This document shows, in pieces, positions 1-64,000 of a stretch of 64,000 nt of DNA (within the stretch, counting starts at the first letter, position 1; the number at the start of each line of letters is the position of its first letter). Below the pieces are notes generated by a model, which made no database searches, had not been told where the DNA came from, and saw only the letters and a list, made by a program, of their open reading frames with translations. Source of the stretch: Phycisphaerales bacterium (lineage in GTDB: Bacteria; Planctomycetota; Phycisphaerae; Phycisphaerales; SM1A02); NCBI GenBank assembly GCA_022446905.1, contig JAKVBT010000008.1:94748-158747 (forward strand), given 5' to 3'. A program made the translations under genes and the position numbers.

Positions 1-619
1 CACCTGGTTTTTCGCAATCACTACGAATGTCTACCGGTGATGCATCAACCCACCCAACTCCATCTTCATGGAATCCACACCGCACGAATCGTGGTCTCGA
101 ATGATCGCACATCACCCCAGGACCACCTGCATTGGATGGATTGTCATGAAACCAGCAGTCCATAAACACTGGCGCCCCTTCATCTACAAACGCAGCTGCA
201 GCCAATTCCGCGGTGTTGCCAACAATCAGGCACTGCTCGATTCGAGGCGAGGCCCCTTTGATCCAAAGGCCTCCCCCTCGAGAAACCCCATCATCCCCAA
301 TCGGCCCACGACCACCCACAATGGTCAAGCCACGCAGCACCGTGTTGGAGTTCTCGCTTGAGACACACCGAAAGACCGGTGACCCGCCATAAATGGCCGT
401 GAATTCTGCCCCATGTATGCCTTCAATCGTCACAGCCTTGCCAAGCAGATCGATGCCGCCATCAAAGACACCCTGATCCACCAGGACAAGATCGCCGTCA
501 CTGGCGGCATGCACCGCCTCTTGTACGCTCGGAAAGTCTTGAGGCACCTGAATGACAACACCCTGGTGCGTAAACACACCAAACGCCATTGCAGTGACAA
601 TATCTACCAAGTTCCCCAT
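1..619 (-). CDS. right-handed parallel beta-helix repeat protein, N-terminal part (gene runs off the left edge of the window)
   Basis: My own minus-strand translation from the ATG at 619-617 gives MGNLVDIVTAMAFGVFTHQGVVIQVPQDFPSVQEAVHAASDGDLVLVDQGVF...TIEG...LRGLTIVGG...IEQCLIVGN...FHDNPS. The frame stays open to position 2. It is absent from the ORF track because there is no stop in the window. The pattern resembles pectate-lyase-fold/NosD-like proteins. Confidence 0.5.
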   Translation of the reverse strand, partial: MGNLVDIVTAMAFGVFTHQGVVIQVPQDFPSVQEAVHAASDGDLVLVDQGVFDGGIDLLGKAVTIEGIHGAEFTAIYGGSPVFRCVSSENSNTVLRGLTIVGGRGPIGDDGVSRGGGLWIKGASPRIEQCLIVGNTAELAAAAFVDEGAPVFMDCWFHDNPSNAGGPGVMCDHSRPRFVRCGFHEDGVGWVDASPVDIRSDCEKPG

Positions 620-725
620 GCAAGGTCATCCCTTCGCCGCTCTGATGCGACGTCAGACACCTTATGGCAGCCTAAAGAGAATGCCCCCACCCATGACCAA
701 AACGCGACACCAATCAAGCATTGGA

Positions 726-1826
726 TCAGCGCGTGCTCATGTCCTGAAGACAACCATCCTCATCATAGACAAGTTTTCGATCCCCACCTGAAGTGGTATA
801 GGACTGCACGATCACAGTTCGTCCATGAATAGCGGTAATCACGGGCGTTGGCAGCGCCTGATCGAGTGGATGCGTCAATTGGAGTTCTGACAATGCGGTC
901 GGACTACTTTCGTGTGTTGCGTGATATTGCTCCACTGCATCAATCAGGCGCCGCATTTGCGCGCGTGCCTCTGTATCGGCTGGCACCTGAAAGCCTTCTA
1001 CACCGTGAGATGTGGCGACAAAGTGCACAAGCCCCCAATACTCTGGGCGATGCATGTCGATGGCTCCCTGCGGTGACCAGACCCAGTTGTCCTCACGAAG
1101 ATCTTTGATCTTGTGATACTTGTCCTGTCTGATATCTGCCTGCCACTGCACGCGAGAAAAATTCACCCACCATGTATCGCGCGCGCGGGGCGGACAAGCC
1201 ACCCCTGCCGTATCTGCCATGGAAGACCACGGGATGGCCACTTCAACAACCCATTGCTCATCTTGATCAGATGGGTCATTGATGGTGCCCTGAACGCCAA
1301 CAGCAGACCGCACTCCTTCAAAATCCCATGTGAGGTCGTAGTTGCCACCACACCGATAGGGGCTCGACATGCGCAGGTCCATCTCAGTTCCAAGCACGTT
1401 GATTTCATATTCGTTGTAGCGACAACGATCGCCATCTGGATCGATGAAGATCTCAAAGTCATTGTCGTGATAGATAATGGCGTCGCGATCTGTAAGCGTT
1501 CCCCACAAATGCGGCTCTTCCATTTCTGCAGCTACGTAAAAGTACTCATCATCCCAGCACATCTTGGCCCGTGTCTCAAATCGCGGCCGAGCCTTTGCAT
1601 TGCCTTCAATGTCGATAAAGGCGGCCGTCCATGCTGCAGAATTCCACGCGGCATCATCAATTCGACCATCAATCTGTGGCGGCTGCGTGACATGATCGGC
1701 TGTGTAGATCCGCGGATGATCTGCTGGGAGCGGACGATCTGTCTGGGGGCCCACCGTCGCGCAGCCCACCAATGTGGGCACCAGCAGACTGAGAATCCAA
1801 ATGCTTTTGAAAAATCGGATATGCAT
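726..1826 (-). CDS. carbohydrate-binding family 9 (CBM9/DOMON-like) lipoprotein
   Basis: An internal Met gives a lipoprotein signal, MHIRFFKSIWILSLLVPTLVGC. The body has DGRIDDAAWNSAAW...FIDIEG...MCWDDEYFYVAAEMEEPHLW...DNDFEIFIDPDGD...YEINVLGT, typical of CBM9-like domains. The longest ORF extends to 1931. Confidence 0.6.
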   Translation of the reverse strand: MHIRFFKSIWILSLLVPTLVGCATVGPQTDRPLPADHPRIYTADHVTQPPQIDGRIDDAAWNSAAWTAAFIDIEGNAKARPRFETRAKMCWDDEYFYVAAEMEEPHLWGTLTDRDAIIYHDNDFEIFIDPDGDRCRYNEYEINVLGTEMDLRMSSPYRCGGNYDLTWDFEGVRSAVGVQGTINDPSDQDEQWVVEVAIPWSSMADTAGVACPPRARDTWWVNFSRVQWQADIRQDKYHKIKDLREDNWVWSPQGAIDMHRPEYWGLVHFVATSHGVEGFQVPADTEARAQMRRLIDAVEQYHATHESSPTALSELQLTHPLDQALPTPVITAIHGRTVIVQSYTTSGGDRKLVYDEDGCLQDMSTR

Positions 1827-1873
1827 GATCAGGATGGTACTGGGGGAAGTGTGGCAGCAATCTTCGCGACCGT

Positions 1874-2947
1874 ATGATGCCATCGCGGATGAATGTATCG
1901 CTGACTCAACTCGATGCGTGCGCCCCACCAAGTGCTCCTAGCCATACGCAGCGCCGCGATGTTCTCATTGACGCACATGGCCGTACAATCGAAGATCTTC
2001 GCCTGAGCATTACTGATCGGTGCAATTTCCGCTGCATCTACTGCATGGAGCCGGATGACCGATTTCTGCCCAAACGCTCGCTCTTATCATTAACTGAGTA
2101 TCTCAACATTGTCGATGCCGCCATTGACATGGGCGTACGCAAAATTCGCATCACTGGCGGCGAACCGACGTTGTACCCCGAACTTGACACCCTCATTCGC
2201 GAACTCGGACGTCGACCACTGGATGACATCGCCATGACAACCAATGGCTGGTGGCTCGATGCAACCCGACTGACCTGCTGGAAATCTGATGGGCTCACTC
2301 GACTGACCTTCAGCCTAGACACCTTGCGTGAAGAACGCATGGCCGTCATGACTCGAAGTAAGACTTCGGTGCAGGAGGTGCTGTCTTCTATTGACAAAGC
2401 TGCACACGCTGGTTTTCCCCAGGCAAAAATCAACGTCGTCGCATTGCGCGGCCAGAATGATGATGAGTGCGCTGATTTTGCCGACCTTGCCAGGTCGCAC
2501 GACTTACATATTCGATTCATTGAGTTCATGCCGCTTGATTCAGGACGGTCTTGGCAGCCTTCACACGTTTTCAGTGAACGTGAGATGGTCGAAGCCATCA
2601 GTCGCCGACATCCACTGCAACAGCAACCCACCACCAATCCACACAGCACTTCTCTTGAATATGTTTTTGCTGACGGCGCTCCTGGGAAGATCGGCATCAT
2701 TGCATCGGTCACACGACCATTCTGTGGAGCCTGCAATCGACTTCGCATCACCGCCGAGGGGGCAGTACGACCATGTCTGTTCAGCAATCAGGAATGGGAC
2801 CTTCGCCCTGTCCTGCGTGCAGGTGGGGGGATCGCAGAGATCAAAAAATTCCTCCGCGATGCGACCTGGACTAAACAGGCTGGTCACAGCATTGGGCAAG
2901 ACGACTTCCGCCAGCCTGACCGCAGCATGTCCGCTATCGGCGGCTGA
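1874..2947 (+). CDS. moaA: GTP 3',8-cyclase (molybdenum cofactor biosynthesis protein A)
   Basis: Radical-SAM motif CNFRCIYCM, GGEPTL, and the C-terminal second-cluster motif CGACNRLRITAEG. The start may lie a few codons downstream. Confidence 0.9.
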   Translation: MMPSRMNVSLTQLDACAPPSAPSHTQRRDVLIDAHGRTIEDLRLSITDRCNFRCIYCMEPDDRFLPKRSLLSLTEYLNIVDAAIDMGVRKIRITGGEPTLYPELDTLIRELGRRPLDDIAMTTNGWWLDATRLTCWKSDGLTRLTFSLDTLREERMAVMTRSKTSVQEVLSSIDKAAHAGFPQAKINVVALRGQNDDECADFADLARSHDLHIRFIEFMPLDSGRSWQPSHVFSEREMVEAISRRHPLQQQPTTNPHSTSLEYVFADGAPGKIGIIASVTRPFCGACNRLRITAEGAVRPCLFSNQEWDLRPVLRAGGGIAEIKKFLRDATWTKQAGHSIGQDDFRQPDRSMSAIGG

Positions 2948-2956
2948 TACCGCTGG

Positions 2957-4000
2957 GTGGCCGCTACCATTGGCCCTATGGCTGATCCACGTCTCCCGAT
3001 GAATCCGATGGTGCTCGTGCGATGCTGCATTGGGGGCATGTTGATGGGCCTCGCCAATCTAGTGCCCGGCATCAGCGGTGGCACCATGCTGCTTGCCACT
3101 GGCGTGTATCGTCGATTTGTCGACGCCGTTGCCCGGATCACGACTTTCCGCTGGTCCGCTGGGCCAATCACCACACTGGCGCTCATCGTCTTTGGCGCGG
3201 GTGCAGCCATTTTGTTCGGCGCAGGGCCAACACGTGATTTGGTGCATCACCATCGGTGGGTGATGTTCAGCCTGTTTCTCGGCCTAACGCTCGGTGGCGT
3301 TCCACTGCTCTGGCGGCTCCTCCAACCAATTCGCCTGGCTGGCACGATTGGCTTTGTAGTGGGCGTCATTGCCATGGTGGGACTGGCCATTCTGCAATGG
3401 TCTGGCGCTGCGCTCAGTGGCAGCGAAAGCAATTGGCTGATGCTGGCACTGGCTGGTCTCGTGGCTGGAGCTGCCATGGTGCTGCCAGGTCTCTCCGGTA
3501 GTTATGTGCTGCTCATCCTGGGCCAGTACCTCATTATTCTTAGTGCGATTGAAGACACCAAGGCAGCCTTGAGTGGCGATGGTGAACTTGGACCAGCACT
3601 CAACATCATTATCCCGGTGGGTCTTGGTGCCGTCATTGGGGTAGTTGGCATCTCAAACGGCGTGAAGTGGTGCCTTGAACATGCCCGCCAGGCCACCCTG
3701 GGTGTCTTGATGGGCCTTCTGGTGGGTGCGGTCCTCGGACTCTGGCCATTTGAACAACCCCGAGAACCAGCAGTTGGCGAGACGATTCGCGGGCGGGTCG
3801 TGACCGAAACCATGCTCGAGGATGGTTCGATCAAACCGCATCACTGGCCAACAGAACATTTCGCCCCACCTATGGGGCAGATCGCTTCAGCGATTGGATT
3901 GGTGCTGGTGGGTTTTGCAGCTTCTGTGGGCATTGGCATGATTGGCGGACAGGAAGATGAGGATCTGGACGCCACTGACGGAGAGGCTGCCGTTGGCTAG
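2957..4000 (+). CDS. DUF368 family membrane protein (polyprenyl-phosphate transporter-like)
   Basis: Polytopic membrane protein with the duplicated motif LVPGISGGTM / VLPGLSGSYV that characterises DUF368. Confidence 0.75.
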   Translation: MAATIGPMADPRLPMNPMVLVRCCIGGMLMGLANLVPGISGGTMLLATGVYRRFVDAVARITTFRWSAGPITTLALIVFGAGAAILFGAGPTRDLVHHHRWVMFSLFLGLTLGGVPLLWRLLQPIRLAGTIGFVVGVIAMVGLAILQWSGAALSGSESNWLMLALAGLVAGAAMVLPGLSGSYVLLILGQYLIILSAIEDTKAALSGDGELGPALNIIIPVGLGAVIGVVGISNGVKWCLEHARQATLGVLMGLLVGAVLGLWPFEQPREPAVGETIRGRVVTETMLEDGSIKPHHWPTEHFAPPMGQIASAIGLVLVGFAASVGIGMIGGQEDEDLDATDGEAAVG

Positions 4001-4257
4001 CAGCCCCTCCCCCAAAGACACTTCACTGCCACAGATGACTTGATTGGGGGAAATCTGGTCACTTTTGTCCCTCGCCACCTATGGCAAAAACCGCCTTTAT
4101 ATTGCCAAAAAAGGGGTTTGTCGCCACAGCAAGCCCCCATTTGGGCTTCACAGGTGACCAAATGCGCAGAATCTGGTCAGATCGACAAACACCGCCCTTT
4201 GAACGCCGTAGTAGGTATTGAACGGGAAACGTGAATGAAACACCCCACCCGTTTGAT

Positions 4258-4310
4258 TCTCCTCTCTGACTCTTCTCCTCTCTGACTCTCCTCTCTCCTC
4301 TCTCTCCTCC
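4258..4310 (+). repeat. pyrimidine (CT) tract: 16-nt unit TCTCCTCTCTGACTCT in two tandem copies, followed by CCTCTCTCCTCTCTCTCCTCC
   Basis: Read directly: unit 1 at 4258-4273, unit 2 at 4274-4289, degenerate CT tract at 4290-4310. Confidence 0.9.
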
Positions 4311-4345
4311 ACCGGCCTCGCGTAAGCGAGGCCGGTGGAGTTTTT
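4307..4345 (+). terminator. Rho-independent terminator
   Basis: Perfect 14-bp stem CTCCACCGGCCTCG / CGAGGCCGGTGGAG with loop CGTAAG, followed by TTTTT. The reverse orientation has no U-tail. Confidence 0.8.
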
Positions 4346-5164
4346 GTGTGGCGAGCCCAAAACCCTGCCCGGTGAGGTGGAAACCAGTGGTTTTTTCTGA
4401 GAATGCTGAATCAGATCACATACGAACCGCCCCACCCCATAGGTGAGTGTGAGAGGTCCGCTCACACGCCATGACTGCTGTGTACCGCGAACCACACACC
4501 AGGACTGGAGCGTCCCCGGATGCACGCTTCATGAGCCACCGCAGGTATGGCCCGTGCGAACGCCCCCGATCGCGCGGGCCTACTGCCTTTAATGCCTCAG
4601 ATCTCGAAACCGGCGTAAAAGTCCGAGAACGTTCGCACTTCGTACATCACCACACCAGTATGCCGAGAATCGCAAACAGTCCGCACTGCCTTGCTGATGA
4701 CCGATATTTCATCCACTCCCCCAATACCTTCCATGAATCGGCATTCACACACGCACCGCTACCTCCGTCACTTCAACATGTGATCTTTTTCACGAGGAAC
4801 TCGATGCCATTTCAAATGCATACAGGCACGCTGAAACTGCAGCACGAGGTCCAAATCAACCGACTGAAGAGTGGACGTACGCCGAATATGAACTCGGCGG
4901 CAGTGCCACGGACTAGACGAATGACAGATCAGCATCACACGTATCAACCCCAGCACAAGATCGGCGAGCACGAATCGTCGACGCATGCCCCCCTTCCAGC
5001 CACACCACCAGGCCCACGTCCACTCAGAGATGATCGCCTCGCACGGACAATGTCCAACGCACTGCCGCTCATCACGACCTGCGCCGGATTGTCACGCTTG
5101 CGTCTGCAACAGACTGCCTGATTCGTCCCGCATCGTGCCCGATCACGCTAGGGTGATCTGGAAC

Positions 5165-5608
5165 ATGACACGCCCCATCCTTCAACTACAGTGCTGCCAC
5201 CCCGGCGCGACGATTCCGAAGTATCAGACCACTGGCGCTGCAGGCATGGATCTCCATGCCTGCCTTGATACTGATCGTATTGTTGAGCCCGGCAGCATTG
5301 AAACGATTCAAACAGGCATCATCATCGCACTGCCATCTGGGTATGAGGGTCAAGTTCGTCCAAGGAGTGGACTTGCCAGCAAATATGGGATCACACTTCC
5401 CAATGCACCTGGGACTATTGATGAGGATTATCGCGGTGAAGTTTCTGTACCACTGATCAATTTGAGCCAGAAACCATTTACGATCGAGCACGGCATGCGC
5501 ATTGCGCAACTGGTCATTGCACCGGTCGTTCAGTGTGAAATCATCACGGCTGAAACGCTTGAATCCACTGAGCGTGGCGTTGGTGGCTTTGGGTCAACAG
5601 GTCACTGA
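5165..5608 (+). CDS. dut: dUTP diphosphatase
   Basis: AAGMDLHA, RSGLASKYGI, GTIDEDYRGE and RGVGGFGSTG motifs. Start set at MTRPIL (ATG 5165), because the upstream extension of the ORF is compositionally implausible. Confidence 0.9.
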   Translation: MTRPILQLQCCHPGATIPKYQTTGAAGMDLHACLDTDRIVEPGSIETIQTGIIIALPSGYEGQVRPRSGLASKYGITLPNAPGTIDEDYRGEVSVPLINLSQKPFTIEHGMRIAQLVIAPVVQCEIITAETLESTERGVGGFGSTGH

Positions 5609-5624
5609 AGATGCTTGACATCAC

Positions 5625-6326
5625 TCAGGAAGAAACGCCAACCACAGCCGACAAGTCATCAAGCCCAATCGGTTCCGCCGCGTAGAACGGCTCCGCCGAG
5701 GCAACTCCGATTCGACTGCCAAAGTATCTTCCTGCAGCTTCCAACCAGTCCACAATTCGGCGGTTCTTCTCCGGCACCACAAACTGTGATTCATATGCCA
5801 GAATCGCCTGCCGCTTGACATCCTCATAGCCACTGATGTCCATCAGAAATGATGGCTGCGGCACGATACGCAAATGTGTGCAGTAATAGTGAAAGAGCCA
5901 ACGTGGATAGATCGGCTCACCTGGAAGATCAATCTTGGTAAGTTTGGCGTCGAATCGGGCATCTTCAACGATGCGCGTCACGGCACGATGATCAGGATGA
6001 GCATCCTGTGCGTAGGGGACAAACAGCACATCAGCCTGATGTTCACGAATGATGCCCGCCACAGCATGCCGCGCTTCCAGCGTGTGTTCTACACAACGGT
6101 TGGTGAGACCAACCTGCACACGACGCACACCAAGCAATTCTGCTGCCGCAATTGCCTCAGATGCTCGGACCTCTGGATTACCGTGCGGCGTCGGCTCACC
6201 ATCAGTCATGTCGACGAGCAATACATCGTGACCAGCCCGCGACATCCGCGCGATGGTGCCACCCATGCCGAGTTCCTGATCATCTGGGTGTGGTCCGAAA
6301 ACGAGTACACGTGCCATCGGCGGCAT
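5625..6326 (-). CDS. PIG-L/LmbE family deacetylase (BshB1-like)
   Basis: VLVFGPHPDDQELGMGGTIARM...VDMTDGE and a later AHPDH motif. Confidence 0.8.
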   Translation of the reverse strand: MPPMARVLVFGPHPDDQELGMGGTIARMSRAGHDVLLVDMTDGEPTPHGNPEVRASEAIAAAELLGVRRVQVGLTNRCVEHTLEARHAVAGIIREHQADVLFVPYAQDAHPDHRAVTRIVEDARFDAKLTKIDLPGEPIYPRWLFHYYCTHLRIVPQPSFLMDISGYEDVKRQAILAYESQFVVPEKNRRIVDWLEAAGRYFGSRIGVASAEPFYAAEPIGLDDLSAVVGVSS

Positions 6327-6341
6327 GGTACGCCCTGCACC

Positions 6342-7430
6342 TCAACGACCAACGATTTTGAGCACATCAGCAGCAGCGCGACGCACTTGGCTATCGCACT
6401 GTGGTGACAAATTTCCAGTTGCACGCTGGGCATCACGCTCCCGAACACGCTCTATAAGTACCCACCCAGACTGACCAACCATGCGACCTGGGCGCCATCC
6501 CACACGTTGAATAATGTGGTGTTCAGGCCAGTTAACTGCCATCAGTGCTTCCAGCACTGCCCCATCTTCTTCCTCCCGCTTCACGATCCGCTCCATATCA
6601 GCGGTGATCTTGGCGGCGGAAACGCCCCCAGCCGTGATCTGCTCAGCCATCGCGAGCAGCTCCTCACGCTTCCAGCCTTCCAGCGCAGCAAATCGGCTGG
6701 CTTCAGTGACATCTACCAGCGCAGATCGCAAAGCCGCTAGTTCATGGAGCCGACGCAGTAGAAACCGGGCCTGAGGACTATTCCATGGATCATCACAGTC
6801 CATCAGCCATGAGGCCTGACGTTCGATCAATGCCAACCGATCCTCGATCTGGCGATCGACTTCACGGACTGCCAACATCAACGCACGAGGTCCCTTTGGA
6901 CAGGTGATCTCCAGGCTATCCGACAATGTATCGAAGCTTGCTGCGAGTGCTTCAAGCACCGACTCAGAAGCGGGCGGGTCCCCCGTCAAGGCAGTGATGC
7001 CTTGCCTAAGCGCACGCCGCGTCTGATAGTGCCAACCAAATGATGTGACCCGTTCAGCAGCGCGGCGGAGACCGCCGACACCGCCACGATGCTCGCCTGA
7101 ATCGAGACGCTCCGCAAAAGCCTCATTTGCCAATCGATCAAGTAATGAAACAGGATCCTGATCCTTGATCGATGGACTATCAAGCCATGCCGTCTGCGAT
7201 GCTCCCACACCTTCCATCCAAAGGTCTAAGTGATTTCGGACATCGATCAATGCTGCAGTACGCACCAATAACGCTTTGTTTTCGCTTTCCAAAGCCGCTG
7301 TAATTTGACGAACCAAAAGAAGTCTGACGACTGCCCTGCGATATGCCGTTTGATCATTGCTCACTGCAATGAGCTTATTCCGCTCATTGCGGAGCGCCTT
7401 AAGATCACGCTGCACCCAAATCGGCAGCAC
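6342..7430 (-). CDS. hypothetical protein (predicted all-helical)
   Basis: Long ORF with protein-like composition, tightly packed between truA and the deacetylase gene. No motif recognised. Confidence 0.5.
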   Translation of the reverse strand: MLPIWVQRDLKALRNERNKLIAVSNDQTAYRRAVVRLLLVRQITAALESENKALLVRTAALIDVRNHLDLWMEGVGASQTAWLDSPSIKDQDPVSLLDRLANEAFAERLDSGEHRGGVGGLRRAAERVTSFGWHYQTRRALRQGITALTGDPPASESVLEALAASFDTLSDSLEITCPKGPRALMLAVREVDRQIEDRLALIERQASWLMDCDDPWNSPQARFLLRRLHELAALRSALVDVTEASRFAALEGWKREELLAMAEQITAGGVSAAKITADMERIVKREEEDGAVLEALMAVNWPEHHIIQRVGWRPGRMVGQSGWVLIERVRERDAQRATGNLSPQCDSQVRRAAADVLKIVGR

Positions 7431-7433
7431 TGA

Positions 7434-8273
7434 TCAATCCCCCTTCGCCCGCGCATCGGCCAATTGCCGTTGGCGACCACATCCAGGAGGGCCGTATCGA
7501 ATCCACTGCAGACACAAACCTTCAGGAGGCATGGTTGGCCCGGCCGCGGCACGATCACACTGCCTCAAAATTTCAGGGATTGAATCAGCACTTCGACGTC
7601 CAGCACCAATATCCACCAGCGTTCCAGCAATGATGCGGACCATATTCCACAGAAATCCCTCTCCTTCAACATCGATGTGAAGGGCACGGTCAGCATCTGG
7701 CACAACCTGACACGCTTGCACGCAACGCACCGTGGATTCTCGTCCATGATTGAGTCGTGTAAAGGACGCAAAGTCGTGCGACCCGGTGAGATCATCGGCA
7801 GCCTGCTGCATGTCCGCCAGATTCAAGTTGTATGGCACCCATGTCACCCAATGCCGATCAAACAATGGGCGATCCTGCGCCTCACGGCGCCCCCATGCCA
7901 CTTGATACCGATACCCCTTTGCTTCGACATCCCCAATCACGTTGAACTCTGGTGACACTTCCTCAGCTGACATGACTCGAATGTCATCAGGAAGTCTCGA
8001 TGAGATTGCTGCTGGCAAACGTTCGACTTCTATAGCGGTGCCACTTTCAAAGGCCGCAACTTGACCGCGCGCATGCACACCTGAGTCGGTTCGAGAGGCG
8101 CCATGCACACTGACAGGCTCGCGCACAACCTCGCGGACCGCTTTCTCTAGAACCTCTTGCGCCGTGCGTAAGGGGGGCTCGTCAGGAGGATGCTGTTTCT
8201 GCCAGCCGTGAAAGTGTGTGCCGTCGTAGGCCACCGTCAGCTTGATGCGCCGCGCAGCCATGCCGCAACTCAA
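7434..8273 (-). CDS. truA: tRNA pseudouridine(38-40) synthase
   Basis: KLTVAYDGTHFHGWQKQ and the catalytic-Asp motif SRTDSGVHA. Confidence 0.9.
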   Translation of the reverse strand: MSCGMAARRIKLTVAYDGTHFHGWQKQHPPDEPPLRTAQEVLEKAVREVVREPVSVHGASRTDSGVHARGQVAAFESGTAIEVERLPAAISSRLPDDIRVMSAEEVSPEFNVIGDVEAKGYRYQVAWGRREAQDRPLFDRHWVTWVPYNLNLADMQQAADDLTGSHDFASFTRLNHGRESTVRCVQACQVVPDADRALHIDVEGEGFLWNMVRIIAGTLVDIGAGRRSADSIPEILRQCDRAAAGPTMPPEGLCLQWIRYGPPGCGRQRQLADARAKGD

Positions 8274-9439
8274 TGGCCAAACAAGTTGCCTGCGGCGAAC
8301 ATGTGTTCTGCCTCGAAGAATTCCAAGGCCGCATCAACATCGGGGAAAATCTTGGTCGCGGTCTCTGTGATAAATGGCGAAGGCGCCTTGGACGGCTTCC
8401 AAACAACATAGACCTGTTTCGTATGCTCCCACGCGTGTTGCAACTCCCGTTCCACGCCGCTTGAGAGTCCTGGCATGCCACCAGGCAATTCAGGGACCAG
8501 CGACACGATCATGTCGCTCTGATCGATGAGCTTAAAATCTCGCATGTAAATTTGCCCATCAACATCCCCAGCGATGTCAAGCACCTCGCGCACACGAACT
8601 CGAAGTTCCTGCCCCTCACGCCCACCGTAGTGATGCGGGGTGACATCAATCCAATCCTCGCCCGACTTCGCTGCCTCAATCGCACGGTCGAGAAGCAACT
8701 TCTCGTCGACATCAGCAGGATCGAAAGTAATGAAGTGTTCGGCCAGCGCCGCTCGAAAACGAGCGATCTCATCCAATACATCTGGCATATCAACCACATG
8801 ACTCATCGGAAAGGATGGATACACCTTCAACATATCTGGACGTGTGACCAGGCGCAAGCAGGTCTCATGCGTATCGGCCTGCCGGCCCCGGCTCAAAATG
8901 TAGAACTGATCGGCACAGCCCATCGCGTTGGCGAGCAACTCCGTGGCAAGGATTTCCTCCTCACGCCAAACCATGCAGTCTTTGAGGGTGGCATCGATGT
9001 CATGCTCTTTATGCAACCGATGATGCACCATCTCGATATTGTCGAGCAGGCAGATGAACATGTTCGCCTGCAACTTAGCCATCTGATCGAAGTCAAATGC
9101 GCTGAACAGGCCATGTCGCCAACGGAAAGTCGCATGTGTATTGACAATAATGTCAGGGTGATCTTCAGCCGGTGTGGATTCTGAAATGATGTCCTTGAAT
9201 GCGGCCCGCCGTAAAGAAGCCAGACGACTGAGTGGGAGATCAAGAATCCGTCCGGGACGAATGTCAGGACCTTCTTGGTACATCATCTTGCCGACATTGA
9301 ACAGGTCGATATGCCCTCCTCGATGTCCTGCCAAGTCACAGACTTCTTGCAGATAGGGCTTCTTGTCAATGCCGATTTGTCCAGTGATGACCGCTCTCAT
9401 AGTGAGAAGGATACCAGCCCCCACCCAGAATCCCCACAA
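8270..9439 (-). CDS. hypothetical two-domain protein: archaeal adenylate-kinase-like N-terminal half with a degenerate P-loop, plus a nucleoside 2-deoxyribosyltransferase-like C-terminal half
   Basis: N-terminal half: VITGQIGIDKK (no GK[ST]), VNTHATFRWRHGLFSAFD, FICLLDNIEMVHHRL. C-terminal half: IDQSDMIVSLVPE...SSGVERELQHAW...KQVYVVW. The likely true start is MRAVITG, 13 codons in. Confidence 0.5.
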   Translation of the reverse strand: MWGFWVGAGILLTMRAVITGQIGIDKKPYLQEVCDLAGHRGGHIDLFNVGKMMYQEGPDIRPGRILDLPLSRLASLRRAAFKDIISESTPAEDHPDIIVNTHATFRWRHGLFSAFDFDQMAKLQANMFICLLDNIEMVHHRLHKEHDIDATLKDCMVWREEEILATELLANAMGCADQFYILSRGRQADTHETCLRLVTRPDMLKVYPSFPMSHVVDMPDVLDEIARFRAALAEHFITFDPADVDEKLLLDRAIEAAKSGEDWIDVTPHHYGGREGQELRVRVREVLDIAGDVDGQIYMRDFKLIDQSDMIVSLVPELPGGMPGLSSGVERELQHAWEHTKQVYVVWKPSKAPSPFITETATKIFPDVDAALEFFEAEHMFAAGNLFGH

Positions 9440-9453
9440 TTTGGCGCAGTTGG

Positions 9454-10110
9454 TCAGGCCGAGTGGCGATAGTGACGCAGCCAGGCCGCCTTGGCTCTTG
9501 GCGGCTCACGGCGGCCCGAGCGCCATCGTGCAAATCCAACGACCAGTACCGAAATCACGACCGCAAGTACCACAGCAGCAAAAATCCACTGGGCGGCTCC
9601 AAATGCGTCACGCGATGCGATGCCACGACCTATAAGAACTCCGACCCCGAATTGCATTGGCGCCGAAAATGCGACACAACTCCAAGTAGCCACAGCGAAC
9701 TTCCAGGTCTTCATATGCATCAGACCTGCCACTGTGATCGCTGCTGTGCGACTTCCTGGAATAAAGCGAGCTGCCACGATGACCCACACGCCTTTCTGGT
9801 CTATCTGATGCTTGGCTTGCAAGAGTCGCTTCGGATGCATGAAGCGACGGAAGAACCGACTGTGTAGTAGGCGTGTTCCAAACAAACTGCACCATGTAAA
9901 CCAGAGCACATCTGCCAAACCCACGCCAAGCCATGCCAGCAGCACCGTCGGTACCCATACACTGCTGCCAAGTAACTGCTCACCAACGATGACACCGGCT
10001 GGAATGATGATCAGATCTTCACCGATAGGAATGCCAAAACCACTGAGCAGAATCAACCCAAATACCACCCAGGGCAGGTACTCCGCGTATTGCTGAATGA
10101 ACTCGGTCAT
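9454..10110 (-). CDS. DedA/VTT-domain membrane protein
   Basis: GFGIPIGEDLIIIPAG..., FIPGSRTAAITVAG and multiple TM segments. Confidence 0.8.
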   Translation of the reverse strand: MTEFIQQYAEYLPWVVFGLILLSGFGIPIGEDLIIIPAGVIVGEQLLGSSVWVPTVLLAWLGVGLADVLWFTWCSLFGTRLLHSRFFRRFMHPKRLLQAKHQIDQKGVWVIVAARFIPGSRTAAITVAGLMHMKTWKFAVATWSCVAFSAPMQFGVGVLIGRGIASRDAFGAAQWIFAAVVLAVVISVLVVGFARWRSGRREPPRAKAAWLRHYRHSA

Positions 10111-10961
10111 GCAACTGCCTTGGACCGCTGAGATGGTGGCTTGGATACTTCTGTCAACCAGCGCATTGGCGCACGCGGCTTTCTCTTATGGGCAGCGCGA
10201 CGGTGCCGGCGAATAGACCAAATGACAAGCAGAACCACAAGCACGCCAAGACCGATCAAAATGGCATCACGCACATGACGATCGTGGATCGAGTCGCCAA
10301 GTCCCTTAGCAATCAACCAACCCAAGAATAGTTGCCAACCCACACTCTTCATAGCGCCAATGCACTCGCCAACAAGGAAGGGGCCCAGCGGCATGTGCGC
10401 CAAGCCCGCAGCAGTAATTGTTGGTGTGCGGGCTGCTGGAAGCACACGCCCCATAATGATGACCCACACCGCATGTTGATCCATGAGGTACTTAATTTCA
10501 AGAAGCCGTCTTGGATGGAACATCCGACGAAAAAAGCGGATACTGAGCAAGCGGTGCGCATAGCGGCGCACAATCAACATCCAGATCGTATCTGCAAGCA
10601 CAACACCTAGCCACGCGGCCAGAAGCGTGCCCCAAAGTGGAAGCACGCCACGCTCAATCAAGAATCCCGCTGGGATAATCAACAGTTCTTCACTCACCGG
10701 AATGCCCACCCCCGCAAGCATGATCACTCCAAAGAGCGCCCACGGACCATACTGCGCAAGACCCGCTTCCACTTTGAGTTCAATCTTGCCTTTGATTGAA
10801 TCCGGGTTCTTGACCAGTGCCGCGGAATCGTCCTTGGGCTTGCCCTGGTCCGCTGGCTTCGCAGCCATCACGTGTGACCACCCAAAAGTGATAACACAAG
10901 TCATCAGAAACATGGCAAGCACGCGCGATCGCATGAATCGGAGCCTAACAGGGACCGACAA
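10107..10961 (-). CDS. DedA/VTT-domain membrane protein with an N-terminal signal/extension
   Basis: GVGIPVSEELLIIPAGF and VLPAARTPTITAAG. Paralog of the downstream gene, with an ATGA overlap at 10107-10110. Confidence 0.75.
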   Translation of the reverse strand: MSVPVRLRFMRSRVLAMFLMTCVITFGWSHVMAAKPADQGKPKDDSAALVKNPDSIKGKIELKVEAGLAQYGPWALFGVIMLAGVGIPVSEELLIIPAGFLIERGVLPLWGTLLAAWLGVVLADTIWMLIVRRYAHRLLSIRFFRRMFHPRRLLEIKYLMDQHAVWVIIMGRVLPAARTPTITAAGLAHMPLGPFLVGECIGAMKSVGWQLFLGWLIAKGLGDSIHDRHVRDAILIGLGVLVVLLVIWSIRRHRRAAHKRKPRAPMRWLTEVSKPPSQRSKAVA

Positions 10962-10972
10962 GAAACTGGCGG

Positions 10973-12424
10973 TCAGAGAATCAACTGCTCAGAAGGTTTA
11001 AGGGAGTCCGGCAAAGGAAGTGACATCAGCTCATTTGCCGCCATGGCGGTCAATGGCGAAATCTCGATGGTCGCATCAACACTACCGTCCGCCTTGCGCG
11101 GAATCGAGACCCCAGCTTGCTCGAGCCACTGACCGTAGAGGTCGCTCTGCAATTGACGACTGGTCTGGGCCGAATCAAGCCCCGTCGCATTCTTAATGGG
11201 CGCGAACTCTTCAGCCCGGACAACTTCAAGAATCGCCGGTTGCTCGGCCTGGCCTAGAGCATCAAAAACGAAACGCTCCAATTTGACGGCATTTGGGGCC
11301 GTTGGTTGGATGTCCACTCCAGAATCCGGGCACACATGCGGCACCTTTTTCTCTGCTCGGTGCCAGGGAAGCGACTTCTCCCCACCCCTGGCGATGGACT
11401 GGGCAAAATCAACTCCAACAGCATGTACCGCGATGTTGCCCGCAGCGAAACGCAATCGGCCCTGTACATCTGTGGCTTGAGCTTGTTCGGATGTGAGATC
11501 AGAATATTCGACCACACCAATGCGATCGCCAATGCGGCAAAACACACCTACCTTTTCGTCAGGACCTGCTCGCTGCACCATCTTGCTCGAAAATTGTGCG
11601 GAGGATTGCGCAGGGTCCACATGCAGTCCAAGTAGAAGCGGATCAATCGCTCGAACAAGTGGATTATCTACTTGGAAGTAGGATAAGACCTCGACACCAC
11701 GCGCTTGCATCTGATCCAGAGCCCCACTCTGCTGCAGCGCTGCAAATGAACCGCCATGACCATCGGGACTCATGGCTACAACACCTGGCGACTCCAACAA
11801 AATGTGACCCGTGGTGGCGTCAAACGTCGGCATCATGCCCTGCTCAACCAACATGATCTGTGTGCGGTCAAGGCCAAAACATCGGTTGTCCAATAAGAAC
11901 TTGCGCGTGGACTCATTGTTCATCTCGCTGGTCATGATGTACCAGCGAATCAAGCAGCCGTATTGACGCTGGGCCGCAAGGAGTTGCTCAGCAAAAAGGC
12001 GAAAGAGGGGCTTCCCGGAGACTGGACTCGCTGGATACGTGCCCTTTGGACCATTCCACCCGAGGCGAGTTCCTTGACCACCAGCCACTGTAAAGGCCGC
12101 AACCTTCCCTTCAGCAATCAGCGACTCGCCACGCTCCAACGTGGCAGCCCGATCAATCAAGTCAGATCCCCGACCTTCTAGGGGCCCCCCAGCGGTCACA
12201 CAAGATGGGGCCGACAATGTTTCGGTCGTTGATGGGGGGCAATTGACTACAAACCGCTCCACCAAATCCGGCACCTGCTCCCAGTGAATAGATTCGAGGC
12301 GTTGGCAAAATGACACTGCAAGATCAGAAGGCAGCGACTCCGCATGTACGAGCAAGTGATTCTGCCCCGCAGCCTCGATGCGTGGCCGCAAGGCCTCCAA
12401 TCGGTTCATTACAGAGTCACTCAT
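10973..12424 (-). CDS. UDP-N-acetylhexosamine / UDP-sugar pyrophosphorylase, UDPGP (UAP1/QRI1-like) family
   Basis: AAFTVAGGQGTRLGWNGPKGTYP nucleotide-binding loop, LVEQGMMP, SPDGHGG, and a length of about 480 aa. The start is uncertain: 12424 (MSDSVM), 12409 (MNRLEAL), or the longest ORF to 12472. Confidence 0.75.
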   Translation of the reverse strand: MSDSVMNRLEALRPRIEAAGQNHLLVHAESLPSDLAVSFCQRLESIHWEQVPDLVERFVVNCPPSTTETLSAPSCVTAGGPLEGRGSDLIDRAATLERGESLIAEGKVAAFTVAGGQGTRLGWNGPKGTYPASPVSGKPLFRLFAEQLLAAQRQYGCLIRWYIMTSEMNNESTRKFLLDNRCFGLDRTQIMLVEQGMMPTFDATTGHILLESPGVVAMSPDGHGGSFAALQQSGALDQMQARGVEVLSYFQVDNPLVRAIDPLLLGLHVDPAQSSAQFSSKMVQRAGPDEKVGVFCRIGDRIGVVEYSDLTSEQAQATDVQGRLRFAAGNIAVHAVGVDFAQSIARGGEKSLPWHRAEKKVPHVCPDSGVDIQPTAPNAVKLERFVFDALGQAEQPAILEVVRAEEFAPIKNATGLDSAQTSRQLQSDLYGQWLEQAGVSIPRKADGSVDATIEISPLTAMAANELMSLPLPDSLKPSEQLIL

Positions 12425-13136
12425 CCGCTGGAAGTTCGGGCTGTGTCCAGCCGGTCGGCAGATGCCGCACAATTTTGCCCGATTGCAGATAGATCACCTG
12501 CTCACAAATGTTGGTGCAGTGATCAGCGATGCGCTCAGCAGAACGCACGACTTTGAGCAAATGCAGCGCCGATGCGACCGACACGCGGCCGTCTGCCAAC
12601 GCGGCGTGCGTACGCTCAACCAATTCCCTCTTGAACTGATCAACCGCATCGTCAAAACCGAGCACACGCTGGGCTAAATCAACATCGCGGCGACTCAGGG
12701 CGTCCACGGTGTCCCGCAACATTCCAACCACACTGTTGGTCATCACTTGGAAGGTATCAGGCCGTTCTGGATCATCTGCCGTAAGAACAGTCTCGGCAAT
12801 GTTGACAGCACAGTCTGCGATCCGCTCAAGTTCGTTGTTGACCTTCACAATCGTCAGAATCCACCGCAGGTCATGCTCGGATTCGGGCCTGAGCCGCATC
12901 AGACCGACGCAATCACGCTCGATCTGGACATCAACATGATCTACTGTGGCATCTGCTCGAATGACCTCTTCTGCAACCTCAGTACTGGTGGAGAAGTAAC
13001 TCTCCACACTTTGCAGGCACATGTCGGTGACTCGACGCCCCTGAGCCAACAGGTCGTTCAGGACGGACTCCAGACTTGTTTGAAACTCATCCATAGCGTC
13101 GACAGCCCGCGAGTATACGAGCGGCGTACGCCTCAT
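12417..13136 (-). CDS. phoU: phosphate signalling complex protein PhoU
   Basis: Two PhoU repeats with ELERIADCAVNIAE and SAERIADHCTNICEQVIYL. The true start may be MDEFQ at 13094. Confidence 0.85.
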   Translation of the reverse strand: MRRTPLVYSRAVDAMDEFQTSLESVLNDLLAQGRRVTDMCLQSVESYFSTSTEVAEEVIRADATVDHVDVQIERDCVGLMRLRPESEHDLRWILTIVKVNNELERIADCAVNIAETVLTADDPERPDTFQVMTNSVVGMLRDTVDALSRRDVDLAQRVLGFDDAVDQFKRELVERTHAALADGRVSVASALHLLKVVRSAERIADHCTNICEQVIYLQSGKIVRHLPTGWTQPELPADE

Positions 13137-13168
13137 CGGTCTAACAGGGCTACTATGACCAACTTCTC

Positions 13169-13912
13169 ATGGCGATTCTGAGTGTCAACATCGACCACGT
13201 GGCGACCGTTCGGCAGGCGCGACGCACATGGGAGCCCGATCCGGCCCAAGCTGCCATCGAGGCCCAACGGGGAGGTGCTGGTGGCATCACGGTCCACCTT
13301 CGGGAAGACCGACGCCATATCCAGGATGCAGATCTCCCTCGTATTCAAGAGGTGCTTGAAGTGCCGTTTAACTTTGAAATGGCCGCCACTGACGAGATGG
13401 TCGCGCTGGCCACGCAGATCGCACCCCAGTCAGCGATGCTCGTACCCGAAGGACGCCAAGAGATCACGACCGAAGGTGGGCTCGATGTTGCTGGACAACG
13501 CCATCGACTCCGTGACATCATCCGGCAGTTTGATGATTTCGGCATTCCGACAAGCGCCTTTATTGATGCCCAGAATGACCAGATCGATGCTGCCGCGGAG
13601 TGCGGGTTTCGTGTTTGTGAGATTCACACCGGCCCCTGGGCCGAGGCTGTGGGCCAGTCCGGGGTATTGGATTCAGAAGAAGCCATGGCGCAGCTGGAAC
13701 TGGTGGCCCGAGCAGGACGCCGAGTCATCAACGCAGGGATGCGATTCAACGCCGGGCATGCCCTGAACTACCTGAACATCACCCCAGTAGCCGCCCTCGA
13801 TGGGCTGTGCGAACTCCACATCGGACACTCGATCGTGGCGCGATCGCTCAGTTGTGGCGTCGAGAAAGCCGTGCGAGAAATGTCTACCTTGATTGAACGG
13901 GCCGCCCCATGA
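13169..13912 (+). CDS. pdxJ: pyridoxine 5'-phosphate synthase
   Basis: LSVNIDHVATVRQARR, GITVHLREDRRHI, EIHTG, NAGH. Confidence 0.92.
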   Translation: MAILSVNIDHVATVRQARRTWEPDPAQAAIEAQRGGAGGITVHLREDRRHIQDADLPRIQEVLEVPFNFEMAATDEMVALATQIAPQSAMLVPEGRQEITTEGGLDVAGQRHRLRDIIRQFDDFGIPTSAFIDAQNDQIDAAAECGFRVCEIHTGPWAEAVGQSGVLDSEEAMAQLELVARAGRRVINAGMRFNAGHALNYLNITPVAALDGLCELHIGHSIVARSLSCGVEKAVREMSTLIERAAP

Positions 13913-14445
13913 GCACTGACCTCACGAACACCTCCCTGCCCTATCGAATCGCCGTGTTGTGCTATCTCCGCGATTCCGAGAGCAGAATGCTGATGCTGCA
14001 CCGGGCCAAGCCGCCAAATAAGGGGATGTACTCACCCATCGGAGGCAAACTCGAACCTGCCACTGGCGAAAGCCCTCACGGATGTGCCATTCGGGAAACC
14101 TTTGAAGAAACCGGAATCGTCGTCGCTCCGGGCGAGATTCGACTGATGGGCATGGTTTCTGAAACGGCCTATGAAGGCGAATGCCACTGGCTACTCTTTC
14201 TGTTTGAAGTCACTCGAGCGATCGCACATGATGAGATCGCCAACTACGAGATGAACGAAGGAACTCTTGAGTGGCTCAAACGGACAGAAATTGATCAGTT
14301 AACTTTGCCAACAACCGACCGTGACATCATTTGGCCCCTCATCAATCAATACGAGGGCGGGTACTTCGCCTGTCATATCGACTGTCGCACCGAACCGATG
14401 ACCTGGAATGTGCTTGAGGGATGGGCATCAACAAACACATCGTGA
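13909..14445 (+). CDS. NUDIX hydrolase
   Basis: Nudix box GGKLEPATGESPHGCAIRETFEETGI. ATGA overlap with pdxJ. Confidence 0.8.
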   Translation: MSTDLTNTSLPYRIAVLCYLRDSESRMLMLHRAKPPNKGMYSPIGGKLEPATGESPHGCAIRETFEETGIVVAPGEIRLMGMVSETAYEGECHWLLFLFEVTRAIAHDEIANYEMNEGTLEWLKRTEIDQLTLPTTDRDIIWPLINQYEGGYFACHIDCRTEPMTWNVLEGWASTNTS

Positions 14446-14469
14446 GAATCGACAGCCGGTTGAATCGCC

Positions 14470-15831
14470 TCAGAGCTCGGCGACTTTTCTGACTCGTTCA
14501 ATTAATGAAATAGCAGTCGCTTCATCGCTGGCCTCAACAATAATGCGCGCAATTGGCTCGGTATTGCTCGGCCGGACATGTGCCCAGCCCGACTCGAAAT
14601 CAATGCGAACGCCATCTGAGTCATTGATACGCGCGTCACTAAACCCACTCCTTAGCCGGCTGAGGGCTGGATCTAGATCGGAACGATCACGCAACGGCAA
14701 TTTGTCTTTCAGAATGACGTACGACGGCAATGAATCGACCAGCGCAGATAATGTCTTGTCCTCACGACGCATCAAATCGAGCACAAGAACCATCGCTGTT
14801 AGAGAGTCGCGAATCCATGTGACCGCTGGAAGCATGACGCCCCCATTTCCCTCTCCGCCGATTGGGGCCCCTTCTGCACGCATCATTGACGCGACATTTG
14901 CTTCTCCAACCGCACTGCGGTGTACCGTCGCGCCAAATCGATCTGCCAGATCATCAATCATCCGGCTTGTCGATAAGTTGGCCACAAGGGCAATCTCAGG
15001 ATGATCCAGCAGCATGCGCCACACTGAAAGCACCAAGGTGTATTCCTCGCCGATGTAACGACCTTGCTCATCTACCAATGCCAATCGGTCCGCATCAGGG
15101 TCTTGTGCGCAGCCGATATCAGCACCCGATGCCACAACCGCTTCGCACAGACCGCTCAAATTCGCTGCAATCGGCTCTGGCTCATGCCAAAAATGTCCTG
15201 TTGGCTCACTACCAAGATGTTCCACCTGACAATTGATCGATTCCAGCAGCCGCCGCCCCCCCTCGCAGCCTGCACCATTGATTGAGTCAAGAACAACGTG
15301 ATATGACTTGTCTGCCAGAAGGACAGGCTCAATCTGCCCAAGCACTTTGGCAATGTGTGTGTCTGTGGCTCGGGCTTCAACAACCACCTCACCTGGATCC
15401 ATCGCCTCAGGTCGATCCCCTGCCTGAAATGCTGCGATAATCTCAGCTGCCAACTCTGGCTGCGGCGCCATGCCGTTGTGGTCGAGCAGTTTGAGACCGT
15501 TCCATGGCGTTGGGTTGTGTGAAGCTGTCACGACAACACCCCCAGTGGCAGACATTGAGTTGATCATCACGCCGACTGTTGGCGTTGCCACGATGCCCAA
15601 ATCGACAACTTTGCATCCGGCTCGAGACAAGCCTTCCGCAGCTGCTGTCAGCAGATCCCCACCGGACGGCCGGCTGTCACGCCCCAAACAGACCAATGGT
15701 CGTTGATCTGACACATCGACCAAATGCGCGCCCCAGCAGGCTGCAAACCGGCGTGCAACGTGAGTGGTCATGGTCTGGCCGACAATGCCACGAGCTCCAG
15801 ATACCCCAAGCATTAGCGGCGCATCGCTCAT
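14470..15831 (-). CDS. glmM: phosphohexomutase (phosphoglucosamine mutase / phosphomannomutase family)
   Basis: Phosphoserine loop VVVTASHNPTPWNGLK, metal loop GCAQDPDADRLALVD, sugar loop GEEY. Confidence 0.8.
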   Translation of the reverse strand: MSDAPLMLGVSGARGIVGQTMTTHVARRFAACWGAHLVDVSDQRPLVCLGRDSRPSGGDLLTAAAEGLSRAGCKVVDLGIVATPTVGVMINSMSATGGVVVTASHNPTPWNGLKLLDHNGMAPQPELAAEIIAAFQAGDRPEAMDPGEVVVEARATDTHIAKVLGQIEPVLLADKSYHVVLDSINGAGCEGGRRLLESINCQVEHLGSEPTGHFWHEPEPIAANLSGLCEAVVASGADIGCAQDPDADRLALVDEQGRYIGEEYTLVLSVWRMLLDHPEIALVANLSTSRMIDDLADRFGATVHRSAVGEANVASMMRAEGAPIGGEGNGGVMLPAVTWIRDSLTAMVLVLDLMRREDKTLSALVDSLPSYVILKDKLPLRDRSDLDPALSRLRSGFSDARINDSDGVRIDFESGWAHVRPSNTEPIARIIVEASDEATAISLIERVRKVAEL

Positions 15832-16202
15832 TGTGTGAGTTCCATGCGATAGGTTGCTTCACAACCAGGTGCTTCAGTCACACTCACCGCCAGGCGTTCG
15901 ATATTTCCTGAGACTTTGTTTGAGACGGCCTTTGCAATGTGCTCGGCTACACACTCAGCTGTCGGGTTAATCTTGTCGAAGGGGGCTGTGTCGTTCAATG
16001 TCGTGTTGTGCATCGGAGCGAGCACGGCATCAACATGTTGCTCAAGCACATGAAAATCACAAAGAAGCCCCTCGGCATCAAGGCATGAGCCCTCCACCAC
16101 TAGCCGGACACGCCAATCATGTCCATGCATCGTCTCGCGCACACCGCCAATGATGATGGCGTGAGCCGCTGAGAAGACACGTTCAATCTGAAGCCCGTAC
16201 AT
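15828..16202 (-). CDS. queD: 6-carboxy-5,6,7,8-tetrahydropterin synthase
   Basis: 124-aa PTPS-fold protein with FSAAHAI...HGHDWRV. ATGA overlap with glmM. Confidence 0.8.
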   Translation of the reverse strand: MYGLQIERVFSAAHAIIIGGVRETMHGHDWRVRLVVEGSCLDAEGLLCDFHVLEQHVDAVLAPMHNTTLNDTAPFDKINPTAECVAEHIAKAVSNKVSGNIERLAVSVTEAPGCEATYRMELTQ

Positions 16203-16247
16203 CAGCGGCGCAGGGTAGCGACAGTCTGGCCTTGCTGGCGGCCGAAG

Positions 16248-16823
16248 TCATTCAGCCCACGCTACACGTCGCGGAATCGCTGATCCCACGAATCGCATGT
16301 CCTCAATGCCCCCCCCGCCAAGATCTGTCCCGCTGACATCATCACCATTCATACACAGATCAATGGTGGCAGATGTAAGCCATCGACCATCTGAAAACCT
16401 CAGGCGAAACGGGGCGATTGGATCGACACCGACCTCCGGAATTTGGTCAATTCCCTCAAGCAGTAGCCAACTGTTTCCCCCCTCTTCCCAACGCAAGCTT
16501 GATGTTGCAGAGTCCCAAGAAATCTTGACCCAGGATTCATCAGGCATCTGTACCTCAAGAAAGTCCGACTCAACTACTGCATCAGTCGGGCCTGCTGGAA
16601 CTGGAAGAAAGTCTATCCCACTGCGAATCAGTACCTGTGTCCGCTCCACGACCAATCGACCAGAGACACTGGCGGAAACTGAATCGGCTGTCCGGCGGTA
16701 CCCCTCAAAGCTGGTGACGAGCGCCCCAAGCACGGCCGCCATCAACGCTGCACTGATCGCAAGTGCAATGAGCACCTCGATGGTGGTAAAACCTCGCCCT
16801 TGACGATTGCGCATCAACATCAC
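16248..16823 (-). CDS. prepilin-type N-terminal cleavage/methylation domain protein (minor pseudopilin)
   Basis: N-terminus RQGRG|FTTIEVLIALAISAALMAAV, i.e. a G-F cleavage site with Glu at +5. Confidence 0.7.
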   Translation of the reverse strand: MMLMRNRQGRGFTTIEVLIALAISAALMAAVLGALVTSFEGYRRTADSVSASVSGRLVVERTQVLIRSGIDFLPVPAGPTDAVVESDFLEVQMPDESWVKISWDSATSSLRWEEGGNSWLLLEGIDQIPEVGVDPIAPFRLRFSDGRWLTSATIDLCMNGDDVSGTDLGGGGIEDMRFVGSAIPRRVAWAE

Positions 16824-19171
16824 CAGATGCCTCCCTCATACCACGTCACTTCTTGCGCAGAAGTTTGCAAAGGCCAGGGGATGCCATCTGGAAGCAGCGC
16901 ATCGGGGTCGTAGCGAAGAACGGTAGAACCATAACTTCCAAAGGAAGGATGGCTGAGATCAGGCCCTTCCATATCACCATCGGTATCGCCGAAATATCCA
17001 AATGTGGTGTTGAAGGCATCGGGGGTTCCCCCATAGTGCAGCGGCCCTTCCCCTTCAACCGGACGAAAAGTCGTCATTACAGTTCCATGAACTTCGACAG
17101 CACCACGCATGTCAATGATGCCCGCCACGATAGTGCCAGTAAGTGTGATGGGATTTGCTGTGTTGCCATCAAAATTGCCGACATCGACTGACCATCCTGG
17201 GAGCATGATGCTCGATCGCGCCAGTTGATCAAGATCGGATTCAGGCAAAGACGCAAGAAGACCAATGAGCGATGATGCATCCGCCTGAGAAGCAAGCACA
17301 CTGCTCTCTGGGTCAACGAAGAACCTACAGCCGCCAGTCAACTGCACTTTGTTTTTCCAATGCGTAAATTCCAGCGGCCGGTCACCGCCGAGTGTGCCAA
17401 GAAAGGTACACCCATCAAATCGAATGTTGTTTGAGACAACGCGAGTGTCTTCGTAAGCCGTGCCACCACTGGAAGCCGTAAGGTCTGGATAGCGCAATTG
17501 AGCTCCACTTGGCCCTGTCTCCAACGCGCCTGCATAATTCCAATTCACATCCTCACATGCTTCCGTGGTTTCAATCCAAGTCGAACCAACAAAAGTGCAG
17601 TTTTCAAACAATGCATTGTTGCCCATGGGAATGACGACATTCGTGAATGTAATCCCACTATAAATTGGGCGGTCATAGAGGTCATAGGCGCCAATACATC
17701 CGTAAGGGACTCCCTCATAACCAGTCGACGTTGAGCCCGCATTGGGATCGACAGCTGTCTGCACAGAAAACGGCGATCCTGATTGCGCTTTAGATTCGTA
17801 CCAGGTCTGACCATTTAAAAACATATCGCTTGTCAACGACACAAGTTCAGGCTCGGTCATATTGAAGGTGGCTGGTGGTTCAAACGTGTCCGCCCGAACA
17901 ACACCGCGAGCCCGAGTCTGCCAAGAGGCTCCTCTTGCTGCAGTCCATTCACTTGCATCAGCGGCGAAATTGAGATCGCCGCGGATTTTGCAATAACGAT
18001 CGCGTATATCCAATATCCCATCGCCATATCCCATGGCGCGATCAAGACCATCAATCACCCCATCGCGATTGCGGTCAGGGTTTGCATCATCAAGTAGTGC
18101 GGCCATGTCATGGTCAGCGTTAAATTCATCCGTAAGCGTCGTGTGCCCCGCTGCCGCTGCCTTGACTAAGTCAAAAGCCACCATGTTGTCGGCATCACTA
18201 TCAAATTCGCCCAGAAAAAGATCAAAGTCATCAACAAACTGATCACCATCATGATCCAACAGTGCTGGATTCGTCGCCAACCCAATTGCCTCGGTTGGAT
18301 GGCTCGGGCGAAGACGGCCATCCCCGTCAACATCATGTGAGCCGATGATGGTCGAAAAAGCATCCAAGAGTGGATTCAGCGTGGCAGGTGCAAGCTCATA
18401 AAAGTCGCTTCGAAGAAGCAGCGGATCACCAAATTCCGGCTCTAATTCTGAAGCTTCTGTTCCGTACAGCACGCCAACAGGACCATCAATCAGAACATTT
18501 TTGCCAATCATGACACGGGTTTGCCCGAGGACTGCATACTTGATGCGTTTTTCTAGCGCAAAGTCCATTTGAATGACACGCTCGACATCTCGATCTACTC
18601 CTCGAGAGGTGACACGCACACCACTTCCATCAGCGAGCATTTCATAACGCAACTGGTACCAAGGTGAGTTGCTTCCACCATGTAGCGCAATCCCGGGCGA
18701 CTCAACGGTTCCTGCGCCAACGTTGAGACTGCCTGCCACTATGTCACCATTCAAACTGACCGCCGCGTGTCCATCATGATCGATATGAGCATCATGAATG
18801 GCATGCATGAGGCCAGTGCCGGATGGCGAGCTGACTACGTATCCTTCAGTAGGCTGCACGGTCACCGTGCCATCACTGGAGATCCATGTTCCGGTCCATA
18901 ATCGAGAACCGAAGCCATCATCAAGATCGCCAGCCTCTACGACGAATCGGCCGGATTCCCTTGCAAGACGCCACGCTGCCATTTTCATGCCACTTTCAGA
19001 AGCACTCAAACTCCGAGACATGCGAATAGCAGCATCTGCGCTGCGCACATTGCCTTCGGCAACAATGGCCATAACTGAGACTAATGAAGCTACAACGGCC
19101 AGAAACATCATCGCCATAACTGAGGCGATTCCGCGACGACAAAGAAGATGGGCTCGTTGATCATTTGTCAT
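16820..19171 (-). CDS. giant GspK/PilX-like pseudopilin-type protein with Ca-binding Asp repeats and a beta-helix-like region
   Basis: N-terminus MTNDQRAHLLCRRGIASVMAMMFLAVVASLV has a hydrophobic pilin-like helix and no Glu at +5, as in GspK. It also has DVDGDGRL, DHDGDQFVDDFD and NPDRNRDGVIDGLD repeats, plus NALFENCTFVGS / NNIRFDGCTFLG. ATGA overlaps occur at both ends (19168-19171 and 16820-16823). The longest ORF starts at 19186. Confidence 0.6.
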   Translation of the reverse strand: MTNDQRAHLLCRRGIASVMAMMFLAVVASLVSVMAIVAEGNVRSADAAIRMSRSLSASESGMKMAAWRLARESGRFVVEAGDLDDGFGSRLWTGTWISSDGTVTVQPTEGYVVSSPSGTGLMHAIHDAHIDHDGHAAVSLNGDIVAGSLNVGAGTVESPGIALHGGSNSPWYQLRYEMLADGSGVRVTSRGVDRDVERVIQMDFALEKRIKYAVLGQTRVMIGKNVLIDGPVGVLYGTEASELEPEFGDPLLLRSDFYELAPATLNPLLDAFSTIIGSHDVDGDGRLRPSHPTEAIGLATNPALLDHDGDQFVDDFDLFLGEFDSDADNMVAFDLVKAAAAGHTTLTDEFNADHDMAALLDDANPDRNRDGVIDGLDRAMGYGDGILDIRDRYCKIRGDLNFAADASEWTAARGASWQTRARGVVRADTFEPPATFNMTEPELVSLTSDMFLNGQTWYESKAQSGSPFSVQTAVDPNAGSTSTGYEGVPYGCIGAYDLYDRPIYSGITFTNVVIPMGNNALFENCTFVGSTWIETTEACEDVNWNYAGALETGPSGAQLRYPDLTASSGGTAYEDTRVVSNNIRFDGCTFLGTLGGDRPLEFTHWKNKVQLTGGCRFFVDPESSVLASQADASSLIGLLASLPESDLDQLARSSIMLPGWSVDVGNFDGNTANPITLTGTIVAGIIDMRGAVEVHGTVMTTFRPVEGEGPLHYGGTPDAFNTTFGYFGDTDGDMEGPDLSHPSFGSYGSTVLRYDPDALLPDGIPWPLQTSAQEVTWYEGGIW

Positions 19172-19695
19172 TGCACATGCACCCACGTCACAGTAGTGAT
19201 CAACTCGTCTTTGCCACTATCCGGCTGCCAATACACATCAACCGATACCCGCACAGCTTCTGAAGTTCCATCGACTACGACAGTGGCGATGTTGGTTGGC
19301 TCCACTGATTCCACGGTCACAACTTGACGCCAGTTCTCCAAATGCGCAATCACCGATCGAGTGGAATCGAGAGGGCCGGTCCCAGCCCCAAACGACACGT
19401 CGAGGCCGTCAAAATCATCTAGATCGTCCCAGTCGGCCATACTGACTTCGCCTGGCTCAGGTCCCCAGGTTGCCGAACCTGTGACTGGATCCATAATTGG
19501 CAAAGACATTGTCATCTCACGAATCTCATTGCCGATACGCGCCGCGTCAGCGGCACGAGCACCCCAACGATTCTGTTGGTGGAAGGCCTCCTGTGCTGAA
19601 AGCATGGCCAACATGGCGGTTGCCAGAATGACGATCGCCAAGCCGGTTTCGACGAGCGTGAATGCACGGCGTGAGTTGCGAGCGATGTGAGTCAT
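19168..19695 (-). CDS. prepilin-type N-terminal domain protein (pseudopilin)
   Basis: RRA|FTLVETGLAIVILATAMLAML: Ala rather than Gly at -1, Glu at +5. ATGA overlap with gspF. Confidence 0.65.
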   Translation of the reverse strand: MTHIARNSRRAFTLVETGLAIVILATAMLAMLSAQEAFHQQNRWGARAADAARIGNEIREMTMSLPIMDPVTGSATWGPEPGEVSMADWDDLDDFDGLDVSFGAGTGPLDSTRSVIAHLENWRQVVTVESVEPTNIATVVVDGTSEAVRVSVDVYWQPDSGKDELITTVTWVHVQ

Positions 19696-20918
19696 CCTGA
19701 GACCACCGAACTCATTTTGAAGATTGGAAGAATGATTGCCATGGCAATGAAACCAACGACCGAACCCATGACCACGATCAGAATTGGTTCAATCATGCTT
19801 GTCATCGCCTTAATCGCATCCCGAAGCACCTTCTGATAGAAGTTGGCAACTTCTTCGAGGACTTCACCCAAGCGACCCGACTCCTCGCCTGCAGCAACCA
19901 TCTGTACGACAGATTGAGGGAAGAGTGTGGAAGACTCCATCTCTTCGTGTAGCTTGCGGCCTTCGCGAACTGCTCCGTGGACTTTTTTAAACAATCCGTG
20001 ATAACGCGTATTGCCTGTGATGTCTCCAGTTACTGATACCGCATCCAGTACCGGCACTCCGGCGTTAAGTAACTCGCCCATCGTCTGCAGCGACCGACTC
20101 ACATACAAAGCACGGAACATCCGGCGAAAGAGAGGGACTACGAGTTTGGCTTGATCCAGCGTGCGATTACCAGCCTTCGTCTTCAGGAATCCGATCAATA
20201 AGGCCAAGACGCCCGCGGAACAGCCGACCAAGATTTTCCACTCAGTGACCATGAACTCACTGAGGCCCATGAGAAACTTGGTCGATCCAGGAAGGGCTTC
20301 TTCTTTGCCCGCAAAGACGCCTGCAAAGCGAGGCAATACGAAAGTCAAAAGAAAGACCGTCACACCTGTTGCCATTGTGGCGATGATTCCTGGGTAGATG
20401 CTGGCCCCAACCACCATCTTTCGAGTCTCAAGCTGCTGCGATATGAAGGCTGCAATTCGATCGAGCATCGTCGCGAAGGAGCCGGACATCTCTGAAGCCT
20501 TGACCATATTCACATAGAGCGCATTGAACTGCTTCGGATACTGACTTATCGCTTCGGAAAATGACTTTCCAGATTCAACATCTGCGCGTACCTGCAGAAT
20601 GATCTTTCTGAACTTGGCATTTTTGATCTGTAGAGCAATGCCCTCAAGTGCCTGACGAAGGTTGATCCCGGCACGAATCATGACCGCCAACTGAATGGTG
20701 AAGTCCAGTACTTCCTTCTGACTGGGTCCACTTCCTGAATTGAGGACTTCACCGACACGCTTCCAGTCAATCCGCAATTTTGGCTGAGCAGCAATTTTGA
20801 GAACATGATGTCCTTGTTGACGCAGCGTCATAGCAGCAGCTGTTGATGTTTCTGCAGACAGCGTCCCAGTTTCCACACGACCGGATGCATTACGTGCTTC
20901 CCAGCGATACTCAGTCAT
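19692..20918 (-). CDS. type II secretion / type IV pilus platform protein (GspF/PilC family)
   Basis: Duplicated GspF domain architecture of about 400 aa with 3 TM segments, e.g. LAVMIRAGINLRQAL and MGELLNAGVPVLDAV. Confidence 0.88.
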   Translation of the reverse strand: MTEYRWEARNASGRVETGTLSAETSTAAAMTLRQQGHHVLKIAAQPKLRIDWKRVGEVLNSGSGPSQKEVLDFTIQLAVMIRAGINLRQALEGIALQIKNAKFRKIILQVRADVESGKSFSEAISQYPKQFNALYVNMVKASEMSGSFATMLDRIAAFISQQLETRKMVVGASIYPGIIATMATGVTVFLLTFVLPRFAGVFAGKEEALPGSTKFLMGLSEFMVTEWKILVGCSAGVLALLIGFLKTKAGNRTLDQAKLVVPLFRRMFRALYVSRSLQTMGELLNAGVPVLDAVSVTGDITGNTRYHGLFKKVHGAVREGRKLHEEMESSTLFPQSVVQMVAAGEESGRLGEVLEEVANFYQKVLRDAIKAMTSMIEPILIVVMGSVVGFIAMAIILPIFKMSSVVSG

Positions 20919-20927
20919 CAGGTGGCA

Positions 20928-21983
20928 TCAGGCCGCAATGGCCCGCTCCATTGCAGCGGGATTGGACGACCTGGTCACGGCATCGGCGTGGCTGATCATT
21001 CCGTTGTAGTAAAGAGAAGCAATTGATGCATCGAGTGTCGTCATCCCCAGCCGCTGACTGGTTTCAATGACATTTGGTATTTCAAATGTGCGGTTCTCTC
21101 GGATGAGATTTCGCACAGCCGGAGTACACAAGAGGATTTCCACTGCGGGAACCATTCCTGCAATGTCGACGCGTGGCAACAAAGTTTGAGACACGACCGC
21201 CTGCAGAGTGTCGCCAAGCATGGAGCGGATCTGATTCTGCTGGCTAGCTGGATACATGTCGACAATTCGCTCGACAGTCTGCGCTGCGCTCGCTGTATGC
21301 AACGTAGAAAGAACAAGGTGGCCCGTTTCTGCAGCACTAATTGCCAAAGAGGTCGTTTCGAGGTCACGCATCTCGCCAACTAGAATGATGTCTGGATCTT
21401 GACGAAGTGCATGCTTAAGCCCAGAGGCAAAGTCAGGCATATCTTCGCCGCGCTCACGCTGCTCAATCAGACAGCAATCCGAATCGAATGTGTATTCGAT
21501 TGGATCCTCAAGGGTGATGATGTGCTTTCGTTGGCTAGCGTTAATTGACTCAATAATGGCCGCAAGAGTCGTCGACTTTCCTGACCCAGTATCTCCAGTA
21601 ACCAAGACCAAACCCCGGGGTAGCGTGGCGAAGCGAGTCACTACATCTGGCAGATTCAGTGACTCGATGGCTGGAACTTCATCTCGAATCGCGCGGAGGG
21701 CCATGGCTGGACCCGTTCGCTGTTTATGGATGTTCACCCGATACCGCCCAAGTGCCTCGGTGGCATAAGAGAGATCAACATCTTGCTGATGCTCAAATCG
21801 CTCGCGGTGCAATGGACTGGCAATCTCAGCCATATACCTCTCGATGGCCTGAACCGTCAAAATCGGCAGTTCAAGAGGCTGCATGACCGTATTGACCCGC
21901 ACCATGGGACGGTGTCCAGGGACGAGGTGGATATCACTGGCCTCATGCTCATGAGCCGCGGCCAGAATGAAGTCGATGGACAT
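20928..21983 (-). CDS. pilT: PilT-family (retraction-type, short) secretion ATPase
   Basis: Walker A GDTGSGKSTT, Walker B ILVGEMRD, His box GHLVLSTLHT, PilT signature PAVRNLIRE. About 350 aa, with no GspE/PilB N-terminal domains and no tetracysteine motif. Start set at MSIDFIL; the longest ORF runs to 22052. Confidence 0.85.
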   Translation of the reverse strand: MSIDFILAAAHEHEASDIHLVPGHRPMVRVNTVMQPLELPILTVQAIERYMAEIASPLHRERFEHQQDVDLSYATEALGRYRVNIHKQRTGPAMALRAIRDEVPAIESLNLPDVVTRFATLPRGLVLVTGDTGSGKSTTLAAIIESINASQRKHIITLEDPIEYTFDSDCCLIEQRERGEDMPDFASGLKHALRQDPDIILVGEMRDLETTSLAISAAETGHLVLSTLHTASAAQTVERIVDMYPASQQNQIRSMLGDTLQAVVSQTLLPRVDIAGMVPAVEILLCTPAVRNLIRENRTFEIPNVIETSQRLGMTTLDASIASLYYNGMISHADAVTRSSNPAAMERAIAA

Positions 21984-22175
21984 GCAGCGTCCTCCACCTG
22001 AAAGGTCAAACGGACCAACCCCGCACAACGCAGGGAGGCGTCCATGAATCAATCGGCCCAGTGAGGGGGTTCATTCACTTCGCTTCTGATCAGGCCGTCG
22101 GGTCGGTGGAACTGTGACGGTCAGAACGACGGGCTGGGCTGACTATGACGATGGTTTGGCTGCTATCGTGCTCGC

Positions 22176-22637
22176 ATGCGCCCCTTGAGCCTGCTCATAT
22201 TTCTTGGTCTGCTGGTTGGCGGCTGCTCTGCGGCCCCCCGCGTCACCGTCAATCCTGATGTTGTCATTACCGATCGACAAGCAGATGCTCAGGCGGGAAA
22301 CGTGTCGATATCGATAGTCAATCTCAACGACCACCCCATCGAGGTCATTGAGTATCACTACACAGCGACGGCATCTGGGCAATCAACGTGGCGAGGTCGC
22401 CACGCTGGCGGTCTCGTGCTCGCTTCTGGCATTGACCGTCATGTGAATCTGCCAATCGTACTTCCGCCGAATGTTAATGATGGCACAACAGTGTCTATCA
22501 GCGGCGAAGTTCGATATCTCGATACCAGCACGATCGCCCAGACACTCAGCGAATGGGGCTACCGGCCTTCGGTCGGCTTCAACGGCCAGCCCATTGTGAC
22601 CAATCGTCCCACCCCACTAGCTGATCAAGATGGCTGA
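22176..22637 (+). CDS. lipoprotein, possibly LEA_2/WHy-like
   Basis: Signal plus lipobox MRPLSLLIFLGLLVGGC. The beta-rich body (NVSISIVNLNDHPIEVIEYHY...) is reminiscent of LEA type 2 lipoproteins. Confidence 0.5.
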   Translation: MRPLSLLIFLGLLVGGCSAAPRVTVNPDVVITDRQADAQAGNVSISIVNLNDHPIEVIEYHYTATASGQSTWRGRHAGGLVLASGIDRHVNLPIVLPPNVNDGTTVSISGEVRYLDTSTIAQTLSEWGYRPSVGFNGQPIVTNRPTPLADQDG

Positions 22638-22860
22638 CGTTTGCATGGTGAAGGCAATGCGTTGCCCTTTGACAGAACAACATCAGATTCATCCGTTACG
22701 TCGGTTGCTGACAATACTTGCAGAAGCAACCAATCCAATCGAAGACGAAGAGGATCACAGCGACATCAATCTTTATGCGCCAGATGAGGATGATGAAGAG
22801 TATGGATACGAACGCAACGACGATGAGGACGAAGATGAAGAAGAGGATGAAGACTTCTAG
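22630..22860 (+). CDS. small protein with a hyper-acidic C-terminal tail
   Basis: The ORF ends in EDEEDHSDINLYAPDEDDEEYGYERNDDEDEDEEEDEDF. It overlaps the preceding gene by 8 nt. No homolog recognised. Confidence 0.3.
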   Translation: MADVCMVKAMRCPLTEQHQIHPLRRLLTILAEATNPIEDEEDHSDINLYAPDEDDEEYGYERNDDEDEDEEEDEDF

Positions 22861-22902
22861 ATCTTCATCGCGCGTCTGATGCTCTTGAGTTAGACCGAGA
22901 GA

Positions 22903-23742
22903 TCAACTACTCACTGTGGATGACCGGGCCTTCCACTTGTCATCTTCACGACTTGCCTCTCGCGCTCGGCCATGTGGACCGACAGAGGCTGCTTCCATCG
23001 CATCGCACAGTACTTGCACAGAAGAAATGGGGCCGTATGCATCTCTCACTGCTGACAAACGCTCTGCGAGTGGCCGCGCATCACGAAAGAGCAATTTGAA
23101 ACTGTCCTTTACAGCATCAATCTCCTCCTGAGAAACTCCAGCGCGAGACATGCCGATGACATTGATTGCTCGAATTTCCGATGGATGTCCTTCGCAAATC
23201 GTAAATGGCGGGACATCCCGGATCGCTCGAGTGAGCCCGCCAACAAAGGCCAAGCGACCAATCGTGACAAAGTGATGCACCCCTGCACCCCCTGCAACAC
23301 TCGCCCCATCTTCAATCGTGATGTGCCCTGCCAACATGACCTGATTGGCTAAAGTCACATGATTCATCAGATGGCAATCATGTGCAATATGGCATCCGAC
23401 CATAAGCAAACACTCTGAACCTATGGTCGTGCAGCCGCCCCCATTGGCAGTGCCTCGATGAATTGTGACATGCTCACGGATCTCATTCCGATCGCCGATA
23501 GTGCACGTGCTCTTTTCACCTGCGTACTTACGATCCTGTGGATCGCCACCGACAACGCACGCGGTATGAAAGGTGTTATGACATCCAATGTCAGTGTCAC
23601 GCACAATCGTCACATGATCGCGCAGTACACATCCGGAACCGATCGTCACTCCTGGCCCGATGACGCAATAGGGCCCGACTTCCACATCCTCAGCAAGTGT
23701 TACTGAAGCGTCGATGATTGCGGTGGGGTGAATCTGAGTCAT
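22903..23742 (-). CDS. lpxA: acyl-ACP--UDP-N-acetylglucosamine O-acyltransferase
   Basis: MTQIHPTAIID..., left-handed beta-helix hexapeptide repeats, then the LpxA-type helical C-terminus. Confidence 0.9.
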   Translation of the reverse strand: MTQIHPTAIIDASVTLAEDVEVGPYCVIGPGVTIGSGCVLRDHVTIVRDTDIGCHNTFHTACVVGGDPQDRKYAGEKSTCTIGDRNEIREHVTIHRGTANGGGCTTIGSECLLMVGCHIAHDCHLMNHVTLANQVMLAGHITIEDGASVAGGAGVHHFVTIGRLAFVGGLTRAIRDVPPFTICEGHPSEIRAINVIGMSRAGVSQEEIDAVKDSFKLLFRDARPLAERLSAVRDAYGPISSVQVLCDAMEAASVGPHGRAREASREDDKWKARSSTVSS

Positions 23743-23772
23743 GTGTTGTGGCGCGGTAATTGGCCGCGTTCC

Positions 23773-25134
23773 TCATACAATCGCCTGATCGGCATCAACC
23801 ATCATAAACCTGATATGCGCTTCTGCGGCTTCCCGATCGCCGACATACGAACGGCAACGAATAGAGGCCGTGCGGGTGCTCGCCCGAATAGTCTCAGCCT
23901 CCAACACCAGTTGATCACCAGGCGTTACCGGATGGCGAAGTTTGACCTTGTCAAGGCTCAGCAGGACCGCGACTTTGCCTGTGTGTTCTAGGGTCTGACT
24001 CAAGAGCAAACCACCCAGCTGCGCCATCGCCTCCACAATCAACACCCCCGGCATGATCGGCGTCCCTGGATAGTGCCCGCTGAAGAATGGCTCGTTAATA
24101 GTGACATTCTTTACCCCGACGGCCTTCTTGTTGCCCTCCACGTGTACCACCCGATCAACGAGAAGCATGGGATAGCGATGCGGCATGATCTGCTGAATTG
24201 CCCGAATATCCATGGTGCGACCAGCATTCAGTTGGTCATTGCGACGCTGCAGCTCCGCCTGCGCCCGAATTTCCCGACACATGCGTCGATTGAGCACATG
24301 TCCGGATCGTGTCGCAACAAAGTGACCGCACACCGGTGCGCCGACCAACATCAAATCGCCGATCAAATCAAGAATCTTGTGTCGCACTGGCTCATTGCCG
24401 AATCGCCACTCATTGTCAATTGGCCCGTTTTCACCAATCACCAACGCTTCTGCTGGCGTAAGGTGGCTGCACAAACCGTGCTCCTGCAAAGACGCCGCTT
24501 CTTCCTCAAGGCTGAAGGTGCGTGCAGGGCCGATGTCGGCGAGATAACCCGATTCGCTCAATGTAAATGCGAATGCCTGTCTAGGGATTCGATCCGAATC
24601 ACTCCCATAATCCAGTTCATAAATGGCATGAAAAGATTCGCCGCCATTTGGAAATGCCGCAAGCATAGCACCGCCTTCTTCAAGAACAATGGGCTCTGTA
24701 ATAGCCACAACTTCCCGTGTGGCGTCTTGAACAGACACACCGGCTTGCTGGATCGCATCAATAAATGGCGCCGCACTGCCATCGCCGAGTGGCACTTCGG
24801 GACCAGTGACTGCTAACAGGGCATTGTCGATCCCACAGCCGCGAAGCGCCGATAGGCAATGCTCTACAGTTTCAATCACGACTTCGCCGTCACAAAGTAC
24901 CGTTCGGCGATCACGATCAACCGCATAATCAACGACTGCGGGAATGCGGACAGCAGGATTAAGGTCGGACCGCTCAAAGACAATTCCATGGCCTGGAGGC
25001 GCAGGTCGAATCTCGAGGTCAACCTCTGATCCGTGCATTAAACCGCGGCCACTAACCGTTGCTACATTCGCCACCGTCTGCTGGGACTCAGACAGTGCTG
25101 GTTCACTTTGACTTGTAGTGGCAACGTCATTCAT
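23773..25134 (-). CDS. lpxC/fabZ: bifunctional UDP-3-O-acyl-GlcNAc deacetylase / 3-hydroxyacyl-ACP dehydratase
   Basis: N-terminal LpxC (GRGLMHGSEV..., TVEHCLSAL, HKILDLIGDL) fused to C-terminal FabZ (PHRYPMLLVDRV, FFSGHYPGTPIMPGVLIVEAMAQ). Confidence 0.92.
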   Translation of the reverse strand: MNDVATTSQSEPALSESQQTVANVATVSGRGLMHGSEVDLEIRPAPPGHGIVFERSDLNPAVRIPAVVDYAVDRDRRTVLCDGEVVIETVEHCLSALRGCGIDNALLAVTGPEVPLGDGSAAPFIDAIQQAGVSVQDATREVVAITEPIVLEEGGAMLAAFPNGGESFHAIYELDYGSDSDRIPRQAFAFTLSESGYLADIGPARTFSLEEEAASLQEHGLCSHLTPAEALVIGENGPIDNEWRFGNEPVRHKILDLIGDLMLVGAPVCGHFVATRSGHVLNRRMCREIRAQAELQRRNDQLNAGRTMDIRAIQQIMPHRYPMLLVDRVVHVEGNKKAVGVKNVTINEPFFSGHYPGTPIMPGVLIVEAMAQLGGLLLSQTLEHTGKVAVLLSLDKVKLRHPVTPGDQLVLEAETIRASTRTASIRCRSYVGDREAAEAHIRFMMVDADQAIV

Positions 25135-25161
25135 AGCAATATGCAGCTGTAGGCTGGCGGA

Positions 25162-26196
25162 TCAACCGCGGGAGCGAACAGAAGCGATCAATGCGGGCAG
25201 TTTACGAAGGGCTGCAACCTCCCGCAAAGTTTCTCTCGCCGGACGGGCCGGAGTGCCCGCGTAATCGGCTCCAGCGGGTATATCTCGAATCACACCGCTT
25301 GTTGCTGCCACTCTCGCACCGGCACCAATGGTGACATGCTCGGCGACCCCCACCTGAGCCCCAAGGATAACCCCATCCTCAATCACCACCGAGCCAGCGA
25401 GGCCCACCTGAGCGACGATGATCACCCCACGGCCAATCCGAACGTTGTGGGCAATCTGTACCAAATTGTCAATCTTGGTGCCATCCCCAATGGTTGTCGC
25501 ACCAAACTTGCCTCGATCAACACAAGATGCGGCTCCAATCTCTACATCATCACCAATTTCGACATGCCCCAAGTGTGGAATGCGCCGAGGCAAACCAGTC
25601 TCAGGGTCCGGCCGGAAACCAAACCCCTCAGCACCCACAATGGCGCCTGCATGCAAGATCGAATGATCCCCAAGCAGGCAATCATCTCCGAGCACTGCAT
25701 TGGCATGCAATTCAGCGTTTTCTCCGACTACTGCACGATGCCCAATGGTGGCTCCCGAATGAATACGAGCAGCATCGCCGATTGTGGCATCTGCCGAAAT
25801 GATGGCGCCATCTCCGATCAAGACATCACTGCCGATAGCAGCGCTTGGATCAATCATGGCATGTTCAGAGATGCCTGGATGGAGCGCAGGCCGCAACTCA
25901 GCAGCGGCAATCTCTAGAAGTACCATCAACGATACTTCAGCATCATCAACAATCACCAAAGCCCGCGTGGTCGGGTCATGCTCCGGAACATCAACACCTC
26001 TGGAGACCAGAGCAACCCGAGATTTAGACTTTGACCATTTGCCAGCCCAGCGTGCTGAGGCAATGAACACCAGATCCTGGGGTGAAGCATCTTCAAGGCC
26101 TGCAAACCCACATACAAAGGCATCTGCACACCCAACCAACTCACCATCGAGTTGTTCGGCAATAGCACCAGCAGAAAAACCGCTCAAATGGGTCAC
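25162..26196 (-). CDS. lpxD: UDP-3-O-acylglucosamine N-acyltransferase (paralog 1)
   Basis: LpxD N-terminal domain, hexapeptide helix, [25 protein letters not shown]-terminal helix. Confidence 0.85.
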
Positions 26197-26209
26197 AAGT
26201 CCAAGCGCT

Positions 26210-26809
26210 TCATTGCGCTTCCTGCCACTGCTGGTTCATGTACGCAACAAGTGCATCAGACACATCCAGCGTCGGCTGTGAATAAAGAACGCGACGAGAT
26301 GAAATAGCAGCGAGGACGTCACCGCTCTGTTCATTGATCTCCATGGCCGCATCATCTACTAAGATCAAGCCATAGCCATCACGAGCAGCGAGTTCTCCAA
26401 CGCTTGCTCGAATGTGTTCATAGATTCTCAACACCGATCGGGTCTTTGCTGCCGACTCGCGTCGCTCAGCATTCATCATGTATGCCTGGAGGTTGATCGT
26501 GGCCCGCTTCAATTCCTTTTGCGCAGCTTCATGCTTCTCAGTGCCGGGAACGAAATCCTCCAGATCAGCGCGGAGCAGTTCGGCATCTTCCGTTCTCCGG
26601 GTGACCTCAGCTTCAAAGGCCTTGCCTGCTGCCTCTACACGCGTCAATTCGGCTTTCCATTCATCAAGCGCGTCGATAACCCGCGGCAGGTCGACGGTAC
26701 CTACCGCCGTCGCTGGAGGAGCGAATCGCCCCGTAGCCGAAGCCACCGCCATCATTGCACCGGCGATCAGGACCAATACCAGAATGTTTTTGCTCATATA
26801 GCGACTCAT
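26210..26809 (-). CDS. OmpH/Skp family periplasmic chaperone
   Basis: Signal peptide, coiled-coil-rich protein of about 200 aa, positioned between bamA and lpxD. Confidence 0.7.
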
Positions 26810-26828
26810 GGAACTACTCCTGCTGGGT

Positions 26829-27479
26829 CTACTGACCTGTCACTTCCATCTCATATTCATTGTTCATCCGAATAATGACGTCTTCAGTGCGGTCAACCCG
26901 AGCAGACGAAAAAGCGATTCGACGGCTTCTGATATCAGCTCGCACTTGGTCTTCAAGGGGACCTGCCTGAGGATCAATCTGGATCTCGCGCTCAGGACTG
27001 TAGATGAACACCATGTCGATGCCTTCCCGTTCGGCCATCTTTCTCACAGCAGCCATGACATCCTGATACAAGCCCTGCATCAAGAGCGCCCGCTCAATGT
27101 CAATCTCCCGCAGAGTGAACTCCTGCCAAGCCAAAAACTCTGTGTATTTCTCATCAAGTTGTTCTTGAGCCCTAATGCGATCAGAGCCCATGTCCATGGA
27201 GCCAATCGAATCATTGAGTTCGCGGATTTCTTTTTCACGTGCCTCACTCTCTCCAAGCAAGGTTTCGAGTTGTGCGTTGAGATTGGCTTCAGCGTCGGCC
27301 TTCTCAGCCAAGCCATTAATGACTCGTACCAAGTCGATGTACGCCACTGGCCCAGACGGCGCCATCGAGAGAGCGGTGCCACGGAAAGAAATGCCCGCCG
27401 CAAGCAATACAACCAAAACGCAAAGTGTTGCTGTCAATCTATGCATTCGGTACTTCATATGTCGCCCTCCAGGAGGCAA
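26829..27479 (-). CDS. OmpH/Skp family periplasmic chaperone (second copy)
   Basis: Signal peptide MKYRMHRLTATLCVLVVLLAAG..., coiled-coil composition, immediately downstream of bamA. Confidence 0.7.
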   Translation of the reverse strand: MPPGGRHMKYRMHRLTATLCVLVVLLAAGISFRGTALSMAPSGPVAYIDLVRVINGLAEKADAEANLNAQLETLLGESEAREKEIRELNDSIGSMDMGSDRIRAQEQLDEKYTEFLAWQEFTLREIDIERALLMQGLYQDVMAAVRKMAEREGIDMVFIYSPEREIQIDPQAGPLEDQVRADIRSRRIAFSSARVDRTEDVIIRMNNEYEMEVTGQ

Positions 27480-27494
27480 TGACGAACCCTGATA

Positions 27495-29852
27495 TCAGAA
27501 TGGAAGGTCCGCCGAGAAACTGAACAACTGAGTCTGATCGAGATCCTGTTTGATAATCGGAAAACCAAAGTCAAAGGCCAATGGCGTCGGTCCAAGTTGC
27601 GGAATATACACCCGCACGCCGAGACCCACACTCACGCGATACTCATCAAAGCCCACAGCATCGTTGACCGTGCCTGAATCAACAAATATGACACCATCAA
27701 GCAACTCTCCCAGCAGCGGACGCTGATATTGAGCGCCAGCAAACATCATGAATGTGCCGCCAACTGGCACATCTGTTTGAACCCCTGCTGCTGTCAGGCC
27801 CTTCGGGGAAACGGTTCGAAACTGAAATCCTCGGAAACTCCGGCCGCCCAGATAAAACTGCTCATAGGTCGGCGATTCCCCTCCGAAGATGGTGCCAATC
27901 TGCCCATCGAGCCGCAAGGTTGTAGTACGGCCAAGGAAGTCGCGATCAAGCGCGAGATACGTCGTGTAGTCAATGGAGGCGCGATTGAAGGAGACATTTC
28001 CACCAACGGCTCCCCAGTTCGCCAGACTCAATTGCGTACGACTCCCGCGTGTCGGGCGATCCATACTGTCAATGGTTGTTCGGGTCAGGGTCATCCCAAG
28101 GGAGAGCAATGTGTCCGGCCCCCGATCATTCATGACTTCGACCGGTTCAACCCTGTTGAAATCACTCAACTCCACCTGCGAGGCATCAAAGCGAAATGAT
28201 ACGTACCACACATCGCCAAGCCGACGAGCCAAGGTAGTGCCTGCTGATGACCGCGCTTCTGTGTAGTTGTCATAGGTCCGGCGGAACACCCCCGCTGCTT
28301 GGCCCAACGCCCATGGCGTGCCGAAGATCTGAGGCTCAGTCAAACTGATGTCATACGCGAAGATCTCCGTGCCGGGCTGAAAGTTGATTGCAAACTTTTG
28401 TCCCGCACCGCGAAATCCACGACCCTTAATGAACTCCCCAAACGTCTCAGGGACATCGAAAATATCAAAGTTGTTTTGTGTCAGCGAGATGTTTCCGAGC
28501 ACACCGCTGTCCGATCCAAATCCGACACCAAAGTTGATTGAGCCAGTGTTTTGCTCCTTCACTTCAATCAACACATCACGAACACGCTCATCATTCGGAT
28601 CGGGTTCTTGAACTGTGACCCGAGCATCCTTAAACAAGCCAGAGCTCATGATCCGATCCTTCGTATCCTTGATCTCCCGGGCATCAAATCGTCGTCCAGG
28701 AACCAGGCCAACATTGACGCGAATGATCTTGTCCTTCGTCAGTGTGTTACCGGCAATGTTCACTAGGCCGACATCAGCCACTTCGCCCTCATCGATTTCG
28801 ACCAACAAGACCAATTCCGTACCGCGGCCCTGCCGAATCGGAGAGATGCTGACTCTGGCATCGAGATATCCCATAACGCCATAAGAGTCCCGAATTGAAT
28901 CCCTGGACTGATCGATCAGATTCTCCTTGAACACATCGCCGACCTTGATGTTCATGATTGCTGCCAGCTGTTCTTCGGAGAAGACCTCGATCGGGACACC
29001 GCCAATCCCATTAGCGCGAATCTCACCAACGGTATATCGCCGTCCTTCTTCAATCAGAAAGATGACCTTGGCTTGACGTTGACTTGGGCTGATTTCAATC
29101 TGCTTATCAACACGCACATCGATATAACCACGTCCATAGTAAAACCGGTGTAAGGCGGCTATGTCATTTGCAAGTTCGGCCTCATCAAGCTCACCACGCC
29201 TTAAGAAGGGAAACCATGTGGTCGTTTCAATTTCAGCCTGTAGTTCCTTGGTTGGAAAGGCCGTTGCCCCAACAAAGACGATCGATCGGATCCGCACGCG
29301 GGGACCTTCAATCACCTCAAAGATCAACACATTGTTGCTATCAAGCTCGGACTGATCAATAGAGACTTCCGCTAAGAAGTGCCCCTTTGCAAAGTACAAC
29401 TGCTCCATCTCTCGAATGCCGCGTTGGATGAGGAAGTCGTCGCGAGGGGATCCTCGGCGAAGACCCGTGGGCCCAAGTAAGGCATTGTCGCTCAGTAGGC
29501 TATTTCCGACGACATATACCGCTGCCAGCAACTGCTGCTCTTCAAACACATAGGTCAGCGCCACACTGCCGTCGGACTCGACGATTGCCTCAATATCAAT
29601 CGTGGAAAACTCGCCGAGTCGGGTCAGCCTTGAAATGTCGCCTCGTGCCGTGTCTGGGGCATATGGCTCACCAACCCGGCAGCGAATATTGTTGTAGACC
29701 ACCTGATCACTGACTCGCTTGAGGCCTTGCAGGGAAATCGACCCAATCGGACGATCCAATAACGTATCTCCATCCTGAGCAACTGCTGGCGTCCAATGGA
29801 CGATCGTCAGGAGGATGATCAAAACGGCGTTGGCAGTTCGAAAGAGGCCCAT
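27495..29852 (-). CDS. bamA: outer membrane protein assembly factor BamA
   Basis: Signal peptide MGLFRTANAVLIILLTIVHWTPAVAQ, POTRA-like repeats, and a C-terminal beta-barrel ending ...LFSFSADLPF. Start set at 29852, because the ORF extension to 30155 is Arg/His-rich and overlaps the divergent lpxD gene. Confidence 0.9.
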   Translation of the reverse strand: MGLFRTANAVLIILLTIVHWTPAVAQDGDTLLDRPIGSISLQGLKRVSDQVVYNNIRCRVGEPYAPDTARGDISRLTRLGEFSTIDIEAIVESDGSVALTYVFEEQQLLAAVYVVGNSLLSDNALLGPTGLRRGSPRDDFLIQRGIREMEQLYFAKGHFLAEVSIDQSELDSNNVLIFEVIEGPRVRIRSIVFVGATAFPTKELQAEIETTTWFPFLRRGELDEAELANDIAALHRFYYGRGYIDVRVDKQIEISPSQRQAKVIFLIEEGRRYTVGEIRANGIGGVPIEVFSEEQLAAIMNIKVGDVFKENLIDQSRDSIRDSYGVMGYLDARVSISPIRQGRGTELVLLVEIDEGEVADVGLVNIAGNTLTKDKIIRVNVGLVPGRRFDAREIKDTKDRIMSSGLFKDARVTVQEPDPNDERVRDVLIEVKEQNTGSINFGVGFGSDSGVLGNISLTQNNFDIFDVPETFGEFIKGRGFRGAGQKFAINFQPGTEIFAYDISLTEPQIFGTPWALGQAAGVFRRTYDNYTEARSSAGTTLARRLGDVWYVSFRFDASQVELSDFNRVEPVEVMNDRGPDTLLSLGMTLTRTTIDSMDRPTRGSRTQLSLANWGAVGGNVSFNRASIDYTTYLALDRDFLGRTTTLRLDGQIGTIFGGESPTYEQFYLGGRSFRGFQFRTVSPKGLTAAGVQTDVPVGGTFMMFAGAQYQRPLLGELLDGVIFVDSGTVNDAVGFDEYRVSVGLGVRVYIPQLGPTPLAFDFGFPIIKQDLDQTQLFSFSADLPF

Positions 29853-29947
29853 TCGGTATCGCGAGGATATCCGAGCCGGATGGTCGCTGCTTTCATCCGA
29901 CGAAGGTACCCTTCGCACATCGCCGTGACGGCTGGAGGCCTTGACCC

Positions 29948-30985
29948 ATGAGCATGACGCTGGCAAATCTCGCTCAACAGCTCGGCGCCGAACTGCATGG
30001 TGACCCGACGGCCATCGTTGAGCGCTGTCGTGGCATCGATGCAGCTGAAGCTGGAGATCTCGCCTTTCTCGCCAATGCCCGATATCGCGACCACTTGGAG
30101 TCGACTCAGGCCACGGCAGTCTTGATTGCCTCGGGCATTGAAGCCCCTGCCGCACTGAACTGCCTAGTCTGCGATGACCCTTACTTTGCGTTCAGAAATG
30201 CGGTGATTGAATTGCACGGCATGCGCCAGCATCCAGACCCCATGGATGCGGACGCCCGGGGCATCAGTGCCCGCGCTGCCATCCACCCCGATGCTGACAT
30301 TGGCGAGAACACCAGGATCCACCCATTTGCCACGGTCGAGCAAGGTGCGAGCATTGGACGTGGCTGTCACCTGTATCCCGGAGTCTGGATTGGCCCGAAC
30401 GCTGTCATTGGCGATGATTGCATTCTCTTTCCCAATAGTGTGGTACATGAACACTGCCTCCTCGGGGATCGAGTGACCCTCCATGCGGGCACTGTGATCG
30501 GCAACGATGGATTTGGCTACGCCACCCATGAGGGTGTACACCACAAGATTCCACAACATGGCATCGTGGTCCTCGAAGATGACGTCGAGATTGGTGGCAA
30601 CTGCGCCATCGAGCGTGCAGCAATGGGTGAAACCCGAATTGGCACAGGAAGCAAGTTTGCTGACCTCATATCGATCGGGCATGGAACCACGATGGGAGGC
30701 CATTGTCTGCTGGTCTCTTTGGTGGGCGTCGCGGGATCTGTAACCATGGGGCATCATGTCGTTCTAGGCGGGCAGACGGGTGTTGCTGGACACCTGACCA
30801 TGGGGGATGGGGTACAGGCACTGGCCCATACAGGTGTCGTAACAAACATCCCAAGCGGCCAGAAGATCGGTGGAGCCCCAGCCATTGATGCCGACACGGC
30901 CAAGCGCAATGCGATGGCCTCTGTGAATCTCGCAGAGTTGTTCCGTCGCGTAAAGCGGCTTGAAAGAACCGTGCAGAAGGATTGA
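29948..30985 (+). CDS. lpxD: UDP-3-O-acylglucosamine N-acyltransferase (paralog 2)
   Basis: LANLAQQLGAELHGD..., GNDGFGY, KIPQHGIVVLEDDVEIGGN, C-terminal helix LAELFRRVKRLE. Confidence 0.85.
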   Translation: MSMTLANLAQQLGAELHGDPTAIVERCRGIDAAEAGDLAFLANARYRDHLESTQATAVLIASGIEAPAALNCLVCDDPYFAFRNAVIELHGMRQHPDPMDADARGISARAAIHPDADIGENTRIHPFATVEQGASIGRGCHLYPGVWIGPNAVIGDDCILFPNSVVHEHCLLGDRVTLHAGTVIGNDGFGYATHEGVHHKIPQHGIVVLEDDVEIGGNCAIERAAMGETRIGTGSKFADLISIGHGTTMGGHCLLVSLVGVAGSVTMGHHVVLGGQTGVAGHLTMGDGVQALAHTGVVTNIPSGQKIGGAPAIDADTAKRNAMASVNLAELFRRVKRLERTVQKD

Positions 30986-31014
30986 CTTCGCCGAGTTGCC
31001 GATACGATATTGGG

Positions 31015-32145
31015 ATGCCGACCACAACTTCATTGCGCACGACCCCCTTCCATGACTTTCATGCCAGCCACGGCGCCAAACTCGTCGATTACACCGGCTG
31101 GGAAATGCCATTGCACTTTGGCTCAATCATCGATGAGCATGTGCAAACACGATCCAGCGGTGGCATGTTTGATGTCTCCCATATGGGTCGTATTCGATTC
31201 AAGGGGCGTGATGCTTGTCGAATGATGGATCGGGCTTGCAGCCGTCGAATTCATGGCATGGCACCTGGACAGGTTCGCTACGGCCTCATTTGCAATGAGC
31301 GGGGTGGCTGTCGTGACGATGTGCTCATCTACTGCATCGACCAGAGCGAGTACCTCATGGTGTGCAACGCTGCCAACCGAGAGAAACTACTTACGCACTT
31401 TGAGCAGATCCGTGGAGATCTCGTCTACAAGATGAAGGATGAAACTGAATCGACCGCGATGGTCGCGATCCAAGGGCCTCGGGTGATGGAACTCATTAGT
31501 CAGTTCTCCAGTGAGATCCCTACATTGAAGCGGTATCGATTTGTGAGCAAGTCAATTTTGATTGCCAAGGTGCTCGTGTCACGAACTGGGTACACCGGCG
31601 AAGACGGCGTCGAGGCCATCCTGCCCAAAGCCATCGCCGGAAAGATGGTGGGGATGATGCTCGGCAATGTGGATGACGCAAACACCCCGGTCAAGCCATG
31701 CGGCTTGGGCGCGCGAGACTCCCTGCGGCTTGAGGCGGGCATGTGCCTTTACGGCCATGAAATTACAGAAGACATTGACCCCTTGACCGCATGCCTCGAC
31801 TTTGCCGTCAAACTCGACAAAGGCGAAGGAGATTGCCCCGCTGAGCGATTCATCGGGCAGGATGCACTTCAAGCAATCGCCCATGCAGGTGGTCCGCCCC
31901 GCATGCTGACTGGACTCATCCTCGAAGGCCGTCGCGCGGCCCGGCAAGGCCATCGCGTACTCCATCAAGGCGTCGAAGTCGGCACGGTGACCAGCGGCTG
32001 CCTGAGCCCTACTTTGGATCAGTCCATTGCTATGGCCATCACAGACCAAGAAACGCGTGAACCTGGCACCACAGTTGAAGTTGATCTTGGCCGCACCACT
32101 GTTACCGCCACGGTGTGCGCGTTGCCGTTCTACAAAGCGCCTTAG
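31015..32145 (+). CDS. gcvT: glycine cleavage system aminomethyltransferase
   Basis: TPFHDFHASHGAKLVDYTGWEMPLHF, VSRTGYTGEDG, RDSLRLEAG. ATG at 31015; the track ORF begins at a TTG at 30982. Confidence 0.9.
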   Translation: MPTTTSLRTTPFHDFHASHGAKLVDYTGWEMPLHFGSIIDEHVQTRSSGGMFDVSHMGRIRFKGRDACRMMDRACSRRIHGMAPGQVRYGLICNERGGCRDDVLIYCIDQSEYLMVCNAANREKLLTHFEQIRGDLVYKMKDETESTAMVAIQGPRVMELISQFSSEIPTLKRYRFVSKSILIAKVLVSRTGYTGEDGVEAILPKAIAGKMVGMMLGNVDDANTPVKPCGLGARDSLRLEAGMCLYGHEITEDIDPLTACLDFAVKLDKGEGDCPAERFIGQDALQAIAHAGGPPRMLTGLILEGRRAARQGHRVLHQGVEVGTVTSGCLSPTLDQSIAMAITDQETREPGTTVEVDLGRTTVTATVCALPFYKAP

Positions 32146-32151
32146 ATCGCA

Positions 32152-33000
32152 TCAGGCAACCTTGCGCTGCTTGAGACGGTGCTGAATGCGCCGCAATGTG
32201 TCCATTTCAATCTGGCGTACGCGTTCCCGTGTTAATCCGATTACGGCACCGATCTGCTTCAGTGTCAAAGGCGCACGGCCTTCAAGTCCATAGCGCAAGC
32301 GAAGGACCCGTGCTTCACGCTCTTCCAGTGTTTCAATGACAGCCATAACAACTGCCAGTTCTTCCGAATTGGCGACGCTGTGCTCAGGCGAATCATGGCG
32401 CATATCCTCGATGACTGAGCCAAAGTCCAATGGCTCACCATCTTCCATCGTGGGGGCGTGTGATGAACTGCGGTGGGCCTGCATTGCCCGTTGAACAATC
32501 TGAGCCTTGCGAAGCGGCAGATCCAACAGTTCAGCCATGTCCACGACATTTGGGGTTCGCCCCTCACGTTCCATAAACATGTCTGCAGTCCACTTCCAAC
32601 GCCTGATGAGATCAACCATGTAGGCAGGAATGTGAATCGGATGCCGCGCATTAATCAGTGTCCGCTTGATTGACTGCTTAATCCACCAGGAAGCATAGGT
32701 AGAGAAACGGGCCCCTTGAGCAGGATCGAATCCCTCCACAGCGCGGATCAGTCCAATATTGCCTTCCTCAATCAGATCCGGCAAAGACAACCCACGGCGG
32801 ATGTAGTTTTTTCCAATCGAAACAACCAATCGAAGATTGGCGCGGATCATCCGGTCCTTCGCTTCCATATCGTTGTCGTTGATAATGCGCCACCCCAGCT
32901 CCTTCTCCTCAGCCGGGGTTAATAGGTCGACGCGATTGATGTCGCGGAGGTAGGTCTCGAGTGTTCGGTCGGAGTAGTGACGAGCCATAGCGCGTGGCAT
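32152..33000 (-). CDS. RNA polymerase sigma-70 family factor (RpoD/RpoS-like, no region 1.1)
   Basis: Region 2 DLIEEGNIGLIRAVEGFDPAQGARFSTYASWWIKQSI and region 4 TLKQIGAVIGLTRERVRQIE. Start set at MPRAMARHY; the longest ORF runs to 33261. Confidence 0.85.
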   Translation of the reverse strand: MPRAMARHYSDRTLETYLRDINRVDLLTPAEEKELGWRIINDNDMEAKDRMIRANLRLVVSIGKNYIRRGLSLPDLIEEGNIGLIRAVEGFDPAQGARFSTYASWWIKQSIKRTLINARHPIHIPAYMVDLIRRWKWTADMFMEREGRTPNVVDMAELLDLPLRKAQIVQRAMQAHRSSSHAPTMEDGEPLDFGSVIEDMRHDSPEHSVANSEELAVVMAVIETLEEREARVLRLRYGLEGRAPLTLKQIGAVIGLTRERVRQIEMDTLRRIQHRLKQRKVA

Positions 33001-33368
33001 TCCTGCGTAATTCCGGGCCTCCGCCGTCCCCAACGCGGGAACGGACTGGTGCCTCCAAACGGAAGCCCGGGGCTGTCCCCCCGGACAGCGTCGATTCCTG
33101 CCACTGCAGGTGATCTTCCAAACGATTCGTCCCGGCTGAGTGCCGGTTTCGCCTTCAAACCCACTAGTCGCCGAATTCTGGCTTGTGAGGCTATTCCGAC
33201 GAAAAACGAACCAATCAGGTCTGCCGATACAATCGAACCACCAAAACGCCGGCTTGACCACTCAGGCTCCAGTCAAGTGTCTACAGTCAAAAAGGGCCCC
33301 GGAATGGCCCGCATGGCCCGCACAGACCGATTTTGCCACAGTCTGGCTAGCCCCCAGCCCACAGCCCT

Positions 33369-34034
33369 ATGTCTGATATCGACTTGTCAACAATCTTCAG
33401 CCAATGGCCACTTGGCCCCGATCAGGAAGTTCTCAGACTGGTCGACCTCGGGGATGGTCGTCAGGTGATCCATGTACGGATCGAGATGGGGCTTGTGCAA
33501 CTGGAAATCGATGGAAGGCCAGACGGACTGCCATCCGTCTTCACCACTTCACAGACCATCGTCGACCAGGACACTGCGGAACGTCTCATGCATGAAGCAT
33601 CCCTTCATGACTACCGCGGGCATCTGCTGCTGACGCTTGGGTGCCATGCTGCTGCACTTCGAGACGCAGAACATGTGATTCGCTGCGCAAAAGCAGCTAT
33701 TGGGGTCGCAGCAACAAGCGCACTAGATGATGCCCGCCGTAGAGGATTCACGCTCCGCGCCCGCGCAGCTGCCGAGGCAGCCATCGCGACTGGACGCAAG
33801 GATCTGGCCCGTGAAGCCATTTCCAGAGGACTGACAGATCTTGCTGAACTCGCCGATCAAGATCAATACGAAACCTGTAATGAAGTGATGCTGCTTCGTG
33901 GCATGCGTGATGTGCTAACGCCCCAACTTCCTTCTTCACAGCGGGAAGAATTACGCCAGCGTCTTCGCGATGCCGTGGAGCGTGAGAACTATGAACTGGC
34001 GGCCATTCTTCGAAATGAGTTGCGCCAGCTCTAA
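33369..34034 (+). CDS. UVR (UvrB/UvrC motif) domain-containing protein
   Basis: C-terminal LRDAVERENYELAAILRNELRQL matches the UVR motif. The rest is unassigned. Confidence 0.55.
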   Translation: MSDIDLSTIFSQWPLGPDQEVLRLVDLGDGRQVIHVRIEMGLVQLEIDGRPDGLPSVFTTSQTIVDQDTAERLMHEASLHDYRGHLLLTLGCHAAALRDAEHVIRCAKAAIGVAATSALDDARRRGFTLRARAAAEAAIATGRKDLAREAISRGLTDLAELADQDQYETCNEVMLLRGMRDVLTPQLPSSQREELRQRLRDAVERENYELAAILRNELRQL

Positions 34035-34065
34035 AGCACGATCAAGCAGGACTGCTGCTTGACAC

Positions 34066-36129
34066 TCACTCAGCTCCAGTCGCATCAGGGCACTTGAGGC
34101 GTGGATCGATCGCCTGCAATCGAGCACACTTCGCAGCAATCTGGTTTATGGGGGCCCCGGCGCGCAAAAGCACTGCCAATAATCGCTCATTGACCAACCT
34201 CCACCGCGCCGGATTATCTGTTCGTGGAAGCGATGCAAGCCGGCGGTAATCACGCGCCAGATCAGCAAGGGCTTCCCGATCACTTGAAGTCCAGAGGCAT
34301 TCGCAACGACCAAGAATCGCAGCTGGTAGATTTGGCCTCCGACTCAAAATCGAGTTGTACACAACCAATGCCTCATCACGACGACCACTACGGCTCAACG
34401 CTGACGCGAGTTGCAAATCTTCCTCCACATCACCGCCACCATCTGCTGAACTCATCGTGGCGGCCACCACTGAACAAAACGCTGGCTGATGCGACTCAAG
34501 CCACACCAACAATTCCCGCGCCTGAGCAGCACCCAATGTCTCAGCATGTTTCGCCAACGTGCTGTGATCTGATGAAAGGGCCAGAATTTTGGCGTCAACT
34601 AACGCCACGCATGCTGGAGTGCCAATCAGTACAGCCTTGTCATCTGTTCGCAATGCTCGAGCTTGATCGAGGTCCCCATCAACTAAGTGTTTCTCAATTC
34701 GCAGCATGGCCGCCCCTGCAGCTACCGCTGCAGCTCCTCGTCGGCCACGGCGATGCGCAATCAGGCCCTTGGCTCGCACTTCATCTAGCCGGTCGGCATC
34801 TGCCTCTGACATCTGGCCCAAGCGAAGACGTTCTTCAAGCAGGTACAAATTCAATTGCAAAGCATTGACATGCGATGGGCTGCGAGGAAGCACCTCAGCC
34901 AAGAGCTCCAGCGCCGTCTGGTTCTGGCCCTGTTCAACGGCCCGATGCGCCCGCCTAAGGATCCACTGCCCTGGGGATTCACCATGGGCCGATGCTCGGG
35001 CAAGCACCAAATCAACTAGTGCGGCATCCAGATCACGCTCTTCAATGGCCACGATCGCTGCCTTATCAAGCAACCGTGCACGCTGCTGAATAAGCCCCAT
35101 ACTCGCCGCTCGCAGCCAGTCTTGCACGGCTCCAGCTGAATCACCAACTGCTTTTCGCGCACTGGCTCGTGCATCAAGCAGCACCACCTTTTCGCGATCG
35201 CCGCGATCTTCAACTCTCGCCGCTTCAGCCATCAACAACGCGGCAGCTGCCTGACCACTGGCAACCAGCGCATCCATCCAGCCGGCCACGAGCGGCGAGG
35301 AGGTATCCAATGACACATCCCATGATTGAGTCGACATGCGTGTCGCGGTCGCACGCACGACGCTCTCCGGTGATGGGGATGTTGCCTCATCGCGGCGCAA
35401 TCTTTGCAGCCACGCGTCTGCGATCGCAGACGCGTGAGCGGATGTGCGCGATTGGGCCAAGCCAGCCTCTGCAATCAGCTGGACCTGCCAGGACGCCCCC
35501 GCTTGAGACAATTGCGCAACAGGAGCTGCTGACCACTCACGATCACGTGACAGGCCCCATTGCAGAATCTCCATCGCAGTCTGCTCTACTGGATCTGACA
35601 CAAGATGACTGGCCTTCAGCAGAGACAAAGCCGCCGCATCTTCTCCAAGCGCCTGGTGGACAGAGACGAGAAGGCGGCGAAGTCGTCCGGTCGCATCCGC
35701 GCCATCAGCCAACGCGTCTGACAGCAAGTCGGCCGACTCACGCAACTTGATGTAATCCTCATGCAACAAGCCGTAAGCAGCACAGGCCACGCCACGCCGC
35801 ATCTGCCACCGAGCAGAGGCCAGCGTGACAGGTTGACCAGACGCAGCCATATGTTGCAGGGTCAGATCTAAACGATCACTCACGGTGACCGCCTCATCCA
35901 AGATGGCCATCGCCATTTCGCGTCGCTGCGCATCTGGCAGCCCAAGCAAAGTGCCGTCAACGGACAGATGATGCGCCCAAGCTTCTCCGAGCAGCACATC
36001 CAACAAGCGAAGATCTGCCTCGACCTGTTCCAATTCCTCCACAGCTTCACGACAAGCGGCCCGACTTTGGTTCAACAGTTCCACTGGCAAACCAATAAGC
36101 ACACCACAAAGCAGCAGGCAGGAGATCAT
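34066..36129 (-). CDS. large helical-repeat (TPR-like) protein with an N-terminal membrane anchor/signal
   Basis: Ala/Leu-rich repeats throughout. Start MISCLLLCGVLIGLP at 36129 makes an ATGA overlap with the upstream exbD. The longest ORF starts at 36159. Confidence 0.5.
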   Translation of the reverse strand: MISCLLLCGVLIGLPVELLNQSRAACREAVEELEQVEADLRLLDVLLGEAWAHHLSVDGTLLGLPDAQRREMAMAILDEAVTVSDRLDLTLQHMAASGQPVTLASARWQMRRGVACAAYGLLHEDYIKLRESADLLSDALADGADATGRLRRLLVSVHQALGEDAAALSLLKASHLVSDPVEQTAMEILQWGLSRDREWSAAPVAQLSQAGASWQVQLIAEAGLAQSRTSAHASAIADAWLQRLRRDEATSPSPESVVRATATRMSTQSWDVSLDTSSPLVAGWMDALVASGQAAAALLMAEAARVEDRGDREKVVLLDARASARKAVGDSAGAVQDWLRAASMGLIQQRARLLDKAAIVAIEERDLDAALVDLVLARASAHGESPGQWILRRAHRAVEQGQNQTALELLAEVLPRSPSHVNALQLNLYLLEERLRLGQMSEADADRLDEVRAKGLIAHRRGRRGAAAVAAGAAMLRIEKHLVDGDLDQARALRTDDKAVLIGTPACVALVDAKILALSSDHSTLAKHAETLGAAQARELLVWLESHQPAFCSVVAATMSSADGGGDVEEDLQLASALSRSGRRDEALVVYNSILSRRPNLPAAILGRCECLWTSSDREALADLARDYRRLASLPRTDNPARWRLVNERLLAVLLRAGAPINQIAAKCARLQAIDPRLKCPDATGAE

Positions 36130-36584
36130 GATGGTGTCTCCAACGTCACATTGGTGCAACCAGCAGCGACTACCGCGTTAAAGGTGTCAATAACACGTTC
36201 CCAACTGACATCACTTGCTGGCTCGATGATGATGGGATGGTCTGAAAGAAACAGTTGCCCCCGTGGTTGCACTGACTCCGCAAGAAAGCGGCGGAGCCCC
36301 TCTGGCGTAGGCGACACAGTCCAAGGACCAACAACTTCGATACCACCTCCATAGCCCATTGATTCAAGACGGATCAGCAGTGGCTCGTCGATCAATGCCA
36401 ATGGGTCTGAAGAAGCCGCCTGCTGCTCTGGGAGATCTAAACGAAAGATCTCCTCAGCCGGGCTGAAATCGGTCGCCACCATGAAATAGATCAGCAACAA
36501 AAAGACAATGTCAATCATTGGAGCCATATGCAGGGTCAATCCCCCACTGCCCAAGCGGCGTCGCATACGCAGGTGCGGCCTCAT
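36126..36584 (-). CDS. exbD: biopolymer transporter ExbD/TolR family (copy 2)
   Basis: MRPHLRMRRRLGSGGLTLHMAPMIDIVFLLLIYFMV. ATGA overlap at 36581-36584 with copy 1. The longest ORF runs to 36692. Confidence 0.75.
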   Translation of the reverse strand: MRPHLRMRRRLGSGGLTLHMAPMIDIVFLLLIYFMVATDFSPAEEIFRLDLPEQQAASSDPLALIDEPLLIRLESMGYGGGIEVVGPWTVSPTPEGLRRFLAESVQPRGQLFLSDHPIIIEPASDVSWERVIDTFNAVVAAGCTNVTLETPS

Positions 36585-37030
36585 GAGGAGCGATCTCGCA
36601 TGGCCGCCAACTGCACATGTACTGGCCCAGACAACCCTGCTAACCGACCGGCGCGTCGCGCTGCATCCAACACTGGACCAACCTGAGACCAAGGTGTTGC
36701 TCGACCAGCCCGAATCTGAACAGCGATATCTGGATGCTTTCGAAGCAACACCGCAAGTGCCTTTTGAAGTTCAAGCACTGCATGATCCCCCTGCCATTGT
36801 CGGCCATCTAGTTTCAGCAGGAGATCTTGTTCGCCCATGATGTTGACAATCGCACGGGGTCCTGGCTCCGCTGTTCGAGAAGCCGCGGGGACAGGTGTGG
36901 GCAAATCCAGTCGCGGCCGATCTTCATCAACGATTCTCGACACAAGTACAAAGAAGACGATGAGCAGAAACACCACATCGATCAGTGGCGTCATGTCCGA
37001 GGCAATTCCATGGATACTCCGCCGCCGCAT
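36581..37030 (-). CDS. exbD: biopolymer transporter ExbD/TolR family (copy 1)
   Basis: MRRRSIHGIASDMTPLIDVVFLLIVFFVLV. Its ATG shares one base with the exbB stop codon (TGATG). Confidence 0.8.
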   Translation of the reverse strand: MRRRSIHGIASDMTPLIDVVFLLIVFFVLVSRIVDEDRPRLDLPTPVPAASRTAEPGPRAIVNIMGEQDLLLKLDGRQWQGDHAVLELQKALAVLLRKHPDIAVQIRAGRATPWSQVGPVLDAARRAGRLAGLSGPVHVQLAAMRDRSS

Positions 37031-37779
37031 CAGTGATCAGTGGCCTCTTCGAGCCTAGCCTTGCCAGGACGAAATCGTGACAGAAGATCTTCTGCAACGA
37101 GTGTTGCTTCGGCGGTCAGCGCATCGATCCGGCCCCGCAATAAGGCTGCTACAGCCAAGGATGGAATTGCGACTACCAACCCCCAGAAGGTGGTGGTCAA
37201 GGCCGTGCCGATACCTCCAGCCAACATCACCGGGTCCGCAGCACCTCCAGATGCGACAATTGCTGAGAAAGCCATGATCATGCCATACACGGTTCCAAAT
37301 AAGCCAATCATGGGGCTGACCTGGCCAATGATGTTGAGCACGTCGATTCGTCGCAGTCGAGAGACCGCATGTTCTTCGCTCGATTGCTCAAGGGTGCGCA
37401 GCACGGCATCCCAACCATGAGGGGACTGACGAAGCGCATCGGCCATAATTTGACCAAGAAAAGAATCACTGGCACTGGCCGATGCAATGGCTTGCTGAAA
37501 TTTTTTGGCTGCAATGTCTTTGCGAATGGACTCCGCAACCTCATCAGGCATGATCATCTCACGGCGATTCTGCATTGCCATGGAGATAGCCATCGCCATC
37601 GCAGTCATCGACAAAGCAAGCAAGAACCATGTCACTCCTGTGCCTAGCACTTCAATGTCGCCACTGGCATTTCGCGACACAAAAAAGGCCGATGCAAAAC
37701 TCCGGGCTTCTGCAGATACCGCCGCAGGAACGGCTGCTAGTTGGGTCATCCAAAACGCACTTCCACTAAACAGCATCAT
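37030..37779 (-). CDS. exbB: MotA/TolQ/ExbB proton-channel protein
   Basis: 3 TM segments and the conserved C-terminal core SPMIGLFGTVYGMIMAF...GIGTALTTTFWGLVVAIP. Confidence 0.85.
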   Translation of the reverse strand: MMLFSGSAFWMTQLAAVPAAVSAEARSFASAFFVSRNASGDIEVLGTGVTWFLLALSMTAMAMAISMAMQNRREMIMPDEVAESIRKDIAAKKFQQAIASASASDSFLGQIMADALRQSPHGWDAVLRTLEQSSEEHAVSRLRRIDVLNIIGQVSPMIGLFGTVYGMIMAFSAIVASGGAADPVMLAGGIGTALTTTFWGLVVAIPSLAVAALLRGRIDALTAEATLVAEDLLSRFRPGKARLEEATDH

Positions 37780-38699
37780 CGTTCAAGTTCCTCCAAAGTC
37801 ACGGTGCGCATGGAACCACCTCCATGCGTTGCGGCAATCGATTCCATCAACGGGGCAGGATCTTCGCCCCCACTGACCAGTCGGATGCACTCGATTCGGA
37901 CAGGCCGCGTCCCAGTGAGTGGATCCACTGGATTAAACTGGTCCAATGCCCGCATAACTACTGCACGGTCTACCTCCCAGTGCCCACGGCCATTCAGTCC
38001 TTCACTCATCAAAAGCACCAAGTCCGGCTTTAGTTGAATCGCCGCTTCCAAGGCCTGCCTTGGATCTGATCCTCGTCCTCGCTGCATGCGGCGACCTGCG
38101 TCACGACGAAGTGCCTTGGTCGCGGCAGTGACCGACGCAGCAGTGACATCTGTCAGACGTCTTGGAGTTGTTGCATGCACTGCATCACCCGCAAAATAGC
38201 GCACAGCAAAGCGCTGGTCCGGATGCATCGATGTCAAGGTCCGCTCAACCTCGTCGATGACAAAGGGAAGCCATGCAATCATGCTGCCGCTCGCGTCGAG
38301 CACAAACACGACGTCACGTGCAGCCCCCAACGGTGTCCCCGCAAAGGTGGCACTGGGTGGGGATTCAGGCATGGAACGGGTCTGCAGTGCCGGCGCCGAA
38401 ATCGGCGTGGGTGGCGGCAATGGCTCTAACGCAGGCATCGATGGCGGCGTTGGCGGCAATGAGCTTTCTTTCTGTATCGGCAGATCATAAAGAGGCACAA
38501 CTGGTGTCATCGTAATGATGTCCGAGGTCACCAATGGTGATGCCAATCGCTCATCTTCTGTCAGGATGGACCAGGTCACGATCAAGCCAAACGTAATCAC
38601 AATGGCATGAAACAGAATTGACAACGTCCATGGTCCCGCGCGGTGAACCAAGGTGCGAAGACGAACACGTGCCGGATTGGCGGCTCGGGACGACACCAC
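37776..38699 (-). CDS. TonB-like N-terminal anchor plus Pro-rich spacer fused to a von Willebrand factor A (VWA) domain
   Basis: GPWTLSILFHAIVITFGLIV (SxxxH), SLPPTPPSMPALEPLPPPTPISAPAL, and MIDAS VVFVLDASGSM. The ATG-initiated ORF extends to 38828 but would overlap the upstream doxX-like gene by 74 nt. In-frame GTG codons at 38699 and 38696 avoid this overlap. The start is uncertain. Confidence 0.7.
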   Translation of the reverse strand: MVSSRAANPARVRLRTLVHRAGPWTLSILFHAIVITFGLIVTWSILTEDERLASPLVTSDIITMTPVVPLYDLPIQKESSLPPTPPSMPALEPLPPPTPISAPALQTRSMPESPPSATFAGTPLGAARDVVFVLDASGSMIAWLPFVIDEVERTLTSMHPDQRFAVRYFAGDAVHATTPRRLTDVTAASVTAATKALRRDAGRRMQRGRGSDPRQALEAAIQLKPDLVLLMSEGLNGRGHWEVDRAVVMRALDQFNPVDPLTGTRPVRIECIRLVSGGEDPAPLMESIAATHGGGSMRTVTLEELER

Positions 38700-38754
38700 A
38701 AGCAGAGGATACGTCCGCCTCCGACCTGCGCGTCGCGTAGGCCCAAATGGCCGG

Positions 38755-39471
38755 TCAGTTCGTTGCAGCAAGCTCCGCTGTGGCGGCACCCTTGCTCGCC
38801 CGGTCTCGTGGCCAGAGCACACGATCAACCGCCAGTGGCCCTGGCCCGGTCAACAGAAGACCAAACGCCAGCACGCAGGACATGGCAAAGAACATCATCT
38901 GCTCAAAGGCTGCTCCTTGGGCGGCCCACTGGAACGGACTCATGTCAAACATGCCTGCGGCTTTGATGCTGGTGAGCCAAAAACTGGTGCCAAGCATGAT
39001 CAGCATCAACAGCGACCAGAATCTTGTCAAAAGCCCAATGAGCACCGCCACCCCACCGAGTAACTGGGCTACGGCCGCAGCCCATGCTGTCGGGCGAGAC
39101 CAGCCTTCAAAACCTGCTTTTCGCAATCGCAGTGCAATGGACATGGCTGCGGCTCGACGTGTCGCAGGGGAAGCAGTTGCTGACTCTGTAGGGGAAGTGA
39201 CAGTTTGGGACACCGCTGCCTTGGCTGCCTCATGAATAGACGCTGGTGAGGCTGAAGCATTAGCCGCCTCAGAGGCAGGAGCCGGATCCTCAGTCAGCAA
39301 GGCCACAGGGGTAGCGGCCACAGCATCTCCTTCGAGCATACGGATCTGCTCTGGCGTGAAATCAATCTGCTGAAAGCAGAGATGCCATCCGGAAAAAAAG
39401 AAGGCCGCCGCCAAGACCAGGCGGGATAGAAAGGGCATGAATGAGGTTCCAGCACATGTAGCAAGTGACAT
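38755..39471 (-). CDS. DoxX-family membrane protein with an internal Ala/Ser-rich linker
   Basis: MPFLSRLVLAAAFFFSGWH..., LLGGVAVLIGLLTRFWSLLMLIML, LTGPGPLAVD. Start at 39471 or 39438. The longest ORF (to 39630) runs into the tRNA gene and is rejected. Confidence 0.5.
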   Translation of the reverse strand: MSLATCAGTSFMPFLSRLVLAAAFFFSGWHLCFQQIDFTPEQIRMLEGDAVAATPVALLTEDPAPASEAANASASPASIHEAAKAAVSQTVTSPTESATASPATRRAAAMSIALRLRKAGFEGWSRPTAWAAAVAQLLGGVAVLIGLLTRFWSLLMLIMLGTSFWLTSIKAAGMFDMSPFQWAAQGAAFEQMMFFAMSCVLAFGLLLTGPGPLAVDRVLWPRDRASKGAATAELAATN

Positions 39472-39578
39472 TGAGCGATCTCCATACTCCAGCCAGTCGT
39501 CCCTCAAACCGTGTTCGTGCGAACGGACGTGCCGGTTTTCCCTCCTGGCGTGTACGCTGCTGTTCCAACGAGTCCACG

Positions 39579-39660
39579 GCGGGCGTGGCGGAATTGGCAG
39601 ACGCGCTGGTTTTAGGTACCAGTGGGGCAACCCGTGGAGGTTCGAGTCCTCCCGTCCGCA
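39579..39660 (+). tRNA. tRNA-Leu (anticodon UAG)
   Basis: Hand-folded. Acceptor stem GCGGGCG/CGTCCGC (one G-U pair); 3-bp D stem; anticodon stem CTGGT/ACCAG with loop TTTAGGT; long variable arm TGGGGCAACCCGT; T arm GGAGG-TTCGAGT-CCTCC; discriminator A. No encoded CCA. Confidence 0.9.
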
Positions 39661-39720
39661 TTGTACCGTGAGGCCCTCCTGTTCAGATCTCGAACTGAAC
39701 CGAAGTACGGTGAATCACAT

Positions 39721-41073
39721 ATGAATGACTGGAAACCAGAGAGTTGGACTGCACGAACTGCGCTTCATCAACCGACCTATCCGGATCAGGAGCAGTTGTC
39801 TGAAGCAATCGGCGAATTGGCCCAACTCCCTCCCCTGGTCACTAGTTCAGAAATCGAGAGCCTGAAAGCTGAACTGGCCCAGGCAGCTGTCGGCGAACGC
39901 TTTCTTCTTCAAGGGGGCGATTGCGCCGAATCGTTTGCTGAGTGCGCTTCATCGGTGATCACCAATAAACTCAAGATCCTGCTGCAGATGTCTCTCGTCT
40001 TGGTACAGGGCACACAGCGGCGGGTGATTCGTGTTGGTCGATTTGCTGGGCAGTATGCCAAGCCACGAAGCACCGAAGATGAAACACGTGATGGCGTCGC
40101 GCTGCCAAGCTATTTCGGTGACATCGTGAACCGTCCTGCATTCGACGAACGGTCCCGCCGCCCCGATCCATGGCGCATGATGCGCGGCTACGAGCGATCG
40201 GCGCTGACCCTCAATTTTATTCGCGCCCTGATCGATGGTGGGTTCGCCGATCTTCACCACCCCGAGTACTGGGAATTGGATTTCGTCAAACACTCCCCAA
40301 GGGCAAAGGAGTACTACGAGACTGTGCGCAAGATCGGCGAGTCGGTTCGATTTATGGAAACGCTGACTGGGATTTCTGTCGCAGACCTCTCTCGTGTGAA
40401 CTTCTACACCAGCCATGAGGGCTTGTTGCTGCCCTATGAACAGGCGATGACCCGCCAAGTGCCACGCAGGAATGGCTGGTACAACCTATCTACCCATTTC
40501 CCGTGGATCGGCATGCGCACCGCTGGGCTCGATGATGCACATGTTGAGTTCTTTCGCGGCATTCGCAATCCAATCGCTGTCAAAATTGGGCCATCGATCG
40601 AGCCTGCGATGCTGCCTGAATTCGTTAGCCGAATCGTCGATGCATTGCACCCAGATGATGAGCCTGGTCGCCTGACTTTCATCCACCGCTACGGCGCTTC
40701 GAAGGTTGCAGAACACCTTCCTGCTCTGATTAAAGCGGTGCAAGCCACCGGACGCACAGTTCTGATGGTCTGTGATCCAATGCATGGCAATACACGCAAC
40801 ACCGCGTCGGGGATCAAGACCCGAAGTTTCGAAGACATCTTGCACGAACTCGAAAATTCCATATCAATTCATGCTGAGTGCGGATCACACCTTGGCGGAG
40901 TGCACTTTGAATTGACCGGCGATAACGTCACTGAGTGCACCGGTGGCGCGCGTGGACTGACAGATGATGATCTGCAGGATGGATACCGTTCGCTCGTCGA
41001 TCCGCGCCTCAACTATGAACAGGCGCTCGAAATGGCGATGTTGATCGCAAATCGACTCGTTCCGTCATCCTAG
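39721..41073 (+). CDS. class II (plant/actinobacterial type) 3-deoxy-7-phosphoheptulonate synthase
   Basis: About 450 aa. N-terminus WKPESWTARTALHQPTYPD, then LLQGGDCAESF, RFAGQYAKPRS, CDPMHGN, GGVHFELTG. Confidence 0.9.
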   Translation: MNDWKPESWTARTALHQPTYPDQEQLSEAIGELAQLPPLVTSSEIESLKAELAQAAVGERFLLQGGDCAESFAECASSVITNKLKILLQMSLVLVQGTQRRVIRVGRFAGQYAKPRSTEDETRDGVALPSYFGDIVNRPAFDERSRRPDPWRMMRGYERSALTLNFIRALIDGGFADLHHPEYWELDFVKHSPRAKEYYETVRKIGESVRFMETLTGISVADLSRVNFYTSHEGLLLPYEQAMTRQVPRRNGWYNLSTHFPWIGMRTAGLDDAHVEFFRGIRNPIAVKIGPSIEPAMLPEFVSRIVDALHPDDEPGRLTFIHRYGASKVAEHLPALIKAVQATGRTVLMVCDPMHGNTRNTASGIKTRSFEDILHELENSISIHAECGSHLGGVHFELTGDNVTECTGGARGLTDDDLQDGYRSLVDPRLNYEQALEMAMLIANRLVPSS

Positions 41074-41241
41074 AGATTCTCAGTTTCAGGACGCCTCCTC
41101 ACCCTCCAGGCTGCACGGCCAAACCAGCTCCAGCGAAGCACATGCGCGACGCAATCGCGAAAATCTCGCACTACCGCGCCAGATGAGCCTTCATGCCGTC
41201 ATTGAGCCGAAAACCAACAGCAATCGGTACAATTCCGCCCC

Positions 41242-42501
41242 ATGTGCCGCGAGGTCGCCATCACAGGGATTGGACCAATCAATGCGCTCGGCCTAGGCAT
41301 CGAGCCACTCTGGAATGCGCTTGCATCCGGATCCACGGGCATCCGCCCACTCGAAGCCTACGACGCCACAGCGTGGGGTTCGCCGTTTGGAGGCGAACTA
41401 CCTGCAGACGCATTCTCAATTCGCAAGGTGGTCCCCAAATCTCATCGCAAAGCAACCAAAGTGATGTGTCGCGATATCGAGTTGGCGGTCGCCGCTGCCA
41501 TGGCAGCAGTTGAACAGGCCGGCATGACAACGGCTGCAGCAGGTGATAGTGAACCCACCATCACACCCGACCGGGTCGGATGCCATATTGGTGCCGGATT
41601 GATCTGCGCCGATGTCAACGAACTCGGCGCCGCTTTGGTGACTAGCCGCAGCGATGAGGGCACCTTCGATCTCCATGATTGGGGGCGAGCGGGCATGGAG
41701 AACCTGACGCCATTGTGGCTACTGAAATACCTGCCCAACATGCTCGCGTGCCATGTAACCATCGTGCACGACTGCCAAGGACCGAGCAATACCATCACAT
41801 GCTGGGAGTCAAGTGCTCCCCTCTCATTGGCTGAGTCCATGCGTGTGATTCAGCGTGGTGCTGCTGATGCCTGTTTGACTGGTGGGGTGGAAAGTCGGCT
41901 CAATGTGCTCGCCACCTGGCGGCAACAATGCGCTGGACGATTGGCTACTGCTACGCTTGAGGATGATCCTTCCAGCATCGTGAAACCATTTGCATCAGAT
42001 GCCACCGGCACCATTCTTGGTGAGGGTGGCGGCATTTTGATCGTTGAAGAACGCCAAAATGCCCAGCAGCGTGGTGCCCACATTCGGGCATTGATCTCAG
42101 CGGCAGCGTGTACTCAGAGCATCGATGATGATTGCCTGCTCCATGCATCTGGCGAGTCTATTGCCGATGCCATAGAACTGGCCCTTGAGCGCGCAAACTT
42201 GCAACCACATGACATCGATGCCGTAGTTCCCATGGGCCTTGGTATCCCAGGCATCGATGCCGGCGAAGCAGAAGCCATGAGCATGGTCTTTGGCGATAAC
42301 CAGCCGGAACGCATCCTGCTAACGCCAGTAACCGGAAACTGCTGTGCGGGACATGGCGCCACCCAGTTATGTGTTGCAGCTCACAGTATTGATGTTGGCT
42401 CACTTCCAAACGGCGGACCGGCTCCCACACATGTACTCGTGATCACTGCAAGTCAGGGCGGCCAGAACACTGCCACCATTCTGTCGAGGGCCGACTCATG
42501 A
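41242..42501 (+). CDS. beta-ketoacyl synthase-like protein lacking the His-His (and Lys) catalytic residues
   Basis: Thiolase-fold KS layout (EVAITGIGPINALG..., NTITCWESSA, AADACLTGGVE). By-eye alignment shows VVPMGLGIP where AHGTxT is expected, and TPVTGNCCAGHG where KSxxGH is expected. Confidence 0.7.
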   Translation: MCREVAITGIGPINALGLGIEPLWNALASGSTGIRPLEAYDATAWGSPFGGELPADAFSIRKVVPKSHRKATKVMCRDIELAVAAAMAAVEQAGMTTAAAGDSEPTITPDRVGCHIGAGLICADVNELGAALVTSRSDEGTFDLHDWGRAGMENLTPLWLLKYLPNMLACHVTIVHDCQGPSNTITCWESSAPLSLAESMRVIQRGAADACLTGGVESRLNVLATWRQQCAGRLATATLEDDPSSIVKPFASDATGTILGEGGGILIVEERQNAQQRGAHIRALISAAACTQSIDDDCLLHASGESIADAIELALERANLQPHDIDAVVPMGLGIPGIDAGEAEAMSMVFGDNQPERILLTPVTGNCCAGHGATQLCVAAHSIDVGSLPNGGPAPTHVLVITASQGGQNTATILSRADS

Positions 42502-43805
42502 GCACTCGCCGGATTGTCATTACAGGCGCAGGTTGGATTACCCCACTCGGACACGATATTGACTCTGTGTGGCAAAAACTCGTGGCTGGCGAAACCAATG
42601 TGGCAGCGATTGATCGATTCGATGCATCGACCTTTCCAACGACTTTTGCCAACCAAGTTCGCGATTACGACTGGCGGGAGTATGTAGATAGTGCAGCTCG
42701 ACACGGGGCGCCCGGAATGCACACCGCCTTTGCACTCGGAGCCGCTCGTCAAGCATGGGAGTCCGCCGGACTTGGAGATCTACAAGGCTTGGACCGCCGC
42801 CGATGCGGCCTGTACCTCGGATCTGGTGAAGGCGTTCTTGACTTTGACTCCTATTCACGCACCAGCTTGTCTGCATGGCGGAACGAGTCCAGCGATATTG
42901 ATGACGCAGCATGGATGCAGGCGGCGAGCAACTACATCGCCTGCAACTATGAGGTGGCACAGGAGCCCAATGAGCCAATCTCGCATATTGCACGGGAGTT
43001 TGGACTGCGTGGACCAGCGTTTAACTGCCTGACTGCCTGTGCAGCAAGTACGCAGGCCATTGGGGAAGCCAGTGACATCATCCGACGCGGCGATGCCGAC
43101 GTCATGGTAAGTGGCGGAACACACACCATGCTGCATGTGCTAGGCATCACTGGTTTCAATCGACTGACGGCATTATCAACCCGAAGTGATGACTACCGCC
43201 ACGCTTCACAACCGTTCTCGCGAACGCGTGACGGTTTTGTAATGGGCGAAGGATCTGGAGTCCTAATTCTTGAATCACTCGACCATGCGATTGCACGCGG
43301 CGCGACCATTCATGCCGAGATCACCGGCTATGGATCCAGTGCAGATGCCTATCGCATTACAGATATTCATCCTGAAGGTCGCGGCCCAGCATCAGCGATG
43401 TATCGGGCCTTGGCAGAAGCAGGGATTGACCCCACCGCCTCAGGCGAACGTCCTCCTGTGCAGTACATATCAGCCCATGGAACTGGAACTCAAGAGAACG
43501 ACTCCATCGAAACCCGTGCTGTCAAGTTGGTTTTTGGCGATAACGCCCCCCGCATCCCAATGACCAGCATCAAGTCAATGATGGGTCACCTCATCTGTGC
43601 TGCCGGGGCGGTTGAACTGATCGCCAGTCTGCTCATCATGCAACGAGGCATGATCCCTCCAACCATCAATCTAACTGAACCTGATCCGGAACTGGATCTG
43701 GATTATGTGCCCAACAAGGCCCGCAAAGCTGATGTCGACACATGCCTGAGCAATTCATTTGGCTTCGGTGGCCAAAATGACACCCTCATCGTCCAGCGTC
43801 CGTGA
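42498..43805 (+). CDS. fabF: beta-ketoacyl-ACP synthase II
   Basis: RIVITGAGWITPLG, active-site Cys in FNCLTACAASTQAIG, ISAHGTGTQEND, SIKSMMGHLICAAGAVE, SFGFGGQND. ATGA overlap with the upstream KS-like gene. Confidence 0.88.
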   Translation: MSTRRIVITGAGWITPLGHDIDSVWQKLVAGETNVAAIDRFDASTFPTTFANQVRDYDWREYVDSAARHGAPGMHTAFALGAARQAWESAGLGDLQGLDRRRCGLYLGSGEGVLDFDSYSRTSLSAWRNESSDIDDAAWMQAASNYIACNYEVAQEPNEPISHIAREFGLRGPAFNCLTACAASTQAIGEASDIIRRGDADVMVSGGTHTMLHVLGITGFNRLTALSTRSDDYRHASQPFSRTRDGFVMGEGSGVLILESLDHAIARGATIHAEITGYGSSADAYRITDIHPEGRGPASAMYRALAEAGIDPTASGERPPVQYISAHGTGTQENDSIETRAVKLVFGDNAPRIPMTSIKSMMGHLICAAGAVELIASLLIMQRGMIPPTINLTEPDPELDLDYVPNKARKADVDTCLSNSFGFGGQNDTLIVQRP

Positions 43806-43923
43806 ACTGCTATTCACCCCCCTTTGACGGGCCTGTTGAAGGTGGTTTTTTGTCCGCCGCAACATGCCTCAGACAGTAAACTCGTGCTGTTGGGGAGTTG
43901 GTGCTCAGAGCACTGTTATTCAA

Positions 43924-46900
43924 ATGCGTGTTGTCGGTATTTCCATCTCGCTTTTTGCCTTCAGTGCTGTGACCTTGGCTGGCGCGATGGGCCCGCCAAA
44001 GCCCAGCCCCAACCAGCACCCCGTCAAGATGCTGCAGCGGGACTCTGTCCTCCTCCCCGACCCTCTGGCCAGTTATCCATTGGAAGCAAATCTACTTGGC
44101 AGATCCGTCGCCGTTTTCCCCGAAGGTGTGGTTGGCGGCGCTCCGAAAGCTGCCGGCCTAGGTCTCTTTAGGGGCGGTGTCGACACATTCCGTTTCTTCA
44201 ACAACCAATGGCGTGAAGACTCAGTCCAAGCTACCAGTGGTGCCATCAACCGACTGATGGTGGGCAGTGCCGAACTCGATGTCGATCACATGTGGTTCGG
44301 CCAGTCCATGGACAGCACCGGCAACACGATTGCCATTGGAGCACCTGGAGCAACACTCCCGGACGCCTTGTTTGATGTCGCAGAAACACTCGAACCATGG
44401 TTATCCGCTGACCCCAGCCCAGATGTCAATGCGGGCGTCGTCGTCATTGCAGATCGCTCGGCAACGGGCTGGAGAATCCGCAGAACCATCAAACTGCTCG
44501 AAGACGAACCGCTCCTAGCCAATTCTTCGGATGTCATTCATGATCGTGCCGGGTGGCAATTCGGACATAGCGTAGCGCTAAGCAGTAGTCATTTGGCCGT
44601 TGGCGCCCCGTATGCCAGCGTGCGGCCTATCCCCGCTGCAGATGCTGACCCTGAAGTCGGCGCAGTGGTGATCTACAAGAGAGCGGGAAACAACTTTGAG
44701 ATACAGGACATTCTGACTCCTGAGGACCTCAGCACCAACCTCTGGCCGCATGATGCAAACCACTCAGAATTTTTCGGCTATAGCCTGGGATTATCTGGCG
44801 GGCTTTTAGCCATCGGCGCCCCAAATGCCGAACACGCTGCAGAGAATGCAAACCTAGACGCTGGCGCGACTCACATCTTTGAACTTCAGACTTCAGGTGG
44901 ATGGGCGCATGTTGCATCCTTGGAGCCACCAAGCACAGAACGTGATACCAATGGCTGGTTTGGCAAAGCGATTGCTATGAATGGCTTTGAAGTTCTTGTC
45001 GGACACCCCGGACATGATCGTCCGGTCCCCACAGCTGACCTCGGACGCGGACAAGCCTGGCTGCATGAACTCACCCAGATCGCGCCAGGCATCTATGCTT
45101 GGACTCAGGCCGAACAGTTTCCCCCATCCTCCGCAGATCAGCCATTTTTTGGTGCTGGATATGGCAGCACTGTTGATATATCAACGCAGCTAATCGGCAT
45201 CGGAGCACCTGGTGGCGACTGGATGGGCCAGTTCGTACCCAATGAAAAGGGATCTGCCTATTTCTGGCAACGCATTGCACCTGCTACTACATGGAATTGG
45301 TCTGAATCAATATCCCCTGGCCTTGCATCTGATCAGTGGGGAATCGCCGTGGCTGTCGACAATTTCAAGGCGGTCATCGGTGGTTGGTTGACCAATTTGA
45401 CTGGGCAAGTAGACAGCGGGCAGTTGTTGGTCTGGACACCACCGCCGACACCCCCACCTGGCTCAGCAGATGACTGCAATGGCAATGGTGTCTATGACCA
45501 GACTGAACTGCTCGCTGGCGGCGCTGACTGCAACGGCAACGGCATTCTTGACATTTGTGAGCTGTGCCCTCCTGGCAGCGTGTTGTGGTCACGCGATTGC
45601 ACTTACTGCGAAGATGAAATGAATGGGTTGGTCACACTCATCACCCCAGCACCAAATCAATCTGCATCCAATCACTTGTATCGCATCTTCGATGCCCGAC
45701 CTAGCGGTGAGACGTGGGATGAGGCGCGGCTCGCCGCATTGGATGCCGGACTGGGTGGCCGACTGGCAACGATCGACCTTGGTAATGACAGTGCCAGTGC
45801 TGCAGATGAAGCCGCAATTTTGAACCGGCTGAACTGGTCGCCAAACAACAATGGCACATTGTGGCTTGGCGGCCAGCAGATCGCGGCTGTGGCTGTTGAC
45901 GACACTTGGGGGTGGGATGAAGGTGGACAGTGGACATGGACCAACTGGGAAATAGGTCAACCGGATGACATCGACAACACCGAGAATGGGCAGCAAGACC
46001 ACCTCTTGGTGACCGGTGAACAATCAACCGGTTACTGGACATGGTCGGATGCTTCGCGAAACACCTTGGCAGACGGTCATGTTGTTGAATTCGACCCAGA
46101 TTGTGATTGCGATGCGCAGTTGGATGACTGCCAGATCACCCAAAATCCCAGTCTTGACTGCAATGTCAACGGTCGACTCGATCTGTGTGAAATCGAAGCA
46201 GACCCTGAACTTGACTGTAACGAAAATGGCATCATCGATGCCTGCGAGATCAACCAAGATCCTGGGCTTGACTGTGACGCCAGTGGCCGCCTCGACTCCT
46301 GCGAACTCGCGGATGCGGTATTGATCGACTGTAATAACAATGGAATTCCAGATATCTGTGAAGGGCTTCCTCCAGTGGTGTTCACGGAAATCCATGCGGA
46401 TCCTGCGCCAGGGGATGGAGGATTCACAGGGGACGTCTTTGACCCAGACAATGGTGATGCCAATGGCGACGGCGTTCGGCACCCGCTCGATGATGAATTC
46501 ATTGAGTTGCGCAATGTTTCTCCAGTTGCCATCAGCCTTGAAGATTGGACAATCACGATCGACGGAATTGTTCGGCATCAATTCGGCCCAATCACCCTCG
46601 CGCCAGGATGCTCCACATTGGTCTTCGGCGGCCCACAGCCTGATGCGGGCAGTGGCACACTGGAAATACGGTACGACGACGCCCCTGCAGCAGGAGCATG
46701 CTGCATTGAAGGCGTTTGTTCGCTGAGCCTTGAAGCAGACTGCGAGTCTGCTGGCGGCATCTATCAAGGCGATGGCAGTGTGTGTGACTGCCTCGACCCA
46801 TGCCTCCCAGATGGCCTTGGAGCCGACCTTTGTGAAGACGCCGAGGAAATCTGTGTCGGCCTGCACGAATTCTCTACGGAGACAGCAACCCCAAGCGACG

Positions 46901-48081
46901 TCTTTGTGAGCCCAGCGCTCTGTCCTGAAACTGAATTCAACTGGAGCGAGTGCACCCCAGATGTATGGTTCCGCTGGACAGCCCTGCAAACTGGACTGGT
47001 CGATATCACCACCTGCAGTTTGCTTCCTGAAGACACCTTTGACAGCCAGATCGTGATGTACCGTTGGGATGGCACGACACCAATATGTGACGGCCTGATC
47101 CCAATTGCCTGCAACGGCAACAGCACAGTCAACGATAGCAATCTCTGTTCTCCATTCGACGCCAGCATCACTGATGCATCGGTCAATGCTGGAGAGACTT
47201 ACTTCATCCGAATCGGCAGCACTGCACGAACAGTTGACCGCATCAACTGCGCTCCGGTTGAGGCCGCCTCATCTTGCAGTCTGCTGCTTGGATGTAATGG
47301 CACAGCAGAGCTTGCTGACGACAATGGACTGCCAATTGACTCGGTAACCTGGGACCCAAGTTTGGCCTGCTTCAATCAGAGCTTCCTGCGGTATCCGACA
47401 CACTGTGACACATGGATCTTGCACCGCGATGATCTCGATAGCAATCGCAACTGGTCCCCAGGGGCCAACTGGAATGGAACTGCTTGGTGCGTCTGCTTTG
47501 TTGACGACGATAATGACGGCATTGACGATTCAATAGACAACTGCATCTACCCCAATCCGAATCAGGCGGACTGCAACGGAGACGGCATCGGCGATGTGTG
47601 CGAGGTGATTGATTTCGTCAATGACGGTGGTTTGCTTGAGGACATCGATTGCAACTTCGATCTCACTCCCGACACTTGCCAGATCTCCGATATCACTGAC
47701 TGTGATGGCGACGGCGTGCTCGACACCTGCCAGATTGCTGCTGATTTCACCCTCGATTGCAATGCCAACGGCATTCTTGACAGTTGCGACATTGCCTCGG
47801 GCTTGGCTCGCGACTGCAATCTGAATCTGATCCCGGACTGGTGCGACATCAACCTCTACAACACCTCAGACGATCTCAACGGCGATGGGATCCCTGATGA
47901 ATGCAACTTTAATCCAGAGTGTGATCTCGACAACAATGGTGTAATCGACATTCAGGATTTCCTAACGCTCTTGAGTGACTGGGGCTGCACCGGGCAACCC
48001 GGTGTTTGCGTGGGTGATTTCAACGGCGATGGGGTAGTCGACATCCAAGACTTCCTCGACTACACCTCCTCCTGCAGCTGA
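43924..48081 (+). CDS. giant secreted multidomain surface protein: FG-GAP propeller, C-type-lectin-like domain, lamin-tail domain, Cys-repeat modules, TSP3-like repeat, C-terminal dockerin-like domain
   Basis: Signal peptide MRVVGISISLFAFSAVTLAGA. Six or more FGxS...IGAP repeats. A lectin-like block (WDEARLAAL...LWLGG...WTWTNWEIGQPD...WTWSD). A lamin-tail domain (VVFTEIHADP...EFIELRNVSPVAISLEDWTI). DCNxNGxxDxCE repeats. DDDNDGIDDSIDNC. A C-terminal pair DLDNNGVIDIQDF / DFNGDGVVDIQDF. The longest ORF starts at 43864. Confidence 0.75.
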   Translation: MRVVGISISLFAFSAVTLAGAMGPPKPSPNQHPVKMLQRDSVLLPDPLASYPLEANLLGRSVAVFPEGVVGGAPKAAGLGLFRGGVDTFRFFNNQWREDSVQATSGAINRLMVGSAELDVDHMWFGQSMDSTGNTIAIGAPGATLPDALFDVAETLEPWLSADPSPDVNAGVVVIADRSATGWRIRRTIKLLEDEPLLANSSDVIHDRAGWQFGHSVALSSSHLAVGAPYASVRPIPAADADPEVGAVVIYKRAGNNFEIQDILTPEDLSTNLWPHDANHSEFFGYSLGLSGGLLAIGAPNAEHAAENANLDAGATHIFELQTSGGWAHVASLEPPSTERDTNGWFGKAIAMNGFEVLVGHPGHDRPVPTADLGRGQAWLHELTQIAPGIYAWTQAEQFPPSSADQPFFGAGYGSTVDISTQLIGIGAPGGDWMGQFVPNEKGSAYFWQRIAPATTWNWSESISPGLASDQWGIAVAVDNFKAVIGGWLTNLTGQVDSGQLLVWTPPPTPPPGSADDCNGNGVYDQTELLAGGADCNGNGILDICELCPPGSVLWSRDCTYCEDEMNGLVTLITPAPNQSASNHLYRIFDARPSGETWDEARLAALDAGLGGRLATIDLGNDSASAADEAAILNRLNWSPNNNGTLWLGGQQIAAVAVDDTWGWDEGGQWTWTNWEIGQPDDIDNTENGQQDHLLVTGEQSTGYWTWSDASRNTLADGHVVEFDPDCDCDAQLDDCQITQNPSLDCNVNGRLDLCEIEADPELDCNENGIIDACEINQDPGLDCDASGRLDSCELADAVLIDCNNNGIPDICEGLPPVVFTEIHADPAPGDGGFTGDVFDPDNGDANGDGVRHPLDDEFIELRNVSPVAISLEDWTITIDGIVRHQFGPITLAPGCSTLVFGGPQPDAGSGTLEIRYDDAPAAGACCIEGVCSLSLEADCESAGGIYQGDGSVCDCLDPCLPDGLGADLCEDAEEICVGLHEFSTETATPSDVFVSPALCPETEFNWSECTPDVWFRWTALQTGLVDITTCSLLPEDTFDSQIVMYRWDGTTPICDGLIPIACNGNSTVNDSNLCSPFDASITDASVNAGETYFIRIGSTARTVDRINCAPVEAASSCSLLLGCNGTAELADDNGLPIDSVTWDPSLACFNQSFLRYPTHCDTWILHRDDLDSNRNWSPGANWNGTAWCVCFVDDDNDGIDDSIDNCIYPNPNQADCNGDGIGDVCEVIDFVNDGGLLEDIDCNFDLTPDTCQISDITDCDGDGVLDTCQIAADFTLDCNANGILDSCDIASGLARDCNLNLIPDWCDINLYNTSDDLNGDGIPDECNFNPECDLDNNGVIDIQDFLTLLSDWGCTGQPGVCVGDFNGDGVVDIQDFLDYTSSCS

Positions 48082-48100
48082 AAATTGCTGAGGCTCCATT

Positions 48101-49135
48101 TCAGGCCCTTGCAACCGCGCCAGACACGTCGATGATGACTCGTTCAAGCATGCGTGTTGCATTGCCGATACCACGTCGCACCCGATGCTGACTCCGCAGT
48201 GCATCTCCAAGCAAATGCGCAAGACGTTTCGGATCGACACGCCTGGACACCTCAATTGTGGCATCCCCACCAGGCCCCCACAACTTCAATTCCTTACGCA
48301 ACTGTCCACTGGACATACCAGCACATTGCATCTGTGAGGCCGCATGCAGTCGCTTGAGCATATCGGTTACGGCCCAAGACACCAACACATCACTCTGTCG
48401 TGACACCCCCAACAACTCATGAAGGGTTGTTAAACCCCGCGCTGCCCCCCCTGTCAGTATGGCCTCCTGAATAACCCATGCCTTTTCTTCTCGACTGAGC
48501 GGCACGGCCTCGTCTACAAGTGCGGCATCAATAGCTTTGCCTGGACGACACATGGCCGCGAGCTTGCCGAGTTCGGCGTCAAGCCGCGCCAGATCACAAC
48601 CAACACGCCGCACAAGACGCTGCGCTGCACTTGGTTCGATGCACCCCTCATGAACCTTCTCTACACGAGCTGCGACCCAGCGCAGGGTGTCCGGCTCGCT
48701 CAGTGGCTTGACCCGATGAACAACCCCTACAGCCTCGACCAACTTGTCGAGTTTGCTGCGATGCCACGTTTCTGCGCGAAGCAAAAGAGTCGCATCAGCC
48801 ACAGGTGACTTCACATACTCCTCAAGTAATACGCGTGCCCGTGATGGGCCGCTACTGCCACCCTTCGACACCAAAAAACGATCCGCCTTATTCACCATCA
48901 CAAGCTTATGCTGCTGCAACAAACCGAAGGTCCGGAGTTCATCGAGCACATCAGCTGCGGAGGCTGAATCCCCTTCAAAGTCAAATCGGTCGATTTCCCC
49001 AAAGGCCTCCTCTAACACCTCGATCATTTGCCTGGTGTAGTACGGCACCAAAAAATCATCGCGTCCCGCAAGAACAATCACTCGCATTGAGGCGTCGAAT
49101 ACCGCTTTGGCCATCATCACACGATACCTCGACAT
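48101..49135 (-). CDS. holA: DNA polymerase III delta subunit
   Basis: Layout typical of HolA: VIVLAGRDDFLVPYY..., TFGLLQQHKLVMVNKAD, DLARLDAELGKLA. The start is uncertain. The longest ORF (to 49210) overlaps the divergent kinase gene. Confidence 0.65.
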   Translation of the reverse strand: MSRYRVMMAKAVFDASMRVIVLAGRDDFLVPYYTRQMIEVLEEAFGEIDRFDFEGDSASAADVLDELRTFGLLQQHKLVMVNKADRFLVSKGGSSGPSRARVLLEEYVKSPVADATLLLRAETWHRSKLDKLVEAVGVVHRVKPLSEPDTLRWVAARVEKVHEGCIEPSAAQRLVRRVGCDLARLDAELGKLAAMCRPGKAIDAALVDEAVPLSREEKAWVIQEAILTGGAARGLTTLHELLGVSRQSDVLVSWAVTDMLKRLHAASQMQCAGMSSGQLRKELKLWGPGGDATIEVSRRVDPKRLAHLLGDALRSQHRVRRGIGNATRMLERVIIDVSGAVARA

Positions 49136-49168
49136 CGCATCGGCAGCGGATTCGCGTAGGCTGTCCAC

Positions 49169-50593
49169 ATGCTCATGCTTCAGGTCACACACGGCCCCGA
49201 CCGTGGTCACCTACTGCCACTGCCGCCGGACGAACCACAACTGATCGGTCGTTCGAGCGAGGCCCTTCCATTGACTGATCGCCGCATCAGCCGCCGACAC
49301 GCCGAATTGATGCCGCACGGGCAAGACTGGCTGATTCGTGATTTGCAATCATCCAATGGGACGTGGCTTAATGGTGTGCGGCTCTCAGGTACTGCCACCA
49401 TGAAATTGGCAGATGTCGTCAAATGCGGTGATACTCGATTGCAACTGGTTGAGCGTGATGACATCCCCGCGGGCCCAGCATCAGCAGAGTTATTGATTGG
49501 GCATCGATCTCTACCGCCGACGGTTCTCCCGAACAATGCTGATGATGCGGCCCGTGTATTAGCCATGATCTGGTCGCTCACGGCCATGGCCGATACGACA
49601 GACGAGATTGACCCCGCCACATGCCAGCAGTTAATCGCCCAAGGAATCGGCGCCTGCGAAACAGTGAAATCAAGTGCCGACGATCCTCTCTTGATTCGAC
49701 TTCACTGCGAACAAGGCACAGAACCCCAATTGCTGCAATTCTGGCCTGCTCAAGGCATGTGGCAACCATGGCAGCGAGCATCCGCTGATCTCGCAGGCTG
49801 GCTTGTGAACTCATTCATGGAAGCTCGACGTGTACGTGAACGAGATCGACTTGCGGCCATGGGGCGGACGGTCGCGGTCATTAGTCATGCCGTCAAGAAC
49901 ATGCTGCAAGGTCTTCAAGGAGGCGCTGGAGCCTTGGAGATGGCACTGAACAGAGGCGATCTAGATCTGGCACGCGAAGCCTGGCCAATTCTCCAGCGCA
50001 ATCTAGATCGCATCCACGACCTCACATTCAATATGCTCGCATGGTCACGGACCAGTCATCTGGAAATTGAAATGGGCTCACTCCATACGCTCATGCGCGA
50101 TATAGAGCAGTCAATCCAACAGACATTCCAACAGAGAAGGGTGACCTTGGAAATCTGTCCACAGGCAGATGGTGATGTTCCTTTTGATGCTGGAGCGCTC
50201 CACCAAGCAGTCCTCAATCTCTTGCTCAACAGCCTTGAGGCGGCCCCCCCACGGCGAGGCTTGGTTCGCTTCAAAGCCACAATTGATCATTCCGCACAAA
50301 TGGCACATCTGACGGTCAGTGACAATGGCGAAGGCATCGACCCAGCCCACCACGCAACCATTTTCGAACCCTTTGCGTCGACGCGCGGACAGCGTGGAAC
50401 CGGATTAGGCCTGGCGGTGACCAGACGGATCGCAGCTGCCCATGGTGGGCGAGTCACGGTGGAATCCACCCCGGGCGCGGGTGCCTCGTTCACCATCAGT
50501 CTTCCACTGCAGGCCGCAGCAGGTGATCCCGGCGATACGGACATCCCCCCCATGTCCAGATCAGCCGATCCTGACGCCTTCGAACCGGCGTAG
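49169..50593 (+). CDS. FHA-domain-containing sensor histidine kinase
   Basis: N-terminal FHA (LIGRSSEALPLTDRRISRRHAEL...IRDLQSSNGTWLNG). H-box AVISHAVKNMLQGL, N-box LNLLLNSLEA, G1 DNGEGI, G2 GTGLGLAV. Confidence 0.8.
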   Translation: MLMLQVTHGPDRGHLLPLPPDEPQLIGRSSEALPLTDRRISRRHAELMPHGQDWLIRDLQSSNGTWLNGVRLSGTATMKLADVVKCGDTRLQLVERDDIPAGPASAELLIGHRSLPPTVLPNNADDAARVLAMIWSLTAMADTTDEIDPATCQQLIAQGIGACETVKSSADDPLLIRLHCEQGTEPQLLQFWPAQGMWQPWQRASADLAGWLVNSFMEARRVRERDRLAAMGRTVAVISHAVKNMLQGLQGGAGALEMALNRGDLDLAREAWPILQRNLDRIHDLTFNMLAWSRTSHLEIEMGSLHTLMRDIEQSIQQTFQQRRVTLEICPQADGDVPFDAGALHQAVLNLLLNSLEAAPPRRGLVRFKATIDHSAQMAHLTVSDNGEGIDPAHHATIFEPFASTRGQRGTGLGLAVTRRIAAAHGGRVTVESTPGAGASFTISLPLQAAAGDPGDTDIPPMSRSADPDAFEPA

Positions 50594-50664
50594 TCGCCAT
50601 ACCATCGCCAAGCCAGCGTGGTCGTAGTCGCCATGGATCGACCACAGCATCTCGCTCGGGCTTT

Positions 50665-51348
50665 ATGATGGCAGTCTCAGATCGGCCACCAATGGGTGGC
50701 CCCGAAAAAGGACACGCGCGCACGATGGATCCCCTCGAGGCTCATTACACCAAAGAGATGCCACCGCCGATCACGGCGAGCGCCTATCAACGAACTCGTG
50801 AAATGACCCTTGATGAACTCCTGCTGGAGAATCGGGTCATCTTCCTCGTCGGCGACATCAATCATGCCTCCGCCGCACGAGTGATGATGCAGATGCTGTA
50901 TCTGGAAGACCAAAAGAAAGGTCAACAGATCAATTTCTACATCAACAGCCCTGGTGGAGTCGTAGATGACACGCTGGCAATCTATGACACGATGCGGTTC
51001 ATCAGCAGCGAAGTCGCCACATACTGCATTGGCCGAGCATTCAGTGGAGCCGCTGTGCTGCTTGCTGCTGGTGAGCCAGACAAGCGGCATATTCTCCCCA
51101 ACGCCAAAGTGATGATTCACCAGCCGTATGGCGGGATTACTGGGCAAACCAGTGATGTCGTCATCCAAGCTGAAGAAATCGTCCGTTCCAAGGAGAAGCT
51201 CAACCAGATTCTGGCGCTTCACACTGGACAGGACTACAACACCGTCGCCGCCGACAGTGAACGCGACAAATACTTCTCTGCCGACGACGCCAAAGCCTAC
51301 GGCTTGGTCGACGAGGTCTTTGAATTCCCGGAGCTCAAGAAGAAATGA
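50665..51348 (+). CDS. clpP: ATP-dependent Clp protease proteolytic subunit (divergent paralog, ClpP1-type)
   Basis: RVIFLVGDI..., [20 protein letters not shown] (Ser retained), [14 protein letters not shown]. The N-terminal extension makes the start uncertain. Confidence 0.85.
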
Positions 51349-51953
51349 CCGAGGCCATGTCACAACTCATTCCGATCGTCATTGAGAAGGAAGGCCGAGG
51401 CGAGCGCGCCTACGACATCTACTCGAGGCTGCTGAAGGATCGAATCATCTTCCTCAATGGCCCCGTGATGGACGACTCCGCCAACTTGATTGTGGCGCAG
51501 TTGCTCTTTCTTGCCAACGAAGATCCCAAAGCCGACATCAATCTTTACGTCAACTCACCTGGCGGGAGCGTCACTGCCGGGCTCGGAATCATCGACACCA
51601 TGAACTTTGTGCCGTGCGACGTGGCAACCTTCGTCATCGGCATGGCCGCCTCCATGGGCTCTCTGGTGGCCTGTTCTGGGGCTCAGGGCAAGCGATGCAC
51701 ACTACCCAACGCCCGTAATCTCATGCACCAACCACTTCTGAGCGGGGTCATGGAAGGCCAGGCAACGGATCTCCAGATTGAAGCGTCTGAAATGGTCCGG
51801 CTTCGTGAAGCCCTCTACACGATCTACTCGAATCAAACTGGCCGGTCCATGGAGCAAATTGGACAGGACTGCGAGCGTAACAACTGGCTGGATGCCAACG
51901 GCATGTTGGAGTACGGCCTGGTTGATCGAGTCATCGAGCGTTTGCCTGAGTGA
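51345..51953 (+). CDS. clpP: ATP-dependent Clp protease proteolytic subunit (canonical paralog)
   Basis: [52 protein letters not shown] overlap with the upstream clpP. Confidence 0.92.
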
Positions 51954-52570
51954 TGACCCGCCTCGCCGCTGGGATCATCTTCATCGCTGCCACTGTGTTG
52001 CTGACCAGTTGTGATGGACGGTCACGTCGCGCCTCAGCCAAACTTCGTAGCGAGAATGCTGCCCTCCACCGCGAAGTTGAAGCGTTGCAAGATCGGCAGG
52101 TTGAACTAGAAGCCAGCCTCACAGCCCTTGCTACTGAGCAGGGTGGAAATCGTGGTGCTGCCGCCCAAACTCCCCAAGTTGCCGGATTGACCATCTCCCC
52201 ACTTAGCGGGTTCGAACCTGGAGAAGGGCCAGATGCGCTGCGGCTGGAAATCCATGTCGCCGCTCAGGATGGCCGGCAACGTCCGATACAACTTGTTGGA
52301 CCACTCGAAGCCCAAGTGCTTCGCCCGGTTCCCGGACGTTCTCCAGTGGTGCTGGCTACAACTAAGCTCGACCCCACAGCAGTTCGAGATGCATGGCGCG
52401 GCGGTCTACTCGGCGCCACCTACCGGGTCGATGTCATGCTGGACACAGCCTCCATAGAGCCCGATACGCCAGTATTGGTTCACGTCTTCCACACCGATGC
52501 GCGGACCGGCAGATCGCTTGAAGCCACATCATCGGTTGCCCACCGACCGTCCACCAGAACCTCGCCCTGA
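51950..52570 (+). CDS. lipoprotein with an N-terminal coiled coil
   Basis: Signal plus lipobox [13 protein letters not shown], followed by a heptad-like [27 protein letters not shown] overlap with clpP. Confidence 0.5.
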
Positions 52571-52593
52571 ACAATCGACAGTACACTCCCCCC

Positions 52594-52791
52594 ATGAGAA
52601 TCGCCTTGGCGCTGTTGATTCCGGCTGTTCTGGTGTCCTCTGGATGTTACCGGCCGCTCTTTGATGAGAAGCTCCCGCGTCATCAGTATCAGTCCTACGA
52701 CACAGCCCGCAACGGCCCAACGCCAGCTGAAGAAGTTGACCTTTTTGGCAATAGCCAACCTGCGTTGAATGAGCGCCTGAGCGAACGATGA
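52594..52791 (+). CDS. small lipoprotein
   Basis: MRIALALLIPAVLVSSGC lipobox. 65 aa. ATGA overlap with the following amidase gene. Confidence 0.4.
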   Translation: MRIALALLIPAVLVSSGCYRPLFDEKLPRHQYQSYDTARNGPTPAEEVDLFGNSQPALNERLSER

Positions 52792-53585
52792 GCACTTCCG
52801 ATCACGCGGCATGGAAGCCGTGTGCACAGCCAAATTCGCACACTTCCCCTGCATCCATTCAAGTGGAATGGGGTGCTCGTGCCGATGAACAAATTGAGGG
52901 ACAAGGACGACCCGAAGCCGTGACTGCGCCACAACATCATCCAAGCCGGGGCCCAAGCCGCCGTACGCAAATTGTGTTCGCCTCATTTGCGTTGGCCATG
53001 ACTGGCGCCATGGCGGTGCTCGCCATCGACGCACCCCGCCAGGCTGGTGGGTTCCCTCTCACCAATATCACACCACTTGAGGATCAGCCTGCAGATGGAG
53101 ATCACCTCCTGCTGGCCGACCAAGCAGATCTCGATCGCAACCGCTGGTCCGGCATTGTTGTGCACCACCTTGGCGAGCCCTTCGGAACCGCTGAGTCTGT
53201 ACACCGCCAGCACTTGTCTTGGGATTATCAGGGCTTGGGCTACCACTTTCTCATTGGTAATGGCAATGGCCTCGGTGATGGCGAAGTCCATGTCGGGTAT
53301 CGGTGGATTGAGCAGTTCCCCGGCGCCCACGTTGTTGGTGACGCTGGTACAGAACACAACGCCCGCTCCATCGGAATCTGCCTGATTGGCAACGGCGACC
53401 GCCAGCCTTTCACAGATCGACAGATCAAGCACCTCACCCGGCTCATCCAGCGTCTCCAGCAGGAACTTGGCCTTGGGGCCGAGCAGGTCCATCTGCACCG
53501 CCACTTGACGGACCGCGTGACCAGTCCCGGCCGGCTGTTCCCAGAAGCCCAGTTTAGAGCCTCACTGCTTGATCCCCCGGCCTAA
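52788..53585 (+). CDS. N-acetylmuramoyl-L-alanine amidase (Amidase_2/PGRP-type) with an N-terminal TM anchor
   Basis: GIVVHHLGEP...HRQHLSWDYQGLGYHFLIGNGNG...GAHV...NARSIGICLIGNG. Confidence 0.7.
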   Translation: MSTSDHAAWKPCAQPNSHTSPASIQVEWGARADEQIEGQGRPEAVTAPQHHPSRGPSRRTQIVFASFALAMTGAMAVLAIDAPRQAGGFPLTNITPLEDQPADGDHLLLADQADLDRNRWSGIVVHHLGEPFGTAESVHRQHLSWDYQGLGYHFLIGNGNGLGDGEVHVGYRWIEQFPGAHVVGDAGTEHNARSIGICLIGNGDRQPFTDRQIKHLTRLIQRLQQELGLGAEQVHLHRHLTDRVTSPGRLFPEAQFRASLLDPPA

Positions 53586-53718
53586 GCACTCGGTACATGC
53601 CACACGCCCTCATGCCAGACGCCTGAAAATGGCGTTATTCTGCTCGTCTCATCAATTTCCATGAAAGCAGTTCGGCGCGTCTGCCCCGACCAGATCACCC
53701 CCCGAAGACCTCCCAGAC

Positions 53719-54573
53719 ATGTCCCCCCCTCGCAAGATCTCAGGCTACAACGTCCTGTCGCATATCGGCGAAGGTGCACACTCAGATATTTACGCCGTGC
53801 AGGACCCCAAAACCAAACAGGTTTGGGCACTGAAGCACATCGAAATCAATGATGAGAAGGAACAGCGGTTCTTCGAACAGGCCCGCCGCGAATACACCAT
53901 TGGAAGCAAGTTGTCGCACCCTGGCATTCGGCAACTTCGTAAGTTCATTCGTCACCGCAAGAAGTTCAAGGTGGTCGGCGCGTCCCTTGTGATGGAGTTC
54001 ATCGATTCAACGACGCTCGATCAACAGTTGCCACGCACCATCACTGAGGCCGTCGGAATCTTCATTCAGGTGGCAGAAGCCCTCGCACATATGCACCAAA
54101 AGGGATATGTCCACGCCGATATCAAGCCCACCAATGTTCTGCTGATGCAGGATGGGATCGTCAAGGTCATTGATCTTGGGCAGGCCTGCACCACAGGTAC
54201 GATCAAAAAGCGCATTCAGGGGACACCTGGATACATGGCCCCTGAGCAAGCTCAAAGGAAGGCCATCGACGCCAGAACTGACATCTTCAACTTTGGCGCC
54301 ATGATGTACTGGGTCCTTGTCCGTGAGGTTATCCCAACGGCAATGCCACCATCTGGTGGTGATGCGGCCCTGATGACGACCCGTGACCTTGAGCAGATCC
54401 CTGAACCAACACCGCCACACGAAGTTGACTCTCGGATCCCGGAACCACTATCCCAACTCGTCATTCAATGTGTGGCAAAGGATGCTGACCAGCGGCCCGA
54501 CTCCATGATGGAAGTCATCGCCATACTGAATCAAGTGCAGGCAATGGCTCGCCAGAAGACAAGAACGGCCTGA
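53719..54573 (+). CDS. serine/threonine protein kinase (kinase domain only)
   Basis: GEGAHSDIY glycine loop, WALK, YVHADIKPTNVLL, DLGQA, GTPGYMAPEQ. Confidence 0.88.
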   Translation: MSPPRKISGYNVLSHIGEGAHSDIYAVQDPKTKQVWALKHIEINDEKEQRFFEQARREYTIGSKLSHPGIRQLRKFIRHRKKFKVVGASLVMEFIDSTTLDQQLPRTITEAVGIFIQVAEALAHMHQKGYVHADIKPTNVLLMQDGIVKVIDLGQACTTGTIKKRIQGTPGYMAPEQAQRKAIDARTDIFNFGAMMYWVLVREVIPTAMPPSGGDAALMTTRDLEQIPEPTPPHEVDSRIPEPLSQLVIQCVAKDADQRPDSMMEVIAILNQVQAMARQKTRTA

Positions 54574-54603
54574 GTCCTCCTTCGTACTGGAGTCACAGAA
54601 GAC

Positions 54604-54867
54604 GTGGAAGATCATGATGAGATTTGCCTATGCTTTCACGTCCCAGTGGGCAAAGTGCGGAGATTCATGGAGCGCACCGAGCCAAAAGTTGCCTCCCAAC
54701 TGAGTGAATGCCTTGGCGCTGGGACCGGATGCGGATGGTGTCGGCCATTTCTGGAAAAAATGTATCGCCAATGGGAATGTGGGCAAGAAGTCACTGTCTC
54801 TGGTGATCCAATCAACTACGCCAGCCGACGCCAGGTATGGAAAGACAAACCAGACCCAAACACTTGA
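54604..54867 (+). CDS. BFD-like [2Fe-2S]-binding domain protein
   Basis: ICLCFHV...GAGTGCGWC Cys pattern. GTG start per the ORF track. Confidence 0.6.
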   Translation: MEDHDEICLCFHVPVGKVRRFMERTEPKVASQLSECLGAGTGCGWCRPFLEKMYRQWECGQEVTVSGDPINYASRRQVWKDKPDPNT

Positions 54868-54879
54868 TGGGCACGTTCA

Positions 54880-55278
54880 TCAGGCCACGATGTGCAACGC
54901 TGGCTTGGACTCCTGCACTCCCAACCGCCACTGCGATTGCTGACCACCATGCCAGTCAATCTGCACTACGGCTGCATTGACAAGGTGGAGATCGCCAGAA
55001 CATACGCGCCAGGCAAAGCCCCGTCCTCCGCTTACTTCCCCCTCTCGGGTCAACCACGACCGGTCGTGATCTGGGGTCCAGATGATCGGCAAGACCATTC
55101 CAGGTAAAGCCTGGTTTGGTGGTGATGGGACCCGAAAACCGATCAGTCCAGACCGCTCGAGCTCAGCCCCATCCAAGTTTGGCGATCGGGCGATCAGCAC
55201 ATCCCAATGCTGGTGACCTCCGGGTTCGTCATGCCTTAGGACCACCACTGGAAGGGGTTTTATTGGCTTTGTCGGCAT
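54880..55278 (-). CDS. hypothetical protein, possibly LigD N-terminal (3'-phosphoesterase)-like
   Basis: VVVLRHDEPGGHQHWDVLI...FRVPSPP...DHDRSWLTREGEVSGGRGF loosely follows the LigD_N pattern (xxxxRH..xxHYDxxLE...W.vPkGP...DHP..Y..FEG.I..G.YG). Start set at MPTKPIK; the longest ORF runs to 55371. Confidence 0.35.
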   Translation of the reverse strand: MPTKPIKPLPVVVLRHDEPGGHQHWDVLIARSPNLDGAELERSGLIGFRVPSPPNQALPGMVLPIIWTPDHDRSWLTREGEVSGGRGFAWRVCSGDLHLVNAAVVQIDWHGGQQSQWRLGVQESKPALHIVA

Positions 55279-55385
55279 TGGAGCCCCGCAATGCACCAGC
55301 GCCGCCAGCCATGTCCCGGCCCGCTTGTCCACGGTTGTTCCACCTTGCCATTGATCACTGCAACAGCTCATAGGAGAACCCTATC

Positions 55386-56078
55386 ATGCCCACTGTGAAC
55401 TACTTGAGGACACCGTTAATGAGGATCTATGTATGTCTGCTCGCCAGTGTCATACTGGCTGGGTGCAGTGGACAGGTCTCCAAGGAGACTCTTCGCAAGC
55501 GGGGCGACCAAGCCATGTTTGTCGAGCAGTGGGATGTGGCGATCGTTAATTACACTGAATTGACCGACCGTGACCCGACAAATTGGGCAGCCCAAGCCAA
55601 GCTCGGCCGCTCTGCCTTGGCAATAGGCGATCTGAACACTGCCCGCCGTGCCTTGGAAATTGCTGCAACCCTGCGACCAGCCGACCCGGCCATTGCCAAC
55701 GATCTGGCCGACACTATGGAGCAACAGCAGGCGTGGGATGATCTCTTTGCCTACCTCCGCGATCGAGCCATGTCCACATCAACCTCTGCCGATTGGCTGC
55801 GACTTGCTCGGGCTGCCATTGAAGCAGACGATCCTGACACAGCCCGCGAAGCCCTCCGTACGGCTTTGGCAGTTGACGCCGATGCTTCTGTCGAGCCCTA
55901 CCTCATGGCCGCACGTTTGCTCCGCCAACTTGGGGACGAAGAGGAAGCACAACGCACGCTAGCGCTGGCTTGGCGCATCAACCCAAAGAATGAAGATGTC
56001 AACGCTGCACTTCGTGATATGGGCGTCGTACCCGGCCCGACCATGCGCTACGCCGAGGTTCAGATCGATCAGCCATGA
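55386..56078 (+). CDS. TPR-repeat lipoprotein
   Basis: Lipobox LASVILAGC (a likelier start is MRIYV at 55419), followed by TPR-like A/L-rich repeats. Confidence 0.6.
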   Translation: MPTVNYLRTPLMRIYVCLLASVILAGCSGQVSKETLRKRGDQAMFVEQWDVAIVNYTELTDRDPTNWAAQAKLGRSALAIGDLNTARRALEIAATLRPADPAIANDLADTMEQQQAWDDLFAYLRDRAMSTSTSADWLRLARAAIEADDPDTAREALRTALAVDADASVEPYLMAARLLRQLGDEEEAQRTLALAWRINPKNEDVNAALRDMGVVPGPTMRYAEVQIDQP

Positions 56079-57034
56079 CCCGAACGGGGACCGATGAACT
56101 ACTAGTCTGCATCGGGGGACTCAACGATCGTCTTCGACTGCGCCTCATGCTCCTGCTTGATGCCTTTGAATTGAGCGTTGGCGAGTTAGCCGCCGCTGTA
56201 CAGTCACCACAGTCAACTGTTTCCCGACATCTCAAGCGTCTTGTGGAATCTGGGTGGATCCAACGCCGAAGTGTCGGCCCACAGGCTTTGTATCGCCGAG
56301 TCATGGATGGTGAGCAAGGCAGGCCATCGGCCTTGTGGACGATCGCAGCTGAGTTTATTGCCTCGGACGCCGACCATGGGGAGGATCAGCGTCGAGCACG
56401 GGTCATTGTCGCTGCTCGACAGACTGACTCGCACGCCTTTTTCGACACACTCGGCAGCGAATGGACAAGCCTTCGCTCCTCCATGTTTGGAGATGCAATT
56501 AGCCAAGCGTGGCTCCCCGCGATCGCTTCACCAACTTGGCGCGTGGCAGATCTCGGGTGCGGGACTGGACAAATCGCCGCCACATTGGCGTCCTGGGTAG
56601 ACCACATTGATGCAGTTGATCGGGAGCCATCGATGCTCGATGCCGCCCGTGCTCGCCTTGCCGATGTGCCCAACGTCCATCTGCACCACGCAGACCTGAC
56701 GGACCTTCCACTGCCGAGCGACTCCTTCGACCTGTGCATTCTTTCACTGGTCCTTCATCATGTTGAATGCCCAGAACAAGTCGTCGAAGCTGCTGCCAAA
56801 CTGCTGACTCAGAACGGCAGACTACTGATCATCGACATGGTGGAGCACCAACGCACCGAGTATCGCGACACAATGGGGCACCTACACCTCGGATTTGGTT
56901 CTGACGTGATTCAGGGCTGGGCTGAGTCACTAGGGCTGAGCCACTACCAGTACACACTCTTGTCACCAGATCCATCTGCGCAAGGTCCCGGTCTCTTTGC
57001 CGCCGTACTCAGCACACCTCAAGGGGCTGGCTGA
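56075..57034 (+). CDS. ArsR-family HTH regulator fused to a class I SAM-dependent methyltransferase
   Basis: ELAAAVQSPQSTVSRHLKRLVESGWI (ArsR wHTH), then VADLGCGTG (motif I), FDLCILSLVLHH, GRLLIID. Confidence 0.8.
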   Translation: MTRTGTDELLVCIGGLNDRLRLRLMLLLDAFELSVGELAAAVQSPQSTVSRHLKRLVESGWIQRRSVGPQALYRRVMDGEQGRPSALWTIAAEFIASDADHGEDQRRARVIVAARQTDSHAFFDTLGSEWTSLRSSMFGDAISQAWLPAIASPTWRVADLGCGTGQIAATLASWVDHIDAVDREPSMLDAARARLADVPNVHLHHADLTDLPLPSDSFDLCILSLVLHHVECPEQVVEAAAKLLTQNGRLLIIDMVEHQRTEYRDTMGHLHLGFGSDVIQGWAESLGLSHYQYTLLSPDPSAQGPGLFAAVLSTPQGAG

Positions 57035-58941
57035 ATCTCGTCAAGCGTGTTGGACTCATCTGGGATGGTCATTCTCCCTAGCCAGACTTCTTCCAGAATG
57101 GCTACAAACGGCTCATCTGCACCACCTCGCCGCATTGCATCGAGTCCTTGGATCATCATGTCTTCACGATCCAGTTGGTGACCAATATAGGCCAGCAAGA
57201 ATCCGTACCGATCAAGATCAGCCTGATATCGAAGACGGCCCGTCAGATCCGAAATCGCTCGATCCAAGTCGTCTTGCCCCGGCAAGAGACGTCGGTCATA
57301 GGCCACATCGATCATCTCGGGTTGGAAGCCAAGGAGGCTCTGAAGGGTCAGCGCTGAAGAAAGATAGAGACCCGCACCAAGTTGGGCATGCCCCTCTCCA
57401 GCAGTTGCCAAAGGTTGTCCATGGACGAAACGAAGTGCTCTGGCAAATCGACGCTCGGCCAAGAAATAGTCGCCTTGCATCATCGCCTGCTCAGCTGCCA
57501 GCACCAGATCATCAAAGCGGGTGCCATCCTTGGCGGCATAACTCATCACTTCCTGCCCATGGCGGAGCAGAAGGCCATAGTCATCCCAGGCCAGCAATTG
57601 AGGTGCAACATCCAACGGTTCGATACCTGGCTCCACAGGCGGCTCTGCTTGGCTGGGCTCGGTTGGAATCTGTGCAGGCACATCGGGCTCATCAGCTTCG
57701 CCAGGCAAAACCCGCAGATCAGATGGTACGCCTCGTCCCGCAGCGATGAGATCTCCGCGCAAGCGACGGTAGTCACGATCCAAAGCGGCCAATTGCTCAT
57801 CCGCCGTCATGGTGGCCGGATGAAACGAGCGATAGCGATCAGCCATCGCCTTGTAGGTTGCCTGCATACCCGGCATCGTGGACAAACTAGGCGTTGGTGC
57901 CGAACCTTCAGCGGATACTCCAGAGGTCGACGTGGGCTCAAGGCGTGTGTCTTGCCCGATCACTTGTGGGCGTAACTGTAGATCACGAAATCTGGTGTCC
58001 CATACCAGGCCTGGAGTCATCATAGGCCGACCCGCCATCTGATCCGCCCGCAGTCGGGCCAAGTCATAACTGGTCAAACCATGGTCATAGATTGCAAGTC
58101 CTGATCCTGTCGTCGATACACCGCGCATGGATGACCCCATGTATCGAATGCTCTGGTTGTTCGCCGACAGGCCTCGGCCCAACTCACGCTCCACTTGCCC
58201 ATCGCTGTAATCGTCGATATCTGCATGAAGCACCGATGACAACCGGTGGCCTTGCAAAAGGCTCCCTGAAACCAACTGGTCAGAGTCCACCGCAACCTTC
58301 CGCTGATCATCTAAGCGATTGCCATCAGAAGACACTCGTTCTGGCTGCAGACCGATCGCACGCTCAGAGGAAACCCGAGAAGCATCCAAAATGCCGGAGC
58401 CTGAAAGATCTGAGTCCGGCGTCCACTGTGCATGGCCTGGAATGGGCGCGCGGCGATCCCAAGGCAAATTCGACTCCAATTCATTGCGTTGTGCCTGCAT
58501 GCCAGTGGCGCTCATGCGCCCCGAGTGCCGCAGGCCATCGGTTGTCTGCCACTGGGAATAGAAAAATGGGTTGTAGTAATTACCATCAACGCCGGCCATG
58601 GATACCGGTACGCCGGACCCGCCCGTCATCAGTTCTGTGTCAAGGCTCCCGACGTTCTGCCAATACCAAGGATTGTTGTAGAGACTCTCGCCAACCAAAC
58701 GCTCTGAAACATTGTCAATATTGTGCGCAGAGAATTCCGCATTCGTTCGCAAATCGAATGACTGCTCAAATCGCCGACCAGCTGCCGGATTGTTGCTGTG
58801 CTCGAATCGACCAGGCAGATAGCGACGTGCGCCAACGCCCTGAACGCCCTGAGCATGACCCGGCACCTCGGCCTGAAGGCGACTCTGGGCCAGAGCGGCT
58901 GGTGAAAGCAGGAGAAGAGACAGCAGTAGCCAACGCATCAA
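57019..58941 (-). CDS. secreted hypothetical protein (640 aa) with a TPR-like C-terminal part
   Basis: Signal peptide MMRWLLLSLLLLSPAALAQ and protein-like composition. No catalytic motif recognised. Confidence 0.55.
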   Translation of the reverse strand: MMRWLLLSLLLLSPAALAQSRLQAEVPGHAQGVQGVGARRYLPGRFEHSNNPAAGRRFEQSFDLRTNAEFSAHNIDNVSERLVGESLYNNPWYWQNVGSLDTELMTGGSGVPVSMAGVDGNYYNPFFYSQWQTTDGLRHSGRMSATGMQAQRNELESNLPWDRRAPIPGHAQWTPDSDLSGSGILDASRVSSERAIGLQPERVSSDGNRLDDQRKVAVDSDQLVSGSLLQGHRLSSVLHADIDDYSDGQVERELGRGLSANNQSIRYMGSSMRGVSTTGSGLAIYDHGLTSYDLARLRADQMAGRPMMTPGLVWDTRFRDLQLRPQVIGQDTRLEPTSTSGVSAEGSAPTPSLSTMPGMQATYKAMADRYRSFHPATMTADEQLAALDRDYRRLRGDLIAAGRGVPSDLRVLPGEADEPDVPAQIPTEPSQAEPPVEPGIEPLDVAPQLLAWDDYGLLLRHGQEVMSYAAKDGTRFDDLVLAAEQAMMQGDYFLAERRFARALRFVHGQPLATAGEGHAQLGAGLYLSSALTLQSLLGFQPEMIDVAYDRRLLPGQDDLDRAISDLTGRLRYQADLDRYGFLLAYIGHQLDREDMMIQGLDAMRRGGADEPFVAILEEVWLGRMTIPDESNTLDEIQPAP

Positions 58942-58995
58942 GCATCATCATAGCCCGCAAATCAACCCTCTGGCACTACCCTACCATGCTCTCCC

Positions 58996-60561
58996 ATGTC
59001 GACTGAGCCCCGCTACATCACAACGCCGATCTACTACGTGAATGATCGACCCCATATAGGCCACATCTACACGACCACCATCTGCGATATCTGGGCCAAA
59101 TTTCAGCGACTCACTGGCCAAGATGTGTTCTTCCTGACGGGCACCGATGAGCATGGCGTCAAGGTGGAGCAATCTGCTGCTGAACGTGGTGTGTCCCCCC
59201 AAGCGCTGGCTGATGAGGTCTCTAAGGTATTTCACGGCGCGCTCAAGGAATTTGACCTGAGCAATGATGCATTCATACGCACAACTGACCCGCAACACGA
59301 AACGCAGGTTCAGCAATTCGTCAAGCGACTCATGGATTCTGGAGATGTCTACCTTGGCACTTTCGAGGGCTGGTATGACGCCGGCCAAGAGGAGTACTAC
59401 ACAGAAACCAAGGCTAGGGAAGCCAACTACATCTCCCCAATCTCTGGCAAGCCGCTGGAACGGGCGGAAGAACAGAACTACTACTTCCGCCTGAGCGCCT
59501 ACCAATCGCGATTGGAGCAGCTTTTCGAAGATCGGCCCGACCTCGTCAGGCCTGAAGCACGACGCAATGAGGTGCTTGGACGGCTGCGTGAAGGTCTGCA
59601 AGATGTGCCGGTCAGCCGCACGAACTTCACTTGGGGCATTCACATGCCTGACGCCCCTGAGCACGTCATCTACGTGTGGATTGATGCCCTGTTTAACTAC
59701 ATCACCGCATTGGGCCTTGGTGACCCGTCAAGCGACTGGTATGCCGAAAGACATCGGTACTGGCCAGCTTCCATGCAGATCATTGGCAAGGAGATCCTTT
59801 GGTTCCACGCAGTGATTTGGCCTGCCTTGCTTATGGCCCTTGAACTACCACTCCCACACTGCATCTATGCGCATTCGTTTTGGATCAGCGAAGGCAAGAA
59901 GATGTCGAAATCGATGGGCAACTTCATCGATCTTGAAACACTCCAGCAATATGTAGATACCTACAGTCGTGATGGTCTGCGCTTCTACCTTGCCACCCAA
60001 GGACCATTAGGGGCGACGGATGCTGACTTCTCGCGATCGCAGTTCCACGATGTCTACACCACTGAGCTTGTGAATACCCTTGGCAATTGCGCAAGTCGTA
60101 CTTCAGCAATGATTGGCAAGTACTGTGGCGGCCAATGCCCGACGGATACTGGAGCCTGTGCTGGGGGGGGCATTGAATGGGATTCCTTTACTCAGACTCA
60201 GATGGAGACGGCCATCGCCGCGATGAATCGATTTGACCTGCCTGGTTCAATCTCTGCAGCCATGGCAATTGTCCGACAAGTCGACGCTTTCATCAATGAA
60301 ACGGCCCCATTTAAACTGGCTAAGGACCCCGCAAACGCCGAGCAGGTTGGAAACATCCTCTACCGCTGTGCGGAGTCCATTCGAATCGCCGCCTGCCTTC
60401 TTGAGGCAACGCTTCCAGAGCATGTTGCCGAATTGCGCACAGCTTGGAATCTGGGTGCGGCCACCAATGATCTCACTAGTCAATGCGCTTGGGGGCAACT
60501 GAAACCTGGAACGGACATCAACAAAGTGGCGCTGTTCCCACGGGTGGACGAGGCTTCCTGA
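58996..60561 (+). CDS. metG: methionine--tRNA ligase (short form)
   Basis: YYVNDRPHIGHIYT (HIGH), KMSKSMGN (KMSKS), anticodon-binding helical C-terminus. No EMAP/Trbp111 appendage. Confidence 0.93.
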   Translation: MSTEPRYITTPIYYVNDRPHIGHIYTTTICDIWAKFQRLTGQDVFFLTGTDEHGVKVEQSAAERGVSPQALADEVSKVFHGALKEFDLSNDAFIRTTDPQHETQVQQFVKRLMDSGDVYLGTFEGWYDAGQEEYYTETKAREANYISPISGKPLERAEEQNYYFRLSAYQSRLEQLFEDRPDLVRPEARRNEVLGRLREGLQDVPVSRTNFTWGIHMPDAPEHVIYVWIDALFNYITALGLGDPSSDWYAERHRYWPASMQIIGKEILWFHAVIWPALLMALELPLPHCIYAHSFWISEGKKMSKSMGNFIDLETLQQYVDTYSRDGLRFYLATQGPLGATDADFSRSQFHDVYTTELVNTLGNCASRTSAMIGKYCGGQCPTDTGACAGGGIEWDSFTQTQMETAIAAMNRFDLPGSISAAMAIVRQVDAFINETAPFKLAKDPANAEQVGNILYRCAESIRIAACLLEATLPEHVAELRTAWNLGAATNDLTSQCAWGQLKPGTDINKVALFPRVDEAS

Positions 60562-60600
60562 AAGATCGCTCCTCGATCCAAGATAGACAGAACATCACCG

Positions 60601-61293
60601 TCACTTACCCGTTGCTGATAGCGACCATGCCATACTGGCCAGCAATGTTCGCCCGCCAGTGACACGGTTGCCAACCGCAACATGGACTTGCAGGTTCGGA
60701 TCTGCTGGAAGAATCAGTTCCGTCGTGCTGCCAAACTTAATTAAACCAAATCGCTGACCACGACTGAATGCCTGACCAGACTGTACTGGACTCACGATCC
60801 GCCGAGCAATCGCACCCGATACCTGCCTCACAGCCAACTGCAGCCCATCAGTCCGGGTGAGACGAATGATCTTGTACTCATTGACCCTGGCTGACTCTGC
60901 GGAACGTGCATCAAGGAATTTCCCTGGCACATAGGTGCTGTCCACCACTTGGGCATCACAGGGCATGCGATTGATGTGAACATCGAGAACACTAAGAAAG
61001 ATCCGAATCACTACGGTCGGGCCACCAATTGCATCATGATGATCCAAATGCTCGATGGCAGAAATACGCCCATCTGCTGGACTGAGGAGGTCATCTCGAT
61101 CGAGGCCGCAAGGAACGCGGCGAGGTGGATCCCGGAAGAACAGCGCGAGCGCTAGCCACAGCACACTTGTCACCGAGGTGAGCAACCAGAACACCCATGG
61201 AGGTATAGGCAACCACCAAAAGGCGAATATCAACAAGGCCGCGATGATCGCGCCGCCGCCCCATTGGGGCGCACCTGCCGGTGCCAATATCAC
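60601..61293 (-). CDS. psd: phosphatidylserine decarboxylase proenzyme (short, membrane-anchored type)
   Basis: N-terminal TM helices, then the C-terminal self-cleavage motif LIKFGSTTELIL. Confidence 0.85.
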   Translation of the reverse strand: MILAPAGAPQWGGGAIIAALLIFAFWWLPIPPWVFWLLTSVTSVLWLALALFFRDPPRRVPCGLDRDDLLSPADGRISAIEHLDHHDAIGGPTVVIRIFLSVLDVHINRMPCDAQVVDSTYVPGKFLDARSAESARVNEYKIIRLTRTDGLQLAVRQVSGAIARRIVSPVQSGQAFSRGQRFGLIKFGSTTELILPADPNLQVHVAVGNRVTGGRTLLASMAWSLSATGK

Positions 61294-61300
61294 GATGTCA

Positions 61301-62290
61301 TCATCCGCCGCGTTTGCCCAAGACGAAGCCGATTACGCCAGAAATGGCGGTGCCGCCAGCCAAGCCACCAATCCAGATCCAGAGACTTCCGGCAATGATT
61401 GATGACACGCCAGAGGCCGCCCCTTGAATCTCAATCAAAACGATCGACAAGATGGCAAAGAGCGCCACTGTAGCGCCAATCAGAAGGCCACACGCGAGTC
61501 CGGACCATGCTGGATCCCAAGCTTGTGCTGCCATCGGCATGGCAGCCACAGGCGTCGCTGTTGGTGTTGCGGGGGCTGCCCCGGCAACTGCTGCTGGAGC
61601 TGTTTCTGCTTCGAACAAGCCCGAGTCAGCAGCAGGCATTGCTGCATCATCGTCACTGGTGAACACCTCTTCCATCAACTCGGCGCCAAGAGAAGTGTCA
61701 TCGCTTTCCCGCGTCAAGTCGAGCAGGCCACTGCCTGATCCAACCATTTCGAGCGTGAGATCATCCTCGACCGCACCACCCAACTGAGTATCCCCACCAA
61801 CACCTACTGCACTGTCAAAGGCTGAAACAGATGCAGAAGCGCCTCCAACACTGCCACTGCGATCCAGTTCAGCAGATAGATCCAACTGATCGACTTCCGA
61901 AGCGGGAGACACTGAAGATTGTGAGGCTGATGCGTGCAGATCAATCACACTTCCGGAATCAGCAGCAGAGTCATCGGCCTCGCTCGCTGGTGTCGATGCC
62001 GCAGGCAGTTCCGCACTCTGGCTTTCAGCCAAACCCAGGGAGGTCGATGTGCTGGACTCACCCATTGCGAAACTGTCATCCAGATCGAGGGCTGAATCAT
62101 CCAAGTCGAGATCGACATCGCCCGCTTCATCCGGTTCAGCAAGCAGATTGATCTGCTCCACCTTGAAAACCAAGCTCTCGCCATCTCGGAACTCTTGAAT
62201 CTGGCCTGATTCCACCAGAGCCTCGACTTCCGATTCGGTCTTACCCAACTTGGAGCAGACCTCATCGAGGGTGTAGAACATCTTGGCCAT
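61301..62290 (-). CDS. HTH (excisionase/MerR-like) domain protein with an acidic disordered linker and C-terminal TM helices
   Basis: MFYTLDEVCSKLGKTESEVEALVESGQIQEF; a long D/S/A-rich low-complexity region; then C-terminal LACGLLIGATVALFAILSIVLI and WIWIGGLAGGTAISGVIGFVLG. Confidence 0.55.
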   Translation of the reverse strand: MAKMFYTLDEVCSKLGKTESEVEALVESGQIQEFRDGESLVFKVEQINLLAEPDEAGDVDLDLDDSALDLDDSFAMGESSTSTSLGLAESQSAELPAASTPASEADDSAADSGSVIDLHASASQSSVSPASEVDQLDLSAELDRSGSVGGASASVSAFDSAVGVGGDTQLGGAVEDDLTLEMVGSGSGLLDLTRESDDTSLGAELMEEVFTSDDDAAMPAADSGLFEAETAPAAVAGAAPATPTATPVAAMPMAAQAWDPAWSGLACGLLIGATVALFAILSIVLIEIQGAASGVSSIIAGSLWIWIGGLAGGTAISGVIGFVLGKRGG

Positions 62291-62504
62291 GAATCTTCAC
62301 TCCTGAGTCGGGCATGTAGCCCCGTAGACAAGTCACAAAAGGTAGCCGACCCTGCTCTCAGCGGCAAGAGATGCCTATATGGGTCTTGTCAGGAGCAGCC
62401 AACAACCATTTCAGAACCTATCGGGAAGGCTCCATTGGATCAGCTCAGAGCACCGACAACCCGCGAGACATCATGGGGCCAATCGATATCGTGGCATTGA
62501 CGGC

Positions 62505-62771
62505 CTATTGGCCCGCTCTGAGGCGGGCAAGCACCCACATGCCCGAGGACCCGAGCAGAAGCGGCAGGCCCACTCCAAGTGAGAAGCCGAAGGTCGGCCG
62601 CCCCACCCATGGAGCCAGATACAGCCCTGTCTTTGGATCGGAGCCAGGCATCAGAAAAACTGCAGTGGTCCCTAGTTCAGAGCCCCATTGCGTCGATGCC
62701 ACGACCAACACAACCGCAGCCCCCAACAGGAGGATGCCAACGCAAGCTCGGATGATGGCGTGGCCCGACAT
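62505..62771 (-). CDS. small two-TM membrane protein
   Basis: 88-aa ORF with two hydrophobic helices, located 42 nt downstream of the sigma factor gene. Confidence 0.35.
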   Translation of the reverse strand: MSGHAIIRACVGILLLGAAVVLVVASTQWGSELGTTAVFLMPGSDPKTGLYLAPWVGRPTFGFSLGVGLPLLLGSSGMWVLARLRAGQ

Positions 62772-62813
62772 GATGACGGGCAGTATGTCACGTCTTTGCC
62801 CAGTTGTCTTGAA

Positions 62814-63773
62814 TCAGCCAGCCATTTGAATCAGACGTTCTGGAGTTAAATCGAGTCTGGCCCGAAGACGACTGAGTATTGACTCCAGCCGTTGTGAGAT
62901 CCGCGACTCGCTGCAGCCCAGTGCAGCACCCACCTCTCGCATGGTGAGCGACTCGTAGTAGTACAAAGTCACAATCATTTGATCGACAGGCTCAAGATCC
63001 TTGATGACCCAGCGGCGAAGATCGTGCCGTACGAGGCCAACTGTGGGGCCTTGCCCGCTTCGAGCCGGCAGGCTGACTTCATCATCCTGCCCATCACTAT
63101 TGACCGCATTAGTCGTCAATAGGACAGGGGGTCGGTCTTCATTGACGACTCGATTGAACTCATCACCCTCCAGTCCAAGTGCTTCCTGGAGTTCATGGCG
63201 ATCAGGCAAACGGCCATGCATGACCTGAAATCGACGCATCACCTCATCCACCAATCGGGCTCGCTGTCGCATGAGTCGTGGTGCCGGATCCTGAGATCGC
63301 AGCCAATCCCGCATCGCCCCATTAATGCGACGGGAACTGAAGGTCTCAAACCGAATACCCCGATCGGGATCAAACCGTTCAATGGCCTCAATGAGTCCTA
63401 GGTAGCCCTGCTGAATAAGATCATCGACATCAATATGAGAAGGCAGGCTTGCTCGGAGCCGCTCGGCAATAATCCGCACGTGGGACTTCATGTAGTGCAT
63501 CACAAGCGCCTCATGGGCTCGTTCGCACCGATGCTCCAACCAAGCCGACCACCAAATGGCCACATCTTCTCCCCGACTGCTTCCTGACCGGGGTGGGGTG
63601 GAACTGCCAATAGGCTGTGCAAGAAAGTTCGGTGGATGTCGGCGCGAAACCGTGTCAGGTATGTCTACCTGGTGTGCGTGGGTGTGCATGAGACCGTCCC
63701 TGGTCGGCTTGAGTTCCTTCTCCAGTTGCCCCGACGTCCATGGCGGGGCCCATCCACCAACATCGACCGCCAA
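62814..63773 (-). CDS. fliA: FliA/WhiG-family (sigma-28-like) RNA polymerase sigma factor
   Basis: GYLGLIEAIERFDPDRGIRFETFSSRRINGAMRDWLR and LYYYESLTMREVGAALGCSESRISQ. The start is uncertain (M1 or M29). Confidence 0.8.
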   Translation of the reverse strand: MAVDVGGWAPPWTSGQLEKELKPTRDGLMHTHAHQVDIPDTVSRRHPPNFLAQPIGSSTPPRSGSSRGEDVAIWWSAWLEHRCERAHEALVMHYMKSHVRIIAERLRASLPSHIDVDDLIQQGYLGLIEAIERFDPDRGIRFETFSSRRINGAMRDWLRSQDPAPRLMRQRARLVDEVMRRFQVMHGRLPDRHELQEALGLEGDEFNRVVNEDRPPVLLTTNAVNSDGQDDEVSLPARSGQGPTVGLVRHDLRRWVIKDLEPVDQMIVTLYYYESLTMREVGAALGCSESRISQRLESILSRLRARLDLTPERLIQMAG

Positions 63774-63839
63774 GGGTCAGCATGCTGAGGCTGTCAGGAT
63801 GATTCAGTAAAAGGTTGTGGTGGCTGAGAGAGACCACCT

Positions 63840-63867
63840 ATTCTCGGACACGACTCCGTCCGAGAAT
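63840..63867 (-). terminator. inverted repeat / possible terminator hairpin after the partial upstream CDS
   Basis: 10-bp stem ATTCTCGGAC / GTCCGAGAAT with an 8-nt loop, 8 nt past the stop at 63875-63877. A second short hairpin, GGTGG-N10-CCACC, follows. There is no clean U-tract, so the call is tentative. Confidence 0.4.
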
Positions 63868-63874
63868 GCTTACT

Positions 63875-64000
63875 TCAACCCAAAAGAGGAATGATGTAAC
63901 TGACAAATAAGCCCAGGAAGATGGCCGTCAGCACAATCCCGCAGACGACCTGAAGGCTCATGATGGCCACCTCTCGGCCCCAAGGCCCACGCTCAGGGAT
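63875..64000 (-). CDS. C-terminal end of a CDS entering from the right edge (or a small membrane peptide)
   Basis: My own translation gives ...IPERGPWGREVAIMSLQVVCGIVLTAIFLGLFVSYIIPLLG*. The frame is open to the window edge and ends in one TM helix. Confidence 0.3.
   Translation of the reverse strand: MPERGPWGREVAIMSLQVVCGIVLTAIFLGLFVSYIIPLLG

Follow-up and report, generated by a model that had tools for sequence, protein, structure and literature searches.

The analysed stretch of DNA (64,000 nt; hereafter, the window) carries on its minus strand a block of five genes, and both the genes and their order agree with the initial annotation, the ORFs matching the description. These are pilT (20928..21983), encoding a hexameric ATPase of the PilT family (retraction-type); pilC/gspF (19692..20918), encoding an inner-membrane platform protein of 408 aa; pp1 (19168..19695), encoding a small prepilin-type minor pilin of 175 aa with the cleavage site RRA|FTLVE; the gene of a large pilin-like protein (16820..19171; 783 aa from the ATG, or 788 aa from a GTG further upstream); and pp2 (16248..16823), encoding another prepilin-type minor pilin of 191 aa with the cleavage site GRG|FTTIE. 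Three ATGA overlaps had been proposed between the last four genes; by the coordinates, those at 19692-19695 and 19168-19171 are ATGA, but the one at 16820-16823 is GTGA, the other reading being TGATG with the ATG at 16820-16818. A gap of 192 nt (21984..22175) separates pilT from a divergent lipoprotein gene. The five-gene block (hereafter, the cassette) is retained in distant contigs though the flanks differ, and is present in 94 of the 121 sampled genomes of the order; thus, it is not a chance arrangement.

The ORF of the ATPase is open to a TTG at 22052 (20928-22052, 374 aa). The true start is likely the ATG at 21983, which is preceded by GGAGGA and yields a protein of 351 aa, the orthologues being 351-353 aa long. 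The protein scores 437.1 bits on TIGR01420 (the PilT/PilU family; cut-off 319.1), compared to 147 bits on the GspE model (cut-off 630), 140 bits on the PilB model (cut-off 676) and 141 bits on the ComGA model (cut-off 300). The same tendency is seen with the solved structures in the PDB, where PilT gives 286-305 bits, PilU, 203-232, and PilB/GspE, 104-116. The Walker A (GDTGSGKST), Walker B (DPDIILVGEMRD) and His box (TGHLVLSTLH) motifs are intact, as in most orthologues, and so is the PilT signature AVRNLIRE, which the initial annotation had noted together with the length of about 350 aa. T2SSE (residues 26-296) is the sole Pfam domain; an N-terminal MshEN/GSPII_E_N domain was not found with Pfam, and CxxC pairs are absent from the translation. 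In a phylogenetic tree built without named reference sequences for PilU or PilT, short and long ATPases are split with support 100, and the window ATPase falls on the PilT side, outside the assembly-ATPase clades, in one group with PilTs from the pilus clusters of other genomes (support 97). Judging by sequence, the ATPase belongs to the PilT/PilU family and is of the retraction type.

The platform protein has two PF00482 domains (199.8 bits), scores 330 bits on the GspF model and 293-295 bits on the PilC models, each under its equivalog cut-off, and is 53-61% identical to the platforms of the contiguous clusters described below. For the small pilins, only tentative assignments can be made. 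In pp1, tentatively GspI/PilV-like, a class III signal is visible in the translation; there are no Pfam or NCBIfam matches, and one homologue is named PilV family protein at NCBI. Its AF2 model (pLDDT 87.9) consists of a long N-terminal helix and a three-stranded sheet, and a fold search with it gave no significant match, GspI (3ci0_I) being at rank 27 with probability 0.33. An acidic loop of pp1 is strongly conserved, with the consensus DxDDLDDFDG (DWDDLDDFDG at residues 88-97 in the window): D90-F95 and G97 are invariant in an alignment of 9 sequences, and in one of 52 sequences variation is absent at D91, D93 and D94 and almost absent at D90 and G97. This loop may bind calcium. The Ala at the -1 position of the cleavage site, initially pointed out as a peculiarity, is real, and most pp1 orthologues have Gly; still, it is not special, and five other prepilins of the same genome share it. 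The second small pilin, pp2, matches PF07963 N_methyl (23.2 bits, cut-off 21.2) and TIGR02532 (19.0 bits, cut-off 16.3), and its orthologues follow the large gene in all clusters examined; it is, again tentatively, GspJ/PilW-like.

The 783-aa protein had been labelled GspK-like. Its N-terminus, of the GspK/PilX style and lacking Glu5, fits this label, but PF03934 (T2SSK) is not matched, nor is any other Pfam or NCBIfam family at E <= 0.01. Among 101 homologues, all named ones come from Phycisphaerales or Planctomycetota MAGs. A stretch rich in Asp, with motifs of the DxDxDG type, probably binds calcium. The AF2 model (pLDDT 88.8, pTM 0.84) has the order N-terminal helix, sheet, Asp-rich region, solenoid (482-700), last strand (769-779). 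With Foldseek at E <= 0.001 it matches only three chains, those of Thermus ComZ 6QVI (best E 5.8e-6, probability 0.99), with a TM of only 0.19-0.26 and 9% identity; ice-binding beta-solenoids are lower in the list, and matches to them are reported for ComZ itself too (PMC6561018). The pilin domain of ComZ is reported to be closest to GspK (PMC6561018), and a tip or priming role has been described for ComZ and for cyanobacterial PilX pilins with a beta-solenoid (PMC6561018; PMC13759059). The 783-aa protein is a putative ComZ/PilX-like cap with a beta-solenoid, and such a cap would be situated at the filament tip.

As had been stated initially, there is no PilB/GspE, secretin or prepilin peptidase in the window, and contig C78, to which the window belongs, lacks both a secretin and any further T2SSE ATPase. 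The genome in total contains 5 platforms, 7 long ATPases and 4 secretins; its other machines include the main pilB-pilT-pilB-pilC cluster on contig C45 and a pilin-pilMNOPQ-pilB-pilC cluster on contig C4. A search of the whole genome recovered PilM/N/O and one prepilin peptidase, but neither a secretin nor a major pilin specific to the system. The peptidase gene (C45:336921), unlinked to pilus clusters, is the only PF01478 match genome-wide (30.6 bits, cut-off 26.5). No secretin lies in or beside the clusters examined, and an orphan secretin (C45:160528-163563) occurs in cassette-negative relatives too; the secretin may be common to another system. The clusters have no further pilin gene, and about 30 prepilin-like genes are found elsewhere in the genome; pp1 might conceivably be the shaft subunit. 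PilY1 was not seen in the clusters examined.

The PilM/N/O genes lie in the same genome (2.58 Mb) on contig C79 (C79:50787-55657), where a pilM-like gene, pilN, pilO, a gene for a 215-aa protein and pilB follow each other. This PilB (C79:50787-52556; 589 aa) has MshEN and full T2SSE domains, carries CxxC pairs, and reaches 588 bits against the GspE model and 562 against that of PilB. PilN (26.9 bits, cut-off 22.8) and PilO (59.9 bits, cut-off 22) exceed the Pfam cut-offs; the PilM-like protein is under it (16.5 vs 27 bits), is conserved and is encoded in the PilM position.

In five fetched genomes from three other families, analysed with tblastn, all ten genes form one co-directional cluster in the order pilMNO-x-pilB-pilT-pilC-pilin-large pilin-pilin, with 40-150 nt between the end of pilB and pilT. 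By coordinates, a spacing of about 8.5 kb separates PilM from the large pilin gene downstream of it in at least 19 genomes of these three families, the five included; the full ten-gene contiguity was read in the five fetched genomes, and the count of at least 19 rests on this spacing. The C79 PilB forms a clade (SH-aLRT 99) with the PilBs encoded directly upstream of pilT in other genomes, and the branching of the PilB subtree closely parallels that of the PilT subtree. Thus, the two halves in the window's genome are orthologous to the halves of the contiguous cluster, the operon break is between pilB and pilT, and the halves are on different contigs here. The initial annotation had named, as an outcome that would refute it, a canonical locus directly beside the five genes in a conserved arrangement; such a locus is there in the relatives, but not in this genome.

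The distribution of the halves shows the same linkage. Among the 121 genomes of the order, which are kin, so that the counts are not independent, both the cassette and the PilM-like gene are present in 94, neither in 18, the cassette alone in none, and the PilM-like gene alone in 9; the latter comprise 6 weak matches (E 1e-6 to 1e-8) and 3 genomes that are 78-88% complete. In the window's own family both halves are present in 19 genomes and absent in the same 10, which may reflect a single loss. In G452 (2.0 Mb), the smallest of the genomes examined, every long ATPase has a platform next to it except the pilMNO-linked PilB, and every platform has a long ATPase next to it except the cassette PilC; once this PilB is assigned to the cassette platform, motors and platforms pair off exactly.

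Taken together, these observations make it highly probable that the window contains the distal half of a ten-gene operon of the type IVa pilus kind, split in this lineage. The proximal half would provide the inner-membrane alignment complex and the extension ATPase, and the window half, the retraction ATPase PilT, the platform PilC and three pilins. The latter (GspI/PilV-like, the ComZ/PilX-like cap and GspJ/PilW-like) most likely form a priming/tip complex. The single prepilin peptidase of the genome would process pp1 and pp2, and a primer of the three pilins would then form on PilC; PilB, situated under PilC, would extend the filament using a shaft pilin from elsewhere in the genome, the large cap at the tip acting as an adhesin or a ligand receptor, and, finally, PilT would take the place of PilB and the filament would retract. 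Once apart from pilB, pilT requires a promoter, whose presumed site is the gap at 21984..22175; we only infer it, since the gap showed no sigma-70-like site and, across the region scanned, such sites were no more numerous than in shuffled sequence. The initial annotation had also considered a retraction module for a filament encoded elsewhere. Other parts are indeed encoded elsewhere, but besides PilT the module encodes a platform and priming/tip pilins, and hence it is half of a machine, not an accessory.

There are several other ways to interpret the ten genes. They might constitute a complete second inner-membrane machine (PilB, PilT, PilC, PilMNO and the tip trio) without its own shaft pilin and secretin, which either competes for a shared pilin pool and outer-membrane pore or drives a short periplasmic pseudopilus retracted by PilT; we regard this as improbable. 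If true, such a pseudopilus would be a natural "piston with a retraction motor", thought to be missing from T2SS.

A similarly low likelihood is assigned to the cassette being an accessory module of another complete machine (e.g. that on C45 or C4) and not of C79, with the linkage in relatives being historical only. Sharing of parts is possible given the numbers of platforms, long ATPases and secretins in the genome, the cassette itself encodes neither a shaft pilin nor a secretin, and the closest paralogues of both the cassette PilC and the C79 PilB belong to the C4 system. However, the presence and absence of the halves agree strictly, also where the halves are separated, the order of the PilB and PilT subtrees matches closely, and a platform and an alignment complex without a cognate motor would be unexpected over hundreds of genomes.

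It is still less plausible that the ten genes build solely a periplasmic T2SS-like pseudopilus of three pilins, a piston truly retracted by PilT, with no surface pilus. This would agree with the lack of a dedicated major pilin and secretin, with the resemblance of the three pilins to the GspI-GspK-GspJ tip trio in number and N-terminal features, and with possible calcium binding by the acidic loop of pp1; but PilM/N/O together with PilT are the signature of a type IVa pilus, not of T2SS, the cluster has no equivalents of GspL, GspM, GspC or GspG, and a 783-aa beta-solenoid cap suits a surface adhesin or a receptor such as ComZ.

Finally, the initially suggested assembly by the PilT-like enzyme, which would be the sole bifunctional motor (extending and retracting, like CpaF in Tad pili) of a self-contained five-gene pseudopilus machine, is barely tenable: pilT-pilC adjacency is conserved in every cluster examined, no long ATPase is nearby in this genome, and there are precedents of a single motor serving for both extension and retraction (CpaF; PMC12019362) and of PilT promoting MSHA pilus extension (PMC9815625), but the ATPase retains the PilT signature and has no N-terminal domains of an extension motor, the G452 motors and platforms pair exactly with PilB on the cassette platform, and the cognate PilB, encoded with PilM/N/O on C79, has an orthologue in all cassette-positive genomes sampled (94 of 94), adjoining pilT upstream in at least 19.

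The split ten-gene operon has the MshEN extension ATPase, the AxRNLIRE PilT-family ATPase, the two-domain platform, PilN and PilO, minor pilins with class III signals and one shared prepilin peptidase in common with the type IVa pilus machine of Myxococcus, Pseudomonas and Thermus. The gene order pilB-pilT-pilC is found in the main C45 cluster of this genome, and in cyanobacteria and Myxococcus too. Unlike the type IVa machine, the present cluster lacks a secretin and a shaft pilin, has only three pilins and a very divergent PilM, and is split. A large beta-solenoid pilin-like protein encoded between two small pilins is also present in the pilA1-pilA2-comZ-pilA3-pilA4 locus of Thermus thermophilus (6QVI; PMC6561018). 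The beta-solenoid of ComZ precedes the last strand of the pilin fold, and the order of secondary structure in the model suggests the same for the 783-aa protein, although the latter is approximately 230-280 residues longer and has the extra Asp-rich region. The cyanobacterial minor-pilin sets (PilX/PilV/PilW, HpsA type; PMC13759059) are similarly small, have a solenoid PilX-like cap and include no major pilin; it has been proposed that they serve as primers of a specialised filament and take over from PilY1 (PMC13759059). These sets, however, share one motor machine, whereas in Phycisphaerales the genes of the set are linked to a PilB, PilT, PilC and PilMNO of their own. The T2SS tip GspI-GspJ-GspK also comprises three pilin-like proteins, the large one without Glu5; here, the gene order is I-K-J-like, and the inserted part is a beta-solenoid instead of an alpha-domain. 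Moreover, T2SS has no PilT, and in our case PilN and PilO, not GspL/M, are linked, with no secretin or GspG-like gene in the cluster.

Most likely, the genes belong to a pilus machine of the ordinary kind, which does not depend on PilT as its only motor, and the operon appeared to be PilT-only because one locus of a split system was read alone. The apparent exception disappears, and the rule holds that a platform protein works with an extension motor of the PilB/GspE type. This is also a worked case of a missing-component puzzle resolved via co-occurrence and synteny in relatives. In the literature searched there are no studies of pilus genetics in this lineage, for which we define a pilus system conserved across the order Phycisphaerales (94 of the 121 sampled genomes). 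ComEC is near-universal in the order whether the cassette is present or not, and, given this independent distribution, there is no specific link to competence. The presumed tip protein, resembling the Thermus DNA receptor ComZ and the cyanobacterial solenoid PilX caps, provides candidates for adhesion, DNA uptake and surface behaviour in marine Planctomycetota.

Reading of the open frames yielded five tightly packed genes on the minus strand at window positions 16248-22052, encoding, in order, a PilT-type ATPase, a PilC platform, a small prepilin-type protein (pp1), a large pilin-like protein and a second small prepilin-type protein (pp2); this block is referred to as the cassette. The ATPase frame is open to a TTG at 22052 (374 aa), its likely start being the ATG at 21983, since GGAGGA precedes that codon and it yields 351 aa; orthologues in other genomes are of 351-353 aa. 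The platform carries two PF00482 domains. The cleavage sites of pp1 (175 aa) and pp2 (191 aa) read RRA/FTLVE and GRG/FTTIE, respectively, with the N_methyl match of pp2 above the cut-off, and the large protein (783 aa) has a hydrophobic N-terminus lacking Glu5. The initial annotation had described exactly these five genes, and this description holds: the contig with the window (C78) contains no second T2SSE ATPase and no secretin, and the single prepilin peptidase of the genome is located on another contig, C45. Two of the three ATGA overlaps listed there are indeed ATGA, but the third, at the junction of the large gene and pp2 (16820-16823), reads GTGA, and the ATG directly after it gives TGATG. 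The start of pp2 is ambiguous by one codon, the TGATG reading applying if ATG 16820 is the start.

Over positions 15700-22400 the promoter and terminator scan gave no excess of sites over shuffled sequence, and the gap upstream of pilT had none. An unusual processing route signalled by Ala at position -1 of pp1 was rejected, as Ala at this position is common among the prepilins of the genome and is not conserved in the orthologues. Nearby, at 23773-25134, the translation of one 453-aa open frame reads LpxC and then FabZ (PHRYPMLLVDRV...).

The window ATPase scored 437 bits against the PilT/PilU family model TIGR01420 (cut-off 319), and only 140-147 bits against the GspE and PilB equivalogs (cut-offs 630-676). 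Against solved structures, the scores were 286-305 bits for PilT, 203-232 for PilU and 104-116 for PilB/GspE. Walker A, Walker B, the His box and the AVRNLIRE motif are all retained.

For the large protein we observed 101 homologues; those with a name belong to metagenome bins of Phycisphaerales or Planctomycetota. Among 400 sampled genomes of the phylum it was confined to the order of the window, and in a separate sample of 121 genomes of this order it occurs in 94, across all six families. The same five genes in the same order were found in three distant contigs with unrelated flanks.

The assembly of the window's own genome (2.58 Mb, 79 contigs, 96% complete) encodes three PilT-family ATPases, seven long ones of the PilB/GspE type and one distant degenerate ATPase, along with five platforms, four secretins and about 30 prepilin-like genes. 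No platform is encoded next to three of the long ATPases, among them a 589-aa PilB on contig C79 (C79:50787-52556), the last in a translationally coupled row following the genes for a PilM-like protein, PilN, PilO and a 215-aa protein. PilN and PilO exceed the Pfam cut-offs, the PilM-like protein falls below its own (16.5 vs 27 bits), and the PilB has MshEN and a complete T2SSE domain, scoring 588 bits with the GspE model and 562 bits with the PilB model. The nearest paralogues of this PilB and of the cassette PilC are members of one cluster on contig C4, which comprises a canonical 151-aa pilin, PilMNOP, a secretin, PilB and PilC, and has no PilT.

Several other loci of this genome were recorded alongside. 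In the main pilus cluster (C45:447670-468495), five large prepilins of 289-676 aa and a protein of 2680 aa come after pilB-pilT-pilB-pilC; the cluster includes two extension ATPases, with no pilMNO nearby. Within C45:595075-597654 lies the third PilT-family ATPase (379 aa; TIGR01420, 394 bits), with AVQKYILE instead of AIRNLIRE. Its gene overlaps by 4 nt that of a 553-aa protein (the pair spans C45:595075-597872) with membrane segments at the N-terminus and a GspE-like domain in which Walker A is degenerate (APAGQGLS, lacking Lys); the coordinates show a comparable adjacent pair in 8 of 8 relatives examined for ATPases. On contig C67, a 3111-aa secretin-domain protein (C67:133956-143291) ends a T2SS-like cluster of GspF, three pilins, a 491-aa GspK-like protein and GspL/M-like genes, with no adjacent GspE; the counterpart in genome G419 is a 3109-aa open frame.

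The PilM-like protein of C79 served as a query in the same 121 genomes as in the cassette count. It had a match in all 94 cassette-positive genomes and none in 18 genomes, all of which lack the cassette, genomes of one order being non-independent samples. A match without the cassette was seen in nine genomes, where six matches are weak (E 2e-6 to 1e-8) and three genomes are only 78-88% complete. The window's own family shows full agreement: 19 genomes carry both the PilM match and the cassette, and 10 carry neither.

Families f4, f104 and f105 include at least 19 genomes in which the PilM match shares contig and strand with the large gene and lies upstream of it by approximately 8.5 kb. For all five regions fetched, tblastn with the ten proteins of the window's genome demonstrated one co-directional ten-gene cluster, in the order pilM, pilN, pilO, a 0.8-1.1 kb gene, pilB, pilT, pilC, pp1, the large gene and pp2, with 40-150 nt between the end of pilB and pilT. 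The distance between the two halves is about 26-28 kb in family f3; in f1 and f2 they are far apart or on separate contigs. In G452, a related genome of 2.0 Mb, the cassette and the pilMNO-pilB locus are 45 kb apart on one contig; there, the sole long ATPase without an adjacent platform is the pilMNO-linked PilB, and the sole platform without an adjacent long ATPase is the cassette PilC. In the ATPase tree, the short and long enzymes separate with support 100, the window ATPase groups with the PilTs of the clusters (support 97), and the C79 PilB groups with the PilBs adjoining pilT in contiguous clusters (support 99). The branching orders of the PilB and PilT subtrees match closely.

From these comparisons, the cassette most probably represents the distal half of a cluster of ten genes that is divided between pilB and pilT, the direction of the change, split or fusion, being unrooted; the C79-type PilB would be the extension motor cognate to the PilT-type enzyme. 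The initial annotation came nearer the truth with its suggestion of a retraction module serving a filament whose genes lie elsewhere, but the platform and the pilins belong to the module as well. Its other suggestion, that the PilT-type enzyme itself is the filament assembly motor, is not supported, and nothing requires it. For the ten-gene system, function, including retraction, is presumed from family knowledge.

Neither a shaft pilin nor a secretin was found inside or beside any cluster examined; the only conserved flank of the contiguous clusters is a family-level neighbour (about 270 aa) downstream in f4, with no pilin or secretin. An orphan secretin (C45:160528-163563) was considered as the pore and rejected: full-length orthologues occur in the cassette-negative relatives G382, G456 and G424, so it has no specific tie to the system. 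Within its gene, about 120 nt (C45:162085-162205) match dozens of sites scattered through related genomes at 70-94% identity (for example, 36 matches in G382 and 30 in G456), and may represent either a dispersed repeat or a coding motif that recurs. The distribution of ComEC (PF03772) was likewise discarded as a test of competence: found in 118 of 121 genomes, cassette-negative ones included, it is near-universal in the order and thus uninformative on such a role. The pilin and the pore could plausibly be shared with another system.

The AlphaFold model of the large protein is confident (pLDDT 88.8, pTM 0.84). In it, a long helix at the N-terminus is followed by a sheet, a helical region rich in Asp with DxDxDG-like motifs, a beta-solenoid (approximately residues 482-700) and, at 769-779, the final strand. 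The only Foldseek matches with E < 0.001 were three chains of ComZ from Thermus thermophilus (6QVI; E 5.8e-6, probability 0.99), at low TM (0.19-0.26) and 9% identity; ice-binding solenoids appeared further down. For ComZ, a pilin domain resembling that of GspK is reported, into which a solenoid is inserted ahead of the last strand, together with relatives among ice-binding proteins, a complex with PilA2 and a tip location argued on steric grounds (PMC6561018). In cyanobacteria, a 2026 study placed PilX pilins with a solenoid in core priming sets, proposing them as a cap in place of PilY1 (PMC13759059). By family knowledge, the large protein would be located at the tip.

The pp1 model (pLDDT 87.9) shows a long helix and a three-stranded sheet; Foldseek gave nothing with E < 0.2, with GspI only at rank 27, and when profiles of pp1 and pp2 were compared with PDB sequences, the N-terminal pilin helix alone matched (E 0.004-1). 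Tentatively, by size, position and N-terminal pattern only, pp1 is GspI/PilV-like and pp2 is GspJ/PilW-like. The acidic loop of pp1 (window 19405-19434; residues 88-97, DWDDLDDFDG; consensus DxDDLDDFDG) has D91, D93 and D94 invariant, and D90 and G97 nearly so, in 52 homologues, and may bind calcium as sites in some pseudopilins do.

As PilB, PilT, PilC, PilN and PilO are all present, the predicted system is type IVa-pilus-like by content, and not a T2SS; its tip set resembles both the Thermus and the cyanobacterial ones. In the literature searched, nothing specific on pili of Phycisphaerae was found, and all evidence on the system is comparative. The central puzzle, a pilus operon with PilT alone, is resolved in an ordinary way.

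Follow-up and report, generated by a model that had tools for sequence, protein, structure and literature searches.

A probable vWA-type TonB/TolA-like transducer encoded with an ExbB-ExbD-ExbD motor, a DoxX-family protein and a helical-repeat protein in a Phycisphaerales bacterium

TonB and TolA were long the sole monomeric proteins known to convey proton-motive force to the outer membrane from a motor of the ExbB/TolQ type. In the Agl-Glt gliding system of Myxococcus, a TolQR/ExbBD-type motor, the TonB-like proteins GltG and GltJ and the VWA adhesin CglB are joined in one envelope-spanning, force-transmitting system; there, the VWA protein stands apart as a lipoprotein of the outer membrane, and the transducers possess TonB_C-like domains. 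The BatA and BatB proteins combine an N-terminal membrane anchor with a following VWA domain and have TPR proteins in their operons; these operons encode a MoxR ATPase and a DUF58 protein without ExbBD, and the Bat anchors have no conserved SxxxH. TonB and TolA bind ExbB/TolQ through an established signature, the SxxxH motif, and a computational study has described, in PVC bacteria, a further class of proteins bearing this motif, the ‘vWA force transducers’ (Williams-Jones et al., 2025, Mol Biol Evol 42:msaf138; PMC12204202). These have an SHLS helix and are encoded near tolQ, two tolR genes and a TPR gene; their domain II is a disordered or proline-rich segment of about 100 residues with a predicted beta-strand, the ‘motor box’, and in AF3 complexes the conserved His falls on the motor site used by TonB/TolA (PMC12204202). 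The proteins of Tichowtungia aerotolerans, whose locus has two tandem transducers, served as the seed, and no deletion phenotypes were reported for the class (PMC12204202). The same study delineated a second vWA family, in which the helix bears a TolR-like proton-binding Asp and lacks the SHLS motif, with no tolR/exbD nearby (PMC12204202).

The locus analyzed here lies in a window of 64,000 nucleotides (the whole stretch of DNA that was studied) from a Phycisphaerales bacterium, and, by the described architecture and synteny, it belongs to the SHLS-type vWA force transducers. A prior sequence-only reading had stated that this architecture was not known as a characterised system: it is correct that none has been characterised, but a computational description with the same interpretation had already been published (PMC12204202). 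With that class the present protein shares the Ser/His helix, the disordered proline-rich linker with a short conserved motif and the C-terminal VWA domain; its gene shares the same neighbors (one gene of tolQ type, two heterologous genes of tolR type and a TPR gene) and the occurrence in Planctomycetes and the wider PVC group. The gene order differs, being vwa-exbB-exbD-exbD-tpr here, whereas the published vWA genes lie downstream of the TPR and motor genes. Further, DoxX and MIDAS, both noted at the present locus, go without mention in the main text of that paper, and neither VWA-helical-repeat fusions nor a Thr at the position of ExbB E176, both described below, were found in it. We consider it probable that the product is a periplasmic force transducer analogous to TonB/TolA, in which a VWA (MIDAS) domain serves as the output domain in place of TonB_C or TolA_C.

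The maximal ORF, at 37776-38828 (-) with a TTG start at 38828, contains HRAGPWTLSILFHAIVITFGLIV, the proline-rich tract and the stretches VVFVLDASGSM and LLMSEG, and everything quoted from it earlier, including the anchor, is indeed found in the sequence. However, the TTG overlaps the upstream gene at its 3' terminus (38755), the deposited protein P0001 (MAG Phycisphaerales MK077_06725; 307 aa) is identical to the product from the GTG at 38699, and the alignment of homologues likewise backs this GTG; hence, we moved the start from TTG 38828 to GTG 38699. The gene for the vWA-type TonB/TolA-like transducer is thus most likely 37776-38699 (-), with a product of 307 aa. Among the window ORFs, the family profile matches this product (E 3e-99) as the sole copy. 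The family amounts to 3357 representative clusters at E<=1e-3, with 99 at E<=1e-30.

The stop of this gene overlaps by 4 nt (ATGA) the start of a gene for an ExbB/TolQ-like proton-channel subunit of 249 aa (37030-37779 (-); Pfam MotA_ExbB, E 2.6e-25). This subunit is as good a match to E. coli TolQ as to E. coli ExbB and keeps both pore Thr residues, which align to TolQ GLFGTV and ALxxT; the linked ExbB subfamily, of the GI[GS]TAL type, has a Thr at the position of ExbB E176/TolQ E173. A TGATG junction connects exbB to the first ExbD/TolR-like gene (36581-37030 (-); 149 aa; Pfam ExbD, E 2e-14), and an ATGA junction connects this to the second (36126-36584 (-); 152 aa from the ATG that overlaps the exbD1 stop; Pfam ExbD, E 3.6e-16). 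The transmembrane Asp of subunit 1 (TPLIDVVF) aligns to E. coli ExbD D25 and that of subunit 2 (APMIDIVF) to E. coli TolR D23, the two subunits being 33% identical to each other. The MotA_ExbB and ExbD Pfam scores are above the cut-offs in all three motor genes and, judging from these alignments, the ExbB and both ExbD homologues retain the residues on which a proton-driven 5:2 motor depends.

A further ATGA overlap, with the exbD2 stop, marks the start of a gene (34066-36129 (-)) for a large, all-helical, weakly TPR-like and putatively exported protein of 687 aa, identical to P0264. Pfam yields weak TPR matches and nothing else, a word-index search recovered only two homologues, and an AF2 model built from a two-sequence alignment is all-helical with a low confidence (pLDDT 49.9) that makes it unreliable. 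Homologues encoded 3' of exbD2 in other loci mostly possess apparent Sec signal peptides by inspection. In four cases (L022, P0176, P0190 and P0262/L036), the VWA transducer is fused to a helical-repeat protein in one polypeptide; the link between the helical protein of the window and these fused extensions is a transitive one, via iterated profiles of repeat-rich proteins. The run from the VWA gene through exbB, exbD1 and exbD2 to the helical-protein gene is translationally coupled, as all four junctions overlap by ATGA or TGATG. When the operon was scanned for promoters and terminators, the sites were no more numerous than in shuffled sequence. The membership of the VWA gene in an exbB-exbD operon, as originally proposed, stands; that it is the first gene is not certain, because a conserved DoxX-family gene lies 55 nt upstream on the same strand.

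This gene (38755-39471 (-)) encodes a membrane protein of 238 aa, counted from Met54 of its ORF, with a Pfam DoxX match of 28.1 bits against a cut-off of 23.6 bits and a long low-complexity loop behind the first hydrophobic segment. The 5' extension of the ORF is a translated tRNA-Leu gene. A DoxX gene is found immediately 5' of the VWA gene in 23 of 25 contexts, and exbB-exbD-exbD is found 3' of it in 20 of the 24 evaluable related loci from Phycisphaerae and Planctomycetia. The linked loci come from Phycisphaerales, Phycisphaera mikurensis, Isosphaeraceae and Planctomycetia, and several have unrelated flanking genes, so that the conserved linkage to exbBD, which had been put forward as something to survey, is borne out. 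Of the 20 linked loci, 18 have ExbD1 ahead of ExbD2, the labels being different in L009 and L020. A contig scan used one degenerate pattern, [FY][VL][IVL]DASGSM; it is not a census, and it recovered at least 24 loci, eight of those listed being generic VWA proteins, with no family members from Kiritimatiellota/Verrucomicrobia, which would connect the family with the published seed, among the matches listed.

Four loci (L022, L023, L026 and L036) encode DoxX together with an SxxxH-VWA protein without exbBD within 7-8 kb, which makes DoxX the tightest partner of the VWA transducer; in L036, the DoxX gene overlaps the fused VWA-helical gene by 4 nt without exbBD within 8 kb. The role of DoxX is not explained by the force-transducer model. 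One could hence propose that DoxX, the anchored VWA protein and the helical-repeat protein constitute the functional unit, with the Ser/His helix packing on DoxX or another membrane partner and ExbBD being accessory or shared, and the higher frequency of DoxX upstream than of exbBD downstream, together with these four loci, speaks for it. We nevertheless regard this as an unlikely account: P. mikurensis (L005) and L011 have VWA genes with exbB-exbD-exbD and no DoxX, and the SxxxH of these proteins is the very signature by which TonB and TolA bind ExbB/TolQ. Moreover, ExbBD motors can be encoded in trans, as they are for many tonB genes.

The membrane anchor occupies residues about 22-46 (38562-38636 (-)) within a helix that AF2 predicts over residues 9-49 (pLDDT 95-98). 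The Ser-x3-His pointed out in the sequence-only reading comprises Ser27 (38619-38621 (-)) and His31 (38607-38609 (-)), and column counts in an alignment of 65 diverse, non-redundant relatives show these to be about 97% conserved (Ser27 in 60/62, His31 in 64/65). As a consensus, the family shows PW.(V/I)S...H and then (T)W at 42-43, with W43 in 49/65 and T42 in 37/65 relatives; SxxxH lies within a hydrophobic anchor in 227 of the 260 family proteins fetched. Most of the others are apparently N-terminally truncated or partial sequences. The SHLS motif is kept only in its S and H: G/A takes the place of Leu at H+7, and Thr stands at H+11 in 37/65 (57%). In a hhalign comparison, the anchor falls in register with E. 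coli TonB S16/H20, with a non-significant score (probability 1.9%, 15 columns); consequently, we claim no sequence homology of the anchor to TonB, and motor binding is argued from the motif and the synteny. A second match to ‘PW..S...H’ in the window, at 53002-53382, falls in an out-of-frame spurious ORF.

The flanks of the helix bear on its orientation. Five K/R and no D/E precede it and one K/R and four D/E follow it, and of 213 family proteins, 158 have an N-flank that exceeds the C-flank in positive charge. This charge bias supports a single helix with its N-terminus predicted to be inside and the C-terminal VWA domain outside the cytoplasm; the possibility of a cytoplasmic VWA domain, raised at the outset as a check on the topology, is rejected on these counts for P0001 and for the family.

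An ordinary membrane-anchored VWA protein, either of the BatA/BatB kind or serving generically in adhesion or as a scaffold in the periplasm, could also happen to lie beside ExbBD and carry an SxxxH with no motor function. The weak single-sequence Pfam VWA matches, the non-significant similarity of the anchor to TonB and the four related loci with no adjacent exbBD are all compatible with such a protein. Yet, Ser and His stand out by their near-invariance in an otherwise variable hydrophobic helix, the stop of the VWA gene overlaps the exbB start, and the exbBD linkage persists across orders with different flanks, all of which render this alternative improbable. Its Bat version is further rejected as Pfam and NCBIfam detect neither MoxR nor DUF58 in the six cluster genes. 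A far more remote proposition is that the protein belongs to the second published class, with its helix inserted in the TolQ pentamer as a TolR-like trans-pore helix: a VWA domain on a single helix beside a tolQ-like gene does fit that class (PMC12204202), but the sequence contradicts it, as the P0001 helix has no Asp/Glu (an acidic residue is found in only 3/213 family proteins), the S/H motif absent from the second class is present, and two bona fide exbD genes with their Asp lie adjacent.

Returning to the force-transducer reading, the anchor is followed by a disordered proline-rich linker, residues 50-117 (38349-38552 (-)), which is predicted to be periplasmic. The rod-like proline-rich tract noted in the earlier reading is present as quoted, with 18 Pro in 68 residues (26%), and AF2 assigns no secondary structure to it (pLDDT 55-71); in the family, the linker has a median length of 84 residues with 14% Pro. 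Just past the helix, in a position resembling that of PISVTMV in E. coli TonB, lies the motif SPLVTSDI (residues 54-61; 38517-38540 (-)), with a family consensus of S-P-V-V-T-A/S-D-F and conservation of P55 in 35/65, V57 in 37/65 (plus I in 17) and D60 in 30/65 (plus E in 10). By extension of the published motor-box concept (PMC12204202), we infer this to be a candidate motor box, i.e., an ExbD-binding strand; the monomer AF2 model predicts no beta-strand there.

The C-terminal VWA domain spans residues 118-307 (37779-38348 (-)). A MIDAS comprises a DxSxS motif with a Thr and an Asp contributed by later loops. The corresponding residues of the putative MIDAS here are D135-A-S137-G-S139 (38283-38297 (-)), S211 and E233. 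Among the relatives, DxSxS is near-invariant (D135 65/65, S137 64/65, S139 65/65), the Thr position is mostly Ser (S211 in 53/65, T in 4) and the fifth position is variable (E24, D13, T11, S7, i.e., E/D in 37/65). The Glu that had been reported in place of the usual later Asp (LLMSEG) is thus E233, at a position that varies across the family. As single-sequence Pfam and NCBIfam searches stay sub-threshold (Pfam VWA at E 0.004-0.02, below the curated cut-offs), the assignment needed profile and fold evidence. The family profile matches the VWA domain of ITIH4 in PDB (E 7e-12), and the AF2 model of P0001 (pLDDT 85.7) shows an alpha/beta domain of six beta/alpha units at 118-307, for which the top Foldseek matches in PDB are all VWA domains (best E 2.5e-9, about 190 aligned columns), including ITIH1, CaV alpha2delta, TFIIH p44, CMG2, factor B and integrin I. 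The VWA domain suggested by the sequence-only reading is accordingly upheld.

The SxxxH anchor, the proline-rich spacer and the exbBD operon would equally suit a divergent true TonB or TolA with a misread C-terminal domain, but this is refuted at the level of the fold and retains a negligible likelihood: P0001 has no TonB_N, TonB_C (PF03544/TIGR01352, E<=1) or TolA_C (TolA domain III) match in Pfam or NCBIfam, DxSxS is invariant, and the confident model reveals only a VWA fold past the linker. A phmmer search with E. coli TonB likewise found no match among the window ORFs. As stated earlier for the window, no TonB-dependent receptor was detected; none of the ten large ORFs scanned matched the receptor families, two of them (788 aa and 640 aa) being without any Pfam match.

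The present system can be set against its better-known relatives. With TonB it shares the N-in S-x3-H helix, a P-x-x-V-T-like stretch after the helix, the proline-rich spacer and the exbB/exbD operon, and it differs in the absence of TonB_C, in having two ExbD paralogues rather than one and in the G/A that replaces the Leu of SHLS. With TolA and the Tol-Pal system it shares an SHLS-type anchor, motor subunits that match TolQ/TolR as well as ExbB/ExbD, and a TPR-type protein in the operon, comparable to CpoB in tol-pal; it has no TolA domain III, and Pfam and NCBIfam detect neither tolB nor pal among the operon genes scanned. Unlike in Agl-Glt, the VWA module is the C-terminal domain of the transducer itself, and the operon yielded no identifiable homologues of the Glt proteins.

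Motor coupling and force transduction by the VWA protein are inferred, and might proceed as follows. The Ser/His face of the helix would dock on the outside of an ExbB pentamer that encloses an ExbD1/ExbD2 heterodimer, and the SP(V/L)VT(A/S)D stretch would act as the motor-box strand gripped by the ExbD periplasmic domains. Proton flow would then pull on the linker and exert force on whatever the VWA metal site holds. Its direct partner is most likely the co-encoded helical-repeat protein, given the fusion of such proteins to the VWA domain in some lineages, and this protein may in turn contact an outer-membrane or cell-wall target. As an output, one may envisage a tethering of the outer membrane (in a phylum that has no Pal), uptake through this membrane, or adhesion or motility at the surface.

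A bolder and rather doubtful elaboration, which we offer tentatively, is that of a six-part envelope machine specific to Planctomycetota. This would comprise DoxX as an obligatory subunit, the Ser/His-VWA transducer, the ExbB with Thr at the E176 position, the ExbD1/ExbD2 heterodimer and the exported helical-repeat protein, to which, as the natural fusions suggest, the VWA metal site would be permanently docked; the whole would replace the functions of Tol-Pal and/or TonB, which are missing from most of the phylum. Were this so, it might drive outer-membrane tethering or remodelling by protons, or a receptor-independent uptake of macromolecules into the enlarged periplasm, and a 5:2-motor system would depend on DoxX as a subunit that had so far escaped recognition.

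More generally, a VWA domain as a third output domain, beside those of TonB and TolA, would make the motor-plus-anchor module a power take-off of general use. As a survey of planctomycete genomes could detect canonical TonB in just four of them (Speth et al., 2012; PMC3422733) and pal was reported as not found in Planctomycetes (supplement of PMC12204202), the VWA transducer may be the main energised link between the membranes in Planctomycetota. The locus adds a clear, well-conserved example to the class published in 2025, along with three details that lend themselves to testing: DoxX as a partner, the fusion of VWA and helical repeats as a pointer to the ligand, and the signature substitution of the ExbB subfamily. 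The cultured P. mikurensis, with its homologous cluster, makes the system experimentally approachable; its locus and L011 both encode tandem transducer paralogues.

The best-supported reading of the VWA gene is that it encodes a TonB/TolA-like transducer energised by the proton-motive force, a proposal made in the sequence-only reading and now supported by anatomy, residue conservation, topology bias and gene linkage. The peptide features quoted there recur as exact matches in a minus-strand ORF (37776-38828). Starting at the TTG (38828) would overlap the neighbouring upstream gene at its 3' end (38755), the ORF initiated at GTG 38699 is identical to a deposited protein (P0001, 307 aa), and the start codons of seven close homologues lie at or after this GTG; therefore, we take the gene as 37776-38699 (-) and number residues according to the 307-aa protein. 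A profile search recovered 125 relatives from a word-indexed collection, and one of an exhaustive representative library recovered 3357 clusters at E<=1e-3, falling to 896 at E<=1e-10 and to 99 at E<=1e-30.

When searched as a single sequence, the window transducer gave sub-threshold Pfam matches to VWA (E 0.004-0.02) and none to TonB_N, TonB_C or TolA, and an NCBIfam search returned nothing useful. An AF2 model built from A2, an alignment of 65 non-redundant relatives, has a mean pLDDT of 85.7 and comprises a long single helix (residues 9-49, pLDDT 95-98), a linker devoid of secondary structure (residues 50-117, pLDDT 55-71) and, with pLDDT above 90, a compact alpha/beta domain spanning residues 118-307. 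The top Foldseek matches of the model in the PDB are exclusively VWA domains, aligned over ~190 columns, namely those of ITIH1 (E 2.5e-9), CaV alpha2delta, TFIIH p44/Ssl1, CMG2/ANTXR, factor B and the integrin I domains, and the family profile matches the VWA domain of ITIH4 (E 7e-12). These matches bear out the VWA domain first read from the sequence, and no cryptic TonB_C domain is present, in line with the absence noted there. Eighteen of the 68 linker residues are Pro, and the fully extended linker would measure roughly 20 nm. The helix is preceded by five Arg/Lys and no acidic residues and followed by one basic and four acidic residues, and the N-flank is the more positive one in 158/213 family proteins. 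Hence, the positive-inside rule puts both the linker and the VWA domain in the periplasm, consistent with the earlier placement of the latter outside the cytoplasm.

The Ser-x3-His motif that had been proposed to couple the anchor to the motor is strongly conserved in A2 (Ser27 in 60/62 relatives and His31 in 64/65), with the surrounding consensus P-W-x-(V/I)-S-x3-H and, C-terminal to it, Thr42 (37/65) and Trp43 (49/65). Across 260 fetched family proteins, 227 carry SxxxH within a hydrophobic anchor, the remainder mostly appearing N-terminally truncated or partial, and an acidic residue occurs in the helix in only 3 of 213. In contrast to the 'SHLS' of TonB and TolA, the transducer family strictly retains only the S and the H, with G/A instead of Leu at H+7 and mostly Thr at H+11. 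Directly after the helix, residues 54-61 form a further conserved stretch in A2, S-P-(V/L)-V-T-(A/S)-D-(F/I), which is similar in position and character to the TonB segment PISVTMV (the TonB sequence compared shows 99.2% identity to E. coli records). When aligned to E. coli TonB, the family profile places PW..S...H in register with FPWPTLLSVCIH, although this alignment is not significant (probability 1.9%, 15 columns); thus, the anchor resembles TonB at the motif level, and homology is not demonstrated. Within the VWA domain, Asp135 (65/65), Ser137 (64/65) and Ser139 (65/65) are effectively invariant in A2, and the expected MIDAS Thr position is occupied by Ser211 in 53/65 and by Thr in four. 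The Glu previously noticed in place of the later MIDAS Asp is confirmed as Glu233 in the window protein, this position being variable in the family (E24/D13/T11/S7 in A2).

Downstream, all on the minus strand, lie genes for an ExbB/TolQ homologue (37030-37779; MotA_ExbB E 2.6e-25), two ExbD/TolR homologues (36581-37030 and 36126-36584) and a 687-aa protein with weak TPR matches (34066-36129). Consecutive genes of this operon overlap at all four junctions (ATGA, TGATG, ATGA and ATGA), which points to translational coupling. Similarity of the ExbB homologue to E. coli TolQ is about as high as to ExbB, and its two pore-lining Thr residues are retained. The essential transmembrane Asp is present in each ExbD paralogue. 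With just 33% identity between them, the paralogues suggest an ExbD1/ExbD2 heterodimer. The ExbB proteins linked to VWA transducers have nearly invariant TM2/TM3 motifs, GLFGTVYGM and GIGTAL(T/V)TTFWGLVVAIP, and in 20/20 the position of E. coli TolQ E173/ExbB E176 is held by the Thr of GI(G/S)TAL (GIGTAL in the window).

We compared 25 distinct contexts, comprising the window, seven loci from exact-protein look-up, 16 from a scan of species-representative genomes (among the matches listed) and one further look-up, scoring neighbouring genes with phmmer and jackhmmer. An exbB-exbD-exbD set follows the VWA gene in 20/24 evaluable contexts, which include Phycisphaera mikurensis (L005) and the loci L007 and L011, all three with flanks unrelated to the window's, along with MAGs labelled Isosphaeraceae and Planctomycetia. 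The idea that the family lacks conserved linkage to exbBD is thereby refuted. Two tandem VWA transducer paralogues are present in P. mikurensis (L005:7001-9179), and in L011:7001-10378 two VWA paralogues were detected, together with a third gene of similar size; some genomes have two or three tandem paralogues before a single exbB-exbD-exbD set.

Directly upstream of the VWA gene lies a gene for a DoxX-family membrane protein (38755-39471, minus strand; Pfam 28.1 bits, cut-off 23.6 bits), an arrangement seen in 23/25 contexts (the window, L001, L003, L004, L007, L009, L012-L027 and L036). Four of these (L022, L023, L026 and L036) have DoxX upstream and no exbBD within 7-8 kb. The DoxX proteins bear a long, variable, acidic/Pro/Ala-rich low-complexity loop after the first hydrophobic segment. 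A tRNA-Leu gene (anticodon TAG; 39579-39660, plus strand) lies nearby, and its translation on either strand gives two ORFs false 5' extensions, that for DoxX (to 39630) and that for a DAHP synthase (from 39622). The resulting pseudo-peptide, 'GLEPPR...NPARLPVPPRP', precedes DoxX in several related loci, and the tRNA-doxX adjacency is therefore conserved.

Among the 687-aa protein and the proteins encoded at the equivalent position elsewhere, most have apparent Sec signal peptides by inspection; the AF2 model of the 687-aa protein is all-helical but unreliable (pLDDT 49.9). In four proteins, the anchor, linker and VWA domain are fused to a helical extension of 500-600 residues: those of L022 (852 aa; L022:6686-9241, +) and L036 (P0262, 954 aa; L036:8001-10865, +), P0176 (953 aa) and P0190 (932 aa). 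One phmmer pass suffices to link the L022 extension to the protein that L018 encodes separately, downstream of exbD2 (E 5e-9), and iterated searches from the L022 extension reach the post-exbD2 proteins of L024, L019, L013 and L014. The other fused extensions reach subsets of these on iteration only, and the window 687-aa protein reaches its counterparts in L001, L025, L014 and L013. Such Rosetta-stone fusions suggest that VWA domain and helical-repeat protein work as one unit and that the latter is the candidate partner of the former; as the link is transitive and the sequences are repeat-rich, its extension to the window 687-aa protein is suggestive, not proven.

This architecture was published in 2025, and the finding itself is accordingly no longer a discovery. 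The article describes vWA force transducers as having an SHLS-bearing transmembrane helix, a disordered region that contains a motor box, a ~100-residue domain II and a vWA fold replacing the TolA/TonB C-terminal domain, and reports them from Proteobacteria, Planctomycetes, Verrucomicrobia, Bacteroidetes and Rhodothermaeota (Williams-Jones et al., PMC12204202). The window locus agrees with this class in every architectural and syntenic feature tested, namely the helix, the disordered linker, the vWA fold and the synteny, and its conserved post-helix stretch is a candidate motor box. The seed locus, from Tichowtungia aerotolerans, is described as having two transducers, akin to the tandem paralogues of L005 and L011. 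A second published class, trans-pore-helix vWA proteins without tolR, does not fit the window locus. The terms 'DoxX' and 'MIDAS' are absent from the article's main text, and neither the VWA-helical-repeat fusions nor the Thr at the ExbB E176 position were found in the sections consulted. The class is a recent one, described computationally.

Taking the anatomy, residue conservation, topology bias, operon coupling, synteny and fusions as observed, we infer motor binding, force transduction, a ligand and a physiological role as follows. The Ser/His face of the helix would bind the outside of an ExbB pentamer housing the ExbD1/ExbD2 heterodimer; the conserved post-helix strand would be held by the ExbD periplasmic domains and the Pro-rich linker would span the periplasm; and a partner would be held at the VWA metal site. 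This partner is most probably the exported helical-repeat protein of the operon, and it would in turn touch a component of the outer membrane or wall. The window encodes a BamA homologue (27495-30155, minus strand; four POTRA matches detected) and an LpxC-FabZ fusion protein (23773-25134, minus strand), both markers of a lipid A-containing outer membrane, which identify the host as a diderm with LPS. Canonical TonB was detectable in only four planctomycete genomes (Speth et al., 2012, PMC3422733), and the supplement of PMC12204202 reports that the phylum lacks Pal; we therefore speculate that the VWA system could be the phylum's main energised link between the inner and outer membranes.

The window has a G+C content of about 55%. 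No Pfam match at E<=1e-5 was obtained for two of its large minus-strand ORFs, 16820-19186 (788 aa) and 57019-58941 (640 aa). A plus-strand gene (49169-50593) combines an N-terminal FHA domain and a C-terminal HATPase_c (histidine-kinase-type ATPase) domain in one protein. The 1405-aa product of another (43864-48081, plus strand) has abundant Cys/Asp repeats and, at its end, dockerin-like DxDGDG repeats; its L001 homologue has FG-GAP and LTD matches, and the gene is syntenic with the operon in close relatives only.
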